Below, one piece after another: positions 1 to 64,000 of a DNA stretch of 64,000 nucleotides. Both the position numbers and the translations under genes were made by a program. A model generated the notes under the pieces. The model saw nothing but the letters and a program-made list of their open reading frames with translations. It had not been told where the DNA came from and did not search any database. The stretch comes from Biomphalaria pfeifferi. Its lineage: Eukaryota. The stretch spans positions 1,810,630 through 1,874,629 of the forward strand of contig JASAOG010000080.1 of NCBI GenBank assembly GCA_030265305.1. Reading direction: 5' to 3'. Numbering within the stretch: the stretch's first letter is position 1; the number at the start of each line of letters is the position of its first letter.

Positions 1-274
1 ATCATCTACTTAGTGTTTTACTTTTTTTCTAATACCTATGAAAATTGTTTCACTAGTATAAAGCTATTTATTTATGTCTTCCAGTAATTGCTAGTACAAT
101 GAAATGTGGTCAGAAAATTATTGTAATGTCATAATGCAATCTCTAGAAATATAGAGATATTGAGGACACACAATTCGAGACTCAAGGATAACACAATACA
201 ATACAATGATGTCTATATGAAAGCTATAATAATAATGTCTCTAAATTATGGCTTTTATATTGCGTAACTTTCAT

Positions 275-485
275 GATTATAGCATGCTCAGAGCGCTTTG
301 GTCCAATCTCAGTTGTGGACAAGTGGGGGGGAGGGGGTATCTAGGAGAAGGTTTTTCCATGTTGCCTTTAAGCGCTCAGTAAACACATCTCTGCTCGAGT
401 CGGGTGTCAAACCTCAAGCCCCTTCATAGGTAGCCAAGCCAAGCTAAGTAATGTTATAGCCCACAAGTCAATGGGAAGTAAATGG
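275..485 (-). mobile_element. tRNA-derived SINE, family A (copy 1)
   Basis: Reverse complement matches 19995-20190 (core ttagcttggcttggctacctatgaag...cccgactcgagcag). Confidence 0.6.
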
Positions 486-802
486 GGGCACCAATAACAA
501 TTTTTCTAATTATGGCTGTCTCCAAGCTTTTAACAGCATTTTTTTTTACTATAAATGAATATAACTAGCTTGTTTTGATGTCAAATCCACATATCCAAAC
601 ATTCTGCTATGCAATGCCCACTTGTATAAATAAAAAAGGTTGATAATTTTAGCTTTGCTTGAGGCTTTACATTTAAGATTATTCTAACTTTACTGCTAAA
701 AAATAAATGAAGGCATAGATAGATCTACAAATATAAACACTCAAATAGTATGAAATTACCGTTTGCTTTTTCGCTGACCTGTAGATAAAGTCCTTGGCTT
801 AC

Positions 803-912
803 CAAAATGCACACATTTAAATGTGCAATTTGCATAAACATATTCAGTAGGAATGATTTGTTTTCTTCGCTTGTTTTCATATTCAACACTTGAAGCATTA
901 GCCTTGGCAAAG
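803..912 (-). CDS. Candidate second exon of the same unidentified gene: AFAKANASSVEYENKRRKQIIPTEYVYANCTFKCVHF(G)
   Basis: Acceptor ttgctttttcag| and donor TTTG|gtaagcc. Phase is compatible with 1349-1451 (1-nt carry). No family recognised. Confidence 0.3.
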
Positions 913-1348
913 GCTGAAAAAGCAATAAATTTACTTAAGTAAAGTTTCTCTCTAACTACAACCATATCATAATTTAATTAAAGGGCACTGATAGAGAATG
1001 TTTAGTTCATCAAAGAAGTAAACAATCTCAACACAGCTAAATGTAATCAAATTCATGCCTCACTTTGACACATGAGCAATGGATAAGATCGTATTTTAAA
1101 AGTTTCATTAAAAAATATAGGACATTATTATGCTGCTCGTTGACTAGGAATAAGAGTTTCATGCTTATATAGTAACCCATAATGCACTGACAAATAAGTC
1201 ACATGACATGATATACAACTTGCATTTAATAATTGAAAAACATAACAGATCTTAAGGAAAACTTAGTAGCAATGATAACAATTACTCTATTAAAATTTAC
1301 GTAACTTAAAAAAGTTTTGTTTAAAAAATTACAACTATTATTACTTAC

Positions 1349-1451
1349 CACAGCCAACAACTCTCTCATATTCTGTCAATTTTTTTTCAAATTCAGCATA
1401 GCTTGAGAAAGGGCCATCACCAACAATGCTTTGCCACACCTCTTCCATTCT
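1349..1451 (-). CDS. Candidate first coding exon of an unidentified minus-strand gene: MEEVWQSIVGDGPFSSYAEFEKKLTEYERVVGC
   Basis: Acceptor-like cccag|AGAATGG with Kozak gagaATGG (ATG 1448-1446). Strong donor TGTG|gtaagtaat at 1348. Confidence 0.3.
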
Positions 1452-1708
1452 CTGGGTAAGAGTCTAGCTTTTAGCTTTACAAAAGAAGTTAACAAGAAAA
1501 TATTTTTAAAAATACTTTAAAAAAAAAAAAAAAAAACTTATATTAAGCATACTTATATCAATTAGTTTGGATCAGTCATGTAAATTTGTAATAGATTTAG
1601 ACTAACAATAAAAAAGCATTTATAAAAATTCAAAAAAAGGGGAAATTAGCAAGTCATAACGTAAGCTTCTCAGGCTAACAGGGTGTAACCACTCCTAGAG
1701 GAGAGCTT

Positions 1709-2140
1709 GTGAACATGGAAGATTGTATAGCTATCTATTTTTCTTCTTCTTCTTCTTCGTTCTCATTGTTATGTTGGAGTGTTCAGATGAGTAGACCAAT
1801 ACATGAGATGAACTGCGCAGTGGTTTCCAAATCAGGGAGCTCTCCATATAGTTTCCTTTCCATTGGGGTGATTTGGGGCCAATGTCTTATATGGGCCTCT
1901 TGGTAAAGAGAGCAGTTTTGGAGGACGTGGTCTGCATTCTCTGGGCAGATTTCACTGGTTCCAATTTTGAGCTTCCGGTACATGTGTTGTCGCATTCTGT
2001 TGTGTCCGGTCCTGAGTAGAAAGATTAGACGTTGGTCTTGTCGGGATAGCTTATAGTAAGCATCATCTTTCTTGTGATTTGGATGAGAGCTTGTCCATTT
2101 CTCATTTATTTTATTTACAATTAATTTCTTCAATTCTTCT
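1709..2140 (-). mobile_element. Non-LTR retrotransposon (CR1/RTE-like) ORF2 C-terminal fragment
   Basis: ORF 1783-2133: LSRQDQRLIFLLRTGHNRMRQHMYRKLKIGTSEICPENADHVLQNCSLY is the conserved Cys/His tail motif of LINE ORF2. Confidence 0.7.
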
Positions 2141-2639
2141 GGATAGAGTGCAGAGTTTATTAGTGAGTTAGTTCTCTAACTTTTGGCGAGTGTGTCAGCC
2201 TTATCTATTGTTTCTATAGCCTTGTCCTATTTTTCAGCTTTGTGTTCACTAAATTTATATCACCGTTCAATCAAGTACAATTTCTTTCCCTTGTTCAAGA
2301 TACCAAACACAATAATTTATTACCAATAGTTAATTAACTAATTGGTTAATTTTTTAACTTGATTTTGTGTTGTCAGGTAAAAGAAATAATTGTGCAAAGT
2401 TTCAGCTTGATTCAAGATAGGGTGTAGGAGAAATAATGTGTACAAACTTTTTACCAGACAGACAGCCATACAGACAGAGTGAGTTGTAAAAATGATGACA
2501 AGTAACTGTTGAAGTTCATTGATTTGATTAATCATGGTATCAGCCTGACCCACAGCTGAAAATAAATTGGTCACTTTAATGTATTCTTCCTGATCATGGA
2601 TGGCTGTCTGGTTAAATTGTGTTGTGAGTTCTTTTTATT

Positions 2640-3800
2640 GTTATGATATTGAATTGTTCTTATATTATGATAATTCTAGATCTATAATCTTCAAGTTGTT
2701 ATAATCAATATAATTATAGTAAATTATAATTAAACACGTTATAGTTAGTATAGATAGTAGTAGTATTAGTACTAGATCTAGTAGATATAACAGTAGTACT
2801 GTAACTGTAACTTACTGTAAAAGCACTGTAACTGTAACCTATAGATGTCTATAATTATATTATTATATAATATAGACACTATAGTTGTGGGCTTGAAAGT
2901 TGAATAGACTGAATAAAAATAATATCATTTGCTTCCTTCGCTGAAAAAAAATCAAAACTAGATTAGAACACTAGATCTAGATCCTAGCTACTAAATTAGT
3001 AGATCTAGCAATATCTTGTGTTAGTAATTATACACTCCTAAAGTTACCTTTAACTTCCAGATCTATGTAATATTTGTTTCGTAACTTATTTACTAAATCC
3101 TGGATCTAGATACAATTTGTAAATATGTAACATGTAAACATAAAAATGTGAATCGCTTTTCTGAGGGATGCGGTGTTGTGTAAATAGACCCATCTCGAAT
3201 CTAGATATAATAGATTCTAGATCCAGATCTAAGTCTAGGTCTAGATGACTAAGTAGATCTATGCCTAGATTTTACCGATTCTACTACATCTCTAGAACAT
3301 ATATATATTATAATTAATATAGATTTAGATCTATAAGTATAAGTGAGGATTTTTTTAAAGATCATACAGATAGATAAGGACAGAGACAGTCACAGTCAAA
3401 CTTGAGACTAGTCAGAGTTTGAGAGTAAGGGCTTAATAAGGCTCCGGCCAATTCGCCGCTAAGGCTAATCTAAAATTAGTAAAATATAATCCAGATCTAG
3501 ATATACTAATATAACATAATACTTAAGTAATTATGTATAGACTAATAGTAGTAGTACTACTAATACTAAAACTCTAATATAGTTAAATAGTATTAGATGT
3601 ATTATTGTATATATTATTTTATTATTATCTATATAATGTATATAATAATAACTTAAGTCCAAGTATAGCTTATTCAGTATTAGTATATGTATATATAATA
3701 TAATTAAATATAGTATATAGATCTAGTTATAGACTATAGAGTACTTTAGTAGACTGTCTATATTATTAACTATATAAGTTAATGTATATAGATTCTAGAG
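2640..3800. repeat. AGATCT/TAGATCTAG-rich low-complexity block
   Basis: Dense recurrence of tagatctag, ctagatcta and ataatata motifs. Similar islands at 5200-5400, 24480-24560, 38750-38900, 39400-39470, 44330-44400, 45100-45180 and 45720-45990. Confidence 0.7.
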
Positions 3801-4466
3801 TAATTTTCCTCTTCCGAACACCCCACAATCTTTATTAAAATGAGACTCTATGTTGATAGCTATGATGAAACTAGTATATTGTTTTTTATTTATACTCAGT
3901 TTCTTTATAGTTCAGACACATTTAGTTTAGTTTACTCTGAAAAACAAGGGTTTTACACGGGTTCGAAGAGCACTGGTAGGACGATGCCATTTTTTTTCTT
4001 GTAGGACAGAAGGAGGGTAGGTCCAGGGTGAAGGAGATTTTTTTAGAAAATTTAAGTATCAGCTAAACATGAACTGTCTAAAATGCTTCTAAATTGGGCT
4101 AAAAACACACACATGTCATAGTCTATGTGTAAATATGGGGTGTATCATGATTTTCGTTGGTCACAATCAATGACACTAATGAACTGTCTTTATCACTATC
4201 AATGACACTAACAAACCCTATTTTAATGTTGAAAATGCATATCAGAGGGATGTAACTCAAGGCCGGGAAATGGAGATTTCTTTGATTTATTTTGTATAGG
4301 TCTAACATTTTCTTACTTAATTTTGCTTTTGTTTTAGATGTTAAAACAAGTGTGATATGAATGAGTAAAAAGAAAGGGAATACCGTTAAACATAGTGCTG
4401 ATGAGGGGTAGAGTTGGGTATAATGTGAATAATGAAAAAAAAAATGTTTTCATGAGTGGCACAATC

Positions 4467-4488
4467 CTGCTCTCTCTCTCTCTCTTTT
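4467..4488. repeat. (TC)n microsatellite
   Basis: ctctctctctctctctctct. Confidence 0.95.
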
Positions 4489-6118
4489 TCACTCCTTGTC
4501 GCTCTTATTATATACCTAGCATGGCATCATCAACACAGTACCAGAGGAAAAAAAAGTAGCGGAAGGGATAATTATTGATCAAGCAGGTACCTAATTAGGT
4601 CACATTCACTGTGTGGAGTGAGCAGGCTAGATGCCCGGGGTCACGCAGTTGTTTTTTTTTTGTTGAGTCAGCAAGATTAGGTAGGTCACAGTATATGGCC
4701 CTTTGTAAAGTTGAGGGTTTAGCAGAGAAGAGAACAATTAAATGAGGGAAAAGTGACACTAATCTGTCGGTCTTGAGTTGATTTAAAAAGAAATTGATAA
4801 TAAAATAAATAAAATTGAAGATAATATTATTTTTAAATGCAATAACTAAGAGGTGTTCGTTAGTGTACAGACATTGTTCATTAGTGTACAGACATTGTTC
4901 ATTAGTGTACAGAGCAGGGAATGGTGTTCGTTAATGTTAGTGCTGGACCTCATTGACCTGACCATCTTCAACATCATATTTAACTGTAACTATGCCTAGC
5001 GTAACAATGTAGCTATTTTTATTGACAAATGGATGACAAGTTTATAGATGTTTGTAGTTTTTTCCTAGGACTAACCATTACGGAGCTATAAAAATTGAAA
5101 CACAAAGATTGCGACAGCAGTGCTTAACTTGTTCGGAAGAGGGAAATTACATTATAAAAAAAAAAATATATAATAAATTATAATACAATACTGACAATAG
5201 CCTCTAAGTACTTTAAATATACTCTAGACCTAGTTAAACTAGTAGCAATATATAGATCAAATCATTCTAAGTAGAATCTATTCTAGTCAATTCTAATATA
5301 TTATCTAGATCGACTAGGACTAAAGTCTACTCTAGTAAAGAATACTGAGAATAGTAGTCTAGATTCTAGTACTAGATCTGGTTTAAGTATTATTATTATT
5401 ATAACTCTTACTAGACTCTTAGTCAACTTTGTGCATTTCATTGATATTTCAGATTTAAAGAAATTGTTGATTGTTTTAACTTCCTTATTGATGTAGTGAA
5501 AAATGTCTATTCAGATAAAAAAAGAGCCCACAGGATCTGGCATCTCTAGGTAAGAAAGCATTCTTTGGTTTTGCATTAATTAATTTGATTGTTAAATCAT
5601 ATTATGCTGAGATTATGGCAGATGTTTGGACTACGCTTTAGATTTAAAGAAATGAAAAAGAAATGAGATAGATATGATCATATTAATATCTTTTTAAAAA
5701 TTATTGTGGTGTCCAAACAGCTACTACTAATAATACTTGTACCCAACTAGAGCATTGATGAAAAAGGTTTGTTTATATAAATAAAATGTCTATAAAATAT
5801 GAAGAGTATGTGAATGTGAACAGCATTTTTTTATTGATAGATATTTAGTAATTAAAACTTTACTAGGGAATTTTTTTATTTATTGATAAAGAGCATTAAA
5901 TTTAATAATGAAATTTTCTTACAACTGGTACATATTGACCGTTGTCTGCTTTTAGATCTTCTACTCTAAATTTAGTAATGACAGAATGAACATCATTTAT
6001 CTTTTCTTTTGTGTGTGTGTGTTTTGCTTAAAGTGGATTGCTGGATATCAAAAAAGAGCCTGGCTCCAGCAGTCAAAATGCTTCCAATACCAGAGCAGTT
6101 TTAATCAGCAAAATTAAA

Positions 6119-6224
6119 ATGAACTTGATGCAAGCATGGAGAGAGAGGTGGACAGAAATACAGTGGGCCATTCAACTCAAGAAATTAATGGCAGTATATT
6201 GTACAGAAAATGTTGATGTTGCAG
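6119..6224 (+). CDS. MED24: MED24 exon 1: MNLMQAWRERWTEIQWAIQLKKLMAVYCTENVDVA(G)
   Basis: Aligns to human LQAWKERWSDYQWAINMKK. Donor GCAG|gtaatg. The ORF stays open upstream to 6034 (the track begins with TTG at 6038), so the true start is uncertain. Confidence 0.6.
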
Positions 6225-6750
6225 GTAATGTATTTTCTTGATGCTACTTAATTGTTGCAGAATTTTAAAGGTTATACAGTATGGTTAACTTTCTATTTTT
6301 AGTATTTGTAATAATATATTACTAAGATACTTAGCCCTTATTTGAACAATTCAAATTGTTTGCATAAGGAGGCTAAAAAGGGCTCATTGAAATTAATTTT
6401 CATAAATAATGTAAAGTGTGAAATATGAATTCATTTACAACTAAAAGCTTAAAGTGTGTAACATTGTATGGCAAGATGATTTTAAGTTAAGCTGTTTCTA
6501 AGGCCACGAGCGGGTTAGCCTGCATTATGCCCAAAAGCCCAAAATTCAAATATTTTTAATTTGGAAGGAAGGGCTATTCTGCTGCTTTTCAGCATGATAC
6601 ACTCAGTTTTGAATGTTCGTTATCACACATTGACCATAAAAAGTTAAAACTATTATTTTTTGTCTCTTTTTGGTGTTGTTTCTCATTCTCAATGTTTGTT
6701 TTTCATTAATTATTTAAATACAGTTGTATTTTATGTTTGTTCTTTGAAAG

Positions 6751-6833
6751 AAATTTTGATGCAACAAGCTCTTGTTGGGAGCAGTCCAAATTCACTGATC
6801 CTGTCATACCTAAAGCATGGTGTTTTATCACAG
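6751..6833 (+). CDS. MED24: MED24 exon 2: (E)ILMQQALVGSSPNSLILSYLKHGVLSQ
   Basis: Acceptor ctttgaaag|. Donor CAG|gtagat. Human LEQAMIGPSPNPLILSYLKYAISSQ. Confidence 0.85.
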
Positions 6834-7184
6834 GTAGATTTAACTAATTAGATTAATAAATATAAATATTTAAATAATAATAATAATAACAAGATTACAA
6901 AGACAGTTTGTGTGGAAACACAAACTCAAAATCAGCCCCCGAAGTGGTCCTCCCAGGCAGGCTTCAATATATTCAGAAACAACATCCAAATGAAATTATA
7001 TCAAAGACAAATGAGAGATAAGAATGGAGAAAGGTTAACAGATGTTGTTTAGTGCTCCAACGGTCCAGCAGATCAAAGGATAGGTGCAAATGAATGCAAA
7101 GTTAGATGTGAACCTGGCCTAACTAGTTCCCCTTTCAGACCTTGTGGTCTATAAGGGAGGTGATGTAAAGTTCATCTGTTTTTG

Positions 7185-7392
7185 TGGCCTACGATTAACG
7201 ACTGTGTCATGTAGCCAGCACAACGACCAACCGCCTTTACTTTTCCCCAACTAATGTCAGGTAACCATTAGAGCTGGGTGGACTCAGAGGCGCCCAAAGA
7301 TTCCGAAGTTGAAAATTCCAGGATTCGAACCCGGGACCCCCGGTTCGGAAGCCAATCGCTTTATCGCTCAGCTACCACACCTCCCCTGGCCT
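7185..7392 (-). mobile_element. tRNA-derived SINE, family B (copy 1), in MED24 intron 2
   Basis: Minus-strand tRNA-like head ggggaggtgtggtagctgagcg...gggttcgaatcctgg without a matching acceptor 3' half. Paralogue at 21165-21345. Confidence 0.6.
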
Positions 7393-8602
7393 AACTGAAG
7401 TGTTATAATTGATGTAATTATTTTGAAAAGGCTCAATCTCTTATTCGTATCCTCAAAAAAAAACATTTCCTCAAATTAAAAAGAATGTTCAAGAAAATGC
7501 AGTTTACAAGATTATTATTCATTTTAAATTTGGTCTAACTTATAATGCATACTAAATAGCTTTTTCTCTTTAAAAAAAAACTGCTTGCGTAAGTGAATTA
7601 AAAAATTAGATTTCGTTTTCAGAAAAAAAAAAGTAGCTGTTGCATCAGAACTTTGAATGGTCTAAAATATTGTGAAGTTGGATTTTCACTATCAATTCTA
7701 GTTTATGAGATCTAAACTGGACAGACATTTCACACAAAACTAAAAGGTCTTTTCCCGTTTCGGGGGCCGCTAATAATAACTAAACTTAGTTAACAATTAA
7801 TTTTTTAGATGGTATTAACTTTTACTGAAATTCATTTTTAAATGGCACATATTTTTTAGTATGTATTTAAAGCTTAAATATCACAACATTAACAAATTGG
7901 GCCATAACCATTTCATTAGCATACTAAATTATAGTCAATATCAGTAATTTTAAATTATGTTGTGGAAGTATAATTGTCAAAAAACTCATTTATTTTTTTG
8001 AAAATATCTCACTGTTTTCTATTCTTCTTTTGCTCAAATTTATTTCTTTTTTTCTCTTAATATTGCTAAAACCTTTCAAATGTCCCGAAAGATTGTTATA
8101 AAATGTAACACTATACTTTATGTAAAAATAATAGTTCAATAAAAAATATTGCTAATATTATTTATCAGTAACATTTGCCTTGCTAAATAGTTGTTAAAGA
8201 AATTTTAAGTTTTCTTTTTACTAATGAAAATAACATAAGACCTATATTGTCGCCACAAGTTGTTAAGAGGTCTTAGAGATACCCTTTGCCAGTGATTGGC
8301 AAAAAGTTTTGGCGGGCCATTATAGAAAATTTTGGAAATTTAACAAAGAAAAAATGCAGGATAACTTTTCAGTAAAAGAAATTTTTCTTTTAAATAATAT
8401 CAATGTTTTAACTTATATTAAAAACCTGTATTTTTTTCATTGTGAAAACAAAACATGTGTGGGCTGGATAAGACTTCTCAGCTGGCCGATTTGGCCAGCG
8501 GCCCGTAGTTTGCCCATCACTGCCCTAGTGGCTTAAAAAATTAATAAAAGAGTTCCATTAAATCGCTGTCAGTTTGCATTTTAATTTTGTACTTGTCCTC
8601 AG

Positions 8603-8715
8603 ATGATTCCATACCATACAGTTTTAAAGTATATCACAGAGTTTGATGATTTCTCAAGACCTTATTGTATCTTGGCGCTTCTACATCTGGCAGAAATGTT
8701 TGGTTCAAAAATAAG
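8603..8715 (+). CDS. MED24: MED24 exon 3: MIPYHTVLKYITEFDDFSRPYCILALLHLAEMFGSKI
   Basis: Acceptor tcctcag|. Donor AG|gtattt. Human MVSYSSVLTAISKFDDFSRDLCVQALLDIMDMF. Confidence 0.85.
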
Positions 8716-8935
8716 GTATTTTTTAATTGAAAACTTGATGGAAATTTTATATGCAAATACTTTTTTGAACTTGTGTCATTGGTTACACCAAATATTTATT
8801 TAATATTTAATACAAATGAGTGTTCAAATATGTAAAACATTTTATCTTGAGATTTTAGGCTGTGTTGAGTTTTTAATATTAACCAAACTTTTTAAAAAAA
8901 ATAAAGTATGTTCTAAATTGTTCTTTTATTTCAAG

Positions 8936-9029
8936 TTTAAGTCCATGTCAAGACTCTCCTTTGCAATTAGTTCGAACTATTTTGAGCCTGATACACTGGC
9001 AAGTGAAGGCTTTGTACGTCTGTCTCCAG
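8936..9029 (+). CDS. MED24: MED24 exon 4: SLSPCQDSPLQLVRTILSLIHWQVKALYVCLQ
   Basis: Acceptor tatttcaag|. Donor CAG|gtagga. Human CRALLSALHWLL. In phase with exon 3. Confidence 0.8.
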
Positions 9030-9196
9030 GTAGGAGGTCAAATAATTACTGAACTTTAGGTTAGAATGATTCTGTAACATTAATGAAATAATTTACTTTC
9101 TAAAAATAAATAAAAGCTTTTTTTTTTTTTTTAAAATTATATCTTTAATTTCTTTTATTTTGGGCTTTGACTATAGCAAACTAATGTTGATTTCAG

Positions 9197-9332
9197 CGAA
9201 TTCAGGAAAACAAAAGCACTGTGGCTGCAGAATATTTTGTAATTATGGATAATGCTAGTCGTGCCATTATTAATATTTTGGATCGCAAGGCTGTCAGGAG
9301 TCTCATGCAGATTGCCAAGACAGATAGTCCAG
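9197..9332 (+). CDS. MED24: MED24 exon 5: RIQENKSTVAAEYFVIMDNASRAIINILDRKAVRSLMQIAKTDSP
   Basis: Acceptor gatttcag|. Donor CCAG|gtaata. Confidence 0.8.
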
Positions 9333-9772
9333 GTAATACTAAAAATATGGATGGTATTTTTTGTTGTAGAAACTAATCAGCAATGTTGAAACCTTAAACT
9401 AAGCTGCTCCTCAGTGTAACGCAGATTTCTTACTTTAAATTACACTAGCATTAATTAATTAGCTATTATGTAACTTACTCTCATATGATTAACCAGTAAG
9501 CAGATACAAGGAGAGAACAGAAGAGTACACTTGCTAACATTTTTTTCCCACTAATGTGCAACAAAATGATAAGCAAATTAAACTGTATACCAAAATACAA
9601 CAACTTAATTATAGTGATAGTTTCATGGACCAATAAATTTTACATTTTGACACATTGATATTTAGTAAGTAATGAAGGATGCCTTGTGTTAGACATTAAA
9701 GATTTTTTTATATCTCCCTTTGTTAAAAATCAAAGTAGAAATGTTAATGAAATTTGTTTGTTATGTCTTTAG

Positions 9773-9896
9773 ATGCATACAGAGAGTTTGAGCAATGTGA
9801 GATGAATGTTGGCGGTACAATTAGTCAGTTGCCAAGTAACTCACAGCTGGGGGACACCCGGGAGAAAATAAACTCTGCCCTTTTACAGCTTTCAAA
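9773..9896 (+). CDS. MED24: MED24 exon 6: DAYREFEQCEMNVGGTISQLPSNSQLGDTREKINSALLQLS
   Basis: Acceptor gtctttag|. Donor AA|gtaaga. Phase-consistent. Confidence 0.8.
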
Positions 9897-11003
9897 GTAA
9901 GACCAAATTTATATATGTAGATAGATATAGTAAAACTTTTATCATGTGCTAAATGTGGATTTAAAAAATAAAGTACCAGGTAACCAGAAATAAAAAAGTT
10001 GTTCTTTGATCAGCAGATTAGCAACAGCTTCAACATTTGGCTAGCAAGGTGATCAGTTAGTTACGATTACTTTTCTTGGCTAATTTTTTAAATTACTAGG
10101 GTTCGTCTATACTAAATCAAAAAGCAATTTTGACAGAGAAAAATAACAAAAAACATATATTTCTACAGTTGATCAACATTGTACAAAAAACTACATAGTT
10201 CATCTATCGTGGTTTGATGATGACCGCTTTAGTCATCCAGGGGGGCTGAGGTTGCACTGGGGTTTTGTGCCTCCTCATGAGGCTGGTGAGGTCTGTGTGA
10301 GCCCAGAATGTTTGGCTGCTCACTGGGCAGGTTATTCCAGCTGGAACTAGTTTCTCTGAAACAGAAATAATTATATGATAAAAAAACAGAAAAAAAAGGA
10401 TACTATTGTTTTGATTTTTTACTTTTAAGGATATACTATAATTAACTCAATGTTTTTTTTTTCTCTTATGAAAACTGTTAATGTAAGAGTTCAGTTTATT
10501 TAGCCTTATGAGAGTTGCCATGAAACTGGCCAGAGAGATTAGGAAAACATAAGTTGTATGAAATGTTTGAGGTACCGGTATTCTAAACAAAAACAATTAG
10601 CATGGGCTGTAGTATTCCCTTTTTTTTCCTTTGTCTTCAAGTAATTACTTTCAGAAACTTAGGTCCTGTACTACAACGAAAGACTGGCTTAACTTAGTTT
10701 GTTGCATGTAACAATATATAGTGGAAAGACATGTTGGAATCATTTCAGTTGGACTGTTTGAATATTTTTAATTCATGCATAAATATCCAGTCATTTTATG
10801 TCAGAACAGGAAAAAAGAATATTGTTTTAGACATGAATGTTAAGTCAAATCTTTTTTATTAGTCTATAATGCTAAGTAACATTACTCTTGGTAGTTTATC
10901 AATTTTAGAAATTCACTACTATATGCGATCATAGATTTAATGATTAAACACCTGACTTGGTGCTGGTTTTATACATTATTAAATCATTATTTTTTGTCCA
11001 CAG

Positions 11004-11163
11004 ACTTAATGACATGGCACCAAGCTTGGAACCAGTTCTAGAAATCACCAACTCACCCATATGTCCAACAATAAATTCTCTGGTTGTTTTGGAGGCCATA
11101 CTCAACTCCAGTAGTGACATTCAGCCTTTTGTGGATCAAGTCTTGGTTGTCTCAAGACTCATG
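11004..11163 (+). CDS. MED24: MED24 exon 7: KLNDMAPSLEPVLEITNSPICPTINSLVVLEAILNSSSDIQPFVDQVLVVSRLM
   Basis: Acceptor ttgtccacag|. Donor ATG|gtaagc. Human ...LVEQLTMVKRM. Confidence 0.85.
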
Positions 11164-11879
11164 GTAAGCATGAAACAGTTCATATTTATTCTTGGACTGA
11201 GGCATTCTTCTATTGCAGGTGCTGTATTACTATTCAATACTAATAATCATAATCATCTAGCTGTTTACTCATTGACTGTTGTGCTTTTATATAATTAATT
11301 CATCATGCTACAATGATAACCACTGGTCATTCAGAGGGCTAAAGGCAGCTTTGTGCCTCCTCGTGTGACTGATGTGCCCAAACTTTTCAGATGTTCACTG
11401 GGCAAGCCATGCCAGCTAGAGCTTGTTCCCATAGCCTTTACTTTCTTCTGTTGTGCTTTTCTTCTTGCAAAGCTGTTTTCTTTTGCTCTTACTAATATAG
11501 GAAAGGCTAGACTCGTTTCAACATAGAATTTAAGAGCTAATTTTAGCTGTACTAGACATTACTCCAAAATAGGAGAGTGAACGAAGTCATTCTAGTTAAA
11601 AAAATATTATTGTTAAAGTTTAAAACTAGGCCACTTGGTCTTGCCAAATTTGCTTGTGATATTTTCTTATCATTTAAAAGATATTATCAAAGAAAATGGA
11701 TATTGCTGTAACCTATATTAAACACTGTATCTTCTAAAAATGAAGCTATTCTATGCTTTTGTGACAGAGACCTTTGCTCTAGCTGTAAATTAAATTAGTC
11801 CTAATTAATTGTTAATTTGGTTTTGAGTTTAACCTTGAACTGACATCATTCACAAACATGTGGTTCATATTCTCTTCAG

Positions 11880-12121
11880 AAACTGCCCATGCCACAGCTT
11901 TGTTTAGAAATATTCCGTGTTTGTTTCATGGGCTTTGTGGACACCAATGACTTTTCGGAAGATCTTCAGTGGGCCACATTTGCTTTCCTGAAGGTCCCGC
12001 ACATTCTGAATGCAATAAAGGAGAAGATGCCTGATTGGGACATGAGCTCCCATGTGGAGAGAGGGCTGGACATGTTACTGGAGTTCTCTCATCTGCTGGA
12101 TCAGACAGATATTAAACAAAA
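11880..12121 (+). CDS. MED24: MED24 exon 8: KLPMPQLCLEIFRVCFMGFVDTNDFSEDLQWATFAFLKVPHILNAIKEK...LLDQTDIKQ
   Basis: Acceptor tctcttcag|. Donor AA|gtaagg. Human PLFVLEIWKACFVGLIESPEGTEELKWTAFTFLKIPQVL. Confidence 0.9.
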
Positions 12122-12618
12122 GTAAGGATGTACCTACTTGATATCTCCTGATGGGAAAAAGTATTTGAACTTTATATTGGGAGGTTTGTACATGATGAGT
12201 TGATACAAATCTCCATACCTACCTCACATCAGTTAATAAAAGTAGTGGGACATTTTGATGGTGGCTACAATATACTATGCAGTTAGAATACTTACAACTT
12301 ATAATTAGTATCATCTTTGAGACTAAAAGAAATGCAGTTTGTAAAAAAAGGAAACATTTCATAAAAGAAAATTAATGAATTTTTATATTATTATTGAAAA
12401 AAAAAAAATTACATATTATTGATTGTGACTTTTTTTTTTTAAATCTGTAATTTTGAGATTAATTAAAAGACTGGTAGAGTTACTTGTTATGAAACATGCA
12501 TGTTTAAGAAAGCACACAGTGATTGTGAGCCAAGAGTTGGGGATTAGAAGCATGAAATATGTTAGGCTGGTTAATTAATATACAACTGTTATTATTGTTC
12601 ATTATTTTTCTTCAACAG

Positions 12619-12705
12619 TTTTGACATGCTGGTTCAGTTTATCACAGAACTTCAGAAAGCAAACATCATCACAGAATCACAGAAAACATCTCTCTGTATG
12701 AAAAG
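12619..12705 (+). CDS. MED24: MED24 exon 9: NFDMLVQFITELQKANIITESQKTSLCMK
   Basis: Acceptor cttcaacag|. Donor AG|gtattt. Human NFLLQECGKQGLLSEASVNNLMAKR. Confidence 0.85.
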
Positions 12706-13019
12706 GTATTTTAACTTACAAACAATCCATTTTCACTTGTTCAGCCTGTCAGGAGTAAGAATAAAAAATTATTTTTGAGAAATATTTTATTATGCTTGAA
12801 ATTTGTTAGTATTTCTTTTTGCTTGATGCTTTTTCTAGATGACATTCCTTCCACCATCTTAAGCTCTAGACACAATCGGATGTTGAAGGTACAATTACTC
12901 ACTCCATGTGTCTCACTGACTCCTCATGGCATATTTGATTGATATAACTGCATTTTGTTTTGTTACATTAAAAAAAATGCTTGAGACCAAATTATTTTCA
13001 ACATGTTTCATTTGTTTAG

Positions 13020-13128
13020 ATCTGAACAAAGAAGTCGTTTGCGCCCATCAGACATATCTGGTTCCAATGAGGGCAAAAATCTCAGCAGAGTGACACATGC
13101 AGAAGCCACGGTGACCAGCATTTTAAAG
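13020..13128 (+). CDS. MED24: MED24 exon 10: RSEQRSRLRPSDISGSNEGKNLSRVTHAEATVTSILK
   Basis: Acceptor tttgtttag|. Donor AAG|gtaatt. Human RAEPTVTNILK. Confidence 0.85.
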
Positions 13129-15844
13129 GTAATTAAAATGAATGAAATGTTTGTTATTATATTCACTTGACTCAACATCTGTTTGCCTTCCTCTTTTGTG
13201 CATAGGTCTTTGAAGTTGAACATGACTCCCAATACTTCTTTATATCGGTTCAACTATTCCATATCGTCATGACTCTTCTTCTTAAGAGGTTTCATTTAAA
13301 GCTATGTTTAGCCGGATTTTTATAGGTGAAGTCTAAGATATATATATATATTGGCTGTTAGTCTGGGCATAAAGTCTACATATGTTTTTTAAAGCAAATA
13401 GCTCAAATTTGATTTATTTCATCTTAAAAGGCAGCATCAAATCTAGTTATAATAATAAATACTTCCAGCTATGTATTTTTTAACAGTTCAATATTTCTCT
13501 AAAAAGGAAATATTACTGAAGAATTATAAGAAAATTTATTATTATTGTATCATTTCTCATTGCACAATTTTGAGAGTTTTCCTTCATTTTCCAGGACCTA
13601 AGCTTTGATTTAGGCCAATAACAACTAAAGTAATTTGAAAGTTCTTTCACTAAATCGAGCTTTTTTTTTTTTGTTTAATAAGCCTTGAAAAATCACTAGT
13701 CAAATTGGGGATTTGGAAGAAACTGCATTAATTTGGTTATTGGATTCAACTTAATGAAAAGCAACTGATTTTTTAAAGCCACAAAATGCATCCAGTAATT
13801 AGCTGTATTATTTGATGACTAATTTGTTCAAGTTTGTATTAGAAATATCAGAACATGCTTTTTTTTTTTGCGCTCTGATAGTTATGTGTTAGTACATTAG
13901 CAATCTCTGTAGGAGATAAACCTTGCCTGCTTACTACTTCTCCCTTGTTGACGATAGTATTTTTACTATAGTGGCTGTAATTCTCATGTAATACTTTTTT
14001 TTTTTACTTTCTTTACATGTTATCCTCCTAATATAGAATAATAATTAAAATGACCTTTTCTCATTTTATGTTCTTCGAGGCCTGCATCTGATTCGTAATG
14101 ATTTAAACTCTGGTACATTCGTCATCAAATCACTTCTTGTGTAGAGATGCATATCATTCTAATATCTCTCCATCTTTGCTCTTTATAATTCATCAGTGTG
14201 TCACTTCTTTAATGAACACATGCATTTTTTTTTTGCCATCAAGCTTTTGTGCTGTTCACATATCAGTAAGGCAATACCATCTCAAATTCAACCGTCTGCA
14301 CATGTGTGTTGCCTCCTTTCTCAAATGCTCTTTCAATACCACCTCTTGTGTCAATAATCTTCTTTTCCAGGGAAGTGCTACACTAGATAGGATGTTGAAG
14401 GTAAAACTACTCACTTCATCTGTCTCACTTGTTGTTTAGAAAAGTTTTGCTAGTATGGAGCTGTTTTTTATGTACTGACATAGTTTTGTTTATTGTTAGA
14501 CATGCAGGTTTATTTACAGATATATAAAAGTTTTTTCATTGCATATATTTAGTGTTAATTATTCAATATAGAATTCTTAATCCTCTCAGACCTTTTATTT
14601 TTTTTTTCTGTTTTGAATTGAACCTGCTTCACATCATTTCATGGAAGTATTATGTGGGCAGCATACTAGTGGAACTCATCCCAAATACTTTTTTTTTTTA
14701 CTAAATGATTTAAAACTCTTTTTCCTTTTTTTTCTTTTGCTAAACTAATTTAATATTTAACTGTTAAATTTTTTTTTTATTTTAGGGTATTTTTTATGTT
14801 TTATTATGATTATAAACCCTTCATATTTTTCTTTGCTGAAGAATACCTTGAGCTGTGTGACAGGACATCCTTTCAACTCTGTAAACATTTGAACAAAGAT
14901 GGCTCACTTATTTGTCTAATAATAGATTGTTAAAATCAGCTCATTGTGGTGAAATTTATTAGACAACTTGACATAAATTTGGTGCATAATTTACTTTTCA
15001 CTTGCCTTTGAAACTAGCTGATTTATTTGCCTAGCATCTGTTATAAATGCTACTCCATGGAAGATTGCCAAACACCTAAAGACAGTATTGAAACTTACCC
15101 ACATATCCATCAAAGAGATGAGACTAAAGCATATTAAGTGTACACACTACCATGACTTGCTATGAACAATTAAAGGGGAATTTAGAGTGGTATTTTTTTT
15201 AAACTTTACTTCATAATGCTAATGTATTTTGTACAATCTAAGGTGATACATACTTTTTTACATGTATCTCTGTGCGTTAACAAAACAAAAACAAACAAAA
15301 AACTTAATGTGAGCATTACATCATAAACAAAAATGTTTTAATGGTTATGACTTTTGTTGTTGTCTGTTGATCTGGTCACTTGCTATTTGTGCTACACTGA
15401 ATGTTGTTGTTGCTGTCTACTTTTGCAGTTTTGTTTCCAAAAGATTTGAATGTTTGAATCTAGTGTATCATTGTACTATATGGGGCTGAAACATAATAGT
15501 GTTTACTGATTCAATTTTGATTAATCTAACTCAGTAATACAAACCTTTTTAACTTCTTTTTTTGTGTTTCTGTAGTAGTTTTTTTTTTTATTGCATGATT
15601 GATTATCTGATTTTTATTTGATCTTTGCTCATTGTAATAAACCAAAGACCAGTTTAGATGTTCCAGTGAAGGTTGGCTAAATCTATTTGTGATTAATTGA
15701 TTCATGTTATGTAGTATTGTTTTTGGATTTTTTGTTTACTTGTATGTGTTGATGGCCCACTTTATGGCACATGTGTCCTGTTGAATTTGAGCTGTTGACT
15801 TGAAGTATTTCAATTATCTTAATGCTTATCTAAAATTTGATAGC

Positions 15845-15975
15845 ATGTATTATAATCAGATCAAAACATAAGCAACATCACATTCCCCATGTATTTTAGT
15901 CAGATCAAAACATAAGCAACATCACATTCCCCATGTATTATAATCAGATCAAAACATAAGTGACATAATCACATT
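15845..15975. repeat. About 50-bp minisatellite, about 2.6 copies (cagatcaaaacataagcaacatcacattccccatgtatt...)
   Basis: Direct tandem repetition visible in MED24 intron 10. Confidence 0.85.
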
Positions 15976-16586
15976 TTTTGAGGTTATGGCACATAAAAAA
16001 ATCTTTTATTGTAATTATGTTTGATAATTGAATGTCAACACAGAAAAGAATACTTTACTTACTTTCAAACCAACAATTTAAAATTGTATCTTAAAAACAT
16101 GTTTTAGTATTATAGGACCGTTTTTAAATCTATCAAAACCTACCTTGGGGGTTCTTCATCGAATTACTATTTGTCTAACTAGAAATTGACTTTCCAATGA
16201 CAAGTCTATTTTGTGGATCATCACAATACATTTTGTGGACAATTCTTGTATGAGTTGTGTTTTTTTTATTTGTTTGCATTGTGTTTTGATTATGGAAATC
16301 CTCCCTTCTCATAAATACTATACAAATCTTTTCACATAAGTTTTATTGATTACAACAGGGAATTAATTTTGTTAACCTTTTTTTTTTCTACACATGTAAA
16401 AGAATTTCATATGTGATATTATTTACTGTTTGTTGAGATAATTGCCCAGCACCTTAAATTTTCTGGGTTTTTAGGGTAATAACAGTAGTCAGAATCAGAA
16501 TGGAAGTTGAGCATGCAGTGTTATTAGTACTCCATTATGTGCCTATTTTTTTGCCACTTATTAACTTGTATGTTGTTATTATTCAG

Positions 16587-16729
16587 TCGCTAGATTCAGA
16601 CCCACACAGAAACTCAGAGTCCATGATCAAGGTGCTGACCATCATGCTTCAGGGGCACAGCTTTGATATTCTTCGGTTGGCTGCTGCAAGCACAGGAAGG
16701 CTGCATGATTTTATGTCTAAACTTATCAG
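16587..16729 (+). CDS. MED24: MED24 exon 11: SLDSDPHRNSESMIKVLTIMLQGHSFDILRLAAASTGRLHDFMSKLI
   Basis: Acceptor ttattattcag|. Donor AG|gtagtt. Human GLLGVLGHMLSGKSLDLLLAAAAATGKLKSFARKFI. Confidence 0.85.
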
Positions 16730-16989
16730 GTAGTTATCCTATTTTTTAAACAGAAAATGTATTTTATAAAATACCTTAATAGATTAAATATCTTAAAATA
16801 TTTGTTGGGAAAGTTACAGGTAAAGGCTATAAGACTGTTGAGATACTTAAATTTGTACTTTTTTCAGTAGATGGCATTTTTCTATGTAAAGCTGATTTAA
16901 TTGAGAAATGAAGTTAGCCATTTCTGTAGCAATTGAAATTTTACAGGGTGGGGTCACTAGCCCCATGTCAAACCCTCCTTTGTTATCCA

Positions 16990-17450
16990 GGCTTCGATCG
17001 GCCTTGAATTGTGTATGTTTATAGACAGCAAACTTCTTAGGTTCATACAGAGAGAACTGAAACTGCATGTTGTTAATTTTTGATGTCAAATGAAGATAAT
17101 TCATTCTACCAAAGTCAGCTATAAAACAAGGAAGCTGAAAAGGGGAAATTGAAAACAAGGCTGTCCACATATAATAATTTCAAATCCATGGGCACCAGCT
17201 GGGAAGACGCTGTGTGGAAGTCATCTTTGACCTATCTCTGTTTAGAGAGCTTACCACCCTAAGCACCGAACAGTGCTGGAGGACCTAAGGTCTTAATCTA
17301 AAAAAAAAAACAGGAACATTCTAAAATACTTGCTGTCTCTTGAACATAGTACTCTCAGTTTGACATCCAAGAACTTTTCCATAATACTTCATTTCTATTT
17401 ACTTTGACGCTCTGAAGTCTAGGATTGTTCAATGAAAACTAAAAGATTGA
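16990..17450 (+). mobile_element. RTE-like LINE 3' end (ORF2 tail ...IHGHQLGRRCVEVIFDLSLFRELTTLSTEQCWRT* plus 3' UTR)
   Basis: Tail ends ...ggaggacctaag, like the copies at 32760 and 43830. Its 3' UTR forms the left arm of the inverted repeat. Confidence 0.55.
17281..17447 (+). repeat. Inverted repeat, left arm (about 165 bp, near-perfect)
   Basis: Reverse complement of 18001-18167 reproduces 17282-17447 almost base for base. Confidence 0.85.
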
Positions 17451-17643
17451 GAAGTAATGTATTGGATAATTTAACTTATATGTAAGGCAAATTCTAAACT
17501 TGGGATTATCCTATTTACAAGAGCACAGATCTAAGTTTGGTATTTTGACTATTTGAATAAAATGTTAGAAATTATAAATAAGTATTAATACATTTGCTAT
17601 ATATGAAATTGGGATTATGAATGTCTTTGTTTCTTGATGTAAG

Positions 17644-17761
17644 GATAAATGAACTCGCCTCACAGACAACTAGTGAATCTCTGAAGATCCCAAACAGAAA
17701 TCAACTTTTTGATGTCACATTTCTTATGATCATTAGCATATTGCAACAAAATGGACTAGGG
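17644..17761 (+). CDS. MED24: MED24 exon 12: RINELASQTTSESLKIPNRNQLFDVTFLMIISILQQNGLG
   Basis: Acceptor ttcttgatgtaag|. Donor GGG|gtaagt. Human SVRALLFDISFLMLCHVAQTYG. The exon sits between a 165-bp inverted repeat pair. Confidence 0.85.
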
Positions 17762-17839
17762 GTAAGTTTGGAATTTATTATTTACTGTAGTTGTATTTTT
17801 GAAGTTGGCAGTTATTTTTTTTTTAGGCAAGCAATCTTT

Positions 17840-17980
17840 AAAACTAAAGAACTTATAATAGATTTTAGAAAGAAAAAACAAACTATACGTGAACTGCAAA
17901 TAAACACTACATCTATAGAACAAGTAAAGGCATATAAATATCTAGGCGTTATCATCAACAACAAGCTTTCATGGTAAGAC
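17840..17980 (+). mobile_element. Reverse-transcriptase fragment (…IDFRKKKQTIRELQINTTSIEQVKAYKYLGVIINNKLSW)
   Basis: KYLGV...L.W is a non-LTR RT motif. Sits in MED24 intron 12. Confidence 0.5.
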
Positions 17981-18000
17981 CACCTTGGAACTCAATCTTT

Positions 18001-18167
18001 TAGTTTTCATTGAACAATCCTAGACTTCAGAGCGTCAAAGTAAATAGAAATGAAGTATTATGGAAAAGTTCTTGGATGTCAAACTGAGAGTACTATGTTC
18101 AAGAGACAGCAAGTATTTTAGAATGTTCCTGTTTTTTTTTTTTAGATTAAGACCTTAGGTCCTCTTC
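18001..18167 (-). repeat. Inverted repeat, right arm
   Basis: See 17281-17447. The arms bracket MED24 exon 12 and an RT fragment. Confidence 0.85.
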
Positions 18168-18466
18168 TTGTTTAGTTTAAAGCTATTGAGTTTGTATAGA
18201 AAAAAGAGACGCTGGGCACCAAGATACCTGTGTGTAGTCGCTGAATGAACTCTTTATGTTGTCTGTTGTATTTATGTGTATTTTTCTGTTGTGTTGTCTT
18301 TATATGAGAAACGAGTCCTTGTAATCACAACAAATTTCCGTAAGGATCAATAAAGCAGTCTTAGTCTTAGTCTTAACTCCATTGAGGTTAAATATTTTTG
18401 TATCAACAGTTAAAAATATGTTACTTTCACCATTGCAAGTGTATTTTAGACTTTTCCTTCTTTCAG

Positions 18467-18636
18467 ATTGCTTTATCTAACAAAGAAAATGAGTATGCCC
18501 TTGTGGTCCAGTGGGCCAAACGCTGGCTTCCAGAGGAAGGAAAATATAAAAATGTGGAGTTTATTGAGGAGCAGGACAAAGTAGATGCTATTTTAAACCT
18601 TATGCTCAGCAGTGCCGAAATTATTCCCTGTGGACA
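18467..18636 (+). CDS. MED24: MED24 exon 13: IALSNKENEYALVVQWAKRWLPEEGKYKNVEFIEEQDKVDAILNLMLSSAEIIPCG
   Basis: Acceptor ccttctttcag|. Donor CA|gtaagt. Human TWMQTCMPEEGKILNPD...SLVALLNNSSEMKLVQ. Confidence 0.85.
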
Positions 18637-18861
18637 GTAAGTTCAATACATCATTAGATGCAAAACATATGCTTTTAAGTGTAACATACATACTGTATAG
18701 AGCTGCATGCAGTACAAGTCTATCAAATGCCCTGTTGTAAAAAAAAAAAATGTACGCTAAATTAAAATGCATAGTATTCTCACACTCCAGACTACAGAAA
18801 GTTGTTATCATATGTTTTAATTAGAAATACTTTTATTCGATTTGACAATTAACTCTTTCAG

Positions 18862-18961
18862 AATTGCCAGCTGGAAGGAGATGATTATGTATTTGCCTTA
18901 CGCACTGCAAGAAATTCTCTTTGCTGTAGAGCACATGGCCCTCAATCTGGAAAAAGTCAAG
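18862..18961 (+). CDS. MED24: MED24 exon 14: QIASWKEMIMYLPYALQEILFAVEHMALNLEKVK
   Basis: Acceptor aactctttcag|. Donor AAG|gtaata. Human MKWHEACLSISAAILEILNAWENGVLAFESIQK. Confidence 0.85.
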
Positions 18962-19118
18962 GTAATAATAATAAAGTATTTAGATTAAAGGAGATTGCTG
19001 GCTTCTACTTAAGACTCAATGATAAAATCTTTCATTTTTGTTAACTGACAAACTTGACATTTCATCTAGAAGAATTAATTAGAATACGTTTTCATTACCC
19101 TGTTTCCAATCATTGCAG

Positions 19119-19273
19119 ATGATTATTGACCACATAAGGAAACAGAACATCAAGAGTCTTCTATTAGTATGTACAACCTATCTATGTAGCTACATGAACA
19201 TAGTAGGTGCAACTGCCAGGGTGAAGCCACTGAAAATGTTGGAGTTTTTTACAATATCCTTAGGAATAGACAC
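19119..19273 (+). CDS. MED24: MED24 exon 15: MIIDHIRKQNIKSLLLVCTTYLCSYMNIVGATARVKPLKMLEFFTISLGID
   Basis: Acceptor caatcattgcag|. Donor AC|gtgagt. Human ITDNIKGKVCSLAVCAVAWLVAHVRMLG. Confidence 0.75.
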
Positions 19274-19989
19274 GTGAGTTGTTGTTTTTTTTTTTTGCTT
19301 TGTTACTGTATAGCAGAATAGTCCACAGAGAAGTGCCTGGTATGAGTCATTGAAAGTTTGTTGTTTGTGTATTTGGTAAAGGTAATGTTGGGATATTATG
19401 TAACGCCAGAAATCAACTTTTTAAATTTCCCCACCCCCTTTATAACTAATAGTAACAAGACTCAAGTAACATAAGAAAGTTTGAATTTTACAAAGACCTA
19501 TTTATTAGTTATCATTTTCCTATATCACATTTTTAATCATGGTATCTGTAAGGAGAATGGGAAAAACATCAACTTCTTTTCATGCTTTGATGACATATTC
19601 AATTTTTTTTTTTTTTACAATAATGTACATATACATTAGGTGGCCTTGGGAAAACCTATGGAGTTCAAAAAGAATGCAGGTTATTTTTTCCATATTTTTT
19701 TTAACACCCTTGTGGTAGTGCTCTTCCGCGAAAGTTAGGGGGCCACTGTTCCTGTTATTTTATTGGAATATTTTATTTACTTTGCTATGTAACAAATCTT
19801 CAGACTACCCCCTCGCCAATTTTAACAAATCCTAAAAAATGTTATACTCCTTCCCCTTAGCCATTATGCGATATCCAAACGTTCCTAAAGTTAATATGGA
19901 TGGGATTTTTTAAAAATTTATGTTCTGAGTGAAGGAAATGTGTATGTTTAAGGACAGTGACTACTCAGGTCCATGAAGAGAGAACTGAA

Positions 19990-20190
19990 ACTTTGGATGC
20001 GTGGTCGAGAGGCTAAGTACGCTTGAACTTGGCTTGGCTACCTATGAAGAGGGCACGAGTTTCAACACCCGACTCGAGCAGAGTTGGGCTTACTGAGCGC
20101 CTAAAGGCAGCATGGAAAAAAACCCTCTGCCACCAGCCCACAAATGGACCATAGTGCTCTGAGCATGCTATACGCATGAAAGTAGCGCTA
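19990..20190 (+). mobile_element. tRNA-derived SINE, family A (copy 2), in MED24 intron 15
   Basis: Head ggtcgagaggctaagtacgc...gagtttcaacacccgactcg is tRNA-like. Homologous to 275-485 in inverse orientation. Confidence 0.6.
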
Positions 20191-20331
20191 TATAAAAGCT
20201 ATCATTTAGTTTAGTTTTACTTGACGTTAACTTTTTTTGTAAAATGAAGACATCAATCAACCTCATTATATGCTATCTCCTAAGTTTTGATCAATCATTT
20301 AAAGATGCATGATTTTGATTTTCATACAAAG

Positions 20332-20569
20332 TAAACAACCCATTCAAGCCATCATTGACAACATCATCTATGACATACTTCCTGAGGGCCATCCCCAAAG
20401 ACCAATAAGACGCTACCAGCTGTCCAGCAAGAAGCTGACCAGTGAGATCATGAATGAGACCCTCAAAGATTCGTTCCATCGAGGCTGGCTGAGCATGGCT
20501 TCTTTACACACTCTGGAACAGCTGTTGGTCTTGAGAGGTCCTGACTGGTTCTGTGCTGAGATGGTGGAG
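20332..20569 (+). CDS. MED24: MED24 exon 16: TKQPIQAIIDNIIYDILPEGHPQRPIRRYQLSSKKLTSEIMNETLKDSFHRGWLSMASLHTLEQLLVLRGPDWFCAEMVE
   Basis: Acceptor ttcatacaaag|. Donor GAG|gttggt (weak). Human LEKGWVDSRSIHIFDTLLHMGGVYWFCNNLIKE. Confidence 0.8.
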
Positions 20570-21164
20570 GTTGGTTGCTCTTTTAATTTCTAGCAATTTT
20601 TTAAAATTGTTTTTAGATATCCGCTAGTTACTGAATCGGAGGGGTTTCGGATCTTCAAAGAATTTAACCGTATATGCTCAGGAAATTCTATTTATGATGT
20701 AATTAGATATTCTCTTAGAATTTCAAGGGGTATGAAATAAACAATAGATGAAAGAGAAAAATGGATATATAAAAATACAAAACAAATTTTGTTGTGTTTG
20801 TGTTTGTTATGTTATCATATTGCCTTGAGCCTGCATTATATTTGTTAACAGTGCTTTATAAATGAAATTATTATTATTATTTCAGCTTTTGCATACAAAA
20901 TTACAATTTAAGCCTACCTGCGTTCATAGTACAGTATGAATTAATTACATGAATTTATTTTGGGGTCGCATCGGAATACTGAGTTTGTCAGATTATCAAG
21001 CATCATTTGTATAGTATACGCTAGTTTGTTGGGATGTGAGCTAATTTAGGACTACAGCAGTCAGATCATTGTTATAAATTAAAATTTGCAGTGAACCCAT
21101 CATTTTTTTTATAGTTTTGATGATTGTTAACATTTATTTATTTTATGAAGGTGTCATGTTGCCA

Positions 21165-21345
21165 GAACAATGACCAACCTCTTGTCTTTCCCCTACTAAC
21201 AGGCACCCATTTGAGTTTGGTGGACTCAGGGATGCCCAAAGAATTTCCTAGTTGAAAGTCCCAGTCTTCACAGAGTTTCAATCTCGGGACTTATCAGATC
21301 ATTTGCCAAGCGCTTTACCACTAAGCCACCATTGTATTAGCTTTA
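21165..21345 (-). mobile_element. tRNA-derived SINE, family B (copy 2), in MED24 intron 16
   Basis: About 80% similar to 7185-7392 (ggtggactcag.gatgcccaaaga.ttcc.agttgaaa). Confidence 0.55.
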
Positions 21346-21781
21346 TTTTAGTTATCCTGTTTTTATATATTTAATTTATGACAAATTTTCTTATGATTAT
21401 ATTGTTTATATCATAACTCCTTTTCTTTCTGCCAACTTTTAGGTCAGATGGTTTTTTTTTAAACTTTTTATGCACAGTCTGTTCAAATTTCTTGTTTTAA
21501 ATACATTTCTTTTTTTTTTCTCATAAATTGTTTGGACATATTTTCGTTTTTCAAAGTTTGATAAATTATTTATAATGTTAGATTATTTTTTTAAAGATTA
21601 TTATATTATATATCATAGGCACTAAATAATTTATCATGTTTGTGGAATTTAGTGGTTATGATGATTATGAATCAATTGCATCCTTATCACTGCTGAGAAA
21701 AATTCTAAGCTAATTGTGACAAAAATAGTTAACTTTCTCATAAGTTATTTAATGACATATTTTTTTTGTAACTATTTCCAG

Positions 21782-22013
21782 CACTTGTTGAAACAGAACC
21801 ACACAGATGATGCCACTCAGTCTCTTAGTCTAGCCTTTGCTATCATGCACATGGACTTGGAACGCATGACCATCAGTCTGTTAAGGCGTGTGTTGCCCAG
21901 CCTACTGACGACACCACAGAACAGTCTACTGACTGACCCTAGAGGCTACTGTCTAGCCAAGCTTTGTGTCCTTAGCATCACAGCCACTCACATGTCCAAG
22001 ATAGGACAGAAAG
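21782..22013 (+). CDS. MED24: MED24 exon 17: HLLKQNHTDDATQSLSLAFAIMHMDLERMTISLLRRVLPSLLTTPQNSLLTDPRGYCLAKLCVLSITATHMSKIGQK
   Basis: Acceptor ctatttccag|. Donor G|gttgct. Human VLLGHILPGLLTDSSKWHSLMDPPGTALAKLAVWCALSSYSSHKGQ. Confidence 0.85.
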
Positions 22014-22138
22014 GTTGCTGAAGTTATCTTTTGTTTCTTTAGTTTGAATACAACTTTTAGATTACCCTAACCTGACAAAATTATTTATTTTTTGTAGAAT
22101 ATATTTTATAAATAAAACCTTTTTATTTTGTATTACAG

Positions 22139-22194
22139 AGCCATATGTCAGGAGACGGCACAAACGCCTGATAACAGAAGTAGACATGGATGAC
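22139..22194 (+). CDS. MED24: MED24 exon 18: EPYVRRRHKRLITEVDMDD
   Basis: Acceptor gtattacag|. Donor GAC|gtgagt. Human QKKRHREDIEDYISL. Confidence 0.8.
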
Positions 22195-22306
22195 GTGAGT
22201 TTGTAAACTTTCTGAGCCCTAGTTTTGTGGTATATTATATAATAAATTTATTTGAATTCTGTAATGTATGTTTTGTGTAGTCTGATAGTGTAATTTATGA
22301 CTTCAG

Positions 22307-22394
22307 GACTTTGATGATGGAGACACACCTCCAGCTAAACTTCGCAAGCTATCAGAGCCACAACTCAGTTTGAGCATGGAAGATTTTAACTTAG
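22307..22394 (+). CDS. MED24: MED24 exon 19: DFDDGDTPPAKLRKLSEPQLSLSMEDFNL
   Basis: Acceptor tgacttcag|. Donor G|gtaatg. Human DDVQPSKLMRLLSSNEDD. Confidence 0.8.
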
Positions 22395-22519
22395 GTAATG
22401 TATTAAGGTTTTATTTTCTACTCTTTCCTTAGCAGAGAAAAAAATATTTAGCAGACCTCTTTGCAAAAGCAATTTGCTGAAGAAAATGTAAACATGTATT
22501 AGATCATATTTCACACCAC

Positions 22520-22630
22520 TTTATATAGTTGTGATTTACTTGGGTTATTTTATTTTACATGTACTTTTACTAAGAGATATAGTTGTGATTTACTTGGGTT
22601 ATTTTACATGTACTTTTACTAAGAGAACAT
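22520..22630. repeat. About 55-bp tandem duplication (tagttgtgatttacttgggttatttt...acatgtacttttactaagaga)
   Basis: Two adjacent copies in MED24 intron 19. Confidence 0.8.
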
Positions 22631-22960
22631 AAGTTTTTAAAAGGAAATATTAACTCTTTCCTTTCATCTGTGTTTTAAGTCCTTTGTAAATAAGCTAAAA
22701 TTTAGTTTTTTGTATGATCATAAAATATGTTAATAACTTAGTTTTAACAAAATACTGACACTTTTGGCTAAAATTTTCTAATGCTAAGTTATTAGTAGTG
22801 AGATTTATGTTATAATAGAATGTAAGTTTGTTTAAGTTACTAAGTTTAAAATCAAATAATAAATATGATTATTTTATAAATTAATACAACCATTATCAAA
22901 TGCTATTCAACTTCAGAATGATATAAAAATGTATTGTGCATGTTTCTATTTTCTGTACAG

Positions 22961-23035
22961 CTGCCCTGGCAGATAAAGAGGATGGAGAAGTATTACCTTC
23001 TTTAGACATGAAGGACCCTTTGAATAAAGCTTTAG
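22961..23035 (+). CDS. MED24: MED24 exon 20: AALADKEDGEVLPSLDMKDPLNKAL
   Basis: Acceptor ttctgtacag|. Donor G|gtacac. Human LHTVNMRDPLNRVL. Confidence 0.8.
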
Positions 23036-23185
23036 GTACACAGAGCATCTCTTTTTATTTCAATAATATCTGCTGTAAGCTATTAAATATTAATGTAAGC
23101 TTGTATTTATCGTGTTAGTCAATACTTGCTTTTTCAATGAATGGAACAAAGACAAAAATGGTATAGTATTTGTTTTCTATTTCAG

Positions 23186-23331
23186 TCAATTTGTTTCAAC
23201 TGATGAACACTATATTGATGAACAAAACTCTTTCTTCAAGAACTTGGTTTATTGTCTCCATCATTCAAGAAGCTATAAAATGTGGGGGCACACATTCTTC
23301 TTTTATATTCCAGTTCATGCCACAAAACATG
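23186..23331 (+). CDS. MED24: MED24 exon 21: VNLFQLMNTILMNKTLSSRTWFIVSIIQEAIKCGGTHSSFIFQFMPQNM
   Basis: Acceptor ttctatttcag|. Donor ATG|gtaagt. Human ANLFLLISSILGSRTAGPHTQFVQWFMEECVDCLEQGGRGSVLQFMPFTTV. Confidence 0.85.
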
Positions 23332-24006
23332 GTAAGTTATCTTTCAGTTTGATCTCAAATGTTGGGAGATAGAATGTTGACCTTTTTGAAGTTATTCTCC
23401 CTTCTCAAAAAATACAAAGAATTACAAAACTATTTTTTTTTGTTTCAATTGTAGTAATATATAACAAACTATCATTTCTCCCAAGTAGAAAGTTTCTTAA
23501 GTTTTCGTGTCAAAAGTGTTCATGTTTATAATCAAATAATAAACCCAATCAAACCTATAAGGTCTCAGTTTTACATTTTCTATCTAAACATTCATGTGCA
23601 CGTGTTAGATTGAAATTGATGACCTTATATTTTTAATAATGCCATTTTCAAAATATATTTTACTAGCTTTTAGCCATTGGCTGTTTCCTATTACTAATTG
23701 GAAAAAAAACAAAAGGTTGAACACATGAACATGTTTATTTTTGCAAGTCTTTTTCAACATTTAGAATTTTCTTTAACTGTGTTACATGAAAACATTCTTT
23801 AACTGCTGGTGTGACATTTTATTTACTCAGTATAAGAAATCTGACATAAATTTATATTGACATTTTTTGTGTTCATTGGACCTAAACATTTTTTTTAGCC
23901 TTAACTTTAATCCAAATTTGTGACAATTTTTAACTTCAATCCAAATTTGATGACGACAAATAACAAATGGCTGAACTAAATTGAAATTTTTATATCACGC
24001 TTTCAG

Positions 24007-24156
24007 CTGAACCAAGTCATGCGAAGCTTGCCTGGTGTTTTCTCTGATGAACATATACTTCGAATCTGTGACCTCAGCACACTCTCTGGCAGAAAGATGG
24101 CTGCCAAAGCTATTTGTAACAATGCACAGATACCACAACTGAATCTCTTTGATTAA
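24007..24156 (+). CDS. MED24: MED24 exon 22 (last): LNQVMRSLPGVFSDEHILRICDLSTLSGRKMAAKAICNNAQIPQLNLFD*
   Basis: Acceptor cacgctttcag|. TAA stop at 24154-24156. Human LVKVSAMSSPKVVLAITDLSLPLGRQVAAKAIAAL. Confidence 0.85.
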   Translation: MNQVMRSLPGVFSDEHILRICDLSTLSGRKMAAKAICNNAQIPQLNLFD

Positions 24157-25870
24157 AAAATGAAATGTTGAGTAATTTAATGTTTCTTATTAAGAACAAG
24201 AATCATAAGTAACAACTATATTACTAGTTTAAGAATCAACTTAAAGTTAATCTTGTTTATATATTTGAATGAGGTTGCAGAATGAATATAACATTTGTAC
24301 CAGGCTTGCATTTGCTTTAGATGGAGTTTTAAAACAAGAAAAACATTTTTAAAGTTTAAAAGACCTCAACATTAAACTTCACATATTATAAAATATTTAA
24401 ATTTTTGGTTCAACTCTGGTATTGAACCCGTCACATCATCAGCTGCTAGAAAATATGCATTACCTTATTCGGCCTGCAGGAAGGCATATTTTTCAATTAT
24501 TTATTGGTATGTTCATTATATGGACATCTAGATCTAACACTAGACCTAAAGTTCTGATTTAGATATCTAGTCTAAATTAGATTTACATAAATTATAAGCA
24601 ATGTTTATTAACTTCAATAAAATTGAAGCAACTTTAAATTTACTGTTATACAGTAATATGGCTGACTATGCCATGTTGGCTAAGACCTAGATGGTCTCCA
24701 GCCAAATATATTTTTGAAAAATTATGTCAAACAAGCTAGTAATACTTTTCTCGGCAAAATACATCAACTGTTAAATTTCTAGGAAAATAAGTCATTTGAG
24801 ATCAGCGTTTAGGATCCATGAAGTTCTGACTTGAATAGAGGTATTGTAAAAATGTAGACATGGTGCTCAATAGGTTTTTGTTGTTACAAATTGTATTAAT
24901 AAATTTAAATCTATCACATGTACAAACTGTTTCACTTTTGTTCATTATTATCTTTTTTCCAAAGTGCAACAAGTGATTACTCAATTACTAAACATATAGT
25001 CTGAAATTGAATACAGACTATAAATGTACAGCTCTGCCAAAGTTTCATTTTTCTTTAAATGTGTTGGAAGTTCACATAACATGTTCAATGAAATTTTTGT
25101 TCAGATATTTAAGCAGCCTAGCCCCATGAATTCAACCCATGTGTTGAGATGTTAGGGCTAAGATTCTTTTTTTCAAAAATATATGAATTTAGAAGAAGAA
25201 AAAAAGCTAGAACCTTGCTCTTTAATATTCATAGCACACACACAAACATACAGCATCTTGACAAATTGATATATTATGATAAACATGTATATTACCTGCT
25301 AAGGCAATTTTTGAAACAAAAGGAAAAAGACAAAGCTGTTATCAAATTATGTTTAATGTAATGTAAGATTAAATATCCAAAATAGAATCTACAGTGGTTC
25401 CATAATTTAGATAACATCAATCACAAAAAAGATGAATTCTAATAATTCTACTTTCAATCATTAAATGTAAGCTCTACAAAAAAAAGTTCTCTAAAGAAAA
25501 ACAGTGATACTTCATAACATTGAAAATAAACTTACATTAAAAAATAAAATTTACAACATATAAATGAACATCATACCCATTTTATAACAAGTTATATCAC
25601 TTATGGAGTAACAGTTGTAAATGGCAGTTGCATATTATCACAATATCACAAATTACACACACAGAGACATATATATATATATGTCTAAATGAAAGCAAAA
25701 TAAAATTCAAAGGTTTACAAAAAAAATGATTTGCCTACAAAAAAGAAAGGGTCTGGCATTAACAGCATACATTTCAGAATAGGTAATGTACAAACACAAT
25801 TTAAATGGGAATGATGTGTGCACTTTTAATTGGTTCTTAATACATCCAGTCATGGTCACTGGAGAATATC

Positions 25871-26020
25871 TTATTCTGTGTCATCATCGTCTGGGTCACG
25901 TCGACGCTTGGCAGGGACGAGTCCTCCAATTAGACCCGAGGCTGTATTGAAAAGGTTGATGGGAGAAGAACCATCCGTAATCAGAGTTGACTTCAGGCCA
26001 AGAGCTTGAAGCATACGAAC
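25871..26020 (-). CDS. MVP: MVP exon 15 (last): [49 protein letters not shown]
   Basis: Acceptor ctttaccag|. TAA stop at 25873-25871. Human [32 protein letters not shown]. Minus-strand ATTAAA (plus tttaat, about 25834) lies shortly downstream. Confidence 0.9.
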
Positions 26021-26693
26021 CTGGTAAAGAGAAACAAATTAGTTTTCAATCATCTAGAATCATCTTTTTCAATAACCAACTAAAACTCATTTTTCCAAAG
26101 CCAAAGGGCCACATCTCCCCCCCTTCCTTTCTAACTAGCTCTAGTTCTAATATCCTTATTAATTGAGCTCTTCTTAAAAAATTCTGACTCAAAATCAATT
26201 ATCTTATCAATTTTAGTCTTATTGTAAGCTTAAACTTGATTACATTTGGTTTATTGTTCAAAGTGAATTTTTAGAAATTTTTAAGGTAAATGTAAACACA
26301 TGGGGGCAGACACATGCAATGGCTAAATGTAGTTTAATTATGACTTTACATTCTGACCATTTTTTTGCATTTTATAAGGCAGTATCAAAAATATAAACAT
26401 GCATGGTGCCATTTTAAAAATTACTGACTAATCAATATGGCGATCTAGTGCAGTTAAGACTTGCAATAACTGACCAGAATTGTTTGTTTTGAAGATTTAC
26501 ACGATAATTTATTGATCAATGTATCAGAAATAAAAAGCAGAGGAAAAAGAAGAACCGCATGATAAGATAAGAATGACTAAAAAAAAAAAAAATTAAACTG
26601 AAAAGGCTGCAACAATTTAAGAAGACAATGGAGTAATTTTAATTTCAAGCATTTTGTACAAGTTGAGCCTGCTGTAAAAATAAATGTACCAAC

Positions 26694-26882
26694 CTGCATG
26701 TCAGGTCCAGCAGTGGCCATAGCAAGCAAAGTATTGGCACCAATGGCACCGACCATCTCTTTGAACTTTGTGATTTCAATAGTGGACATTTCATTGACTT
26801 TCTCCAGCTCCATCTTGTTTTGTTCAGAAACATACTTCAGTTCTGCTTCTCTGGCTCGAGTTAAGCGCTCCAATTCTGACTC
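26694..26882 (-). CDS. MVP: MVP exon 14: ESELERLTRAREAELKYVSEQNKMELEKVNEMSTIEITKFKEMVGAIGANTLLAMATAGPDMQ
   Basis: Acceptor ttgatcaccag|. Donor CAG|gttggt. Human [28 protein letters not shown]. Confidence 0.85.
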
Positions 26883-27132
26883 CTGGTGATCAATGTTTTT
26901 GTGAAAGTTATTTAAACTAAAATACCAATACATTATGTGGCATATATAATTATATACTGTAGTAACTTCTTAAAAAAATGATACTGTTATTCCAAAATGA
27001 TTAAATAGAATACAAAAAAATCATCTAAAATTTAACAAGCCATGTTTTGAAATTTCATTATTCCAAACTGCTAACAGTTTTAAATTGATTAATATTATTT
27101 TTCACATTATTTTGAGATATCTATTAACTTAC

Positions 27133-27376
27133 TGCTTCTATTTTGGTAGCCATAGATTTCAACCTGGCCTGCTCTACAGCCGCTTCACCCTCAATTCTGG
27201 CAGCTTCTGCACGACTCTGTGCCTCAGCCTTAGCCTGACCGGTGCTCTCTACTGCAGCACTGTTGGCTTGGAGTTCCAAAAGTTCTTTTCTGGCTTTCTC
27301 TGCCTCAGCCTCATCAGTAATCTTCTGGCGCTCAAGTCTGCCTTTAGCTTCCTGTTCAAGACGTTCAGCTTCATGT
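27133..27376 (-). CDS. MVP: MVP exon 13 (cap-helix coiled coil): [81 protein letters not shown]
   Basis: Acceptor tgttttag|. Donor GCA|gtaagt. Human [83 protein letters not shown]. Confidence 0.9.
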
Positions 27377-28027
27377 CTAAAACAAAAAATAAATTCACAT
27401 CAAAGTTGTAATACTTTAATGGAGGAGAGGGAGAGTCAATTTTACAATTTACTTTTGTTTTCTAGAATAGAATTTTAAATAAAGGTGGTTAGTCATTTTT
27501 ACTATTTGGTCAGCAGGTAAGTGCAACAACACAGGATACAATGCATTAAATTCCATGCATTTTTTCTTTCATGAAAAGCATAAAAACAAAAAAAGAATCA
27601 GCCAATTATGTCAACAAAAAAACAAATTCATTACAAAAAAAAACATGTTTAATATATTTTGTTTTATGCAATATAAATTTGAACAAAATGTTTTCCAAGT
27701 TAGCACGCCTAAAGGTAATAGTGTTAATACAAATCTGATATGGTCTTTTATTAAGACCAAAATGGCCACCTATAGCATCAAGGATGAAGGGGATCTAAAC
27801 AAATGGTATGAGGGTGGGGCCCAACAAGCATGTCACATAGCTTCTAGAATAGAAACTACATAAACTATTAAGAATTACATGAACTCAATTTCAGTTTCAT
27901 TTTAGTTTTGGCTAACAAGAAATCTAAAATGAAGGTCAGAATTTTAAACATTTCTTAACATTAAACATTGACTTCCAAATACCTGGCAGCATACACAAAA
28001 AAAAAAAAATGTTGGAAACATATGTAC

Positions 28028-28239
28028 CTTGCAGCAGCTTCCTGTGAGTTGGTGGTGATCTCAATAGCCAGCTGTACAGACTTCTGTAAAGCATCCCTTG
28101 TTCTCTGATCTACTGGCTCCACAGACTGGATGTCTATGCTGGTAATGACCAAATTGTTTTGAGGGAAGTGGAATTTATCTTTCACTTTACCATTGGCATC
28201 CAGGCCAAAAACAGAAGCTCTGATAATCTTGGCTGAATT
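28028..28239 (-). CDS. MVP: MVP exon 12: [70 protein letters not shown](R)
   Basis: Acceptor tgatttaaag|. Donor CAAG|gtacat. Human NSARIIRTAVFGF...[45 protein letters not shown]. Confidence 0.9.
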
Positions 28240-29012
28240 CTTTAAATCAAAAGATTAATGATATAGTAACTTGATATAATAGCGAGTGCTATTTAGCATC
28301 ACCCAAAATCCTTCACTTTAAAAAATGTCCAAAATGAAACTTTCACTGGTGAAAGTGTGTGTATCGTATTATCCAATTTTATGTGAATAGGTTAAGTCAG
28401 AATATATGAGTGACCAGAAGTTCATAATAGTTAATTGCATTTTTTTTAGTGTATTCCAAGCACCAACAATGAAAATAACTTGTATAGACAAATGGCAGTC
28501 TACAACTTTGCATCAGATGTGGCAAAATATGCAATTCACAAATGGATATGCATCCTTATTATTATTGTTGTGATGAAGTTAAGTGTATGACAATAACGAG
28601 TTCTTTTGGTGCTAAGGTTAGCAATAGTCACAGCAGGATCCAGACAGTCATGGCAAGAAACTATTTACAATAAACTATATAATATAAAAGCTGCAACAGT
28701 AATATCAATCTGGATTTTCTTGATTTCAAGTTACTGATGTAAAGATCATGTGCCAAGTTTGAGTAAACTATAGTATGAGTGTACAGCTCATTCAACATTT
28801 TGATCTGTGTGTTGAACTACTGTAAGACAAATCCCTTAAGGATAATAAAGATATATTATTGCTACAAGTCCCTTTTACTATTTATTTGATTTCAACATTT
28901 TAATTTTAAAAAAGCTAATAGAATTTTATAATACTTTCATTTCAGTTGTTAACCAAATAGCTAATATAATTTTTTAAATCTGTATCAATTGACCAAGCAA
29001 ATAAAACTCACT

Positions 29013-29154
29013 TTGTGAAAATCATCAAACTGAACCTGAGCTACTGCACCTCGCACTCTAGAAGCAATGGCTTTACATGAATCTCCAGTGAAGTCTGGGA
29101 CACTGAACAACTTAGCTGCTTCTGTTGGTGATCTGTCACCGCATTCAAAATGCC
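29013..29154 (-). CDS. MVP: MVP exon 11: (W)[47 protein letters not shown]
   Basis: Acceptor ttctatgtag|. Donor AAA|gtgagt. Human [48 protein letters not shown]. Confidence 0.9.
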
Positions 29155-29270
29155 TACATAGAATTATGTTTTGTGTCAAAATATGCTCCATAATATGAAG
29201 GGAAAAAATTGATAAAAAATTAGGCTTTTTCTTAAATAACTTATTAATACTGATTTCAATATTTCATACC

Positions 29271-29468
29271 AATTATAAGAAAGTTGAAGTGACAATCTGG
29301 CATGGTCAGCTGTCTCCACTACAATAATATCAGTACAAAAGTCTGGCCCCAACAAAAGGCACAAAGATTTGATCACATTGGGTTTCTTGGGTTTGCCACC
29401 AGACAAACTGAGTTGAGTAAACTGTTCATCAGGACCTAGCATAACTAATTCTGGTCCAAAAATAACTC
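29271..29468 (-). CDS. MVP: MVP exon 10: [65 protein letters not shown](W)
   Basis: Acceptor ccttttgcag|. Donor TTG|gtatga. Human [66 protein letters not shown]. Confidence 0.9.
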
Positions 29469-30045
29469 TGCAAAAGGAAAGGGGAAAATAAAAGAAATTT
29501 AATAATTAATCCGATAAACACACAAAATATAGACCAATTAGAATTCCTCTAATTGGCTTGCGTATTCTTCAAGGGTGCAAGGTGAGTGGAAGAACGAGGA
29601 TCTCAAAAATGACTTTTTCCTATAAATTTAACTGTTAATGTATATCTTTGGGAACAAATACTAGCTATTTGGAAAAGCGCTGGTTTGATCATTATAATTT
29701 TTTAAAATTATCAACTTAAAATTAAATTTGGTCTAGAGATCTATATTTTCAACACAGGTCAGTGGAAATTCCTGCATATATGCAGTAGAAAAATAAAGAC
29801 ATTCAGAACATTTTGTACACTTGTGTAGAAATTATTAGCTGAACCGCAAGAATTAATTTGTGACACTGTTCTTTTTGGGGAACTCTGGAATAAGTCTCAT
29901 TTTCATCTTTCTGGCAAGCATGTGCTACAAACATGTTACAAGGAACTCTGATATTCACAGCTCTATGACAAGTTCAGGCCTGATCATACAGCATAGACAC
30001 AAAACAACAGCCAAGTGAATTTTCACTAGACAACATTCAGCTTAC

Positions 30046-30275
30046 CTGGCTTTCTTTTCTTTGTAGTCATAAATTTGAACTGCTGCATTGTGGGGTACTC
30101 TGTATGATACTACTCTTGTTTTGTCACGAACTTTTGGGCTTCCTTCACTTTTTCTTTCACTTCTCTCTGCTACAGGATCTATGGAGAGCAGGGCTTCAAC
30201 TGTTGGTGGCAATTCTTTAGCCCAGAGCTCTTCATCTTGATTAATCATATATGTTTCTCCTTGAATGGCCCTGAC
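30046..30275 (-). CDS. MVP: MVP exon 9: [76 protein letters not shown](R)
   Basis: Acceptor cttatag|. Donor CCAG|gtaagc. Human [27 protein letters not shown]...[27 protein letters not shown]. Confidence 0.9.
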
Positions 30276-31239
30276 CTATAAGTAGAGCATGTTAACAGCT
30301 TTTTAAAAGATGATACTAATTATTACTGAAGGCGTTCAGCATAGATGCAGACACCTGGGAAACAGAGCATCATGGAGTCACGCTGTGAAAACTGGCGTAC
30401 AGGTTGCTGAGGAAAAGAGAACAGCGCTGGCAGAAGCGCGAGAAAAGAAAAGCCAATAACACTAGCTCCAGCTGGAATAACCTGCCCAGTGTGCAGCCGA
30501 ACATTCTGGGTTCACATAGGTCTCAACAGCCACATGAGGAGGCAGAAAAAACCCAGTGCAAAGTCATCAGCTCCCTGTATGACAAAAGTGGTCATCATCA
30601 AACCACAATAGACAAACTATTATAATATATGCTAATTGTTACACTTTTTAAACATTCATTTTTTTAATACGAAAAACTTTTTTGTAATCAAATTCAAATG
30701 TGCCATGTAATTTCTAAGTGAATGAGTGTCATAAACTGGTTGGCCGCTGAAATCAAGAGTTCAACATACTAACCCAATGGAATTTTATCAATGTTCAACT
30801 TGTGACCTGTTTTTATCAAGCACCAGGAATGATATTGAGCAATCAAAAACATGCAGATATGGTAGATATAACAGATATCCATTTTATGATTATTTTGATA
30901 TCGAAAATGATTACAAATGTGTATACATGAATTGTTCAAATAGGGCATAAAATCTTGAGGGATATGTGCAAAAAGTATAATTTAAAAGAGATATTCTTAT
31001 AAAATTAATACTTAAACTGTACTTTTTGGAAGAACAGCTGAAAATAGCACTTTAAAAAATTTAAATTGTCCCATCTGCTTATGTTTCTTATCAAATATTG
31101 ATAATTTTAGTTGTGTGGAATTCCAAAAAATACAAACCCCATTTATCTAAAGTAACTTTTTTTTTGGGTTAGTTTTTTTGTCCCTTATTGAATGTAATGA
31201 AAATCTGAGTTACATATGTTTGAAAAGAAAATGGCTCAC

Positions 31240-31389
31240 CTTGCCAGTTTTGATGTCTCTGACATATATGCCTTCATTTTCATCTAACGGAATGGCCTGT
31301 CTCTTCAGGACTACTTCAACCTCCACTGGAGGGACATACTCTTTAGGACCACGAATCATCCATCTGTCACCAGGTGACCTAATAGTATC
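31240..31389 (-). CDS. MVP: MVP exon 8: [50 protein letters not shown]
   Basis: Acceptor ttctatgcag|. Donor AAG|gtgagc. Human [45 protein letters not shown]. Confidence 0.9.
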
Positions 31390-31976
31390 CTGCATAGAAT
31401 AGATCATAAAAAAAACATGTATTGTAAGATAGTGAGTGTTACTAAATATTAAAGTAACATAGATAATATCACTAAGACAAAGTTACATAGATAATATCAC
31501 TAAGACAAACAGGAACATCAGGACAGAGGGGAGGTAATAGATTAACAGGCTACTATTATGGATGTGTTGTGAAATAAATACAAACATCTCTGTATTATGT
31601 GTAAATAAAAGTAGGGCAAGTTTATTAAACCATGTTTGCAAAACAAAGTAGAACTATTTTAATCCATTGAATGTATTGCTTGGAGATGGTAAATAAAAAA
31701 GCTATGAGCTAAAAATCAACTTCATTTATTTAGACCATGATTGCTTAACATAATAAACACTTTGAAAATATTAAATTTCCTGTCTGTACATTACAAAAGT
31801 AGAGTCATAGGTAAAAAAAAAATAATAGAGTAACAAGTCAGAATAGATTGAGAACAGACATCTCTAATATGCTGAAGCTGTACTGTAATGAAACCATACA
31901 TGTATACTTCACACACTTAAACAATGATGTGAATGGCACTGAAAGCAAGCTATTATATAACCAAGTATTTATTTAC

Positions 31977-32096
31977 CCCATCAGTAAATGTTTCATTGGC
32001 TCTGAGAATTAAGCCTTCATCTTCTCCCATGATGTAAACATTCTGGATTCCCTTTTCTAGTTTCTCACCAGGCATCAAAAAGAAAGATCTTTCACC
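31977..32096 (-). CDS. MVP: MVP exon 7: [40 protein letters not shown]
   Basis: Acceptor ttgttttcag|. Donor GGG|gtaaat. Human [35 protein letters not shown]. Confidence 0.9.
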
Positions 32097-32250
32097 CTGA
32101 AAACAAAAAAACATGATCATTTTTAAACAAAGCTAATAAAGTAATAAAATTGAGATTAATAATAGTCTTCTATTAAGCCATTAAAATGTCCAATCACAAA
32201 GTAATGCTTATATTTAGGTAACTTGGCAAACAATGTATATGAAATCTTAC

Positions 32251-32361
32251 CTTAACCAACTTTTTCTGTCCCAACTGTGGCTTTCCATGGACATCTACAG
32301 GATCCAAGATCACACAGTACTGACGATTGTTCAAAGTGGTGATGTTCACAACGCCAACCAC
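32251..32361 (-). CDS. MVP: MVP exon 6: [37 protein letters not shown]
   Basis: Acceptor gtttatcag|. Donor AAG|gtaaga. Human [37 protein letters not shown]. Confidence 0.9.
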
Positions 32362-32587
32362 CTGATAAACAAAATAATGTCAACATTCCTATTTTGTATG
32401 AAACCTTTTCTAATGTTTGTTTGAAACACAAAATGAATGTTGTTACAGCTATAAATTCTAGTTTGTGTCCCTTGAACACTTGACAATTTAGAAGTTTAAA
32501 ATTTTAGCTTTTTTCTGCACTAATGTTTCTATCAAAAATAAAATATCAAAAGAGTTTATTTGAAATAGGCCTCCATGTCAATGCAAC

Positions 32588-32775
32588 ATGGAGGCCTATA
32601 TGAGGAAAGCGCAAACAGGGACATCCTCGTATAACTTGGCGTCATATCTTCATGGAGGACCTCAGAACAGTGGACGCCAGGTGGGAGGAGGCTTCAGACA
32701 TTGGCAGATCTTTATGGAGACAGCTTGCCGCCCAATGCGCCGAACAGCACGGGAGGACCTAAGTCTAAGTCAGTT
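32588..32775 (+). mobile_element. RTE-like LINE tail fragment in MVP intron 5
   Basis: ORF ...SYLHGGPQNSGRQVGGGFRHWQIFMETACRPMRRTAREDLSLSQ. Ends ggaggacctaag. Paralogous to 43700-43850. Confidence 0.55.
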
Positions 32776-32843
32776 ATTTGAAATATTCTACAACTGCCAC
32801 ACTAATAATAGACAAATTCTGCTGCTCTATTCCAATCATTTAC

Positions 32844-32969
32844 CTCTTCATACACATTTGGAATGTGTGTTTCTGTATCCTTCATTGTGATCAACCACTC
32901 CTCACCATTTTTCCTCACAACTCCAAAATCATCTTTGAATGTCCTCAGAGCTCTCATGTGTAGAGCTTT
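32844..32969 (-). CDS. MVP: MVP exon 5: [42 protein letters not shown]
   Basis: Acceptor ttgatttcag|. Donor GAG|gtaaat. Human [42 protein letters not shown]. Confidence 0.9.
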
Positions 32970-33933
32970 CTGAAATCAAAAGCATAAAATGATACACTAA
33001 CAAATTTAAGAACAGAAAAAATATTTAAAAATGAAACTGAAAACCATTAAGTTAGTTCTTTTCATCTTTTAAAACAAAGAAAATTTTTCATATTATATGG
33101 ATTTATTTACACACGAGGCAGATATGTTTACCTTTTTCTTAAAACAAATGGCTAATAATGGTTTCATACAGCTAACAAATGACCAAGTTTCTTGCGCCCT
33201 CAAATGTCATGACCCTTGAAATGTTGACATTACAAATCCCAGTTTTTACAACAATATTGAGAACCTTAACTCTTTATCTCTTAACAGACGATACCAATGT
33301 TGATTCCACCAGAATGTGGTAAATTAAAATAATTATGGAGAGAAAGAGTTAAAGTATGGAGGACCCCCCCCCCTCCTTTTGCCAACTTTTGTGTCTAGTC
33401 TGTACTTCAATGTGTGTCCATTTGGAATGAAAATAGATTTTTCAGACATTGATATTTTTAAAAAAATTTTCATTGGACTGAAAATTCAGTACGACTCCAA
33501 TATACAAGAATCAAGTCTAGATGATACTAGAGTGGGAGCTAATAAACTGGACTAAACACCTAAGGTTCAAGTAGCTTCCAACTATCTGATCTGAGGAATG
33601 TAAGTTAAAATGGTGAGGCAGTCCGTTGACAAAACTTTATCAATACTATTCACAACACCAAGTGCCTTTGACAAAAACTGCACTATTTAATTTGTAGATA
33701 AAAGGAGAGCATTACTTTCTCCCTGCAATATAAACTTGCACAAGACAAATAGGAAAGATCATTCCAAATAGTGTTCTATTAATAGTAGCAACAGAAGAAC
33801 AAAAAAATAGAAGATAATTTGAAGCTTGCCTGTGCTACAAAATCTAACATTAAAAATCTAATGTTGAGAGAACAAATTTAAAAGACATGAAGAAACATGT
33901 ATGCTGAAAAAAAACAGAACTATAAATGCTCAC

Positions 33934-34160
33934 CTTCTCAGTCAGGACATAGGCATTCACAACATCCACAACTTCCTCATAGGCACCAGGCAAGTAGGCG
34001 CCAGTCTTTTTTACCAGCCACTCTTCACCTGTTACTCTATCATTGCTGTCCCTGTCTGTGCATTCCTTGCGAGCCCGTAGACGAATGGCTTGATTGGGAC
34101 CAATCACAGTTGCCCGAATGGTTTCCTCTACAACACATTCTTTGCGAGGAATATATGTAC
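33934..34160 (-). CDS. MVP: MVP exon 4: [75 protein letters not shown]
   Basis: Acceptor gtttgttacag|. Donor AAG|gtgagc. Human [48 protein letters not shown]. Confidence 0.9.
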
Positions 34161-35189
34161 CTGTAACAAACAATACACATTTGGTTAAGGTTTTAGTAAT
34201 TTCCTTAAAGATAACATATATTCTTAGGCTACGTACAAAATAATGGGAAATCTTTTTACAAATTTATTTTATGTTCACAAAAAGCTTAGCCATATATTTT
34301 TTATGATAACATGCATTTTAAAATCTTTTTTTCATATTTTAAGAAATATAAAATTGCTAAAATGTAAAGTAAACATTACTCCAGGAGTTTTGTTTTTAAT
34401 AAACATTCATAGACCTTTCTTAAAATTAAGTTTTATGTTCTTTTCATTTTTTTTTTAAATTAAATTATATACAAGTAATAAATATATTTTAAATAAATGC
34501 CTTACATTTAACTTTAATCTCAAAAAGAAAATTACAATTACTATACTTGTAACTTCAGAAAGATATGCATGTGTTTTTTGGGGAGTTTTTTACATTTTTA
34601 TTTATAGCTTAAAAAAAATTTAACTTTATTCTAAACTCTTAGAAGCTATGCTGTGATTTAGTTATAAAATAAAAAATATTTTAACATTTCCAAATAACTA
34701 CAGGAACCTGAATTTTACCTGGTAATAACTGCATCTTTCGCCTTACATTTTTATACCTGCTTATTAGCATTAATCTTAGTAATCTGCACAGCAGCCTCAA
34801 CATAAATATGACAAAGAAAAAAACTGCAGATAACATTATCACAATTGTAAATACAATTGTCATTTCCAAATCAGTTGAAAAAACCTTATTTACTACCACA
34901 ATCGACAAACAAACAGCTCCACAAGTCACAAGGCCAATGTCTATCAAATCTTTTAATAAGCATTTGAGATCACATTTATAAAACTTTTGACAAGCTGCAA
35001 AATACAAAGTCCTGATGAATTTCCTCTCTAGATTCTCTAATTTTATCTGTTTTTGTTCAAGTTTAGTGCTGCTGTTAATGTGCAACAATTTGATCAGCAT
35101 GTTCATGAACTCTGACCCTGAGCGAAAACAAGGTTTGATTAACTTATTGAACTCTGACTCCATTCTATAATTTAGATATGCAGCTGTAC

Positions 35190-35313
35190 CTGGTCCTTCA
35201 AACAGCCATTCATCTCCAGCGGTTCTCTTTTCCCCATTCTCATCTTCAAAATCAAGGATCGCTCGAATCCTTAAAGCTGAGTTTGCAGGCACAACTTTTA
35301 AAGCAGTAACAGG
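35190..35313 (-). CDS. MVP: MVP exon 3: [41 protein letters not shown](G)
   Basis: Acceptor ttaacttttcag|. Donor CCAG|gtacag. Human [26 protein letters not shown]. The rest of the 221-aa ORF-track entry is intronic read-through. Confidence 0.9.
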
Positions 35314-36554
35314 CTGAAAAGTTAAAATAAAAAGAAGACTAAACATAGATATTCAGTGAGAAAATAGCAAGTTTTTAAATGTTATGGACTTGGATTAATA
35401 TCGTTATAACTCTGGTGTGACGTGGATAGTTGTATTTTTAGCAAGCTGATAATTTACACAGGCCAGCGTGAGGAAAACAGTGACAGTCAATCGTGATGAG
35501 TGGCGGTGCAGTGAAGATTCAAGAAATTATTGTGAACACTACCCAAGCCAATCACGTCAGATTTAGTGATGACCAAGAAGGATCAAGGTATATTCCAGCA
35601 GGTTCTTGAAGGCCTTGATACAGCATTACAAAAGTTGCAGTTACAGTCAGCGTTACATGCTGCCAATGTACAGTATTGGCTGTGATTTATATGACATTTA
35701 AGTGTTAAGTTATTAGATGCCCTGAGTTGTCAAGTTCTTTGAGTTGGTAGTGTGTGGTGCAGTTTGCAGGGAGTTTGAATAGTGAGAGCCATTACAATAT
35801 TAATCATAGCATAGACCAATGGGTGGGAAAGAAAAATATTTCTATTATGCCTAGGTTTGTTTTTATTTGTGCATGAAGACAGAAGAACATAACTTGTGCA
35901 TAGTTTTTCCATTTATGATGCACCAATGACTAAGGACTTAAACAGTGCGGCTAAGCACTTTCAAACAAAGTGCTAATATGGAATGTAAGTCAAAAGACAA
36001 GGAAATGCATGTTTTTAATTTCATACATTCTGCTATCATAGCCATGGTTCTATGTCAACTAGCAATATTTTACAACCAGAACACAAGATAATGCACAACA
36101 TTCTTCCATATGATTAGTCTGGAACCAGGAAATCATTTCATTGTACACTCTGCATGACTCCTACCCTAGCATAGTTCACGCAAGAAATTTCATAATAATA
36201 TTAAGTTTGGAATTTTAAAATTTGTTGGTCTGCATCCATTTCCCATGATAAAACATATATATGTATTCATGAATTTTATGGTAAGGGAATTTCAACATAG
36301 CTAGTAGAAAAATATTTTAATGTTTCCATAGTAAATTTGTTTAGAAAGTATTCAAGATAATGAAAACCAAAAATATACAGTATTATTTTTTAAATGGGCT
36401 CAGAGAATGCACAAGTTTAGCATAGCCAATATTGGAATATTAACTGGAGATAAGATCCAACTGGCCCAGTTGAAAACAGTAAGGTATTTAAAAATCTTAG
36501 ATCCTGTACAGCTTAAAGAATATCTGTACAAAGATACAGAAGCACAGTAATTAC

Positions 36555-36750
36555 CTGTTTCAAAACTTCACCAGGGTACAGTGGGAAGGGATCCTGAGTC
36601 AATCTTATTTCTTGATCAGCATGCTGTAGTTTTATCTGGCCCAAATTATCAACAATAATTTTGTTATCCTTGTCACGGCAAACTGGGTTCTCAATTACAC
36701 AGTAGTGACGTGGAGGAACAACCACCATTTTCTCTGGTCCCAAAGTGACC
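36555..36750 (-). CDS. MVP: MVP exon 2: [65 protein letters not shown]
   Basis: Acceptor ttcattgcag|. Donor CAG|gtaatt. Human MVTVPPRHYCTVANPVSRD...[16 protein letters not shown]. Confidence 0.9.
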
Positions 36751-37498
36751 CTGCAATGAACATTTACAATGCTAATATTTTATTTATTTTTTTAAGATTG
36801 TTGAAAAAAGGTGGGAAAAAAATATTCACACCAGCAAGTTTGTTCATGATACACAAACAAAATCTTTAAATATAGTGTTGTAACAATGTCCTGCACTGGC
36901 CAAACAAATCCATGGAGTTAGTTTTCTGCAACTAGAGAAGAAAAGGGGCATCCTTTCACATGCCTGTCAAATGTGTGGATCTGGAACAACACTTGAAGGT
37001 TATTTACTCAATTGTATAAATTAACTATTGGTAATTAATTATTTTGTTTGGTATCTTGAACAAGGGAAAGAAATCATACTTGACAGATAAGTTGTACAAG
37101 TTGAATTAGTCCACTTGAGGACTTAGGACTTTTTTATGCATTTAAGAAACGATCACCAAACTGGTCTGGACAAGTGATAGGATCATAGCACATTGAGAAA
37201 GCTAAAAAACAATTGATAAAAATATTTCTAATCGCACAAATTTATTATGTCTAGATCAATCCTGCATATAATTGCATGACTGATCCAAACTAATTGATAC
37301 AATTACACTCAATATTTAATAAGATTTTTTTTTAAAGTATTTTTTTATTTTCCTTTTTTTTAAAAATGTCCAGTCATGTTATGACATACAAACATGCTCT
37401 GCTTTCTGTTAGACAGTGCGTTCAAGTGAGTGTGTGTTGGTTGTATTATTAGGAGTTTCAAGAATAACTGTATAACTCCTTTTAGGGCACATCAACAC

Positions 37499-37503
37499 TA
37501 TAT

Positions 37504-37550
<47 letters not shown>
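37499..37550. repeat. (TA)n microsatellite in MVP intron 1
   Basis: tatatatatatataatatatatatatat... Confidence 0.95.
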
Positions 37551-37553
<3 letters not shown>

Positions 37554-37994
37554 ATATTAATCCCTAAAACAAATAAAAATTTAAAGGCTAACGGCCAATG
37601 GGATTTAAACTCAATATTCTCAGTCTGTATCACTGAGTATCAGTTTTAATGAGTATAATAATAATGCTTGGCATTCATTGGTAAGTCCAAGCTGAGGATG
37701 AACTGTGTTTCAATAGACACTAAGCATTATGTTTTCCATGTTTCGGATGTTCCTTTAGAATTGAAGATAATTTACTTCCTAGTCCAAACTTCCCATAAGA
37801 TGACAGGGGATGGAAGTGGGCAGGGTTTGAAACCGGGATATCGATAAGTCTGAATGACAGTCCAGCGCACAAACTGCACAACCAGGCAGCATTAAATTGA
37901 AGACCTTATAAGAAAACAAAAAACAGTTAAATATTGTGAATTGTTAATCACACTAAACATTACAAATGAAAATAATAAGGAAAATATCACTTAC

Positions 37995-38131
37995 CTCTGA
38001 TTGTCTTGTCTAATATAAGTTTGTGGGCCAATTTCTATCTTTGTGACATTTGTGTTCTGGTCCAAGACATGGATGTAATAGTAAGGTGGTATCCTGAAAA
38101 TGGCATTTTCCTCTTTCTTGGGCGCAGCCAT
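37995..38131 (-). CDS. MVP: MVP exon 1: [45 protein letters not shown](R)
   Basis: Kozak ttaataATGG. Donor AG|gtaagt. Human [36 protein letters not shown]. Confidence 0.9.
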
Positions 38132-39179
38132 TATTAAACAGAGCTCAGAGTCAAGAGTTCAATATTTCCTAATGAAAGTTGAGATCTAGAGAGTATCAAT
38201 AAGAATAATGTATGTCAAAAAAAAAAAAAACACAAAGATTTCAGTGCCATTTGACTTATGAAAAATGTGCTTTTTGTCTGCTCAAATTTTATAAATGGTG
38301 AACAATGCAGCATTTCAACATCGCTTCAAAATGCCATGTTTACCACTCTTCACCCTAAGCCTAAGTAAATCTACGATGTGTAATTTAGGCTTATAATGAA
38401 GTTATTCGTACTTCTAACATTACAGTAGCGTGATTACTAACACAATTCAGTCAACTGCTAATGTATAAGACCTAATATCAAGACATTATATACAAGTCTA
38501 CTCTAGATCTACAGACAATACAAAATCTAAAGCCAAGCAGCCAAATATATTGCATGGTCTGGTGACATGCCAACATGGTCATGCTAAAACGAGTTTTATC
38601 TGAATTTAATGACTAAATCAAAGTGGTTAACCACAGAAAAAAAATGTTGCAACACAATGAAAGTTGGTATGGATTCCATAATTTATCAATCAAATATTCA
38701 TTGATAATTGCATTGCCAATATCAACTGTATTTACTATATAGTATAACTAATAATAGTAATATATAGAGAGAGTATTATAGAGTCTAGCTGCCTAGATTT
38801 AAAAATAAAATAGAAATGATTTGTTACAAACGTTGCTTGGTTAACCAAGTGGATTCAAAATCTAGATCTAGATCTAGCAATGTCGTTAGATCTAATTCTA
38901 ATCAATCTAATCTTTTGACAAAACTATGACTATGACAGAATAATCACAATTCGGTTAGTGTTATAATTTTACCAGGACGTGTTTTCCGTGATAGAGCTGA
39001 AGAAGACCTGAAAGAGCAGGCTCTATTTTTAGAAACTTACTTCTTTACAATACCTAAGTTTCTAAAAGTAGCATACGCTTAACCTTGTGTTTAAAATCAA
39101 AAGAACGGATCATTGAGAAGCTCTAAAGTCTAATTTTAAAAATGGAAATTTCCGAGTTTCCTCTCTGGCCGAAAGACAA

Positions 39180-39370
39180 ATGCTCATATATTATAGACGT
39201 TACTTCAAAAAAGAAGAAAGATCTACGCATTTCATGTGTTAATCTAATCATTCATGCTAATCAATGACTTAAACTCTGCCAAGCCGTTGGTTTTCCCGAC
39301 TGATTCAGGCAACCCATTCCATTCTCTAATGGCACTAGTGACTAGGGGAAAGGATCTCGAGCCACTTTAA
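39180..39370 (+). mobile_element. Short interspersed element with cagacgttacttcaaaaaagaaga core (copy 1)
   Basis: About 75% identical to 40505-40700. Partial copies at 49705-49760, 52320-52350 and 54800-54870. Confidence 0.45.
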
Positions 39371-40504
39371 CTTAATAACATATCCAGATCCTATTACAGA
39401 AGGTCCAATGTCTAGTATTACTATTAGATCTATATAGATCTATTATAGACTAGATCTGTCAACGTGGTCTACGCTCGATGACCATATTGGCTACTCTGTT
39501 AACAAGAAAAACATTTTTAAAATACTTTTTTTTAAACTAGAAAAGTCTGAAAAGCATTTAAAATATCCCTACTTTTGAAAAAAAAAAGACAACATACATA
39601 GGACATAGATAATAATAATAATAATCTTTATTGTCCGTATGGAAATTTGTCTTACAATTTGTGCATTACACCAAACAAAAAACATTATAACTATAAGAAA
39701 CCAAAGTGTACATTCACACCAGACTCACGCATAATTTACATGTGACAAAGTTTATACCCAGATTGTTCTTATTTAATGATTTGATTGCTAGGGGAACAAA
39801 AGAGTGTGTCTGTTTGTCTAGATATACAGAACCGTATTATTGAATGAATGAATGTTTGATTAAAAAAACAAAAAAAAACATGGAATATTTTTATCCCATC
39901 TCCCTTTTTCCACTATGATGAAGAATATTTATTGGTTAAGCGAATGTAACGTATAATATAATCTAGATCTACTACATTTTATAATTCTCCAGTGATAGGC
40001 CTTTAGATCAAGACCCAAGGCCGCCGCGAGGGTTGTGGCCGCCTGCGTGCGAAATTAAAAACATGCCGCCCACCCCCTCTTTTTTTTTTTTAGAAAAAAA
40101 AATTCATTAAGACTTAAGACAGCTGGACACTGTACATAAAGCGCTTTTTTATTTAAAATCCACTTTTGTACCATTCCTTTTTCTTTCCATATTCGCATCG
40201 TTGTCGTATCCCCATTCCCTCTAAGATGTTTTATTTTCAATTTTAACTTTGCATTTTTGTAAAGAATGAAATGAAAAAGAAAAGAAACTTTCTTAATTAT
40301 AACATACTGTTTAGGTTTTATTTTTCATTTATATTTTTAACACTATGTATTGAATTCAAATTTAGGGAATGAAATTTCACTAAAATGAGTCAGTTTCACA
40401 GACCTACCAGTATATAATAGGCCCATGGTCAATTTTTGTTTTCCGAAATAGTGTTGCCTAAATAAATTGTAAGCGTTGTAAAAGTTTCTTCATGGAGATC
40501 TTAT

Positions 40505-40700
40505 CTTATCTTATATAATACAGACGTTACTTCAAAAAAGAAGATGATTACGTCCTACGCGTCATGCATTTAGTCATGCATATTAACCAATGACTTAAAT
40601 TCTGCCAAGTCACTGGTTTTTCTGGCTAGCTCAGGCAACCCATTCCATGCTCTAATAGCACCAGGGAAGAAGGAGTATTTGTACAAATTTGTCCTAGCAT
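40505..40700 (+). mobile_element. Same element family, copy 2
   Basis: acagacgttacttcaaaaaagaagatgattacgtcctacgcgtcatg...ggcaacccattccatgctctaat. Confidence 0.45.
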
Positions 40701-42331
40701 AGATAGAATTGAAGATGCGGAAGATTTTCGCTCAAGTTGGCAAGGGTTTTGATTCCGGGCGGGACTCGGCGCTAAGCGTCTTCTGGCCTTTTTCTCTTAG
40801 TAATAAGAGAGAATTTTAAAAAGGTTAATATTGATGTGTTTTCTTTCAGCGCGCACTAATCATCCTAAAAAAAGTAGAGGGCCATGTTTAATCTAATAAT
40901 AAAGAAACAGCCCTGGCCAATAGTACGCCTACATATTGCGCACGTACGTCTGTATGGGCGTGATCTTTTTAAAAATATTCTTCCTGTTAAGTAAGACGTC
41001 TCTGTCGTTGACGTTTTTTGTCACAAAGAAGTCTCTAATATAAAGTGCCATTGGATGAAGAAATTCGACTATTCTGAGACCACACAAAAATAAAAATCCA
41101 GAAGAATCACACTCAAATGTTTTCTTGAAAACGTTTTGACCAATATTGTTGCACACGGTGCCTTGCTAAAAGCGGTGAAAGGTCTTATTAGAAGATAACA
41201 CACCGTCTCCTACTTAATTAAGATATTTTAATTTTTGAAAATGTAATTTTCTAATATACAAATAAATTACACTGAAAATAAAACATTTTTTCGCAGCCGT
41301 CTCTCATTGTTGCTAGTTGGTCGTTGACTTGTCGCTACAAACAGCTAGTTCAAGTGAACCAATGAAGGCGTTTTATATTTTTACTAAATAAGCTTTAAAT
41401 AACTTGAACAAACCTCTTATGTGAACGAAAAATCAAAATAAATAACTGTTATTACAATTTTCACAGATTTAATTTTAGAGATCTAATATTAATGAAATTT
41501 ACTGATATTTAAACGAAATTCAGCTCACCACAAAATAACGACTATATTCTTTCATGTCTCAATATTGTCTGACATTTTACATTTGCACTTCCGGTATGCA
41601 AATTTCATCCTCTTAAATGCATAACCACCAATCAATCGCTTTACCTCTTCTTACCTCAGCCTAGGGAACACACACACTCTATAACACCTTTTGTCAGGAA
41701 GTTGCTCCCCTCCCAATTCTATGTAGAACGTGACAATGTTTTAAAATTGACTTTCTAATTTCTTGATCTACTTACAGGGCGGGCTATTCGACTCGAAACA
41801 AATAGTACAAACAACCTGCGAAAATTCAAGATCAGGAAATAGTCGGCGTTTATGAAAAAATCCGTGGGGATCCCTCGCGCGTCGCTTTTTTTTTCTTAAT
41901 TTTCTTAATAATTTCTTATTGTACAAATATCGTCTGTCTCCCTCCCCCACCCCCCAGTTTTCAAAGGATAATGGAATCAGTAGAATTTAAATAAAATATT
42001 TAAGTTTTTTATTAAACCAAAAATTTAAACAAAAATTATTCTTGGTATAATGTTTTGGACGCCCCTTACATTCGGTCGCCTGCGTGCAATGCACACATTG
42101 CACAATAGGTAGTGGCGGCCCTGTCAAGACCATAGATCAAGACATTGGAAGACGATGCTCGCAATGTTTTCTTTATTAATTTTTTAAAAACTATTTAATC
42201 AATGTAGAGAGAGAGAGAGAGTAGTCCTTAAGGGAATGCAAGCACGACATGGCCTAAATTGTGCCAATGTGCCTAAAATCAAAATCAAATCAAATCAATA
42301 TACGTTATATCGTAGTTTGAGTTCAACCTCC

Positions 42332-42395
42332 CCCCCCCGAAATAAAATTCCCCCCCCCCCCCCCCCCGAAGGAGGGGGGGGGGGATCGGAATTTA
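42332..42395. repeat. Poly-C (18) / poly-G (11) palindromic tract
   Basis: cctcccccccccgaaataaaattcccccccccccccccccgaaggagggggggggggatcgg. Confidence 0.9.
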
Positions 42396-42439
42396 GTCAC
42401 TGATTTTTTGCTTTGATTTTGTTTATTTTAGGTGAGATT

Positions 42440-43400
42440 TTAATACTAAACCATCACTTGCCCCAGCACAACCAAAGGGGTTTTGAGTTTAAAACCCCAT
42501 ACCAGGGGGTTTTGAGTTTAAAACTCCCTACCAGGGGGGTTCGAGTTTAAAACCCCTACCAGAGGGGTTCGAGTTTAAAACCCCATACCTGGGGGTTTTC
42601 GCAGTTAACTCCCCCTCTTCTATAAAACAAAACAAAAAAATGCAAACGAAAATCCCCTAATTTCAAGAGCACAGTTAAGGAAGATTATGATTTTAAAACC
42701 CCCTCTAAAATTTACGATAAACCCCCTCTTTAACATAAAAAAGCTAATTACGCACTCAAAATGTAATGAGCATAGTTAATTGGGTTTTGACTCGGTTTTG
42801 AGTTTAAATCCCACTTCAGCGGGGTTTGAAGGTAACAAATACCTCTTTAATAATAAATACAAAGCAAATTATACACTCAAAATGTTATGAGTGTAGTCAA
42901 AGGGTTTTAAGTTTAAACTCCCCTCCAGTGGAGTTTGAAGCTAAAAAGTACCTCTTTAATATAAATAAAAGCAAATTACTCACTCTAAAATCTATGAGCG
43001 TAGCCAAAGGGGTTTTGAGTTTAAACCCCCCGCCAGTGGGGTTTGAGGCTAAAAATACATCTTCAGTGTAAGAAAAAAAAGCAAATTACGCACTCAAAAT
43101 GCTATGAGCGTTGCCAAAAGAGGTTTTAAGTTTAAACCCCCATTCAGAGGGGTTCGATGCTAAAAATACCTCTTTAATATAAAAAAAAAAAGGAAAATTA
43201 CACACTAAAATTATTTGAGCGTAGCCAATCCAATTGGGGGTTTTGAGTTTAAACCCCTCTTCTACAGATGGCTTTTTAAAAAAATTAAAACCCCTCCAGA
43301 TGGTTTTGAGTTTAAGATCCCCCTACAGAGCATTTTGAGGTGGAAAACCCCCAACAAATGATTTTGACGATAAAACTTCTCTTTTCGATATAACATCTAA
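42440..43400 (+). repeat. Minisatellite array 1: five palindromic units of about 30 bp (ggggttttgagtttaaaacccc...) then about six units of about 115 bp
   Basis: Visible tandem periodicity. The long units each contain tatgagcgtagccaaaggggttttgagtttaaacccc...ggggtttgaggctaaaaatacctc. Confidence 0.85.
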
Positions 43401-43439
43401 AGCAAACTACAGTCACTTAATTCCAAGAGCGTATTCAAG

Positions 43440-43860
43440 AGAGGTTACACATTTTTACCAGTGGCAGGGCTCCATTAATAAACTGAAGTGAATAGTCATC
43501 TAACACTAAATGTGGCTCAACAAAGATGGCTAAGACAGATTTTAGGAGTCAGTTATAGAGATCGGGTCTAAATCAAGGAAATCCTATGCCGAACTGGGAG
43601 TCGACCCCTTAGTAAAATTGTGAGAGAGCGACGCAAGAGGTTTGCGGAACATGTTCTCCGACAAAATGAATTACGCATAAGAAGATTTGCAATGATATCC
43701 TAGTACAACTTGATGCCATTCATTCATGGAGGTCCTCATGGCAGGTGGGAAGAGGCTATAGACATTACCAGTGACAGATTTTTACGGAAACAGCTTGACG
43801 GCAAATGCGTCGAACGGCGCGGGAGGATCTAAGTCAGTAAGAATAGCACATTAGGTTTTT
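43440..43860 (+). mobile_element. RTE-like LINE ORF2 C-terminal fragment abutting array 1
   Basis: ...QQRWLRQILGVSYRDRV.IKEILCRTGSRPLSKIVRERRKRFAEHVLRQ... carries the RWRWIGHTLRK-type motif. Ends ggaggatctaag. Confidence 0.55.
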
Positions 43861-45179
43861 GAAATAGAACTTTTTAATAGCAGGAAAATGCACTGTAGAT
43901 ACCTCAGAATATGCATATTGTTGGCTTTCAATAACAGAAATAATGCTTGGCGGCGGGGCTTCGCCCCGCGCTGGGGAACTCCTAGACCCCCTTGCTAGTA
44001 ATGGCGGGGTATCTACAATTTTTCCACTAACTCATGGAAGAACCTATTCTAGGGCACAATAAACGTCTTCCGAAAGAATGAAGGGTCAGAATGTAATAAA
44101 GACTATGTACACACACATACATAAATACATATACAAAATATTTCGCGGGGGGGGGGAAATCTACCCCCTTAACCCCCCCCCTTTAGAAATTGAATAGAGG
44201 TATTGCAACACAAGAATACCATTTAAAATACTTTAATATTGTTATTTTTAAAGGCGATACCTCCTTAAGTACAATTTATAGAGCGATATCGTCGCAATAA
44301 ACTTTCCAAGACGATTCGAGTCCTAAAATAAATGGTAGGCCTACACCATAGACTTATATAGGTCTAGTAGCTATAGATCTATATAGGCTAAGTCTATGGC
44401 CTACACCTTTTTAATTTGACTTTGCAATTATACCATCGATATTACTTTATGGCAAAAATGCTAGAGTTTTAACTAAATATTTATATGTATAAGGGCCAAT
44501 TGTAAAAATATATAGTTATTAATTATTAACTCTAAATTTGATACTTAATAAAATACAGACTATTAGGCCTATAAATCATTACCACATATATAGACCTATG
44601 TATACTTTCAGTCTCTCTCTCTTTTGTCTCTTAATTGATTTCAAAATATTATACCGGGCTGGTACCAGAAAATATTTATTTATATGGTAAATACTTGTGT
44701 GGATTACTTAAACCAAAAATAATAATAATATAAGGCTTGTCGAATCTTTACGTACGAAGATTAATGAGGAGTGCATTACTATTTAATGTGGCTATACTAT
44801 ACGCAGCAGCCCCAGCTGCGATTTACATATTTTGCCACATTCAGTGCATACATAATATAACCATTGTCGATTTAGGTTCTCTTTTCGCCGTCTACGAGTT
44901 TGTCCCCGGCAGTGTATTTTCTTTTGCTCTCTTATGTGTATCCCTCGGCCTTTGACAGTGATAGCTGTTTTCCGAAGCTGCCTGCAGCCAGGTGCTCTCT
45001 TCTATGTCAGTTATTATTATAGAAATAAATTATAAAGATCTACGATTTTTAAATAAGCATTACACATTTATTTCCATCTAGATATATCTATTAGATTTAC
45101 ATGCAAGAGATGACTTAATTCTAGACCTAGAATCTAGCCTAGGGAAAAATCTAGATCTTGGATGTAGAATCTAGATTTG

Positions 45180-45405
45180 TACGCAGCCACTCCCCTTGAC
45201 CTGTAAAGTGTTATCTCAACAACGAGCGACAACTCTCGAAATTCATGTAATGTGTGTTCCTGGCTAGCTGTGTCAAAAGACCAATCCAAGGGGGTAAATT
45301 TTGTTTACATTCTTCTGTTCCCCCCTGAAAAAACCTAATTGTGGACTCTAGCGAATGTGTTAATGTTGCCAGATGTGTTGTGTTAGTTTACGCTGCAGAA
45401 GGAAA
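45180..45405 (+). promoter_or_regulatory. Candidate promoter of the HAD-like gene (CpG-containing, gaccaatcc CCAAT box about 45280)
   Basis: Local GC/CpG enrichment immediately 5' of the ATG within otherwise AT-rich DNA. Confidence 0.3.
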
Positions 45406-45704
45406 ATGGCATGTTCAGGAAGCAAGCCCAGTAAACAAGTAAAAGCCAGATTGGATTCCTTCGTGCTAGCATTAACGAAAAAAGGCATCAAGCTTCTAGC
45501 TATGGACTTTGACAAAACCCTAATCGACATTCATTCTGGGGGAACGTGGACAGAGAGTGTTGACAAGCTCGTCCCTCACGTTCGACCGTGCATGAGAGAT
45601 TTGTTGGAAGGAGCAGTCAATAAGGGAATATTTGTAGCTATTGTAACATACCATCGACAAGGATGGCTCATCAAAGATTTGCTTCACAAAGTTTTGCCAA
45701 AGAA
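45406..45704 (+). CDS. HAD-superfamily hydrolase-like protein, exon 1: MACSGSKPSKQVKARLDSFVLALTKKGIKLLAMDFDKTLIDIHSGGTWTESVDKLVPHVRPCMRDLLEGAVNKGIFVAIVTYHRQGWLIKDLLHKVLPK(K)
   Basis: Kozak gaaaATGG at 45406 (the ORF track starts at a weaker ATG, 45373). HAD motif I is DFDKTL (DxDxT). Donor AA|gtaagc at 45705. Local GC rise and a CCAAT box upstream. Confidence 0.65.
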
Positions 45705-47522
45705 GTAAGCTTTTACTTTAGACTTCAGATTCTAGTAATTATTAAATATTCTAGATCTAGTTTATATAGTTGTAAATAGTTTAATCATGAAAATTTTGAA
45801 AGTGAAGACGTTTATTTGTGTAACATTTTATTAAAAAAAACAACTAGAGATACTATACTATATATTAAATAATAATATATTATATATATATAATTATATA
45901 TAGATCTAGATCCCCTAGATTTATTCTATTCTATGTTATAATAATAAGGTCTAGATTATACTTCTAGAGTAGATCTAATCTTTTATAATTATAAAGTCTT
46001 TACTAATAATCAAAACTAAATAATTGTTCTTACTTGTCTTTTAAAAATAAAAAGAAATAAATGTAAAAACCTCATTAAGTTAGTGATTATGGTAGGACCC
46101 AGATCTAAGCAGTCATCTAACAGATTAACTTCAATTTTAAATTTTGGCTTTTCACAAATTTTGAAGATAATATGAAATATTTGGATACCTATCGAGACAA
46201 CATAAAAACCTTGTACAAGATACCTCCAAATGTCCACAAAAGAGATTGGATCCTAGTGCACTGATTATGCTTAGCATGAAACATGTACTGTACAAAAGTA
46301 ATTTAAAAGTATTTTTTGTTGTTAATGTTTGCATTCACTAGCAGAGGCACACAAGGTGAACAGGCCTTCTCAATAAATCCCTGACTTTAAAATCCTAAAT
46401 GGAGAATCATTGGCTTGATGGTTGAGCAGGCAGAAGAGGAAATTTTTTTTGAAGTTTGAAGATGAATACTTAACTGATTAACTGTTCTCAGCTAATTAGT
46501 GCTGACCATAAAAAAAACTGATTTAAAAAAAAAATTGACTACCATACTGTGGAAAAAATTTTTGTCTGTTTTCATGGAATTATACCAGGTAGCAATAGAG
46601 TTTCAACACCATTTCCTAGTAGAAAATACATATAAAATCTACCTCTTGATGACCTTTTTAAAAAATTAAGAAAAATCTAATTTGGAAAATTATCTAGAGC
46701 AAGTTATATATATATATATATATATACAATGTACATATCACAGGAAAGTCCTGGAATAGAATATTTAATAGCAAGATTATAAAAATGATGTTCACATTAA
46801 AATGACTAGGAAATGTCAATCATGAGACTCAACTTCGAAGTTTAATACATGATTTTTCCAAAGGTTTATAATTTTATTATCTCCTTCAGTGACTTTGGTT
46901 CATCTCATAGATAATCAGATGAAAGCCTGGTCATTGGAACAATGTCCCCCACACATTTTTTTTCCTTACAGCTTATGTGCCCAAAGGATTGATGCAGTTT
47001 GAGATCAGTGGCATCTCAGATTTTGCCATGGTTTAGCACTGTTGGTAGCAAGCTGCCTATGGTTCACTGGCTCCTGATTATTCTCAGGGTTGACTCCCAT
47101 ATTATATGAACAAATAGACTTATATGGGCTTTATATTAGAGCCTTTAAAATTATTTTTTTTTAATTTACTCCTTTAGTAGATTTTTTTTTTAAATTCTTA
47201 AAATCAAATACATCATTATTAGAAAACATTATGTTGTATTACATTCAGATCTTTTAACTCAGATTAGGACATAAATCTTTAAATTTTACTCTAAACAGAA
47301 TAAATCCAGCTGTAGACATTGCACCCACCCTTATGAAACTGTTAATCTTAGAATGCCTCAATTTCATTCACCTCAGATAGGCAACAACCTAGCATGATCA
47401 ACATGCAGTGTGATAGTGACCGTCTCTAGAAAGTTGTCATTTTACTGTATATTTCTCATTTGCATGCATTTTGGGTTTTACTTCTTCAATGTATTTTTTT
47501 TTTTTACTGTCAGATTCATATT

Positions 47523-47524
<2 letters not shown>

Positions 47525-47565
<41 letters not shown>
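47525..47565. repeat. (TA)n microsatellite in the HAD-like gene intron
   Basis: tatatatatatatatata... Confidence 0.95.
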
Positions 47566-47568
<3 letters not shown>

Positions 47569-47893
47569 CCATAGATTGAAAGGTCTGAAATGAAAGGGAT
47601 ACTTTACATTTACTTTTACTATATATATTTATATATATATGAATATATTTTTTTAGTGACTGATGGTAGGTTTTTAAAAAATGTGCTTGATAAATGAAAA
47701 CAATAATTGCCACAGGAGCTCTACAAACCTGCTAAAGCTTTCGTCCCATCTTCCCCTCCCCAGACATGAATATCTATGCTTATTCTCTTATCTGAGAGTT
47801 TGGCAGTCTTGTTTGTTTACATTCAATTGAATAATTCTCATTATACTGTTTTATTATTGGGTAAAATTAACTTTTTTTCGTTTGTATTTTCAG

Positions 47894-48215
47894 AGTCGCT
47901 AATAAAATCTATGTTCAAGGAAACACATCAGATTTCATGCAACGTCAGAGGTCACTAACTTCAGGGTTATCAGATTCTATTGCGGGAAGGTACGTTATGC
48001 CAGAGTTAAATGGCAAAGAGGCTCACATAACAGCTGTCTTAGAAGAGATCCAAAAGGAGCACAATGTCTCTTTGAAAAAGGATGAAATTCTTTTAATGGA
48101 TGATGACATGACTAATGTCCGCATTGCTTGCAACAATGGGCACTATGCCATGCTTGTCCAGCCATATGTTGACTATCCCACGTTTTCATCCTTTGAAACT
48201 ATGCTTGTACTTTGA
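47894..48215 (+). CDS. HAD-like protein, exon 2: (K)VANKIYVQGNTSDFMQRQRSLTSGLSDSIAGRYVMPELNGKEAHITAVLEEIQKEHNVSLKKDEILLMDDDMTNVRIACNNGHYAMLVQPYVDYPTFSSFETMLVL*
   Basis: Acceptor tgtattttcag|. In phase with exon 1; total 206 aa. HAD motif IV-like LLMDDDMTNV completes the fold only in the spliced model. TGA stop at 48213-48215. Confidence 0.65.
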
Positions 48216-51200
48216 ATGCATCCAGCAAATCTTCTTTATTTCCAGTGCATGGAAAGGATATTCTTGAGTCAGACAAATAAAAGACAATGGATAGTTGTTG
48301 AACTTGGTTCTGAAAATCTCCTAGTGTGAAATATTTGCGTAATTTAACACAAGCTTATTTTAACTCTTATCCTATAATTGTCCAAGCTGTATGTAATATA
48401 CAGGGTTAACGAAAAAATCCCAGTACACAAAAGTATATGATGCATTGCATTGTTTATTACTGTAAGAAAACTGGTATCTGACAATTATTTTTATTTTTAA
48501 TTTTTTTTTTCCAATCTGTTTAGTTGACCCTGTGTTGGAAACATGAGGCAATTTAAACTCGATATATTATACCAGTAATCAAAGTGTTTGAAACAATTGG
48601 AAAGAATTAGACTTCAATTTTAAAACTGTTTTTTTTTTCAGAAGCAAGGGAATAATTAATTCAGGAATTTCATGCTTTCTGAGAATTTAATTGGCTTTTT
48701 AAAACATCAGTCCTCAAATTAAAAATTTACCCCATTCTTCTCCTGCTTTAGTATTTGATCCATCTTTTAATCACTGAAAATCAGGCAGCCAATAGCGTTG
48801 TTCAAGTAAACACCAATGCTTTAAAATGGCATGAAATAAAGATATATCTTAATTCTGTGTCTAATTTCTGCCGATTTCTTGATGATATTAAAAAGCAACA
48901 ACAAAAAAAAAAGACTTAAATTTGTTTTTCTGTTTTGAATATTAAGGTGCTAATTTCAACAACTGTCAAGTTTTTATTTATTTTGTAATTGTTTTTTAGC
49001 AGCCTCCATAGAGAAAAACTGCTTCTGTGTTTGTGCTTTTTGTCATAGTTAAATCTCAAGCACCAAAGGTTTATTGAAAATCAGATTTTACCACCCTTTT
49101 CCTTGTGCTTATAATCTTTTTAATGGCTATGTTTGGTCTTCCAAGAGCATGTTTGTGTATTATTCACATATGTGTAAATCGTTTAAAAAAACAAGGTGAA
49201 AAATATAGTCTCTGCTTTAAAAAGAAATGTCCTCTATAAAAATCAATACTCCAGTCTTCAACATGCACTTCATCGATACAGCAGCTACTTACTTGCCTTC
49301 TGATTTTGAAAATTAGTAACACATTTTTATACATAAAAGTAAAACCATATTAAAATCAAGAAAAAGCAACTAATGATCTTTTTTCATTAATGCTTTAAGT
49401 TAAGCAAACACATGGCGAAAGTTTATTGTGGCCTTTTGCGTTCTTTATATATCCATTTACTTTTTTTTTTCTTAAAAAAAAATGAAAAAGGGACTTTGTA
49501 TTATTATTGTATTGCATAGCTGCATGCAATCTATATATTATTTTAGGTGCTCTTTACTATTCATTTAGTTCATTTGAACAGTATCCATCCACACTGTTTG
49601 GTTTGGTTTCTTAAGTTAGATACAAATTCTTCTGATATAATTATTATTCTACTTCATTTATTTTTTTATTATCTACTCAGTAATACACATTTTATAGGTA
49701 TGTTGATATAAGATGCACTTGCCAGGACGTTGCTTCAAAAAAGAAGATATATAAAAAAGTGTGACAAAGAACCTCATTATTTTTCTCCTACAAAGTCTGT
49801 TAATGATAATGATTGCCTTCTAGTGACAATTTATGGTCACTTGTGAATTTGACTAGATGTAAGTTTGTATGTGTTGCACCAGGATGTTTTGGCATTATTT
49901 AAATTCAAATGGAGATTAGTTGGGTTTTTTTTGTTGTTGTTTTTTTTGTTTACATTTAATAGAGACTGGAGTCAATATTTTTTTTTAAATTTATATAAAT
50001 AATTTAATGAATCTCTTTTCTCAAACCAAAAAAAAATAAAAAGGTTTTAACTTCTAACTTGATGTTTGATCAACCTTTTATTTCACTTTTATTTCTTTGT
50101 AGATGTGTTTCTATGAAATCTGTATACAAAAAAAAAAATATTTTTCTTTGCTTTAAAACCAAGGATTTTAGGTAGAGACTCTTGTTTTTGTTTACAATTT
50201 TAGGATATTCATCCATCTTATACGAATGCCTTTTTAGTAGCACTTAAGAGGTTGATTTTCATGCTTGCCACATGGCATTCTAAAAAAATAATTTGTAGAC
50301 AACTGTGTAACTTAACTGAAACTGACATTTTAAATTAGAAAAAATAAACTTTATCCTCTTCTTTTTCCTCTTGGTCAGATCTAGTCAGTATTTAAAGAGT
50401 TTATTTAAATATTCAAGGAGACTTTTTTACTAGTTTACTAAAGCAAATAGATTTAAGTGAAATTACACATAAATATATATATATATATATATATATAAAA
50501 CAAATGTATAATTTCACATGGCCTATACAAGGGAACACTAGTTATCAAAGCTAATTTTTGGCTTTAATAATAATAATTATTTTAAAACAAAAAAGCTAAA
50601 TGAGGCAAGTTTTCCTTTTTCACACTTTTAATGATATAAGAAATCTAAAAGGATAGTTGTGACGCTTTTAATGTGGATATTTTTTTTTTCAGGATTTAAA
50701 ACACAGAAGTATAGCTGTGCACATATTGCACATTGATTTATTATTTGACTCAATTTAATATAAAGTATTGATCTACTTTTTCTATTTTTGTCCACCAACT
50801 CAAAGACAGTACAGAATTGATATGTACATAGGTTCCACTTCAAATGTAAATACATTTACTTCTCTTACAAAAAAAAAGTGGCTAGCTTAATTATTGTGAT
50901 TCAGTCACATGGCGATAATTTTTGTTAGCTGTATAAATTTATTTTTGATTTTATGAGTTGTGAGTTGTTTTTTTTTTTTGTTTGTTTTTTTAATCATGTT
51001 TTATCAGTAATGCCATTTTGTTACTATTTTTTTTTTTGTGAAGAGCCACATTAACAGTTGGGGTTTCTAGCAGTGTTACAATAATAATGACTTGCAAATG
51101 TATTTTTCATTAATTTGTTTTCTTAACTGTGATTGTGAATCTTAACTATTTGTGAATTTTGTTACACTTTCATAAACCCCTGTCCATTTTAAACAAGGGT

Positions 51201-53639
51201 TGTTATCTTGATTGATTGGTACAAAAATACTTGCTCTTTCAAACCAGTAATGTATTTTTTAACTTAATTTTTATTCTTGCAAGCATTAAAAATGTAACGG
51301 GCCTGTATTTGTATTTTATATTTTTGCATCAACACCACCCTTAAGATATTGGGACTAGTATATTATACAGAATTTATTGCTATGAAGCTTGCTTAGTATT
51401 AAATAAGCAAGGTATTTTATTTCATAGTGCTATGGTGTTGATGGATTTGGGGGTTCTATAGAAAAGTTATAACTGTTAAAGGATTCAGTCAACAGCATGT
51501 CTTGATTGAAGCAGTATTTCTCGGAATCAAAGATGATTATCAAGTGTGGCTTATTGTGGAGAGACCACATTTTTTTCATTCATTGTATCTCACTGAAACA
51601 AACATGGCTACTTGAATTTTTGAAGCCATCTTGTGATTCAGTGCATGAAATCATTCCTGATACAAGAAAGGGTTTTAAAATTGTCACAAAAAGATACCTT
51701 TATATTGGATTTGCAAGTTTAGTAAATAAAAAGTTGTCACAATAAGAGAAAATAAATTAGTACATGCTGACTTAGCCGGTTGTCTCATCGCTCAGAATGA
51801 TATTTTTTATCAAAATGTTCTCATTTGGGACAAGTTGGGGGAAAGGGGCTTTTACGGCTGAAATGAAAAGATCAGATTTCTGGGTAAAATAATTTGTACA
51901 TTCAGGAAATCAGAATGTGACCTTAAGTCAACTTTTGTTTATTCTAGTAAAAAAACTTTTTGATGATGGATGGTGACCAACATAACCTCAGCATTTCTTT
52001 AAATAGAAGTAAATGCAAATAAAAAAAAACACAATATTACATTGTACATGTTTTGTTTATGAAGTTTATTATTGAGATATAAACTTTTCTACCTTAAAAA
52101 ATCTGTCCTTTATTTGCTTGTCTGTATCTGTCAAAAAGTAATATTTTTTTTGTTTTTTTTTTAAATTCAGCTTTTGTGTTTTAATACTATTTCTTTTGCT
52201 GTCTTGATTAAAATAAGCTTTTTATCTGTAATAATTAATTTATGATTTTTGGCAAACTCAGGTTTATTTCTCTATGCAGCAAAAAAATAATTTTTTTTTT
52301 CCACCATATTATCTTCTTATCTTGTACAGACGTTACTTCAAAAAATGTTCCAATTAAAAATATAGTTTTTGAAAAACTACACAAAATTCAGTTTACATGA
52401 AGAAAATTTAATTACGTTTTTGTTTTAAATAGTGTTTTGCTTTTATAACTGAATTTTAGTGCTTCATTGTTACTTAATCATTTTAGGGCAATTAAGATGT
52501 ATGCATTTTAATTTTTTTTTTGTATATGGTGCTTATCATAGGCTATTAGATTAGTTCTATTTTTCTTTAGTTATTTTCATCTTATGCAGCTTTTTTTCTT
52601 AACACAATTAACCTACTTAAGTGTATGCTGAACACCCACTCAATAAACAATTTTGTGAATTAATAGATTAAAAAATAAAATAAAGAATTCTTTGGATTTG
52701 TTTTAAACATGGTTACATTCAGCCATTTTGTTTTAAACCTCAGTAGCATTAGAATAAATAATCTCTGTATTTAACTTGTCCCTGTAGTTTGCTGTACAGT
52801 TATGTGGTTGACTATTTAATATACGGCATCAATCACACACACACACATAAAATATCAACAAACTATTGATAGTGTAAATCCTTATTGACCGTGACATTTA
52901 GTTGGTTGTGAATATGCTTTGTTGACGGGAAAGCGCAAAAAGGGTTGTCTTTCAGTGAAAACTTTTCTTTCATTGTTTCTGTACCGGTATCTGAAAAAGG
53001 TGCGAGCAACTATGAAGTAACAGCAGCTGGAGAAAGCTCTGTTCATATGCATTTCATCTATTTCTTATTTCAAAATATTTTTTTTAAAGCAAAACAAATC
53101 ATAGATTTTTTTTTATGACAGTTCAGTAGTACTGTTATAATTTTGGTTTATAAATTGTGTGTACTCATCATGAGCACCCCCCTCCCACTCAATTAATTTT
53201 TTTTATCTAGTGTACATATACAGTTTTTTTGTCATGTTGATTATTCAGGAATGGCACTAGGTATACCCCATTGCATTTGTTTTACTTCAGTTAGTTACTG
53301 GAGATATGTGTTATAGACATAATCCTAAACCATTGTGTTGCTTTTTTCATTATGTGATTGGAGATGGATTATTTGCACACAATCCTAAACATTGAAAATC
53401 AAAATGTTTTTTTTTATTTTCCTTTCTTTTAAAACTGTGGAGATGACAAGCTTTGATTTGTGCCAATTGTATATAATTTGAGAATGTATCTGTTTAGGTG
53501 GTCCAATGAAGTGCCTGTGGACCTGGAAATTACAAACTTAATTTTTTTGTGTGTGTTAATATTTCAGTCTCATTAAATTAAATTGGAAGAATAATGTGTA
53601 CGTTTTTTTGTTTTTATTTTTAACTAGCATTACCCACCA

Positions 53640-54260
53640 GCTTCACTGTTGATTTTTTCCCAGGACCCCCTGCTATTTTTTCTTACTCTTAACAATATAA
53701 TGATATGAAGTTAAACGCTCCCCCATACATTTCTTTGACCATCTAATTCTAGCATCTATTACAGAAAACGATTTACAAAAGGTTAATAAGACTAATAGCA
53801 ATGTATGCAAGTGAGACCCGGTCACTGATAAAGACAACCGAAAATCTTCTGAATACTTGAGAGCAAAAAAATTCTAAATTCTTTTTAAAAACCTATGGTG
53901 CTATATAAGATGAAACAGGGTGGATGGCACGCATTAACCATGAGATGTATCAATTGATTGAAGACCCACCGATAGTGACAGAAATTGAAAAAAGAACAAA
54001 CTACGTTGGGCAGGTCACCTTGGAAGAATGTCAGACAACAGAGGAGCGAAAATTGTATACCGGCAAAAATCAAAGGCAGACCCCGAATGCGATGGATTGA
54101 TGATGTGGAGGCAGATCTACAACTGCTTGGGTTATGGCGTGGAGAAGAAAGGCTCAGGAGAGATCTGAATGGTGAGATGTGTTAAAGCAGGCCAGAGCCA
54201 GCCATGGACTGTAGCGCCACTGGGGTGGATGGACGGATTACATTGAATCGGACCAGCCCG
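53640..54260 (+). mobile_element. RTE-like LINE ORF2 C-terminal fragment (frameshifted) abutting array 2
   Basis: ORF 53985-54185: ...KIKGRPRMRWIDDVEADLQLLGLWRGEERLRRDLNGEMC is the canonical GRPR.RW.DD...DL tail. Confidence 0.65.
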
Positions 54261-54349
54261 TAAATTCGAGTATCACATCTCCTCCACTCCACCCCCACAA
54301 CTTTCATCCATTACAAGTCTTTTTTTCAATTTCGGCAGATGACTATTCA

Positions 54350-55288
54350 CTGTACTTTATTAATGGGGCTCAGTCACCGGTAGAAATTTGTAACCTCTCT
54401 TGGCTACGCTCATGGAATTAGGTGACTGTAGTTTGCTTTAGATTTTATATCGAAAATGGAAGTTAATCGTCAAAATCAACTGATTTGGGGGGGGGGAGGG
54501 TTTAAACTAAAAAATCTCTGGATTTTTTTTTTAACAAATTCAAAATCACCTTAGCTACGCTCATAGAATTTGGTGACTGTAGTTTGCTTTAGAATAATAT
54601 TGAAGAAAGAGGTTTTCAAACTCAAAATTCTCTGTAGGTTTTTTTTTTTAAACTTTAAAAAAAGCCCTCTGGAGGGAGGGGATTTAAACTCAAAACCCCC
54701 TTTGGCTCATAGCTTTTTAAATGCGTAATTTGCTTTTTTTTTTTATATTTAAGAGGTATTTTTTAGCTTCAAACCCCGTCGAAGGGGGGGGGGGGTAAAA
54801 TTAATTTTATATAATACAGAAGTTTTTTTCAAAAAAGAAGATGATTACGTCCTACGCGTAATGGCTACGCTCATAGCATTTTAAATGCGTAATTTTCTTT
54901 TTTATTATATTGAAGAGGTATATTTTTTCTATTCAAACTCCGCTGGAGGAGATTTAAACACAAAATGCCCTTCGGCTACGCTCATATTGCTATTTTTTAT
55001 ATTAAATAGGTGTTTTTTTTAGCTGCAAACTCCGCTGGAAGGGGGTTTTAAACAAAACCCATCTTTGCTACGCTCATAGAGTCAGGTGACTGATGTATGA
55101 ATAGTCTTATATTGAAGAGGAGGTTTTATCGTAAATTTCGGAGAGGGTTAAAATCAGAATCTTCCTTAGCTATGCTCTTGGAATTTGGGGATTGTCGTTT
55201 ACATTTTTTTCTTTTGTTTTATAGAAGAGGGGTGTTTAACTGCAACACCCCCCGGTAGGGGTGTTTTAAACTCAAAACCCCCTTAGCT
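54350..55288 (-). repeat. Minisatellite array 2 (same family as array 1, inverse orientation)
   Basis: Units ...ggctacgctcatag.attt.aaatgcgtaatttgc...aaactc are the reverse complement of the array-1 units. The boundary segment 54360-54460 is near-identical to the reverse complement of 43350-43450. Confidence 0.85.
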
Positions 55289-58190
55289 GCGCTGGGGCAA
55301 GTGATGGTCTAGTAAAATAGTCACTGAAAAGTTTTAATGTAGGCTATTTTGACAATGTTCATTCGATTTTAGCTTGTTGTTTATGGTTGTACCTAAATCA
55401 GGAGCGGACTGGCTATACCGGCATTCGGGCTAATGCCCGGTGGGCCGGTACCAAAATGAGTCGCCAGAGCCATCGAAAGGGCAGCATGAATGTAATAAAG
55501 TTTTAAAAGTTTTATATTCTCTTATAAAAGTAACCCTTTAAGAGTCGTGCTTTTTTAAAAATTTGTACAGACTCTACAGGTTAATACTTATTTAATCTAA
55601 CAAATTTTCTAAAATAATGTAATAGCCTACATCCGTAGACATTAGTAGGCTCCATCATTTTATAGCCTACACACTTAGCGATTAAAAAGCCTATGTTTCT
55701 TATAAAGATATAGAGTTCACTGTATGCATGCGTACAGTTATCGATACATTATCAAACTTAACATAATGACTTTGAGGACATGTCAGACTGGTGGCCGGTC
55801 ATTTCATCCTTGGTTACTTCATGCCGGACACCTCATCCCCAGTCATTTCATCCCCAATTAAATTTTGTTTTCTTTGTCATTGTGTAATTGTGCTGTTAAA
55901 TCTTTGCCTTTAAGTCCTTATTTCATCTAATAGGCTATAAACATAGTTTGTTTAAAATACCTTTTTATATTTTTGACTTGTTATTATAGTTTTTATAGTG
56001 TTTCCCCTTCTCTCTTCAGACTTGTTGAGAAATGAAAGAATATATTTCAATAAGTAGATCTATTGTAATGCGGAGTTTTGTATTTAGTTATATTGTTTCT
56101 GTTTCTTGTAGGGATGTCAATATTATCCTGCGCATATAGCGTGATCAAAGCCCAAGGTGTGGTGGAAGGAAAAATCTTTTGAGAGATAGAAGAACAATTT
56201 GAATAATTATGATCACGCCGCTCTGCGCTCATGATTTATCATCAAAGTCCAAGGTGCGCTGGGGCAAGTGATGGTCTAGTAAAATAGTCACTGAAAAGTT
56301 TTAATGTAGGCTATTTTGACAATGTTCATTCGATTTTAGCTTGTTGTTTATGGTTGTACCTAAATCAGGAGCGGACTGGCTATACCGGCATTCGGGCTAA
56401 TGCCCGGTGGGCCGGTACCAAAATGAGTCGCCAGAGCCATCGAAAGGGCAGCATGAATGTAATAAAGTTTTAAAAGTTTTATATTCTCTTATAAAAGTAA
56501 CCCTTTAAGAGTCGTGCTTTTTTAAAAATTTGTACAGACTCTACAGGTTAATACTTATTTAATCTAACAAATTTTCTAAAATAATGTAATAGCCTACATC
56601 CGTAGACATTAGTAGGCTCCATCATTTTATAGCCTACACACTTAGCGATTAAAAAGCCTATGTTTCTTATAAAGATATAGAGTTCACTGTATGCATGCGT
56701 ACAGTTATCGATACATTATCAAACTTAACATAATGACTTTGAGGACATGTCAGACTGGTGGCCGGTCATTTCATCCTTGGTTACTTCATGCCGGACACCT
56801 CATCCCCAGTCATTTCATCCCCAATTAAATTTTGTTTTCTTTGTCATTGTGTAATTGTGCTGTTAAATCTTTGCCTTTAAGTCCTTATTTCATCTAATAG
56901 GCTATAAACATAGTTTGTTTAAAATACCTTTTTATATTTTTGACTTGTTATTATAGTTTTTATAGTGTTTCCCCTTCTCTCTTCAGACTTGTTGAGAAAT
57001 GAAAGAATATATTTCAATAAGTAGATCTATTGTAATGCGGAGTTTTGTATTTAGTTATATTGTTTCTGTTTCTTGTAGGGATGTCAATATTATCCTGCGC
57101 ATATAGCGTGATCAAAGCCCAAGGTGTGGTGGAAGGAAAAATCTTTTGAGAGATAGAAGAACAATTTGAATAATTATGATCACGCCGCTCTGCGCTCATG
57201 ATTTATCATCAAAGTCCAAGGTGCGCTGGGGCAAGTGATGGTCTAGTAAAATAGTCACTGAAAAGTTTTAATGTAGGCTATTTTGACAATGTTCATTCGA
57301 TTTTAGCTTGTTGTTTATGGTTGTACCTAAATCAGGAGCGGACTGGCTATACCGGCATTCGGGCTAATGCCCGGTGGGCCGGTACCAAAATGAGTCGCCA
57401 GAGCCATCGAAAGGGCAGCATGAATGTAATAAAGTTTTAAAAGTTTTATATTCTCTTATAAAAGTAACCCTTTAAGAGTCGTGCTTTTTTAAAAATTTGT
57501 ACAGACTCTACAGGTTAATACTTATTTAATCTAACAAATTTTCTAAAATAATGTAATAGCCTACATCCGTAGACATTAGTAGGCTCCATCATTTTATAGC
57601 CTACACACTTAGCGATTAAAAAGCCTATGTTTCTTATAAAGATATAGAGTTCACTGTATGCATGCGTACAGTTATCGATACATTATCAAACTTAACATAA
57701 TGACTTTGAGGACATGTCAGACTGGTGGCCGGTCATTTCATCCTTGGTTACTTCATGCCGGACACCTCATCCCCAGTCATTTCATCCCCAATTAAATTTT
57801 GTTTTCTTTGTCATTGTGTAATTGTGCTGTTAAATCTTTGCCTTTAAGTCCTTATTTCATCTAATAGGCTATAAACATAGTTTGTTTAAAATACCTTTTT
57901 ATATTTTTGACTTGTTATTATAGTTTTTATAGTGTTTCCCCTTCTCTCTTCAGACTTGTTGAGAAATGAAAGAATATATTTCAATAAGTAGATCTATTGT
58001 AATGCGGAGTTTTGTATTTAGTTATATTGTTTCTGTTTCTTGTAGGGATGTCAATATTATCCTGCGCATATAGCGTGATCAAAGCCCAAGGTGTGGTGGA
58101 AGGAAAAATCTTTTGAGAGATAGAAGAACAATTTGAATAATTATGATCACGCCGCTCTGCGCTCATGATTTATCATCAAAGTCCAAGGTG
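55288..58190 (+). repeat. Macrosatellite: 967-bp unit in 3.0 near-identical tandem copies
   Basis: Unit starts (tgcgctggggcaagtgatggtctag) at 55288, 56255 and 57222. Identical 61-aa minus ORFs recur at 967-bp spacing. Array ends at an internal sub-repeat around 58190. Confidence 0.95.
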
Positions 58191-58549
58191 TGGTGGAAGT
58201 AGTGGAAATCTTTTGAGAGATGAGAACGATTAGTATACTTATGATCTTGCCGCTAATAACTTATCTCACTTTATTTGTCAATCGTTCTTTCTTAAATATG
58301 AGCGTGTCATTTTAAACCCAAATATAACGTTTTATTTATTCTAATAAATGCTGAGTTTAAGAAATACGCAACACTTGCCAAGAAATTATAAATGATGTAC
58401 AGCAATACGAATCAAAGAATCGTCTTCTGTATCTACTAGTAATAGATTATCTTATTGATTTCAATTAACACGCAAAAACAATTTTTACGTTAGCTCTATA
58501 TCTATAAATGTTTTTTTTTTAAATTTTTAATGACATTATATTCTAATTT

Positions 58550-60000
58550 ATTAATGTGTAATTCTTTTTGTCATATAAATAAAAATAAATCTATGAAATA
58601 TTGTTAATTTCATACTTTTTACAATTATTATTTGATGGATTAGAGGATGAAATGACCAGGGAATGAAGTGACCAGGGGATGAAATGCCCGGGAACTGTCT
58701 GACTATTGAATGCCCATCATATGATATACAATGCTCAGGTCGATTTTGACACCCAGTCCGCCTCTGACCTAGATGTTTATATTCTTTCACTTGGTCTACT
58801 GTTTGGTTGTTGATCTTAATCTCTGCAATATATTCTTAATGTTCTACAATCATTTCTTAAGCTTCATGAAAATTCAAAAGTCTATGCTTCATTGGTAGAA
58901 AAGTGTTAATTGTTCAATGGTACAGACTGTGTTGTCATCTGCGTTAAAGCTGATGATGGATGTGTCCTCAGCCAAGTTAAGGATGGAAATATCCAAAACT
59001 GGTGAAAGAAACAACAAGACATGACCATTCCCTTTTATATATTGTGGGCATTTTATCAGAATGTTTAGCTCCACGCTTGCGTATGTTTGTTAATATTAAA
59101 ATCAGATAACTTTTTTTTATGTCGTTGAGAAGTCAAAGAATAATAGGCCTACTCTAAAATCGTTTTTCTGAATGTCAAGATGATGGTATAGACTATCCAG
59201 CATCTTTGGTACTTCTTGATGGTTTGTATGCAAAATGGTGAGGGTCGATGTGTTTCTTCTTCCAATAATAATAATTTTTCCAAGCACTTCATTAAAATCG
59301 GGACATAGGTCTTTGTTAGAAACAATGATTTTTTTTTGGGGGGTACTGGTATTATTTCTGATGTCTTACAAATTGTAGATATTTTGTGCATTTTTGCTAG
59401 GACCTGTTGACTATACCACTGGAGACAGCTGTTCCCAAAAACGCTTTACTAGCTTCCTACCTAATTTGTCGGGTAGCAAGGCTTTGGTTGTGTTTGTTTG
59501 AACATTTTTAACTTTCTAGTGTAACAAACAATTCTTACGATTGGTTTAAGTTGATGTTGTCAAAGTTGTGGCAGTAAAAATAACTGTGAAATCATTTAAT
59601 TCGTTTACAATTTTTTTTTGTCAGCAACACTCTCTTAGCCAGTAATTTGTTTCAAGCAAACTCAACAAGTTATTTTTCTGGAAAAAGCTTTAAATTTTTT
59701 TGCTAAAATATATTTCTTCAAATAATTTCTTTTTAAGAGGTTTATTGGCTGACATGAATTAAAAAGGACTGCATTTGAACATTCTTTAATATAGTATCAC
59801 ATCCTTGATTTCTTTGGTCATCCAAAGTTTATTATTACTGAATGTTCTAATTGTCTTTTTGTGGATATAAGAATTGACGGTTGTGGTAAGTTCAACTATT
59901 TCAGGGCAGTTGTCAACAAAAATATCCCAATATGTCTGCACAAGACAACTTTTTAACTGCAAAATAGCATCGTCAGACCCAGACTGGATGGACTGCAATT
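58550..60000 (-). mobile_element. Degraded non-LTR (CR1/jockey-like) reverse-transcriptase fragment
   Basis: Minus ORFs in order: ...SNNKLWMTKEIKD (NKPWF-like linker), ...IIPVPKKK...RP (RT domain), ...ISFNADDNTV (F/YADD motif C), ...EYKHLGQ (KYLG-like). Many stops. Confidence 0.55.
58620..58800 (-). repeat. Partial inverted copy of the 967-bp unit
   Basis: ggatgaaatgaccagggaatgaagtgaccaggggatgaaatgcccgg... is roughly the reverse complement of the unit segment ccggtcatttcatccttggttacttcatgccggacacctcatcccc. It also shares cagtccgc...tcgattttg. Confidence 0.5.
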
Positions 60001-60960
60001 TGGATTTTGCTGTTTTTAAAACTCCTTTGTGGGTCTAAGATGGAACATTGTGTGGTGTAACTTTCCAATGGGAAATAATGTTTGAGATGTAAAGGCCTAT
60101 TTTATGTTGCTGTAATAAGTCTAGAGTTCTATCTTGCCATGCAGGACAATGAACATAATAACTAAATGTCAGCCAGTGCTTAGTTATTGAAAAAATAGTT
60201 GAAATCTCACATAACTAATCGAACAGAATCAGGGCTTTTGTTTCAATATCATGTACAATGTCTAGTGTCTGGGATATATTCTGTTGCTTTCAGTTAAGAG
60301 TTGAAATTAAATGATGGGGATATTTAAAAGGGCTTCAACATATACCTACAATGTAGCACAGGATCTAATTAAATGATCAGGTCGGGGTGACATTTACTTT
60401 CATACAAATTAAAAAGAACTTTAGTTTTAAATGAAAATATTTAATTATGAACAAAATTTCAGAAAAGAAGTTGAAAATGTACAAAAATATACAATTTTTG
60501 TGTGTGTAAAAGTTGAATATCTTACATAGACTTACATTGTTATGTAATCTGACCGCTGCAGGCTTTTTAAATCTGACTTATTTTTTATTATTTTTCTATG
60601 CAATCTTCAAGCTATTTATATAGAATATATATTGACAACAACATTCTTAAAGATAATTCTTAAAAATTAATTTTCTTTATTATTGAAAGATCTGTTCCCA
60701 TATCTTGTATCCATTACCAAGGATGATGAAGATTTGGGGATGTTTTTTTTTTAATAAGTTGTAGACAATTTTATTAATATTGACAAATCACAAAAAAAAA
60801 GTTTTAAAAAAATTAAAAATTCTATGGACTTTTAAAGTAATACAATTCTTCATTTTCACAAACTGTTTGTCGTGCGCATTTGAAGTTTTTCTTAGCATTT
60901 AATATTAGTGTTTCAGCGTATAGGAAGTAGTTTATTGTGTGTTTTGTTGTCTAGAATATT

Positions 60961-60980
60961 GTGTGTGTGTGTGTGTGTGT
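60961..60980. repeat. (GT)10 microsatellite
   Basis: gtgtgtgtgtgtgtgtgtgt immediately 5' of a CpG-rich block. Confidence 0.95.
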
Positions 60981-61320
60981 TTACGTCATCCTTAGTTTCC
61001 GCAAGAGAGAGAGAGCTGCTTTTTTGAGCTGGTTTTTTGGTTCCCCTTGTAAGGGTATGTAAGTACATAGTTTTATTAAGTACGCTGATCTTTCGGTACG
61101 GGTGTCGCTATTGAAAAGTTCTTTCTTGTAGCGGCAGCGCTAGATCTAGGTTTTCTTTTCGTTTCAGGGTGTTAGGTTTGGGCTATGGGAAAGTGTGTCG
61201 TCTTTCTGCCCTTGGAGTTGTGTAGCAACTATCGGTGTTGAGGTGTAGGGAGTTGAGCTTCTGTTGGGCGCCGAGATGGAGTGTGAGTGTGAAGGTGTGT
61301 TACGGAAACCTGTTGGTGTG
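60975..61320 (+). promoter_or_regulatory. CpG-rich island (candidate promoter/TSS, strand unknown)
   Basis: Multiple CpGs (tacgtca, tcggtacgggtgtcgc, gcggcagcgc, gggcgccgagatgg) in about 350 bp flanked by AT-rich DNA. CRE-like ttacgtca at 60981. Confidence 0.35.
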
Positions 61321-61977
61321 ATATTAGACTAATTAGTATCAAATGCTAACTTCAATTATTGATGTACATGCAAATATGTTTGAAACTTACAATTAAGTTT
61401 AATTAAATATTGTTCCTCTTGACAACTGTTGTTATTCACTAAATGTTCAGTTGAATAACTGTTATGCAATGTTTGTAGTTTGCATGCTATTATCTTTAGG
61501 TTCTTGTGTTACTCTGTTCAGGCTGGGGATACGGGACCGTAATATCATATCATACCCTAGCTAATCTGAAATCCCACCCTGACACTGTTTGCTTTAAAAC
61601 TAATCATAAAATGATCCATACCTTTAATACTAGTCCCTTAACAATGCTATATTACCCACTATAACTAAACCTCAAATTGATATATAAACATCATGCATTT
61701 TTATATTTTATCATGTTGATAAAAAATAGTAAGATGGTTTTCTGTATTGTTAGAAACTAATGATTAAACAGCGTTTGGAAAAAGTCTTCCTTGCCCTATC
61801 GGTAAACAATGTATTTCATTAGTTAATACAGATGCTGAGCTGAAGGTATTCCAATCATCTTCCATTAGGCTGTTTTAAATTCTGTATTTGCCTGTAGAGC
61901 TGGTAGTTATCATTATTGCAGAGCATACTCGGATTAACTTGAACCAGTCACTTCTTCTTTTTCTGTAAATACTGTAA

Positions 61978-61978
61978 C

Positions 61979-62016
<38 letters not shown>
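61978..62016. repeat. (TAA)n microsatellite
   Basis: aataataataataat... This generates the poly-L stretch in the 104-aa minus ORF. Confidence 0.95.
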
Positions 62017-62018
<2 letters not shown>

Positions 62019-64000
62019 TCTGTAAATAATGTAATAATATCAATATCTTTAATATCAATAATAAGCCTTGATCCTGGTGGTGCCAACAAAGGACTATTAG
62101 CTCATATTTACAATAATAATAATAATATTGTAAAAATAAGGAATAAAATGGTATAAATTTTTTTTGATGAATTTGATAACTGAGCCTAGACCTACAAATT
62201 CTATAAATACAAGTAAATGCCAAGTAAAAACTAGCTTGATGGAGAAAAAGCACGTTTTTCAAGAAATCTCAAGTTTCATTGTGCATAACATGTAGCTACA
62301 GACTATATCCTGGATCTTCCAATGTTGCATCTTTAGTAAATATTGAAAGATTAAGTATAGAAAGTAAGTATAGAGCTCCACTAAAAACTTTGGATACAAG
62401 AATGTTGGAATGATTTGAAAAAATTAAAATGCTACAAATAAATAATTATGTTGTTTTTTAAAATATGCCTCAGTTCCTGCTAGATATAATCATGCTTCAA
62501 ATAAACCTGATAGTCTTTTATTTTGACAAAGTTGACAGCGTCTACACAAAGTAAAGCTTTGGTTCTATGTCAATTTTTTTTTGTATAAACAATATTCATT
62601 GGTATATTAAAATGGTTAAAGCAGTGGGAAGCAAAAACACTACCAGTGCTTATCCCAAAACAAGAAAAAAAGTGATCAAGTGGTACCTCTCAGACTTACT
62701 GCTTGTCTTAATTCATAATTTAAAAAAAAAAAATAGGAGAGTTTGATATATATATAATAGCTACCACAGTTCTGCTTTTTAAAAATACTCCAGTGATAGT
62801 TAACGAAAGTTCTTTTTCAAAAGTTAACCATTAAAAAAAAAAAAAGCAAAACATTTGTGTATGTTCAAGTTGTATGGCCATGTCACAGGGTTCTAAGAGC
62901 CTGAAAAGAGCTCTCTCTCTCTGTGAAGGTACAGTATCAGGGGAAAAAAAAGGAAGCCAAAAGAAATAATTGGGAATTGACACAAAGGGATACATGGCCC
63001 TTACTTTGGATGAGACACAAAGATTAAATTGTAGTGTGCCAAGTTTCCAGCATTAATTTATGCTATAATAACATTTAATAACTTTATCAAACCTTTTCTA
63101 AAACCCATGCAGCATCTTCTATTGCTCTTTCAATGATCATTGCTATTCTCTCTTTATCTGTTTCATCCTCATGACTTTTGAAGGCCTGTGAACGGAAAAG
63201 ACTCAAGCTAAAAAAAAAAATATGTAACTTAATGAGCAAGATTTATTGGAGATACATGTGTGCTTGATTTGGCTAAGAGCAAATAAAACTATTTGCATTG
63301 TCAATAGTTTACTTTGTAAACATTTGTACATTTTTTTGTACAATGTAGCCAAAACAATGCATCATCTCATCTCTGCCCATGGTCCCTTCTGGGGCATAGG
63401 CCACCAACCAGACCTGGAGAACCACTACCACCATGGAAAAACTCCAGGTATTCATCAATAACTGCAGGATGAAGATTCTTAAGATCCACAAAACAATGCT
63501 CTGTCAATAACAGCCATTACTGTACAATTGGTAACACGTATACTGTACAAATATCTCTCCGATAACACAGTTCCGCCGTATCAACTCTTGCACTGGCCTC
63601 TTCGTCCCGTTTCGGGCTTGCACTGGGTTCAACAGTTCAGGACTGACTTCACACACTAGGCTTGTTGTGTCGGACTCAATCGCAGACCAAGATCAAGATG
63701 CCGTTTGTCTCAACTGTATTTAATAGTGCTCCGCACTGAACCGTCGTAATGCTCCGTACAGAGCCACACCGCTGAACTGTGCTGTAGTCGACCATGTTCT
63801 GAACTCTTGTCGTGAACCTCCTTTCGTGAACCATCTTGACTGCGACACCTCCGCTCTTATATAGGGTCCCTACTGGCCTTCTCGAACTGGACAGAATGCT
63901 GCTCGACGTTTCTAGGTGGTCAGATGACTACAACTCTTGTGACGCTCCTGAGCTCTGTTCACGACGGCGATCCTTCCCAAACCGTCCTGTTGACACTCAA

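Follow-up and report, generated by a model that had tools for sequence, protein, structure and literature searches.

The 64-kb window (the whole stretch of DNA analysed here) is AT-rich, with 32.6% G+C, and carries the gene for MED24 on its + strand. The Tara ocean-metagenome contigs L001 and L002 carry a MED24 relative. Translated, they gave collinear matches on the + strand of the window at 6032-6223, 6741-6836, 8600-8785, 8934-9029, 9191-9328, 9766-9897, 10984-11181, 11874-12122, 13018-13131, 16584-16730, and 17645-17767. Pfam Med24_N matches further exons of the gene at 18870-18985, 20303-20590, 21671-22018, and 23980-24153. The exon under study, at the last of the collinear matches, would be approximately coding exon 12, as 10 exon matches lie upstream of it and a gap at residues 385 to 412 of the relative may hide one more. 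Protein searches with exon 12 and with a 208-aa concatenate of exons returned one match each, the MED24 fragments P0001 (from Tara ocean-metagenome contigs) and P0002 (from an ENA contig). Exact-product look-ups in the indexed assemblies with four open reading frames of the window, namely the spacer frame, an arm frame, and frames of 221 and 113 aa, gave no match.

Exon 12 is bounded by an acceptor AG at 17642-17643 and a donor GTAAGT at 17762-17767, and its boundaries agree with the exon boundaries of the Tara relative. It matches positions 482 to 525 of Med24_N (E = 4.5e-5), and its protein sequence is 71 to 74% identical to that of the relative's exon. The length given in the first-pass annotation, 118 nt, is correct and consists of one codon-completing base plus 39 codons. 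Since this is not a multiple of 3, skipping of exon 12 would frameshift MED24. Introns 11 and 12 are 913 and 705 nt long in the window. The relative has introns at the same two positions, of ~450 and ~325 nt; these contain no inverted repeat and have no intron sequence in common with the window. Hence, the Tara relatives are too distant to represent the state immediately preceding the duplication that we propose.

Two side observations concern the genes of the window. The first ~463 to 487 residues of MED24 lie in one unbroken reading frame in L001 (198-1589) and L002 (165-1628); the same stretch in the window (6032-13131) is split by at least nine introns, and introns 11 and 12 are present in both. 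Such a difference suggests that MED24 lost or gained introns on a large scale between fairly close relatives (60 to 75% protein identity). Minus-strand open reading frames at 26577-26933, 33850-34173, and 34681-35346, which we take to be like exons of major vault protein, define a candidate gene (26577-35346, minus strand) that would run convergent with MED24.

Table 1. Features of the MED24 inverted repeat and of the LINE copies discussed in the text (positions refer to the window)
Feature	Position	Length (nt)	Strand	Evidence or content
MED24 exon 11	16584-16730		+	tblastn to the exon of the Tara relative, 73% identity, E = 1e-20; P0002, 76% identity; donor GT 16731-16732
Decayed RTE-type LINE 3′ end, intron 11	17149-17310		+	C-terminal coding remnant; ORF stop TAA 17286-17288; 11-nt tail GGTCTTAATCT; A11 17300-17310
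Left arm of inverted repeat	17279-17451	173	+	Arm self-alignment, BLAST
MED24 exon 12, within spacer	17644-17761	118	+	Pfam Med24_N; P0001, 74% identity; tblastn and blastn to L001-L003
Non-RTE LINE fragment, end of RT domain	17834-17986		+	Profile positions 89-139
Right arm of inverted repeat	17991-18164	174	-	Inverted copy of 17279-17451, with T12 instead of A11
Short piece probably of the non-RTE LINE	18164-18217		-	AQRLFFLYKLNSFKLNKK; profile positions 147-164; abuts outer end of right arm
MED24 exon 13 (homology-supported part)	18467-18571		+	tblastn to L001 3063-3167, 51% identity, E = 7e-12; acceptor AG 18465-18466
RTE-type copy 2 (comparator)	32604-32770		+	Intact 52-codon C-terminus, stop codon, (TAAGTC)2 tail
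RTE-type copy 3 (comparator)	43743-43838		+	C-terminus, stop codon, short tail

Exon 12 is enclosed by an inverted repeat (Table 1). A near-perfect inverted repeat with a spacer of ~550 bp had been reported here at first pass; it is real and slightly longer than described, and the spacer measures 539 nt (17452-17990), giving a total unit of 886 bp. The two arms are 100% complementary (BLAST E = 5e-85) except for one extra homopolymer base, the sole mismatch being a run of 11 A residues at 17300-17310 against 12 T residues at 18132-18143. The spacer contains exon 12, identified as MED24 by its match to Med24_N, and a LINE reverse transcriptase (RT) fragment (17834-17986; E = 4e-25), in agreement with the earlier description. 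The exon-flanking geometry also holds: complementary arms are present in both introns, the left arm ending 192 nt before the exon 12 acceptor and the right arm starting 229 nt past the donor.

At each of the four arm ends, homology between the arms breaks off sharply. When the flanks on the inner and outer sides were aligned, both directly and as reverse complements, all scores stayed at shuffle level and gave no indication of homology past the arm ends or of an older, larger inverted duplication. BLAST found no third copy of the arm in the 64-kb window, and the window contains no other inverted repeat of at least 50 nt with >78% identity and spacing within 10 kb. Stretches resembling the T run, at 17793-17823 and 18441-18463, are similar to the arm as pyrimidine tracts or low-complexity sequence only (E = 0.05 to 0.3).

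Long, perfect terminal inverted repeats are what would be seen if the whole 886-bp unit were a DNA transposon or a foldback element. We rejected this reading and give it almost no credence. The unit is not flanked by a target-site duplication (the flanks read ...GTGCTG and TTCTTG...), and no other copy of it is present in the window. Moreover, its interior is a conserved, in-register host exon with the intron positions of the relative, and its left arm runs on into LINE coding sequence that lies outside the unit.

That LINE sequence belongs to a decayed element in intron 11. Translation of its remnant yields MGTSWEDAV and, in a different frame, SLFRELTTLSTEQCWRT*, which indicates at least one frameshift and one stop within the last ~45 codons. 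Two other copies of the same type lie in the window. Copy 2, which is coding to 32762, reads ARWEEAS...SLWRQLAAQCAEQHGRT*, with the stop at the same position as in the left remnant; the coding end of copy 3 is at 43743-43829. The DNA of the left remnant at 17244-17293 is 80% identical to that of copy 2 at 32718-32766. The RTE reading frame and its stop cross the outer boundary of the left arm, as 17235-17288 aligns with copy 2. We take the motif …GxPRITW…W.EA…W…* to be typical of the RTE clade, and the designation RTE-like rests on this motif together with the very short, repeat-like 3′-untranslated region (UTR). RTE elements have extremely short, repeat-like 3′ UTRs (PMC2887409). A scan of metagenomes for the conserved RTE tail motif gave a single chance match, in an unrelated contig.

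Several LINE families are abundant in the window. A LINE remnant with another C-terminus of the GRPRMRW... type lies at 54072-54208 (+ strand), and a 116-aa open reading frame at 1783-2133 (minus strand) resembles the cysteine-rich C-terminal region of another non-LTR element. RTE-type copy 3 lies shortly after a satellite array at 42477-43260. This array and a second one at 54661-55080 have a 111-nt unit with 29- and 57-nt subunits containing GGGGTTT...AAACCCC palindromes; the two are related in inverted orientation, with 66 to 80% identity, and lie ~11.5 kb apart. At 55300-58196, a 967-bp unit, first seen as evenly spaced weak matches, is repeated in tandem in at least three copies that are 99.8 to 100% identical.

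Comparison of the three RTE-type copies bears on how much of the arm is LINE sequence. After the stop codon, the left copy continues with GGTCTTAATCT and the A11 run, and the other two continue with GTCTAAGTCAG and GTCAGTAAG. Beyond ~10 to 20 nt past the stop, no similarity among the three copies exceeds that of shuffled sequences. For the downstream DNA of the left copy and copy 2, the alignment score was 46 (shuffle mean, 34; maximum, 59); scores at least equal to the observed ones were reached by 84 of 300 shuffles for the left copy and copy 3 and by 126 of 300 for copies 2 and 3. The outer ~32 nt of the arm consist of the last 7 coding nt, the TAA stop, the 11-nt tail, and the A run. Since the three tails lose mutual similarity ~10 to 20 nt after the stop, the inner 141 nt (17311-17451) look like private, non-LINE flank of the left copy, and the RTE-derived part of the arm would be limited to the outer ~32 nt. 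The comparison draws on two comparator copies whose last 50 nt match the left copy at ~80% identity, and these could belong to a subfamily with a tail shorter than that of the left copy. The first-pass annotation had taken the arms to be 3′ UTR sequence of an RTE-like LINE. The link to RTE stands for the outer end, but the arm interior does not appear to come from the LINE.

The right arm carries the junction between LINE tail and flank that is seen at the left copy, together with no more of the LINE than its last 7 coding nt, stop, and tail. RTE sequence was not found past 18164, outside the right arm. An independent insertion would not bring with it the flank of a neighboring copy. The presence of the left flank without a LINE body therefore argues that the right arm was copied from the left locus. 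The earlier claim that one LINE is present in two opposite orientations is thus not supported, and the RT fragment in the spacer comes from another LINE family, as described below. The left arm, in turn, runs without a break into the LINE sequence upstream of it, so that the source of the copy is retained.

One could still read the arms, much as the first-pass annotation did, as two insertions, in opposite orientations, of a single mobile unit, either an RTE subfamily with a 3′ UTR of ~165 nt or a nonautonomous derivative. The left copy would then be the longer one, the right copy would be 5′ truncated 7 nt before the stop, and both 3′ ends would face the exon; perfect identity would reflect very recent activity or gene conversion between the close arms. 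Both arms share an inner end point, as the 3′ terminus of an element would give, and template switching has been described as a way to homogenize the arms of inverted repeats (PMC8604942). There is also a weak direct repeat (16756-16778 versus 17456-17478, 18 of 23 matches) where the target-site duplication of the left copy is expected, but its E value of 2.4 is at chance level. We consider two insertions unlikely. The other two RTE-type tails are unlike the arm interior, and unlike each other, beyond ~10 to 20 nt past the stop, and the interior lacks a third copy in the 64 kb. An independent young insertion should not match perfectly a locus whose left coding part is decayed. Direct reading reveals no target-site duplication around the right arm, and the flipped LINE piece beside that arm (see below) is left unexplained. 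For a pair of independent RTE insertions in particular, the arms should not share flank; they have 141 nt in common past the tail and A run, and target-site duplications appear to be absent. We concluded that the arms are not such a pair, as far as their sequence indicates.

The right arm lies beside the RT fragment in intron 12. This fragment has 552 relatives at E ≤ 1e-3 and matches a profile built from 16 of its relatives (E = 4e-25). Full-length relatives have an endonuclease domain, RVT_1, and PF09004, and their C-termini do not have the RTE-type motif; hence, the fragment comes from a different LINE family. A protein search with the fragment gave one match, to a short RT-like fragment. 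Pfam searches with the short LINE pieces gave no matches, even for this strong RT fragment.

On the outer side of the right arm, an 18-residue minus-strand piece covers profile positions directly after those of the + strand fragment (Table 1). When the intron was searched by tblastn with several relatives, the piece was found at E values of 1e-4 to 3e-3. Its profile score is 7 to 8 bits, a score that 4 of 1,000 shuffles of the 301-nt region reach anywhere in the profile. We regard it as probable, not certain, that the piece belongs to the same non-RTE LINE as 17834-17986. At the right arm, this LINE jumps from profile position 139 on the + strand to positions 164 to 147 on the minus strand; positions 140 to 146 and those beyond 164 were not detected there. 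The right arm may thus mark a breakpoint in the host LINE fragment, of which one part would have been lost and another inverted, the inverted part being the tentatively assigned second piece. Twin priming was ruled out as the cause of the opposed pieces, because the two point toward each other: they are tail to tail (convergent), whereas twin priming gives head-to-head (divergent) pieces.

No continuation of the non-RTE LINE was detected on the + strand after 18218, where profile scores stayed below the shuffle 95th percentile. A C-terminal FKAIEF motif with a tail at 18320-18372 was considered as such a continuation and dropped, as there was no significant profile support from 18218 on. The sequence at 18320-18372 (+ strand) reads ...TTTCCGTAAGGATCAATAAAGCAG(TCTTAG)3. 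This resembles what we take to be the 3′ end of an L2/CR1-type LINE with a hexamer microsatellite tail; if the likeness is real, the non-RTE LINE of intron 12 would end there.

Taken together, we favor a young, lineage-specific inverted segmental duplication within MED24 over two LINE insertions as the origin of the repeat, with a probability of roughly 0.5. The starting state would have been an intron 11 that contained an old, decayed, 5′-truncated RTE-type LINE. A 173-nt segment comprising 7 coding nt, the stop, the tail, the A run, and 141 nt of intron would then have been copied, as its reverse complement, into intron 12, from a source ~540 to 710 nt upstream of the landing site. That site would lie inside a fragment of a different, non-RTE LINE. 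In the same or a linked event, part of the non-RTE LINE would have been deleted and a neighboring piece of ~54 nt flipped. The left LINE remnant is decayed and the arms are without substitutions, which indicates that the duplication (or homogenization) is much younger than the LINE insertion.

The route would presumably have been a template switch during replication or the repair of a double-strand break with copied filler DNA, with no second retrotransposition. Direct reading of the inner junction (17990/17991) showed no microhomology: the A before the copy does not pair with the A at 17452, beside the end of the source. This junction is therefore more in line with blunt end joining than with a template switch mediated by microhomology. 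Cases in which template switching produced a reverse complement of nearby sequence, and with it a perfect stem, are documented (PMC5453318, PMC7954356, and PMC8794818).

The right arm could instead be an artifact, either an assembly or amplification chimera (e.g., an inverted template switch during whole-genome amplification) or a misjoin in a repeat-rich intron. The arms differ solely in the length of a homopolymer, a difference typical of sequencing error and not of evolution. Amplification chimeras contain an inverted copy of nearby sequence, an adjacent flipped piece, and a deletion, and the MED24 structure resembles them in this combination. Elsewhere in the assembly, the 967-bp tandem copies, at 99.8 to 100% identity, show that very recent or collapsed-looking repeats occur. 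However, a single chimeric molecule is rarely fixed in a consensus assembly, the exons and splice sites around the inverted repeat are intact and in order, and there is no gap or N run beside the arm junctions. We consider an artifact improbable, and more so than two insertions.

With exon 12 located between inverted copies, a duplex in the pre-mRNA is possible. The first-pass annotation had proposed RNA folding of the region. Folding of 17270-18175 gave one continuous two-arm stem whose loop contains exon 12 together with its acceptor and donor; the energy was -388.5 kcal/mol, compared with -181 ± 8 kcal/mol for shuffled sequences (z = -26). By this computed fold, MED24 pre-mRNA could form a 173-bp duplex with a 539-nt loop around exon 12, and such a structure would presumably form in the cell. 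The expected consequences would be some skipping of exon 12, giving a frameshifted and probably decayed transcript; use of the duplex as a substrate for double-stranded-RNA enzymes, by editing or dicing; and back-splicing into a 118-nt circle, which would be inefficient at most. In the DNA itself, exon 12 would be inverted if the two arms recombined. A spacer of 539 nt makes hairpin or cruciform instability unlikely.

Two prerequisites for circular RNA are present: complementary arms far longer than 30 to 40 nt in both flanking introns, and a canonical acceptor and donor at exon 12. Complementary intronic repeats promote back-splicing, and 30 to 40 nt of complementarity is enough (PMC4201285). 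In minigenes, tested in human cells with one vector, exons of ≤400 nt circularize poorly (PMC4201285). An exon of 118 nt is well under this length, which weakens the circular-RNA reading. Intronic inverted repeats also form edited double-stranded RNA and shift a neighboring exon from constitutive to alternative (PMC2533698). We would rank the consequences, from most to least expected, as mostly normal splicing, skipping of exon 12 in a fraction of transcripts (frameshifted and probably unstable), editing or dicing, and a rare 118-nt circle. Because MED24 is otherwise an intact gene, the net effect is most likely near-neutral. We think it quite improbable that a one-step duplication created a regulatory hairpin in this essential Mediator subunit gene that measurably diverts MED24 pre-mRNA to a frameshifted, skipped isoform, a 118-nt circle, or diced small RNAs. 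If this were true, a datable local template switch, and not paired transposon insertions, would have founded a circular-RNA or hairpin-RNA locus.

If the proposed local duplication is right, one local inverted copy, made in a single step and with no pair of transposon insertions, is enough to give an exon complementary flanking introns. Perfect arms with a known source would also make the locus a clean case for the effect of a duplex on a short, frame-breaking exon of an essential gene. Otherwise, the repeat is an ordinary feature of a transposon-rich intron. A caution for annotation is that what looks like a pair of oppositely oriented LINE tails can be a segmental copy.

The reference system for the left copy is the 5′-truncated RTE-clade LINE copy with a short simple-repeat 3′ UTR (Malik and Eickbush 1998, cited in PMC2887409; Tay et al. 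2010, PMC2887409). Like these, the left copy has a coding remnant and a stop, followed by a tail of ~11 nt similar to the copy 2 hexamer repeats and by an A run. Unlike an independent RTE insertion, the right arm holds the last 7 coding nt and the tail plus the private flank of the left copy.

Short-range template switches mostly involve tens of bases, not 173 nt. As we understand such events, both the 173-nt tract and the jump of ~540 to 710 nt are larger than usual, and the MED24 case adds a flipped 54-nt piece and a deletion. It shares with the template-switch mutations described earlier (Loytynoja and Goldman 2017, PMC5453318; Walker et al. 2021, PMC7954356; Monttinen and Loytynoja 2022, PMC8794818) a nearby reverse-complement copy, a source that is kept, and a perfect stem. 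The repeat thus appears to have the core features of an inverted duplication mediated by template switching or repair; disruption of the acceptor site depends on the weakly matching second LINE piece.

Inverted Alu pairs at ZKSCAN1, HIPK3, and EPHB4 (Liang and Wilusz 2014, PMC4201285) likewise make flanking introns complementary, and in MED24 the arms lie within ~200 nt of the splice sites of a canonical exon. In contrast to the Alu pairs that give circles, the MED24 arms are a one-off local copy and do not belong to an abundant repeat family, the enclosed exon measures just 118 nt, and back-splicing is a prediction. The Alu pairs edited by ADAR (Lev-Maor et al. 2008, PMC2533698) are, like the MED24 arms, inverted intronic repeats <2 kb apart, with double-stranded RNA predicted near an exon and skipping predicted. 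However, the Alus tested there shared one upstream intron of a primate gene, and the distance from one Alu to the exon was 24 nt; the MED24 arms lie in different introns, ~200 nt from the exon, in a nonprimate, where editing and skipping are predictions. The origin is best read as a known kind of event that produced a known kind of exon-flanking repeat, and the MED24 locus is another instance of these.

Follow-up and report, generated by a model that had tools for sequence, protein, structure and literature searches.

Two probably separate, decayed copies of a non-coding interspersed repeat flank a resident HAD-like gene in Biomphalaria pfeifferi

Introduction

Canonical Helitrons begin with 5'-TC, end with CTRR-3' and insert between A and T. 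HINEs are recognized by a short palindrome located 8-35 nt from the 3' end and by insertion at T-rich or TT sites without a target-site duplication (TSD). HINEs and Helentrons have subterminal inverted repeats of 11-13 bp, at a distance of 2-4 nt from the 5' end and of 38-60 nt from the 3' end, and a satellite-carrying architecture with a central array is common in molluscs (PMC7492417, PMC4067079). The repeat described here resembles HINEs, such as Cg_HINE of Crassostrea gigas, DINE-1 of Drosophila and the bivalve pearl/CvA-type elements (PMC7492417, PMC4067079), in being a short, non-coding mollusc repeat with a tandem array enclosed by unique flanks, about 60 bp of unique sequence past the last unit, hairpins near one end, a variable number of units and no TSD. 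It differs from them in lacking above-chance subterminal inverted repeats, T-rich flanks and a tail palindrome, and in that its hairpins, made of long G/C runs, lie at the opposite end; it is known here without an autonomous partner.

A second group to be considered are 5'-truncated LINE copies and LINE-tail retroposons with a repeat-bearing 3' UTR. As in these elements, one end is shared between copies while the other is variable, one copy runs into an ORF2 C-terminus in the right orientation, and stem-loops lie near the shared end. Unlike them, the present repeat has no TSD, poly(A) or simple-repeat terminus; there is one junction only, and the implied UTR of 1.3 kb is unusually long. The arrangement of the two copies, an inverted pair of the same sequence around a gene, recalls composite transposons and inversion-mediating palindromes, but here the arms are of different age, one of them is missing in a sister species, TSDs are lacking and no inversion was observed.

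The window analysed is a 64-kb stretch of B. pfeifferi DNA. Judging from sequence comparison, its two inverted arrays are probably (at roughly 0.8) two separate, old and decayed copies of one non-coding interspersed repeat family situated around a resident gene.

Structure of the two repeat copies

The window contains two collinear inverted copies of one non-coding repeat of about 1 kb, copy 1 at 42307-43501 (plus strand) and copy 2 at 54337-55324 (minus strand). A full copy measures 0.9-1.2 kb, the two are separated by 10.8 kb, and BLAST found no third copy within the 64-kb window. The description of the repeat family therefore draws on two independent copies and, for copy 2, on its orthologues as well. 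The similarity between the copies is far above chance (BLAST E-values of 2e-40 to 2e-45) and includes the inverted arm pairs 42561-42696/55148-55283 (136 nt, 83%) and 43374-43501/54337-54464 (128 nt, 87%). An earlier note, made from the sequence alone, had described the arrays as one family in opposite orientation with reverse-complementary inner boundaries of about 100 bp; the collinear arms bear out the former, and the boundary match was confirmed and stops abruptly at 43501 and 54337. Both arrays are present, but their limits had been drawn too narrowly, given that copy 1 begins about 130 bp further left, including a hairpin at 42330-42395, and copy 2 reaches about 55324.

The repeat has a three-part plan. 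Its head contains hairpins formed by G/C runs, its body is built of degenerate units with hairpins, 29 and about 111 bp in length, and its tail is 65 bp of unique sequence. Copy 1 is full length (about 1.19 kb) and, by collinearity with copy 2, consists of the head, the 29-bp array, degenerate units, the 111-bp array and the tail. Its 5' end (42307-42313) was placed by homology with the B. glabrata orthologues of copy 2, whose first letters are ATCGTA..., and by the orthologous flank ...CGTTAT. The head carries a G/C-run hairpin (C9...C18 GAAGGA G11) at 42330-42395 on the plus strand, with a fold of -21 kcal/mol (z = -2.3), and the B. glabrata orthologues of copy 2 have the same motif. Of the eight G/C runs of at least 8 nt in the window, seven lie in or beside the repeat copies.

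Tandem repeat detection (TRF) and folding identified 4.3 hairpin units of 29 bp (GGGGTTTTGAGTTTAAAACCCCATACCAG) at 42477-42599 (plus strand), compared with only about 1.5 in copy 2 and its orthologues. The unit forms a 9-bp stem (-7.7 kcal/mol, z = -3.3), and the 29-bp array has a z of -4.2. Further along, TRF detected 4.0 units of a 111-bp minisatellite at 42794-43228 (plus strand; 80% matches among units) with degenerate units on either side, and nhmmer matches to this unit span 42692-43439. Its core is a 22-bp hairpin; the fold of the unit as a whole is not significant (z = -0.7). The hairpin formation described in the earlier note is confirmed for the 29-bp unit. An 81-aa ORF running through the 111-bp array had no match in a protein search. 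The tail segment at 43371-43501 (plus strand) comprises the last degenerate unit and about 65 bp of unique sequence ending in ...AGTGAATAGTCATCT; it is 87% identical to 54337-54464 on the opposite strand, and the repeat tail has no stable fold (z > 0).

Copy 2 (54337-55324, minus strand) is 988 bp long, with about 215 bp of the head deleted, and TRF reported 1.9 copies of a 92-bp period at 54901-55078. A nested insert of about 65 bp at 54797-54862 (minus strand) is the 3' tail of a different interspersed repeat; it is missing in copy 1 and found in the B. glabrata orthologues of copy 2. Its motif recurs at positions 242-296 and 5511-5558 of another B. glabrata locus (L005), reached through the LINE ORF of the window, where no copy of the present repeat was found.

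The enclosed gene and its flanks

The gene between the copies is an ordinary resident gene, predicted to be phosphatase-like. Exon 1 (45373-45704, with an alternative start codon at 45406) and exon 2 (47894-48215), both on the plus strand, give a spliced product that is identical to B. pfeifferi KAK0054161.1 and differs by 2-3 residues from the B. glabrata proteins. The protein has a DxDxT motif, and its NCBIfam matches to MDP-1 and HAD-IIIC are sub-threshold.

On its inner side, copy 1 is flanked by a 5'-truncated LINE fragment on the plus strand, extending from 43502 to approximately 43850, whose translation contains ORF2 C-terminal motifs (...RERRKRFAEHVLR...). It had no Pfam match and, by its motifs, may be RTE-like; a relative sits in MVP introns at the B. 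glabrata loci. The tail end of copy 2 adjoins another LINE ORF2 C-terminal fragment, at about 53700-54336 on the plus strand, with the translated motifs ...LRWAGHLGRM...GRPRMRWIDDVEADL..., a stop at 54182 and a further 154 bp. This junction is kept in B. glabrata, and a second copy of the LINE was not found in the window or in the other loci compared. LINE fragments thus adjoin both inner ends, as the earlier note had it, but they are mutually unrelated, both on the plus strand and not mirror images, and the inner flanks of the two copies show no similarity to each other.

To the right of copy 1, a G/C-run piece resembling the repeat head (44133-44182, no strand assigned) lies at the right edge of a 1.87-kb block present only in the window. 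The likeness is one of low complexity, with near-equal scores for direct and inverted alignments, and an inverted G/C-run terminus for the block was rejected on that ground.

Orthologous loci and divergence of the arms

Three B. glabrata assemblies provided orthologous loci (L002, L003 and L004), which are collinear with positions 33000-59500 of the window, all matches being on the plus strand at 88-96% identity, and the gene order (MVP, the HAD-like gene and, in L003, a LYR gene) is the same. Copy 2 is present at the orthologous site in L002 (25845-26761, 917 bp) and L004 (18969-19880, 912 bp); the copy in the window has two units more than these orthologues. Copy 1 is absent from all three assemblies. 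The orientation of the enclosed block does not differ among the four genomes compared, and neither the inversion nor the absence for which the earlier note had proposed to look in relatives was seen. In a Lymnaea stagnalis locus (L006), the repeat is missing and there is no MVP gene within 10 kb, which makes the locus uninformative on polarity and synteny.

Copies 1 and 2 are 77% identical over 866 aligned columns, with 445 gap columns and a K2P distance of 0.28, and their longest common exact run is 22 bp. Copy 2 and its B. glabrata orthologues, in turn, are 92.6-93.0% identical (K2P 0.075). Given that copy 1 resembles copy 2 of its own genome (77%) no more than it does the B. glabrata orthologues (79-80%), there is no sign of arm-to-arm gene conversion, in contrast to recombining large palindromes, whose arms are near-identical and gene-converted. 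The comparisons show that the evolutionary histories of the two copies differ. The number of array units also differs between species; array length would change by slippage or unequal exchange, aided by the hairpin units.

Between the anchors ...CAATATACGTTAT and TAGAAATTGAATAGAGG..., the window contains 1.87 kb, whereas B. glabrata has 170-280 bp of unrelated DNA. The latter has no counterpart in the window, which points to a replacement and not a clean insertion. The patch with copy 1 was either gained in the lineage of the window or lost in B. glabrata; the loss of an old copy 1 would fit the K2P of 0.28 between the copies as against 0.075 between the species.

Three structural changes were observed, all of them at copy 2 or adjoining it. 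One B. glabrata assembly (L003) has a 2.05-kb deletion with one breakpoint within the repeat; in the window, about 215 bp of the head are deleted; and, in the window as assembled, there is a perfect 3.0-copy tandem repeat at 55288-58190 (plus strand), whose 967-bp unit begins inside the head of copy 2 and is single copy in B. glabrata. All are one-sided with microhomology at the junctions, and none exchanges arms or rearranges the enclosed block.

Origin of the inverted arrangement

The bracketing of the HAD-like gene by an inverted pair of the same family would be expected if a large composite or cut-and-paste element ended in the two arms and had the gene as cargo, as the earlier note had suggested, but we consider this extremely improbable. 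In B. glabrata, gene order and orientation are unchanged, with a right arm and no left arm: at this locus, three assemblies carry the cargo and the right arm alone, and arms and cargo do not go together across the genomes. Since the sister species has only the right copy at the same place, the copies are not the ends of a mobile unit. The arms themselves, 77% identical, are broken by many indels, copy 2 of the window has a truncated outer end, and the repeat lacks terminal inverted repeats. No direct repeats were found flanking copy 1, copy 2 or the whole unit of 42307-55324, and the TSD that the earlier note had looked to beyond the outer ends is lacking outside 42307 and 55324. An 8-bp candidate TSD (AGGCTATA) around the LINE and copy 2 in L002 was discarded, as it spans a B. 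glabrata-specific insertion and is at chance level. Copies 1 and 2 are not a functional pair. The other possibility raised in the earlier note, two independent insertions of a satellite-carrying element, is supported by a copy 2 that is orthologous in B. glabrata, a copy 1 without counterpart and arms of 77% identity.

It is also very unlikely that the pair constitutes a functional or unstable large palindrome in which recombination between the arms flips or deletes the enclosed gene. The arms are inverted, about 1 kb each and 10.8 kb apart, and the surroundings of copy 2 are unstable, as seen in the L003 deletion, the head loss and the perfect 967-bp triplication; however, these rearrangements are one-sided, with microhomology and without arm exchange, the inner flanks are not duplicated, and the enclosed block has one orientation in all four genomes. 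With 77% identity, many indels, exact identity of at most 22 bp and no sign of gene conversion, there is little potential for recombination between the arms, and the proneness to inversion or deletion that had been proposed is weak. How copy 1 came to its site is a separate matter. It may have been part of a 1.87-kb mixed repeat patch copied from elsewhere during break repair, with the removal of about 170 bp of original sequence, which would account for a replacement of 170-280 bp in place of a clean insertion, for three unrelated pieces (the repeat, the LINE fragment and the G/C-run piece) and for the lack of a TSD. Nested insertions followed by a deletion, or a loss in B. glabrata, would give the same pattern, and we regard the repair patch as a doubtful, though not far-fetched, explanation. 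The reading of two separate copies around a resident gene is thus the one preferred here; both inner ends adjoin LINE fragments, which is somewhat unexpected for a true tail-end terminus.

Class of the repeat

The repeat ends read ATCGTA... and ...GTCATCT (AGATGAC... and ...TACGAT on the other strand), and the ATCGTA... end is common to copy 1 and the copy 2 orthologues. The flanking sequences, ...ACGTT(AT) and ...CTTCGCT on one side and AACACT... and GCCGAAA... on the other, are not T-rich. When the first 80 nt were compared with the last 100 nt in three full-length copies, no terminal inverted repeats were found; the best inverted end match, of 5-8 nt, was equalled in 18, 198 and 197 of 200 shuffles. 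A MITE or other TIR DNA transposon was rejected on the lack of terminal inverted repeats and TSDs, and a canonical Helitron was ruled out by the ends. A SINE was likewise rejected, as there is no tRNA (ARAGORN), no Rfam family at gathering score, and a length of 0.9-1.2 kb is too great; in the same test for Pol III/SINE features, TTTT runs were present throughout the repeat on both strands.

The best single guess, although a tentative one that we hold at less than even odds, is that the repeat, read on the opposite strand, may be the satellite-bearing 3' tail of a LINE-type retroposon. Copy 2 would then continue upstream into the end of the LINE ORF2, and copy 1 would be a 5'-truncated tail alone. 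Consistent with this, copy 1 and the copy 2 orthologues have the same ATCGTA... end, strong hairpins lie 30-90 nt from that shared end, and copy 2 adjoins the plus-strand LINE ORF2 C-terminus 154 bp past its stop, in the order and orientation of an ORF followed by its 3' UTR. Less consistent are the absence of a TSD and of a poly(A) or simple-repeat end, and there is a single LINE junction to judge by.

As the runner-up, we consider a non-autonomous element of the Helitron/Helentron type (HINE-like), as among the satellite-carrying repeats of oysters and clams; the evidence makes this possible but rather unlikely. The central tandem array of 29-bp and 111-bp units between unique flanks, the lack of TSD and TIR and, if read on the opposite strand, the strong hairpins about 30-90 nt from the 3' end are all in its favour. 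However, the subterminal inverted repeats are not above chance, as given by the shuffles above, the flanks are neither T-rich nor TT, the 5'-TC and CTRR-3' ends are missing, and the 65-bp tail has no palindrome in the plus orientation. In that orientation, the last 82 nt form no stable fold (MFE of -1.3 and -1.8 kcal/mol, z > 0), whereas in the opposite one a hairpin of G/C runs (-21 kcal/mol) starts some 35 nt from the end, to which the B. glabrata copies add a CTGGCA...TGCCAG stem. No Rep/helicase ORF was found in the window or the loci. It would be a long shot to see in the repeat an undescribed class of planorbid-snail mobile element that lacks TIR and TSD, has a minisatellite body and a hairpin end of G/C runs, and moves by a rolling circle or in another single-stranded way outside the Helitron/Helentron rules. 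The inverted pair specific to B. pfeifferi could then give a quasi-palindrome, and natural populations could be polymorphic for the inversion or deletion of the HAD-like gene.

Searches beyond the two copies gave no relatives. Using nhmmer with the head, middle, unit and tail, no further copy was found in the window or in loci L002-L006, and an exact-pattern scan of metagenome contigs with TCTAAAGCAAACTACAGTCAC recovered none. The sole metagenome match (L001) to the 20-mer GGTTTTGAGTTTAAAACCCC shares motifs only, scoring 61-67 compared with 39-53 for a reverse-strand control, and was not counted as a relative because one such match is the chance expectation. Scans of bacterial and archaeal genome contigs gave either no match or, in bacterial MAGs, two matches limited to a 21-mer. 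No relative of the repeat came from viral contigs, and a full-text search with six of its sequence strings found no paper. Exact look-ups with the exon-1 ORF of the HAD-like gene, P0001 and P0022 matched no contig. For a transposon protein (P0023), the representative-protein search and its clusters led only to ENA contigs, Littorina and Elysia, and ten ENA loci (155 kb, 40.5% GC) had no similarity to the window. A scan for bacterial-type promoters and terminators is irrelevant to this organism.

Significance

The significance of the locus is small, and the locus itself is ordinary. It illustrates that eye-catching inverted repeats around a gene can be the chance neighbourhood of two old copies, and a single sister-species comparison was enough here to settle the question of composite element versus chance. 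It also illustrates how such arrays seed small local rearrangements, namely units gained and lost, deletions with microhomology and a tandem triplication. For the annotation of Biomphalaria genomes, there is a minor value in a satellite-carrying interspersed repeat of about 1 kb with defined ends, which could be classified genome-wide.

Structure of the inverted repeat pair

The earlier note had described two inverted arrays of a single family; this is confirmed, the match between them being far beyond chance. An inverted-repeat search returned a collinear series of arm pairs between copy 1 (42307-43501, plus strand) and copy 2 (54337-55324, minus strand), the outermost joining 42444-42528 with 55230-55314 and the innermost 43374-43501 with 54337-54464 (128 nt, 87%). 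When 42300-43700 was compared by BLAST with the whole window, it matched itself and minus-strand 54337-55314, with E-values down to 2e-45, and no third copy was found there. The inner boundaries are indeed reverse-complementary, and in pairwise alignment the homology breaks off sharply at ...AGTGAATAGTCATCT, which corresponds to 43501 and 54337.

Tandem Repeats Finder identified 29-bp units (4.3 copies, 42477-42599) and 111-bp units (4.0 copies, 42794-43228) in copy 1, and an array with a 92-bp period (1.9 copies, 54901-55078) in copy 2. The description of the family as a hairpin-forming minisatellite applies to the 29-bp unit, which folds into a hairpin with a 9-bp stem (-7.7 kcal/mol, z = -3.3; folding z = -4.2 for the whole 29-bp array), and not to the 111-bp unit as a whole, the fold of which is not significant (z = -0.7). 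Copies from B. glabrata reveal a head longer than first drawn, consisting of ATCGTATGCTGGCATGGGCGTTGCCAGGGG..GGAATTCAACC..CCCCCCGAAAT.. and then a poly-C/poly-G hairpin. This head is common to copy 1, where it begins at ~42307-42313; ~215 bp of it is gone from the window's copy 2, with microhomology at that junction.

Within the head of copy 2 starts a perfect (100% identical) tandem repeat of 3.0 copies of a 967-bp unit (55288-58190), the junctions of which carry AGSTG microhomology; its start is the coordinate initially reported as the end of the array. B. glabrata has the unit once, and the triplication either arose very recently or was introduced by the assembly. Copy 2 also holds a nested insert of ~65 bp (~54797-54862; ..ACGCGTAGGACGTAATCATCTTCTTTTTTGAA..), common to the B. 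glabrata orthologues. The insert derives from another interspersed repeat, of which it forms the 3' tail; this other repeat occurs twice (242-296 and 5511-5558) in L005, a B. glabrata locus unrelated to the region.

Comparison with B. glabrata

Orthologous loci in three B. glabrata assemblies (L002, L003 and L004) were reached via members of the HAD-like protein's cluster. They align with window positions 33000-59500 in a single orientation at 88-96% identity. All three have the major vault protein gene upstream, and L003 has an LYR gene downstream. Vault repeats were called in the B. glabrata loci; in the window, major vault protein exons occupy 26500-35400 on the minus strand, and this placement is ordinary conserved synteny. 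The enclosed gene has two exons (45373/45406-45704 and 47894-48215), and its product is 99% identical to B. glabrata proteins and 100% identical to B. pfeifferi KAK0054161.1, which assigns the window to B. pfeifferi or a very close relative; B. pfeifferi and B. glabrata diverged ~3.0 My ago (PMC10075465). The protein contains a DxDxT motif, has no Pfam match and gives only sub-threshold NCBIfam matches, to MDP-1 and HAD-IIIC; HAD-like is a reasonable label. The intron of this gene carries a ~6.7 kb insertion in L002 (GCA_025434175.2; 12196-18921), absent from the window, L003 and L004.

Copy 2 has orthologues at the same position in L002 (25845-26761, 917 bp) and L004 (18969-19880, 912 bp), and its junction with the adjoining LINE fragment is conserved. 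In L003 (GCA_025434165.1), ~135 bp of its tail is left beside a 2.05-kb deletion (point 18980/18981, corresponding to window ~54478 to ~58019), which took most of copy 2 and ~1.4 kb of outer flank and has one breakpoint within the repeat. L002 and L004 lack this deletion, so B. glabrata assemblies are not uniform here. No counterpart of copy 1 was found in any of the three loci. The anchors ...CAATATACGTTAT and TAGAAATTGAATAGAGG... are common to both species. In the window they enclose 1.87 kb (42313-44182), in which copy 1 is accompanied by a LINE fragment and a G/C-run piece; in B. glabrata they enclose 170-280 bp, none of which is found in the window. Given that copy 2 is orthologous but copy 1 is missing, the arms differ in history. 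The earlier note had proposed, as one of two readings, that they could be the termini of a composite element carrying the gene; B. glabrata has the gene and the right arm without the left one, and because the gene keeps the same neighbourhood in either case, a composite mobile unit is excluded.

Directly left of copy 1, the window has two more stretches that B. glabrata lacks (40020-42126 and 42205-42293), the larger including an antisense LINE-like C-terminal motif (40573-40731; ...FFPGAIRAWNGLP...). Lineage-specific repeat insertions cluster across the 40.0-44.2 kb interval. The flanking repeats at 42060-42126 and 55400-55500 (minus strand) differ, yet have similar G/C-rich ends (...GGTAGTGGCGGCCCTG and ...TAGCCAGTCCGCTCCTG), which may be termini of one further element family.

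Class of the element

In three full-length copies, taken with their corrected termini, terminal and subterminal inverted repeats did not exceed chance expectation. No target-site duplications were visible at the flanks of the copies, which are not T-rich; no tRNA gene was detected, and every Rfam family scored below its gathering score. Judged by the defining features of mollusc Helentron-associated interspersed elements (HINEs) [PMC7492417, PMC4067079], the repeat resembles them in its central tandem array and absence of target-site duplication, but lacks their subterminal inverted repeats and TT target, and it would match their 3' palindrome only if read on the opposite strand. Alternatively, the plus-strand LINE fragment by copy 2 has its ORF2 end at 54182, 154 bp ahead of the repeat, which, read on the plus strand of that LINE, could be its long satellite-bearing 3' tail; in that case, copy 1 would represent the tail alone, truncated at its 5' end, and ATCGTA/TACGAT the common 3' end. 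With a single LINE junction to go by, we tentatively rate the LINE-tail origin slightly above a Helitron-like one. LINE tails had been noted just inside both boundaries, and plus-strand fragments do adjoin both; the one by copy 1 (43502-~43850) is unrelated to that by copy 2, so the apparent mirror symmetry is superficial.

No further copies were recovered by pattern scans of three sequence collections, by protein search with the array ORF or in Biomphalaria DNA sought via transposon proteins, and a literature search gave no match to the repeat's sequence strings. The non-coding, eukaryote-like metagenome contig L001 (Ga0302320_10248256) carries GGTTTTGAGTTTAAAACCCCTCCAGA within 2090-2190, with ..CTACTCCCCCCCCCCGAAACGAATTT ~45 nt upstream, recalling both the hairpin unit and the head motif of the snail repeat. 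It was rejected as a relative: the overall alignment did not surpass that of the reverse-strand control, and its one 20-mer match equals chance expectation.

Divergence of the copies

In a four-way alignment, copy 1 and copy 2 were 77% identical across 866 aligned columns, with 445 columns gapped, no exact match longer than 22 bp and a K2P distance of 0.28, and copy 2 was 92.6-93.0% identical to its B. glabrata orthologues (K2P 0.075). Copy 1, at 79-80% identity to the B. glabrata copies, is no closer to copy 2 of its own genome, and there was no sign of exchange between the arms, which provide homologous recombination with little to act on. In the window, copy 2 is two units longer than its orthologues, indicating that array length changes over time. 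We conclude that an ordinary interspersed repeat with a minisatellite body is present here in two decayed copies, independent of each other and lying in opposite orientation, and that the pair forms neither the termini of a mobile unit nor a recombining palindrome.

Follow-up and report, generated by a model that had tools for sequence, protein, structure and literature searches.

Among the closest described counterparts of the locus analysed here are microhomology-mediated tandem duplications (FoSTeS/MMBIR or MMEJ) that expand further by unequal crossing-over. The locus lies in Biomphalaria pfeifferi, in a 64-kb stretch of DNA that is referred to as the window in the following, and it shares with these duplications the single copy in a sister species, a novel junction with a microhomology of 2 bp, breakpoints that are unrelated to element boundaries, and junctions that are identical after an expansion from two to three copies. 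It differs in that the mechanism is here read from the junction only, at which a one-step triplication is indistinguishable from two steps. The single orthologous copy in a related species by which lineage-specific tandem segmental duplications are recognized is found in Biomphalaria glabrata. Alternative transposition of Ac/Ds elements in maize is another source of tandem duplications, and these have, like the present one, a hAT element at the duplication edge. Whereas such duplications are bounded by transposon termini, neither of the breakpoints described here lies at a terminus.

The transposon involved, here called T, has its counterparts in the non-autonomous hAT elements and hAT MITEs, such as maize Ds and the animal hAT-N elements. 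As in these, there are inverted repeats beginning with CAG, an 8-bp target-site duplication and inverted subterminal short repeats but no transposase gene, and the members of the family have just termini of about 50 bp in common. In contrast to typical hAT MITEs, the 5' terminus of T has a 38-bp palindrome that is missing from the 3' terminus, its subterminal repeats are placed asymmetrically (about 380 bp inside at the 5' end, about 60 bp at the 3' end), and an autonomous partner was not found. Transposon-derived satellites (such as the tandem repeats inside bivalve pearl/Helentron-related elements, Drosophila Tetris, DINE-TR1) likewise have units that consist mostly of transposon sequence, and the low copy number at the present locus resembles a proposed first stage of satellite birth. 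However, the unit described here has a non-transposon flank, and its three copies all sit at a single locus, where neither dispersal nor growth of the array is in evidence. The literature on Biomphalaria satellites and tandem repeats, and on the inverted-repeat sequence of T, yielded nothing relevant.

The triplicated unit and its breakpoints

A preliminary description of this DNA reported three head-to-tail copies of a 967-bp macrosatellite with essentially no divergence, and this proved to be exact. On the forward strand, a period of 967 bp is kept over 55288-58190 with 0 mismatches (2903 bp, or 3 x 967 + 2, which makes 3.002 copies), which gives units at 55288-56254, 56255-57221 and 57222-58188 in head-to-tail order; the extra 2 bp after the third unit are the TG microhomology. 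This count of three comes from one assembly of the window's own species, and beyond these copies there is no further one in the 64-kb window. Both internal junctions have the same sequence, AAGGTG|CGCTGG (junction sequence AAGGTGCGCTGGGG), and the junction 20-mer TCCAAGGTGCGCTGGGGCAA occurs in the window at 56248 and 57215 only. Each unit consists of 111 bp of flanking DNA and the first 856 bp of T. The flanking part is in turn composed of the tail of a repeat called M, a remnant of a LINE reverse transcriptase and an 8-bp target-site duplication. Three unrelated repeats are represented in the unit, which is no genetic element by itself. The array breakpoints are at no transposon end, as the left one lies 111 bp outside the 5' inverted repeat of T and the right one inside T. 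The breakpoint sequences share 2 bp (TG), or 6/8 if mismatches are allowed, and no target-site duplication surrounds the 967-bp units.

The left breakpoint falls into repeat M. Copy 1 of M (54338..55314, forward strand) is built of internal tandem repeats of 90-160 bp, each with the end GGCTACGCTCAT, and its last 27 bp (GCTGGGGCAAGTGATGGTCTAGTA, 55288-55314) are the same 27 bp that open the 967-bp unit. The inverted copy M2 (43501-42444) is homologous to M1 through this tail, and because M2 has the identical tail, these opening 27 bp are counted as M. The array had been said to begin exactly at the end of a minisatellite array (array 2), which is only approximately correct, as M reaches 27 bp into the unit. 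In the B. glabrata orthologue, M extends past the tail. That M2 might carry a colinear counterpart to the entire unit was also considered and rejected, as the M1-M2 homology in sensitive blastn stops at the tail and a poly-C/G region, beyond which the two share just one 30-bp match (E = 0.006).

That the unit has no convincing coding capacity, as noted before, agrees with the translations, in which no open reading frame is longer than 61 amino acids in any frame. A chimeric query of the stop-free stretches of the unit had no match at E <= 10 in a set of 5.8 billion proteins, and neither the reading frames of 61 and 79 amino acids nor P0001 and P0025 have an exact match on record in the contig index.

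The transposon T, its insertion site and its family

T occupies 55399..58766 on the forward strand, which amounts to 3368 bp as found and about 1434 bp with the triplication collapsed. It is assigned as a putative non-autonomous hAT-type transposon from its inverted repeats, its 8-bp target-site duplication and its family in metagenome contigs. The terminal inverted repeats, CAGGAGCGGACTGG and CCAGTCCGCCTCTG, start with CAG and thus fit the (C/T)AG rule of hAT elements. The 5' repeat (CAGGAGCGGACTGG..., 55399..55450) recurs at 56366 and 57333 and includes the palindrome CCGGCATTCGGGCTAATGCCCGGTGGGCCGG (55418-55448, forward strand), whereas the 3' repeat CAGAGGCGGACTGGGTGTCAAAATCGACCTGAGC (58729..58766, reverse strand) is without the palindrome. 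The terminal 14 nt, CAGRRGCGGACTGG, are found at 55399, 56366 and 57333 on the forward and at 58753-58766 on the reverse strand and nowhere else in the 64 kb, with a chance expectation of 0.02. Further inside, the 5' subterminal block (55782..55855, forward strand, again at 56749 and 57716) has GTCAGAC followed by four sub-repeats of 15-16 bp, GGTCAYTTCATCC, and the 3' block (58645..58703, reverse strand) has three 16-bp sub-repeats and GTCAGAC (TRF period 16, 3.1 copies); about 75 bp of the former align inversely with the latter.

These features account for several elements of the preliminary description. The internal sub-repeats exist, and the inverted fragment behind the array is real but short, consisting of the 3' inverted repeat of T and the subterminal 16-bp repeats. 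The configuration that was called terminal-inverted-repeat-like is a true one, formed by the 5' and 3' ends of T. T also contains an older direct repeat of 97 bp, R1 (56146..56242, forward strand, again at 57113 and 58080), with a partner, R2, that is 82 % identical to it and starts at 56243, 57210 and 58177; the complete R2 lies just past the array (58177..58254, forward strand), and the duplication breakpoint is 14 bp into R2. T has no open reading frame and is decayed.

The left target-site duplication ACCTAAAT (55391-55398, again at 56358-56365 and 57325-57332) and the right one ACCTAGAT (58767..58774, forward strand) agree at 7/8 positions. They lie within the LINE reverse-transcriptase remnant, which is read on the reverse strand and has a left part, LGTTINNKLKSNEH (55355..55398), that includes the left target-site duplication and a right part (...FNADDNTV...VDQVKEYKHLG, 58767..59998) that was recognized by six-frame translation and tblastx. 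If T and one target-site duplication are excised in silico, a continuous LINE reading frame results in tblastx (IAEIKINNQTVDQVKEYKHLG|TTINNKLKSNEH), and this restored frame aligns across the excision junction with a paralogue at 17885-17983. The locus is intergenic repeat debris.

The family of T was traced in metagenome contigs. The pattern GGCGGACTGG-N12-36-ATGCCCGGTGGGCC matches 61 of these; in the negative controls, viral contigs and prokaryotic genomes, it had 0 matches each. MITEs that end in the 50-bp terminus of T are present in 59 eukaryotic metagenome contigs, and the termini of at least 40 metagenome elements have an identity of 84-96 % with the 5' terminus of T along a stretch of about 50 bp. 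The similarity sets in exactly at CAG, with base frequencies of 0.91-0.95 at -4 to -2 and about 0.3-0.4 upstream. An inverted partner terminus follows at a distance of 150-2470 bp in 29 contigs, and at least 12 members have perfect (8/8) target-site duplications, which tend to nTnnnnAn (T at position 2 in 7/12, A at position 7 in 7/12). A 2470-bp element in contig L016 that has the termini of T contains VTCERSFSALKRNKSHL, which may be the remnant of a hAT dimerization domain in a distant relative of T, as suggested by a sub-threshold match to Pfam PF05699 (E = 0.0037, 17.5 bits, cut-off 21.4). A SINE with a tRNA head was considered for the A-box-like GGCGGACTGG and rejected, as the motif is part of an inverted repeat for which both a partner in opposite orientation and a target-site duplication are present.

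Orthologous loci and the origin of the array

The orthologous locus was compared in three B. glabrata assemblies. In L001 (26929-28805) and L003 (20048-21830), T is present at the orthologous site, and in both cases a single unit is found together with one inverted repeat at the 5' end and one at the 3' end of T; L002 has lost 1.6 kb there by deletion. The junction 20-mer is absent at all three loci. The R1/R2 pair is one copy in L003, and the single B. glabrata copy has extra segments of its own (233 bp and 390 bp). The window is 85-95 % identical to B. glabrata in the unit and 90-95 % in the flanks; as the two are similar, no special constraint acts on the unit. At sites where B. glabrata differs, the exons in the window agree with B. 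pfeifferi KAK0054161.1. A recent amplification had been suggested before, and the comparison bears this out, as the copies are identical to one another and the single B. glabrata orthologue has diverged by 5-10 %.

We think it probable that the array is a local and very recent triplication of repeat-derived DNA over the left end of T, which itself is old and non-coding. As the unit spans the left end of T and the inverted fragment is its right end, the arrangement represents ordinary structural variation and no RNA gene or satellite family. The first event that the locus shows is the insertion of T, then about 1.4 kb long, into the LINE reverse-transcriptase remnant before B. pfeifferi and B. 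glabrata split, an insertion that produced the 8-bp target-site duplication around an element with inverted repeats of about 50 bp and inverted subterminal 16-bp repeats at its ends. In the lineage of the window only, a segment reaching from the M tail, 111 bp left of T, to 856 bp into T was then duplicated in tandem. The anatomy of the junction suggests a replication template switch or microhomology-mediated end joining as the likely mechanism, and the 2-bp microhomology by itself is weak evidence for either. An unequal exchange, sister-chromatid or homologous, or slippage involving the two copies then present could have added the third, and this would result in identical junctions and copies that are still 100 % alike. 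The array would have no function of its own; the 3' end of T now faces three T 5' ends.

Several other origins have to be weighed against this triplication. An assembler might have over-expanded a repeat whose true copy number is one or two; the perfect identity of the three copies as well as the presence of at most one copy in the three B. glabrata assemblies would fit such an artefact. It is nevertheless improbable, as the copy number is integral, the copies are separated by clean internal junctions of one and the same novel sequence, and even two copies require a real junction; in addition, assemblers collapse tandem repeats more often than they expand them. Strong concerted evolution also yields zero divergence, and an old array could have been homogenized by gene conversion in B. 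pfeifferi and have collapsed independently to one copy in B. glabrata, where the collapsed R1/R2 of L003 and the deletion in L002 testify to an unstable locus. We regard this as quite unlikely, since it requires more events than a recent duplication, no trace of a junction is left at any of the three B. glabrata loci, and the one copy in L001 and L003 has the extra segments mentioned above. A driving role of transposition, in the form of self-insertion of the 967 bp, of alternative hAT transposition (reversed-ends or sister-chromatid) or of Helitron-like rolling-circle multimerization, is suggested by the hAT-type element with inverted repeats at the locus and by the tandem duplications that alternative Ac/Ds transposition can yield in maize. 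This is very unlikely, as each unit carries a non-T flank (M tail and LINE remnant) and no flanking target-site duplications, and T is decayed and non-coding. A non-autonomous transposon amplified in place had been proposed before; such a transposon is present, but it is not the unit, and because the unit starts 111 bp outside the 5' end of T and stops inside T, there was no transpositional amplification. A Helitron multimer (5' TC, 3' hairpin and CTRR, insertion at A|T) was also examined separately and rejected, as no hairpin precedes the CTAG at 55307-55310 (positions 20-23 of the unit) and the unit boundary lies inside the M tail that is common to M2.

The unit had been considered as a tandemly repeated ncRNA gene or a satellite, but it is hardly credible that it represents such a gene or belongs to a dispersed family of satellite DNA. 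The head-to-tail order and a whole-unit fold with z = -3.3 could be taken as signs of either, but this z-value is based on 20 shuffles only and the unit contains transposon palindromes, so the fold was not accepted as a sign of an RNA. The nested hairpin that had been described as stable is present at 55418-55448, but the fold of this region is not better than shuffles (z = -1.5), and the palindrome behind much of the local folding is a conserved part of the transposon terminus. At gathering thresholds 0 Rfam families were found in the 64-kb window; the Rfam search recommended for one unit was run in E-value mode and gave nothing credible (noise, best E = 2.2), and ARAGORN found 0 tRNA genes. 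Against a satellite family stand the patchwork composition of the unit from M tail, LINE remnant and T, its three copies with none elsewhere in the window, and the single copy of neutral-looking divergence in the sister species.

Significance of the locus

The broad biological weight of the triplication is small, as it adds another young tandem duplication in the repeat-rich intergenic DNA of a schistosome-vector snail, and T is another decayed hAT MITE. The locus may serve as a structural marker, as one, two or three copies may be polymorphic in B. pfeifferi, and it sets this species apart from B. glabrata. It is also a worked example in which what looks like a "macrosatellite with a terminal inverted copy" is better read as a segmental duplication over one transposon end.

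As a result of the triplication, non-transposon DNA (M tail, LINE remnant and target-site duplication) now lies twice between the 5' and 3' termini of a hAT-type element. It is conceivable, though doubtful, that an intermediate has been caught in the act here, in which the outermost, usable-looking ends would mobilize a 3.4-kb element that contains host sequence it has captured as well as a 967-bp tandem repeat in its interior, provided that a compatible transposase is active in Biomphalaria. If so, the locus would show how hAT MITEs gain foreign sequence and internal tandem repeats and how they seed satellites. Alternative transposition and rearrangements of the surrounding DNA could also be driven by the three 5' ends. 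For the family as a whole, the occurrence of the palindrome-bearing 50-bp hAT terminus in unrelated eukaryotic metagenome contigs hints at a hAT family that is widespread or horizontally spread and that may merit a proper census.

The array and its surroundings

Three head-to-tail 967-bp copies with essentially no divergence had been described at 55288-58190, and this is borne out: in a self-comparison at period 967, 55288-57223 and 56255-58190 are identical without a break, and the array has a length of 2903 bp (3 x 967 + 2) with 0 mismatches, on which a repeat search and blastn concur. It escaped TRF solely because the longest period of that program was 500. Two partial matches aside, blastn found no further unit copies elsewhere in the 64-kb window; it aligned unit positions 857-935 with 58175-58254, an 82 %-identical 80-bp internal repeat directly past the array, and 27 bp of the unit with 42470-42444. 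Open frames in the unit never exceed 61 codons. The array is intergenic, with LINE remnants all around, and lies between a two-exon FCP1/HAD-like gene (45406-48212, plus strand) and a minus-strand exon at ~63.1 kb, possibly of the LYR family (63087-63190); exons of the major vault protein occupy ~26-38 kb on the minus strand. The FCP1/HAD-like protein has two residues (L, N) as in B. pfeifferi KAK0054161.1, unlike the B. glabrata proteins; the DNA is thus of animal origin, from B. pfeifferi or a species very near to it.

The array does not start exactly at the end of a minisatellite array, as the preliminary description had it, since the first 27 bp of the unit still belong to M, a minisatellite-bearing repeat of ~1 kb with one copy at 54338-55314 (M1, plus strand) and a second, inverted one at 43501-42444 (M2, minus strand). 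The internal tandem repeats of M measure 90-160 bp and every one ends in GGCTACGCTCAT, and the homology between M1 and M2 extends through a conserved tail, GCTGGGGCAAGTGATGGTYTAGTA, which constitutes these 27 bp. In the B. glabrata orthologue, M runs on for at least 100 bp farther, through a poly-C/poly-G palindrome that is also present in M2 (42320-42385) and has been lost from M1. As the tail is common to M1 and M2 and M runs on in B. glabrata, the array starts inside M and not at an element end. Directly upstream of M, at 53924-54185 on the plus strand, there is a remnant of the C-terminus of another LINE ORF2 (...GRPRMRWIDDVEADL...). Beside M2, the minus strand at 42060-42123 carries CAGGGCCGCCACTACC and then the palindrome GTGCAATGTGTGCATTGCAC, a "CAGG plus hairpin" layout as in the terminus of the transposon T described below; a further hAT-like element may end here, and the window revealed no partner end for it.

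The transposon T and its relatives

The 5' terminus of T, CAGGAGCGGACTGG, lies within the unit at 55399, and the 3' terminus, which is CAGAGGCGGACTGG in reverse complement, extends to 58766. A search for the terminal 14-mer that tolerated up to 2 mismatches found only four sites in the window, three on the plus and one on the minus strand, where 0.02 would be expected by chance. T is directly flanked by the 8-bp sequences ACCTAAAT (left) and ACCTAGAT (right), and its two ends carry, in inverse orientation, GTCAGAC with three or four sub-repeats of 15-16 bp (GGTCAYTTCATCC) at 55782-55855 and 58645-58703. After excision of 55399-58774, the minus-strand translation reads IAEIKINNQTVDQVKEYKHLG|TTINNKLKSNEH and aligns in tblastx, across the join, with a paralogous LINE reverse-transcriptase fragment (IRELQINTTSIEQVKAYKYLGVIINNKLSW) at 17885-17983. 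This reconstructed empty site identifies 55399-58766 as a single insertion with an 8-bp target-site duplication. The inverted partial copy thought to close the array (58620-58800) is real inverted sequence, but judging from these alignments it is the end of T itself, composed of the 3' terminus and the subterminal sub-repeats. A LINE reverse-transcriptase fragment (ORF 17621-17977) is flanked by a 174-bp inverted repeat of 99.4 % identity (17279-17451, plus; 18164-17991, minus), interpretable as an inverted duplication or as a young structure of the foldback type.

JGI metagenome contigs were scanned with the pattern GGCGGACTGG-N12-36-ATGCCCGGTGGGCC, an exact match to the T orthologue of B. 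glabrata and one base off the copy in the window. It was matched in 61 contigs from several metagenomes (e.g. Ga0081606_*, Ga0209049_*, Ga0209453_*) and had 0 matches in IMG/VR viral contigs and in 596 Gb of prokaryotic genomes. Two of the 61 were left out by eye as GC-rich and chance-like, with long gaps in the match; the remaining 59 look eukaryotic (GC 38-43 %, split MAP-kinase exons, LINE and Harbinger remnants). Upstream of the motif the contigs are unrelated to one another in sequence, and conservation sets in abruptly from CAG (base frequencies 0.91, 0.95 and 0.93 at positions -4 to -2). An inverted partner, CCAGTCCGCCCCTG, follows 150-2470 bp downstream in 29 contigs, at least 12 of which have perfect 8-bp direct repeats directly outside the element, such as CTAACAAC, CTGGAGAC, TTAAGAAA and CGAAAATG. 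T shares with these MITE-like elements only the palindrome-bearing terminal ~50 bp, at 84-96 % identity; similarity limited to the termini is usual in non-autonomous transposon families. Its target-site duplication of 8 bp and inverted repeats of the CAG type make T a non-autonomous hAT-type element. The 2470-bp member contains a degenerate hAT C-terminal dimerisation motif (Pfam PF05699, E = 0.0037, under the curated threshold), and the link of T to a hAT transposase is no more than suggestive. The family carrying this terminus looks widespread, or horizontally spread.

Age and origin of the triplication

Three B. glabrata assemblies were reached via the cluster of the FCP1-like protein and compared with 10-kb flanks. 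The loci of GCA_025434175.2 and GCA_947242115.1 are colinear with the window, and each has one unit copy, one 5' and one 3' inverted repeat, and the same insertion site. In GCA_025434165.1, a 1.6-kb deletion at 18980/18981, equivalent to window 54478-56085, has removed most M repeats, the 5' end of T and ~690 bp of T, and the 3' inverted repeat is also missing. None of the three contains the junction 20-mer. Aligned identity to the window is 85-95 % in the unit, 90-95 % in the flanks and ~88-93 % in non-coding sequence, and no part of the unit is unusually conserved. As a single unit and T occupy the same site in B. glabrata, T, its inverted end and the older 97-bp direct repeat pair inside it (R1 56146-56242, R2 58177-58254) predate the species split; as the two colinear loci have one unit copy and none has the junction 20-mer, the triplication is limited to the lineage of the window. 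With 0 differences among the copies versus 5-10 % between species, it is far younger than the split, which agrees with the recent amplification first proposed. The B. glabrata T contains an insertion of ~390 bp (27267-27658 and 20387-20777 in the colinear loci) with short inverted ends, TTGTTGTAAC...GTTGCAACAG, that the window lacks at 55724/55725; a MITE probably inserted there independently, or the segment was excised in the lineage of the window.

The unit is a mosaic with arbitrary ends: at least 27 bp of M tail, a short LINE remnant with the left target-site duplication (111 bp in total including the tail) and the first 856 bp of T. The left-edge breakpoint is AGCTG|CGCTGG, the right-edge one AAGGTG|TGGTGG, and both internal junctions read AAGGTG|CGCTGG, so that the breakpoints share TG, or 6/8 bases when mismatches are tolerated. 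On the right, the break falls 14 bp inside R2. R1 and R2 (82 % alike) are both present in GCA_025434175.2 and GCA_025434165.1, and GCA_947242115.1 has one copy (about 21214-21290). As the pair has collapsed there and is also home to the triplication breakpoint, this is a locally unstable site.

Since the junction is off the transposon termini, lacks a target-site duplication and has microhomology only, replication template switching or microhomology-mediated joining is the best account of the first duplication. Copy three has the same junction and would have arisen by unequal exchange or slippage between copies one and two. The breakpoints do not fit transposition by self-insertion, alternative hAT transposition or Helitron-like multimers. 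Were the array ancient, it would have to have been homogenised in one lineage and reduced in the other, a scenario that requires more events and of which B. glabrata shows no trace. The copy number rests on one assembly, and an assembly artefact behind it is conceivable, which we consider quite improbable. The reading as a tandem RNA gene likewise finds no support: Rfam gave no match for the whole window at gathering thresholds and only noise for the unit in permissive mode (top match E = 2.2), ARAGORN found no tRNA-like gene, and the nested hairpin exists (55418-55448), but folding of its region gave no gain over shuffled sequence (z = -1.5).

Of the preliminary description, the recent amplification and a non-autonomous transposon with genuine inverted ends remain, whereas the unit itself is not a transposon and very probably not an RNA gene or a satellite family either. 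The locus is an ordinary young tandem duplication that overlaps an old hAT MITE at its 5' end. Nothing in the sequence of the locus demonstrates present mobility of T. Its outermost pair of ends today surrounds captured DNA from outside the element together with an internal tandem repeat, and the locus might conceivably represent the type of intermediate invoked for the birth of MITE-borne tandem repeats and satellites.
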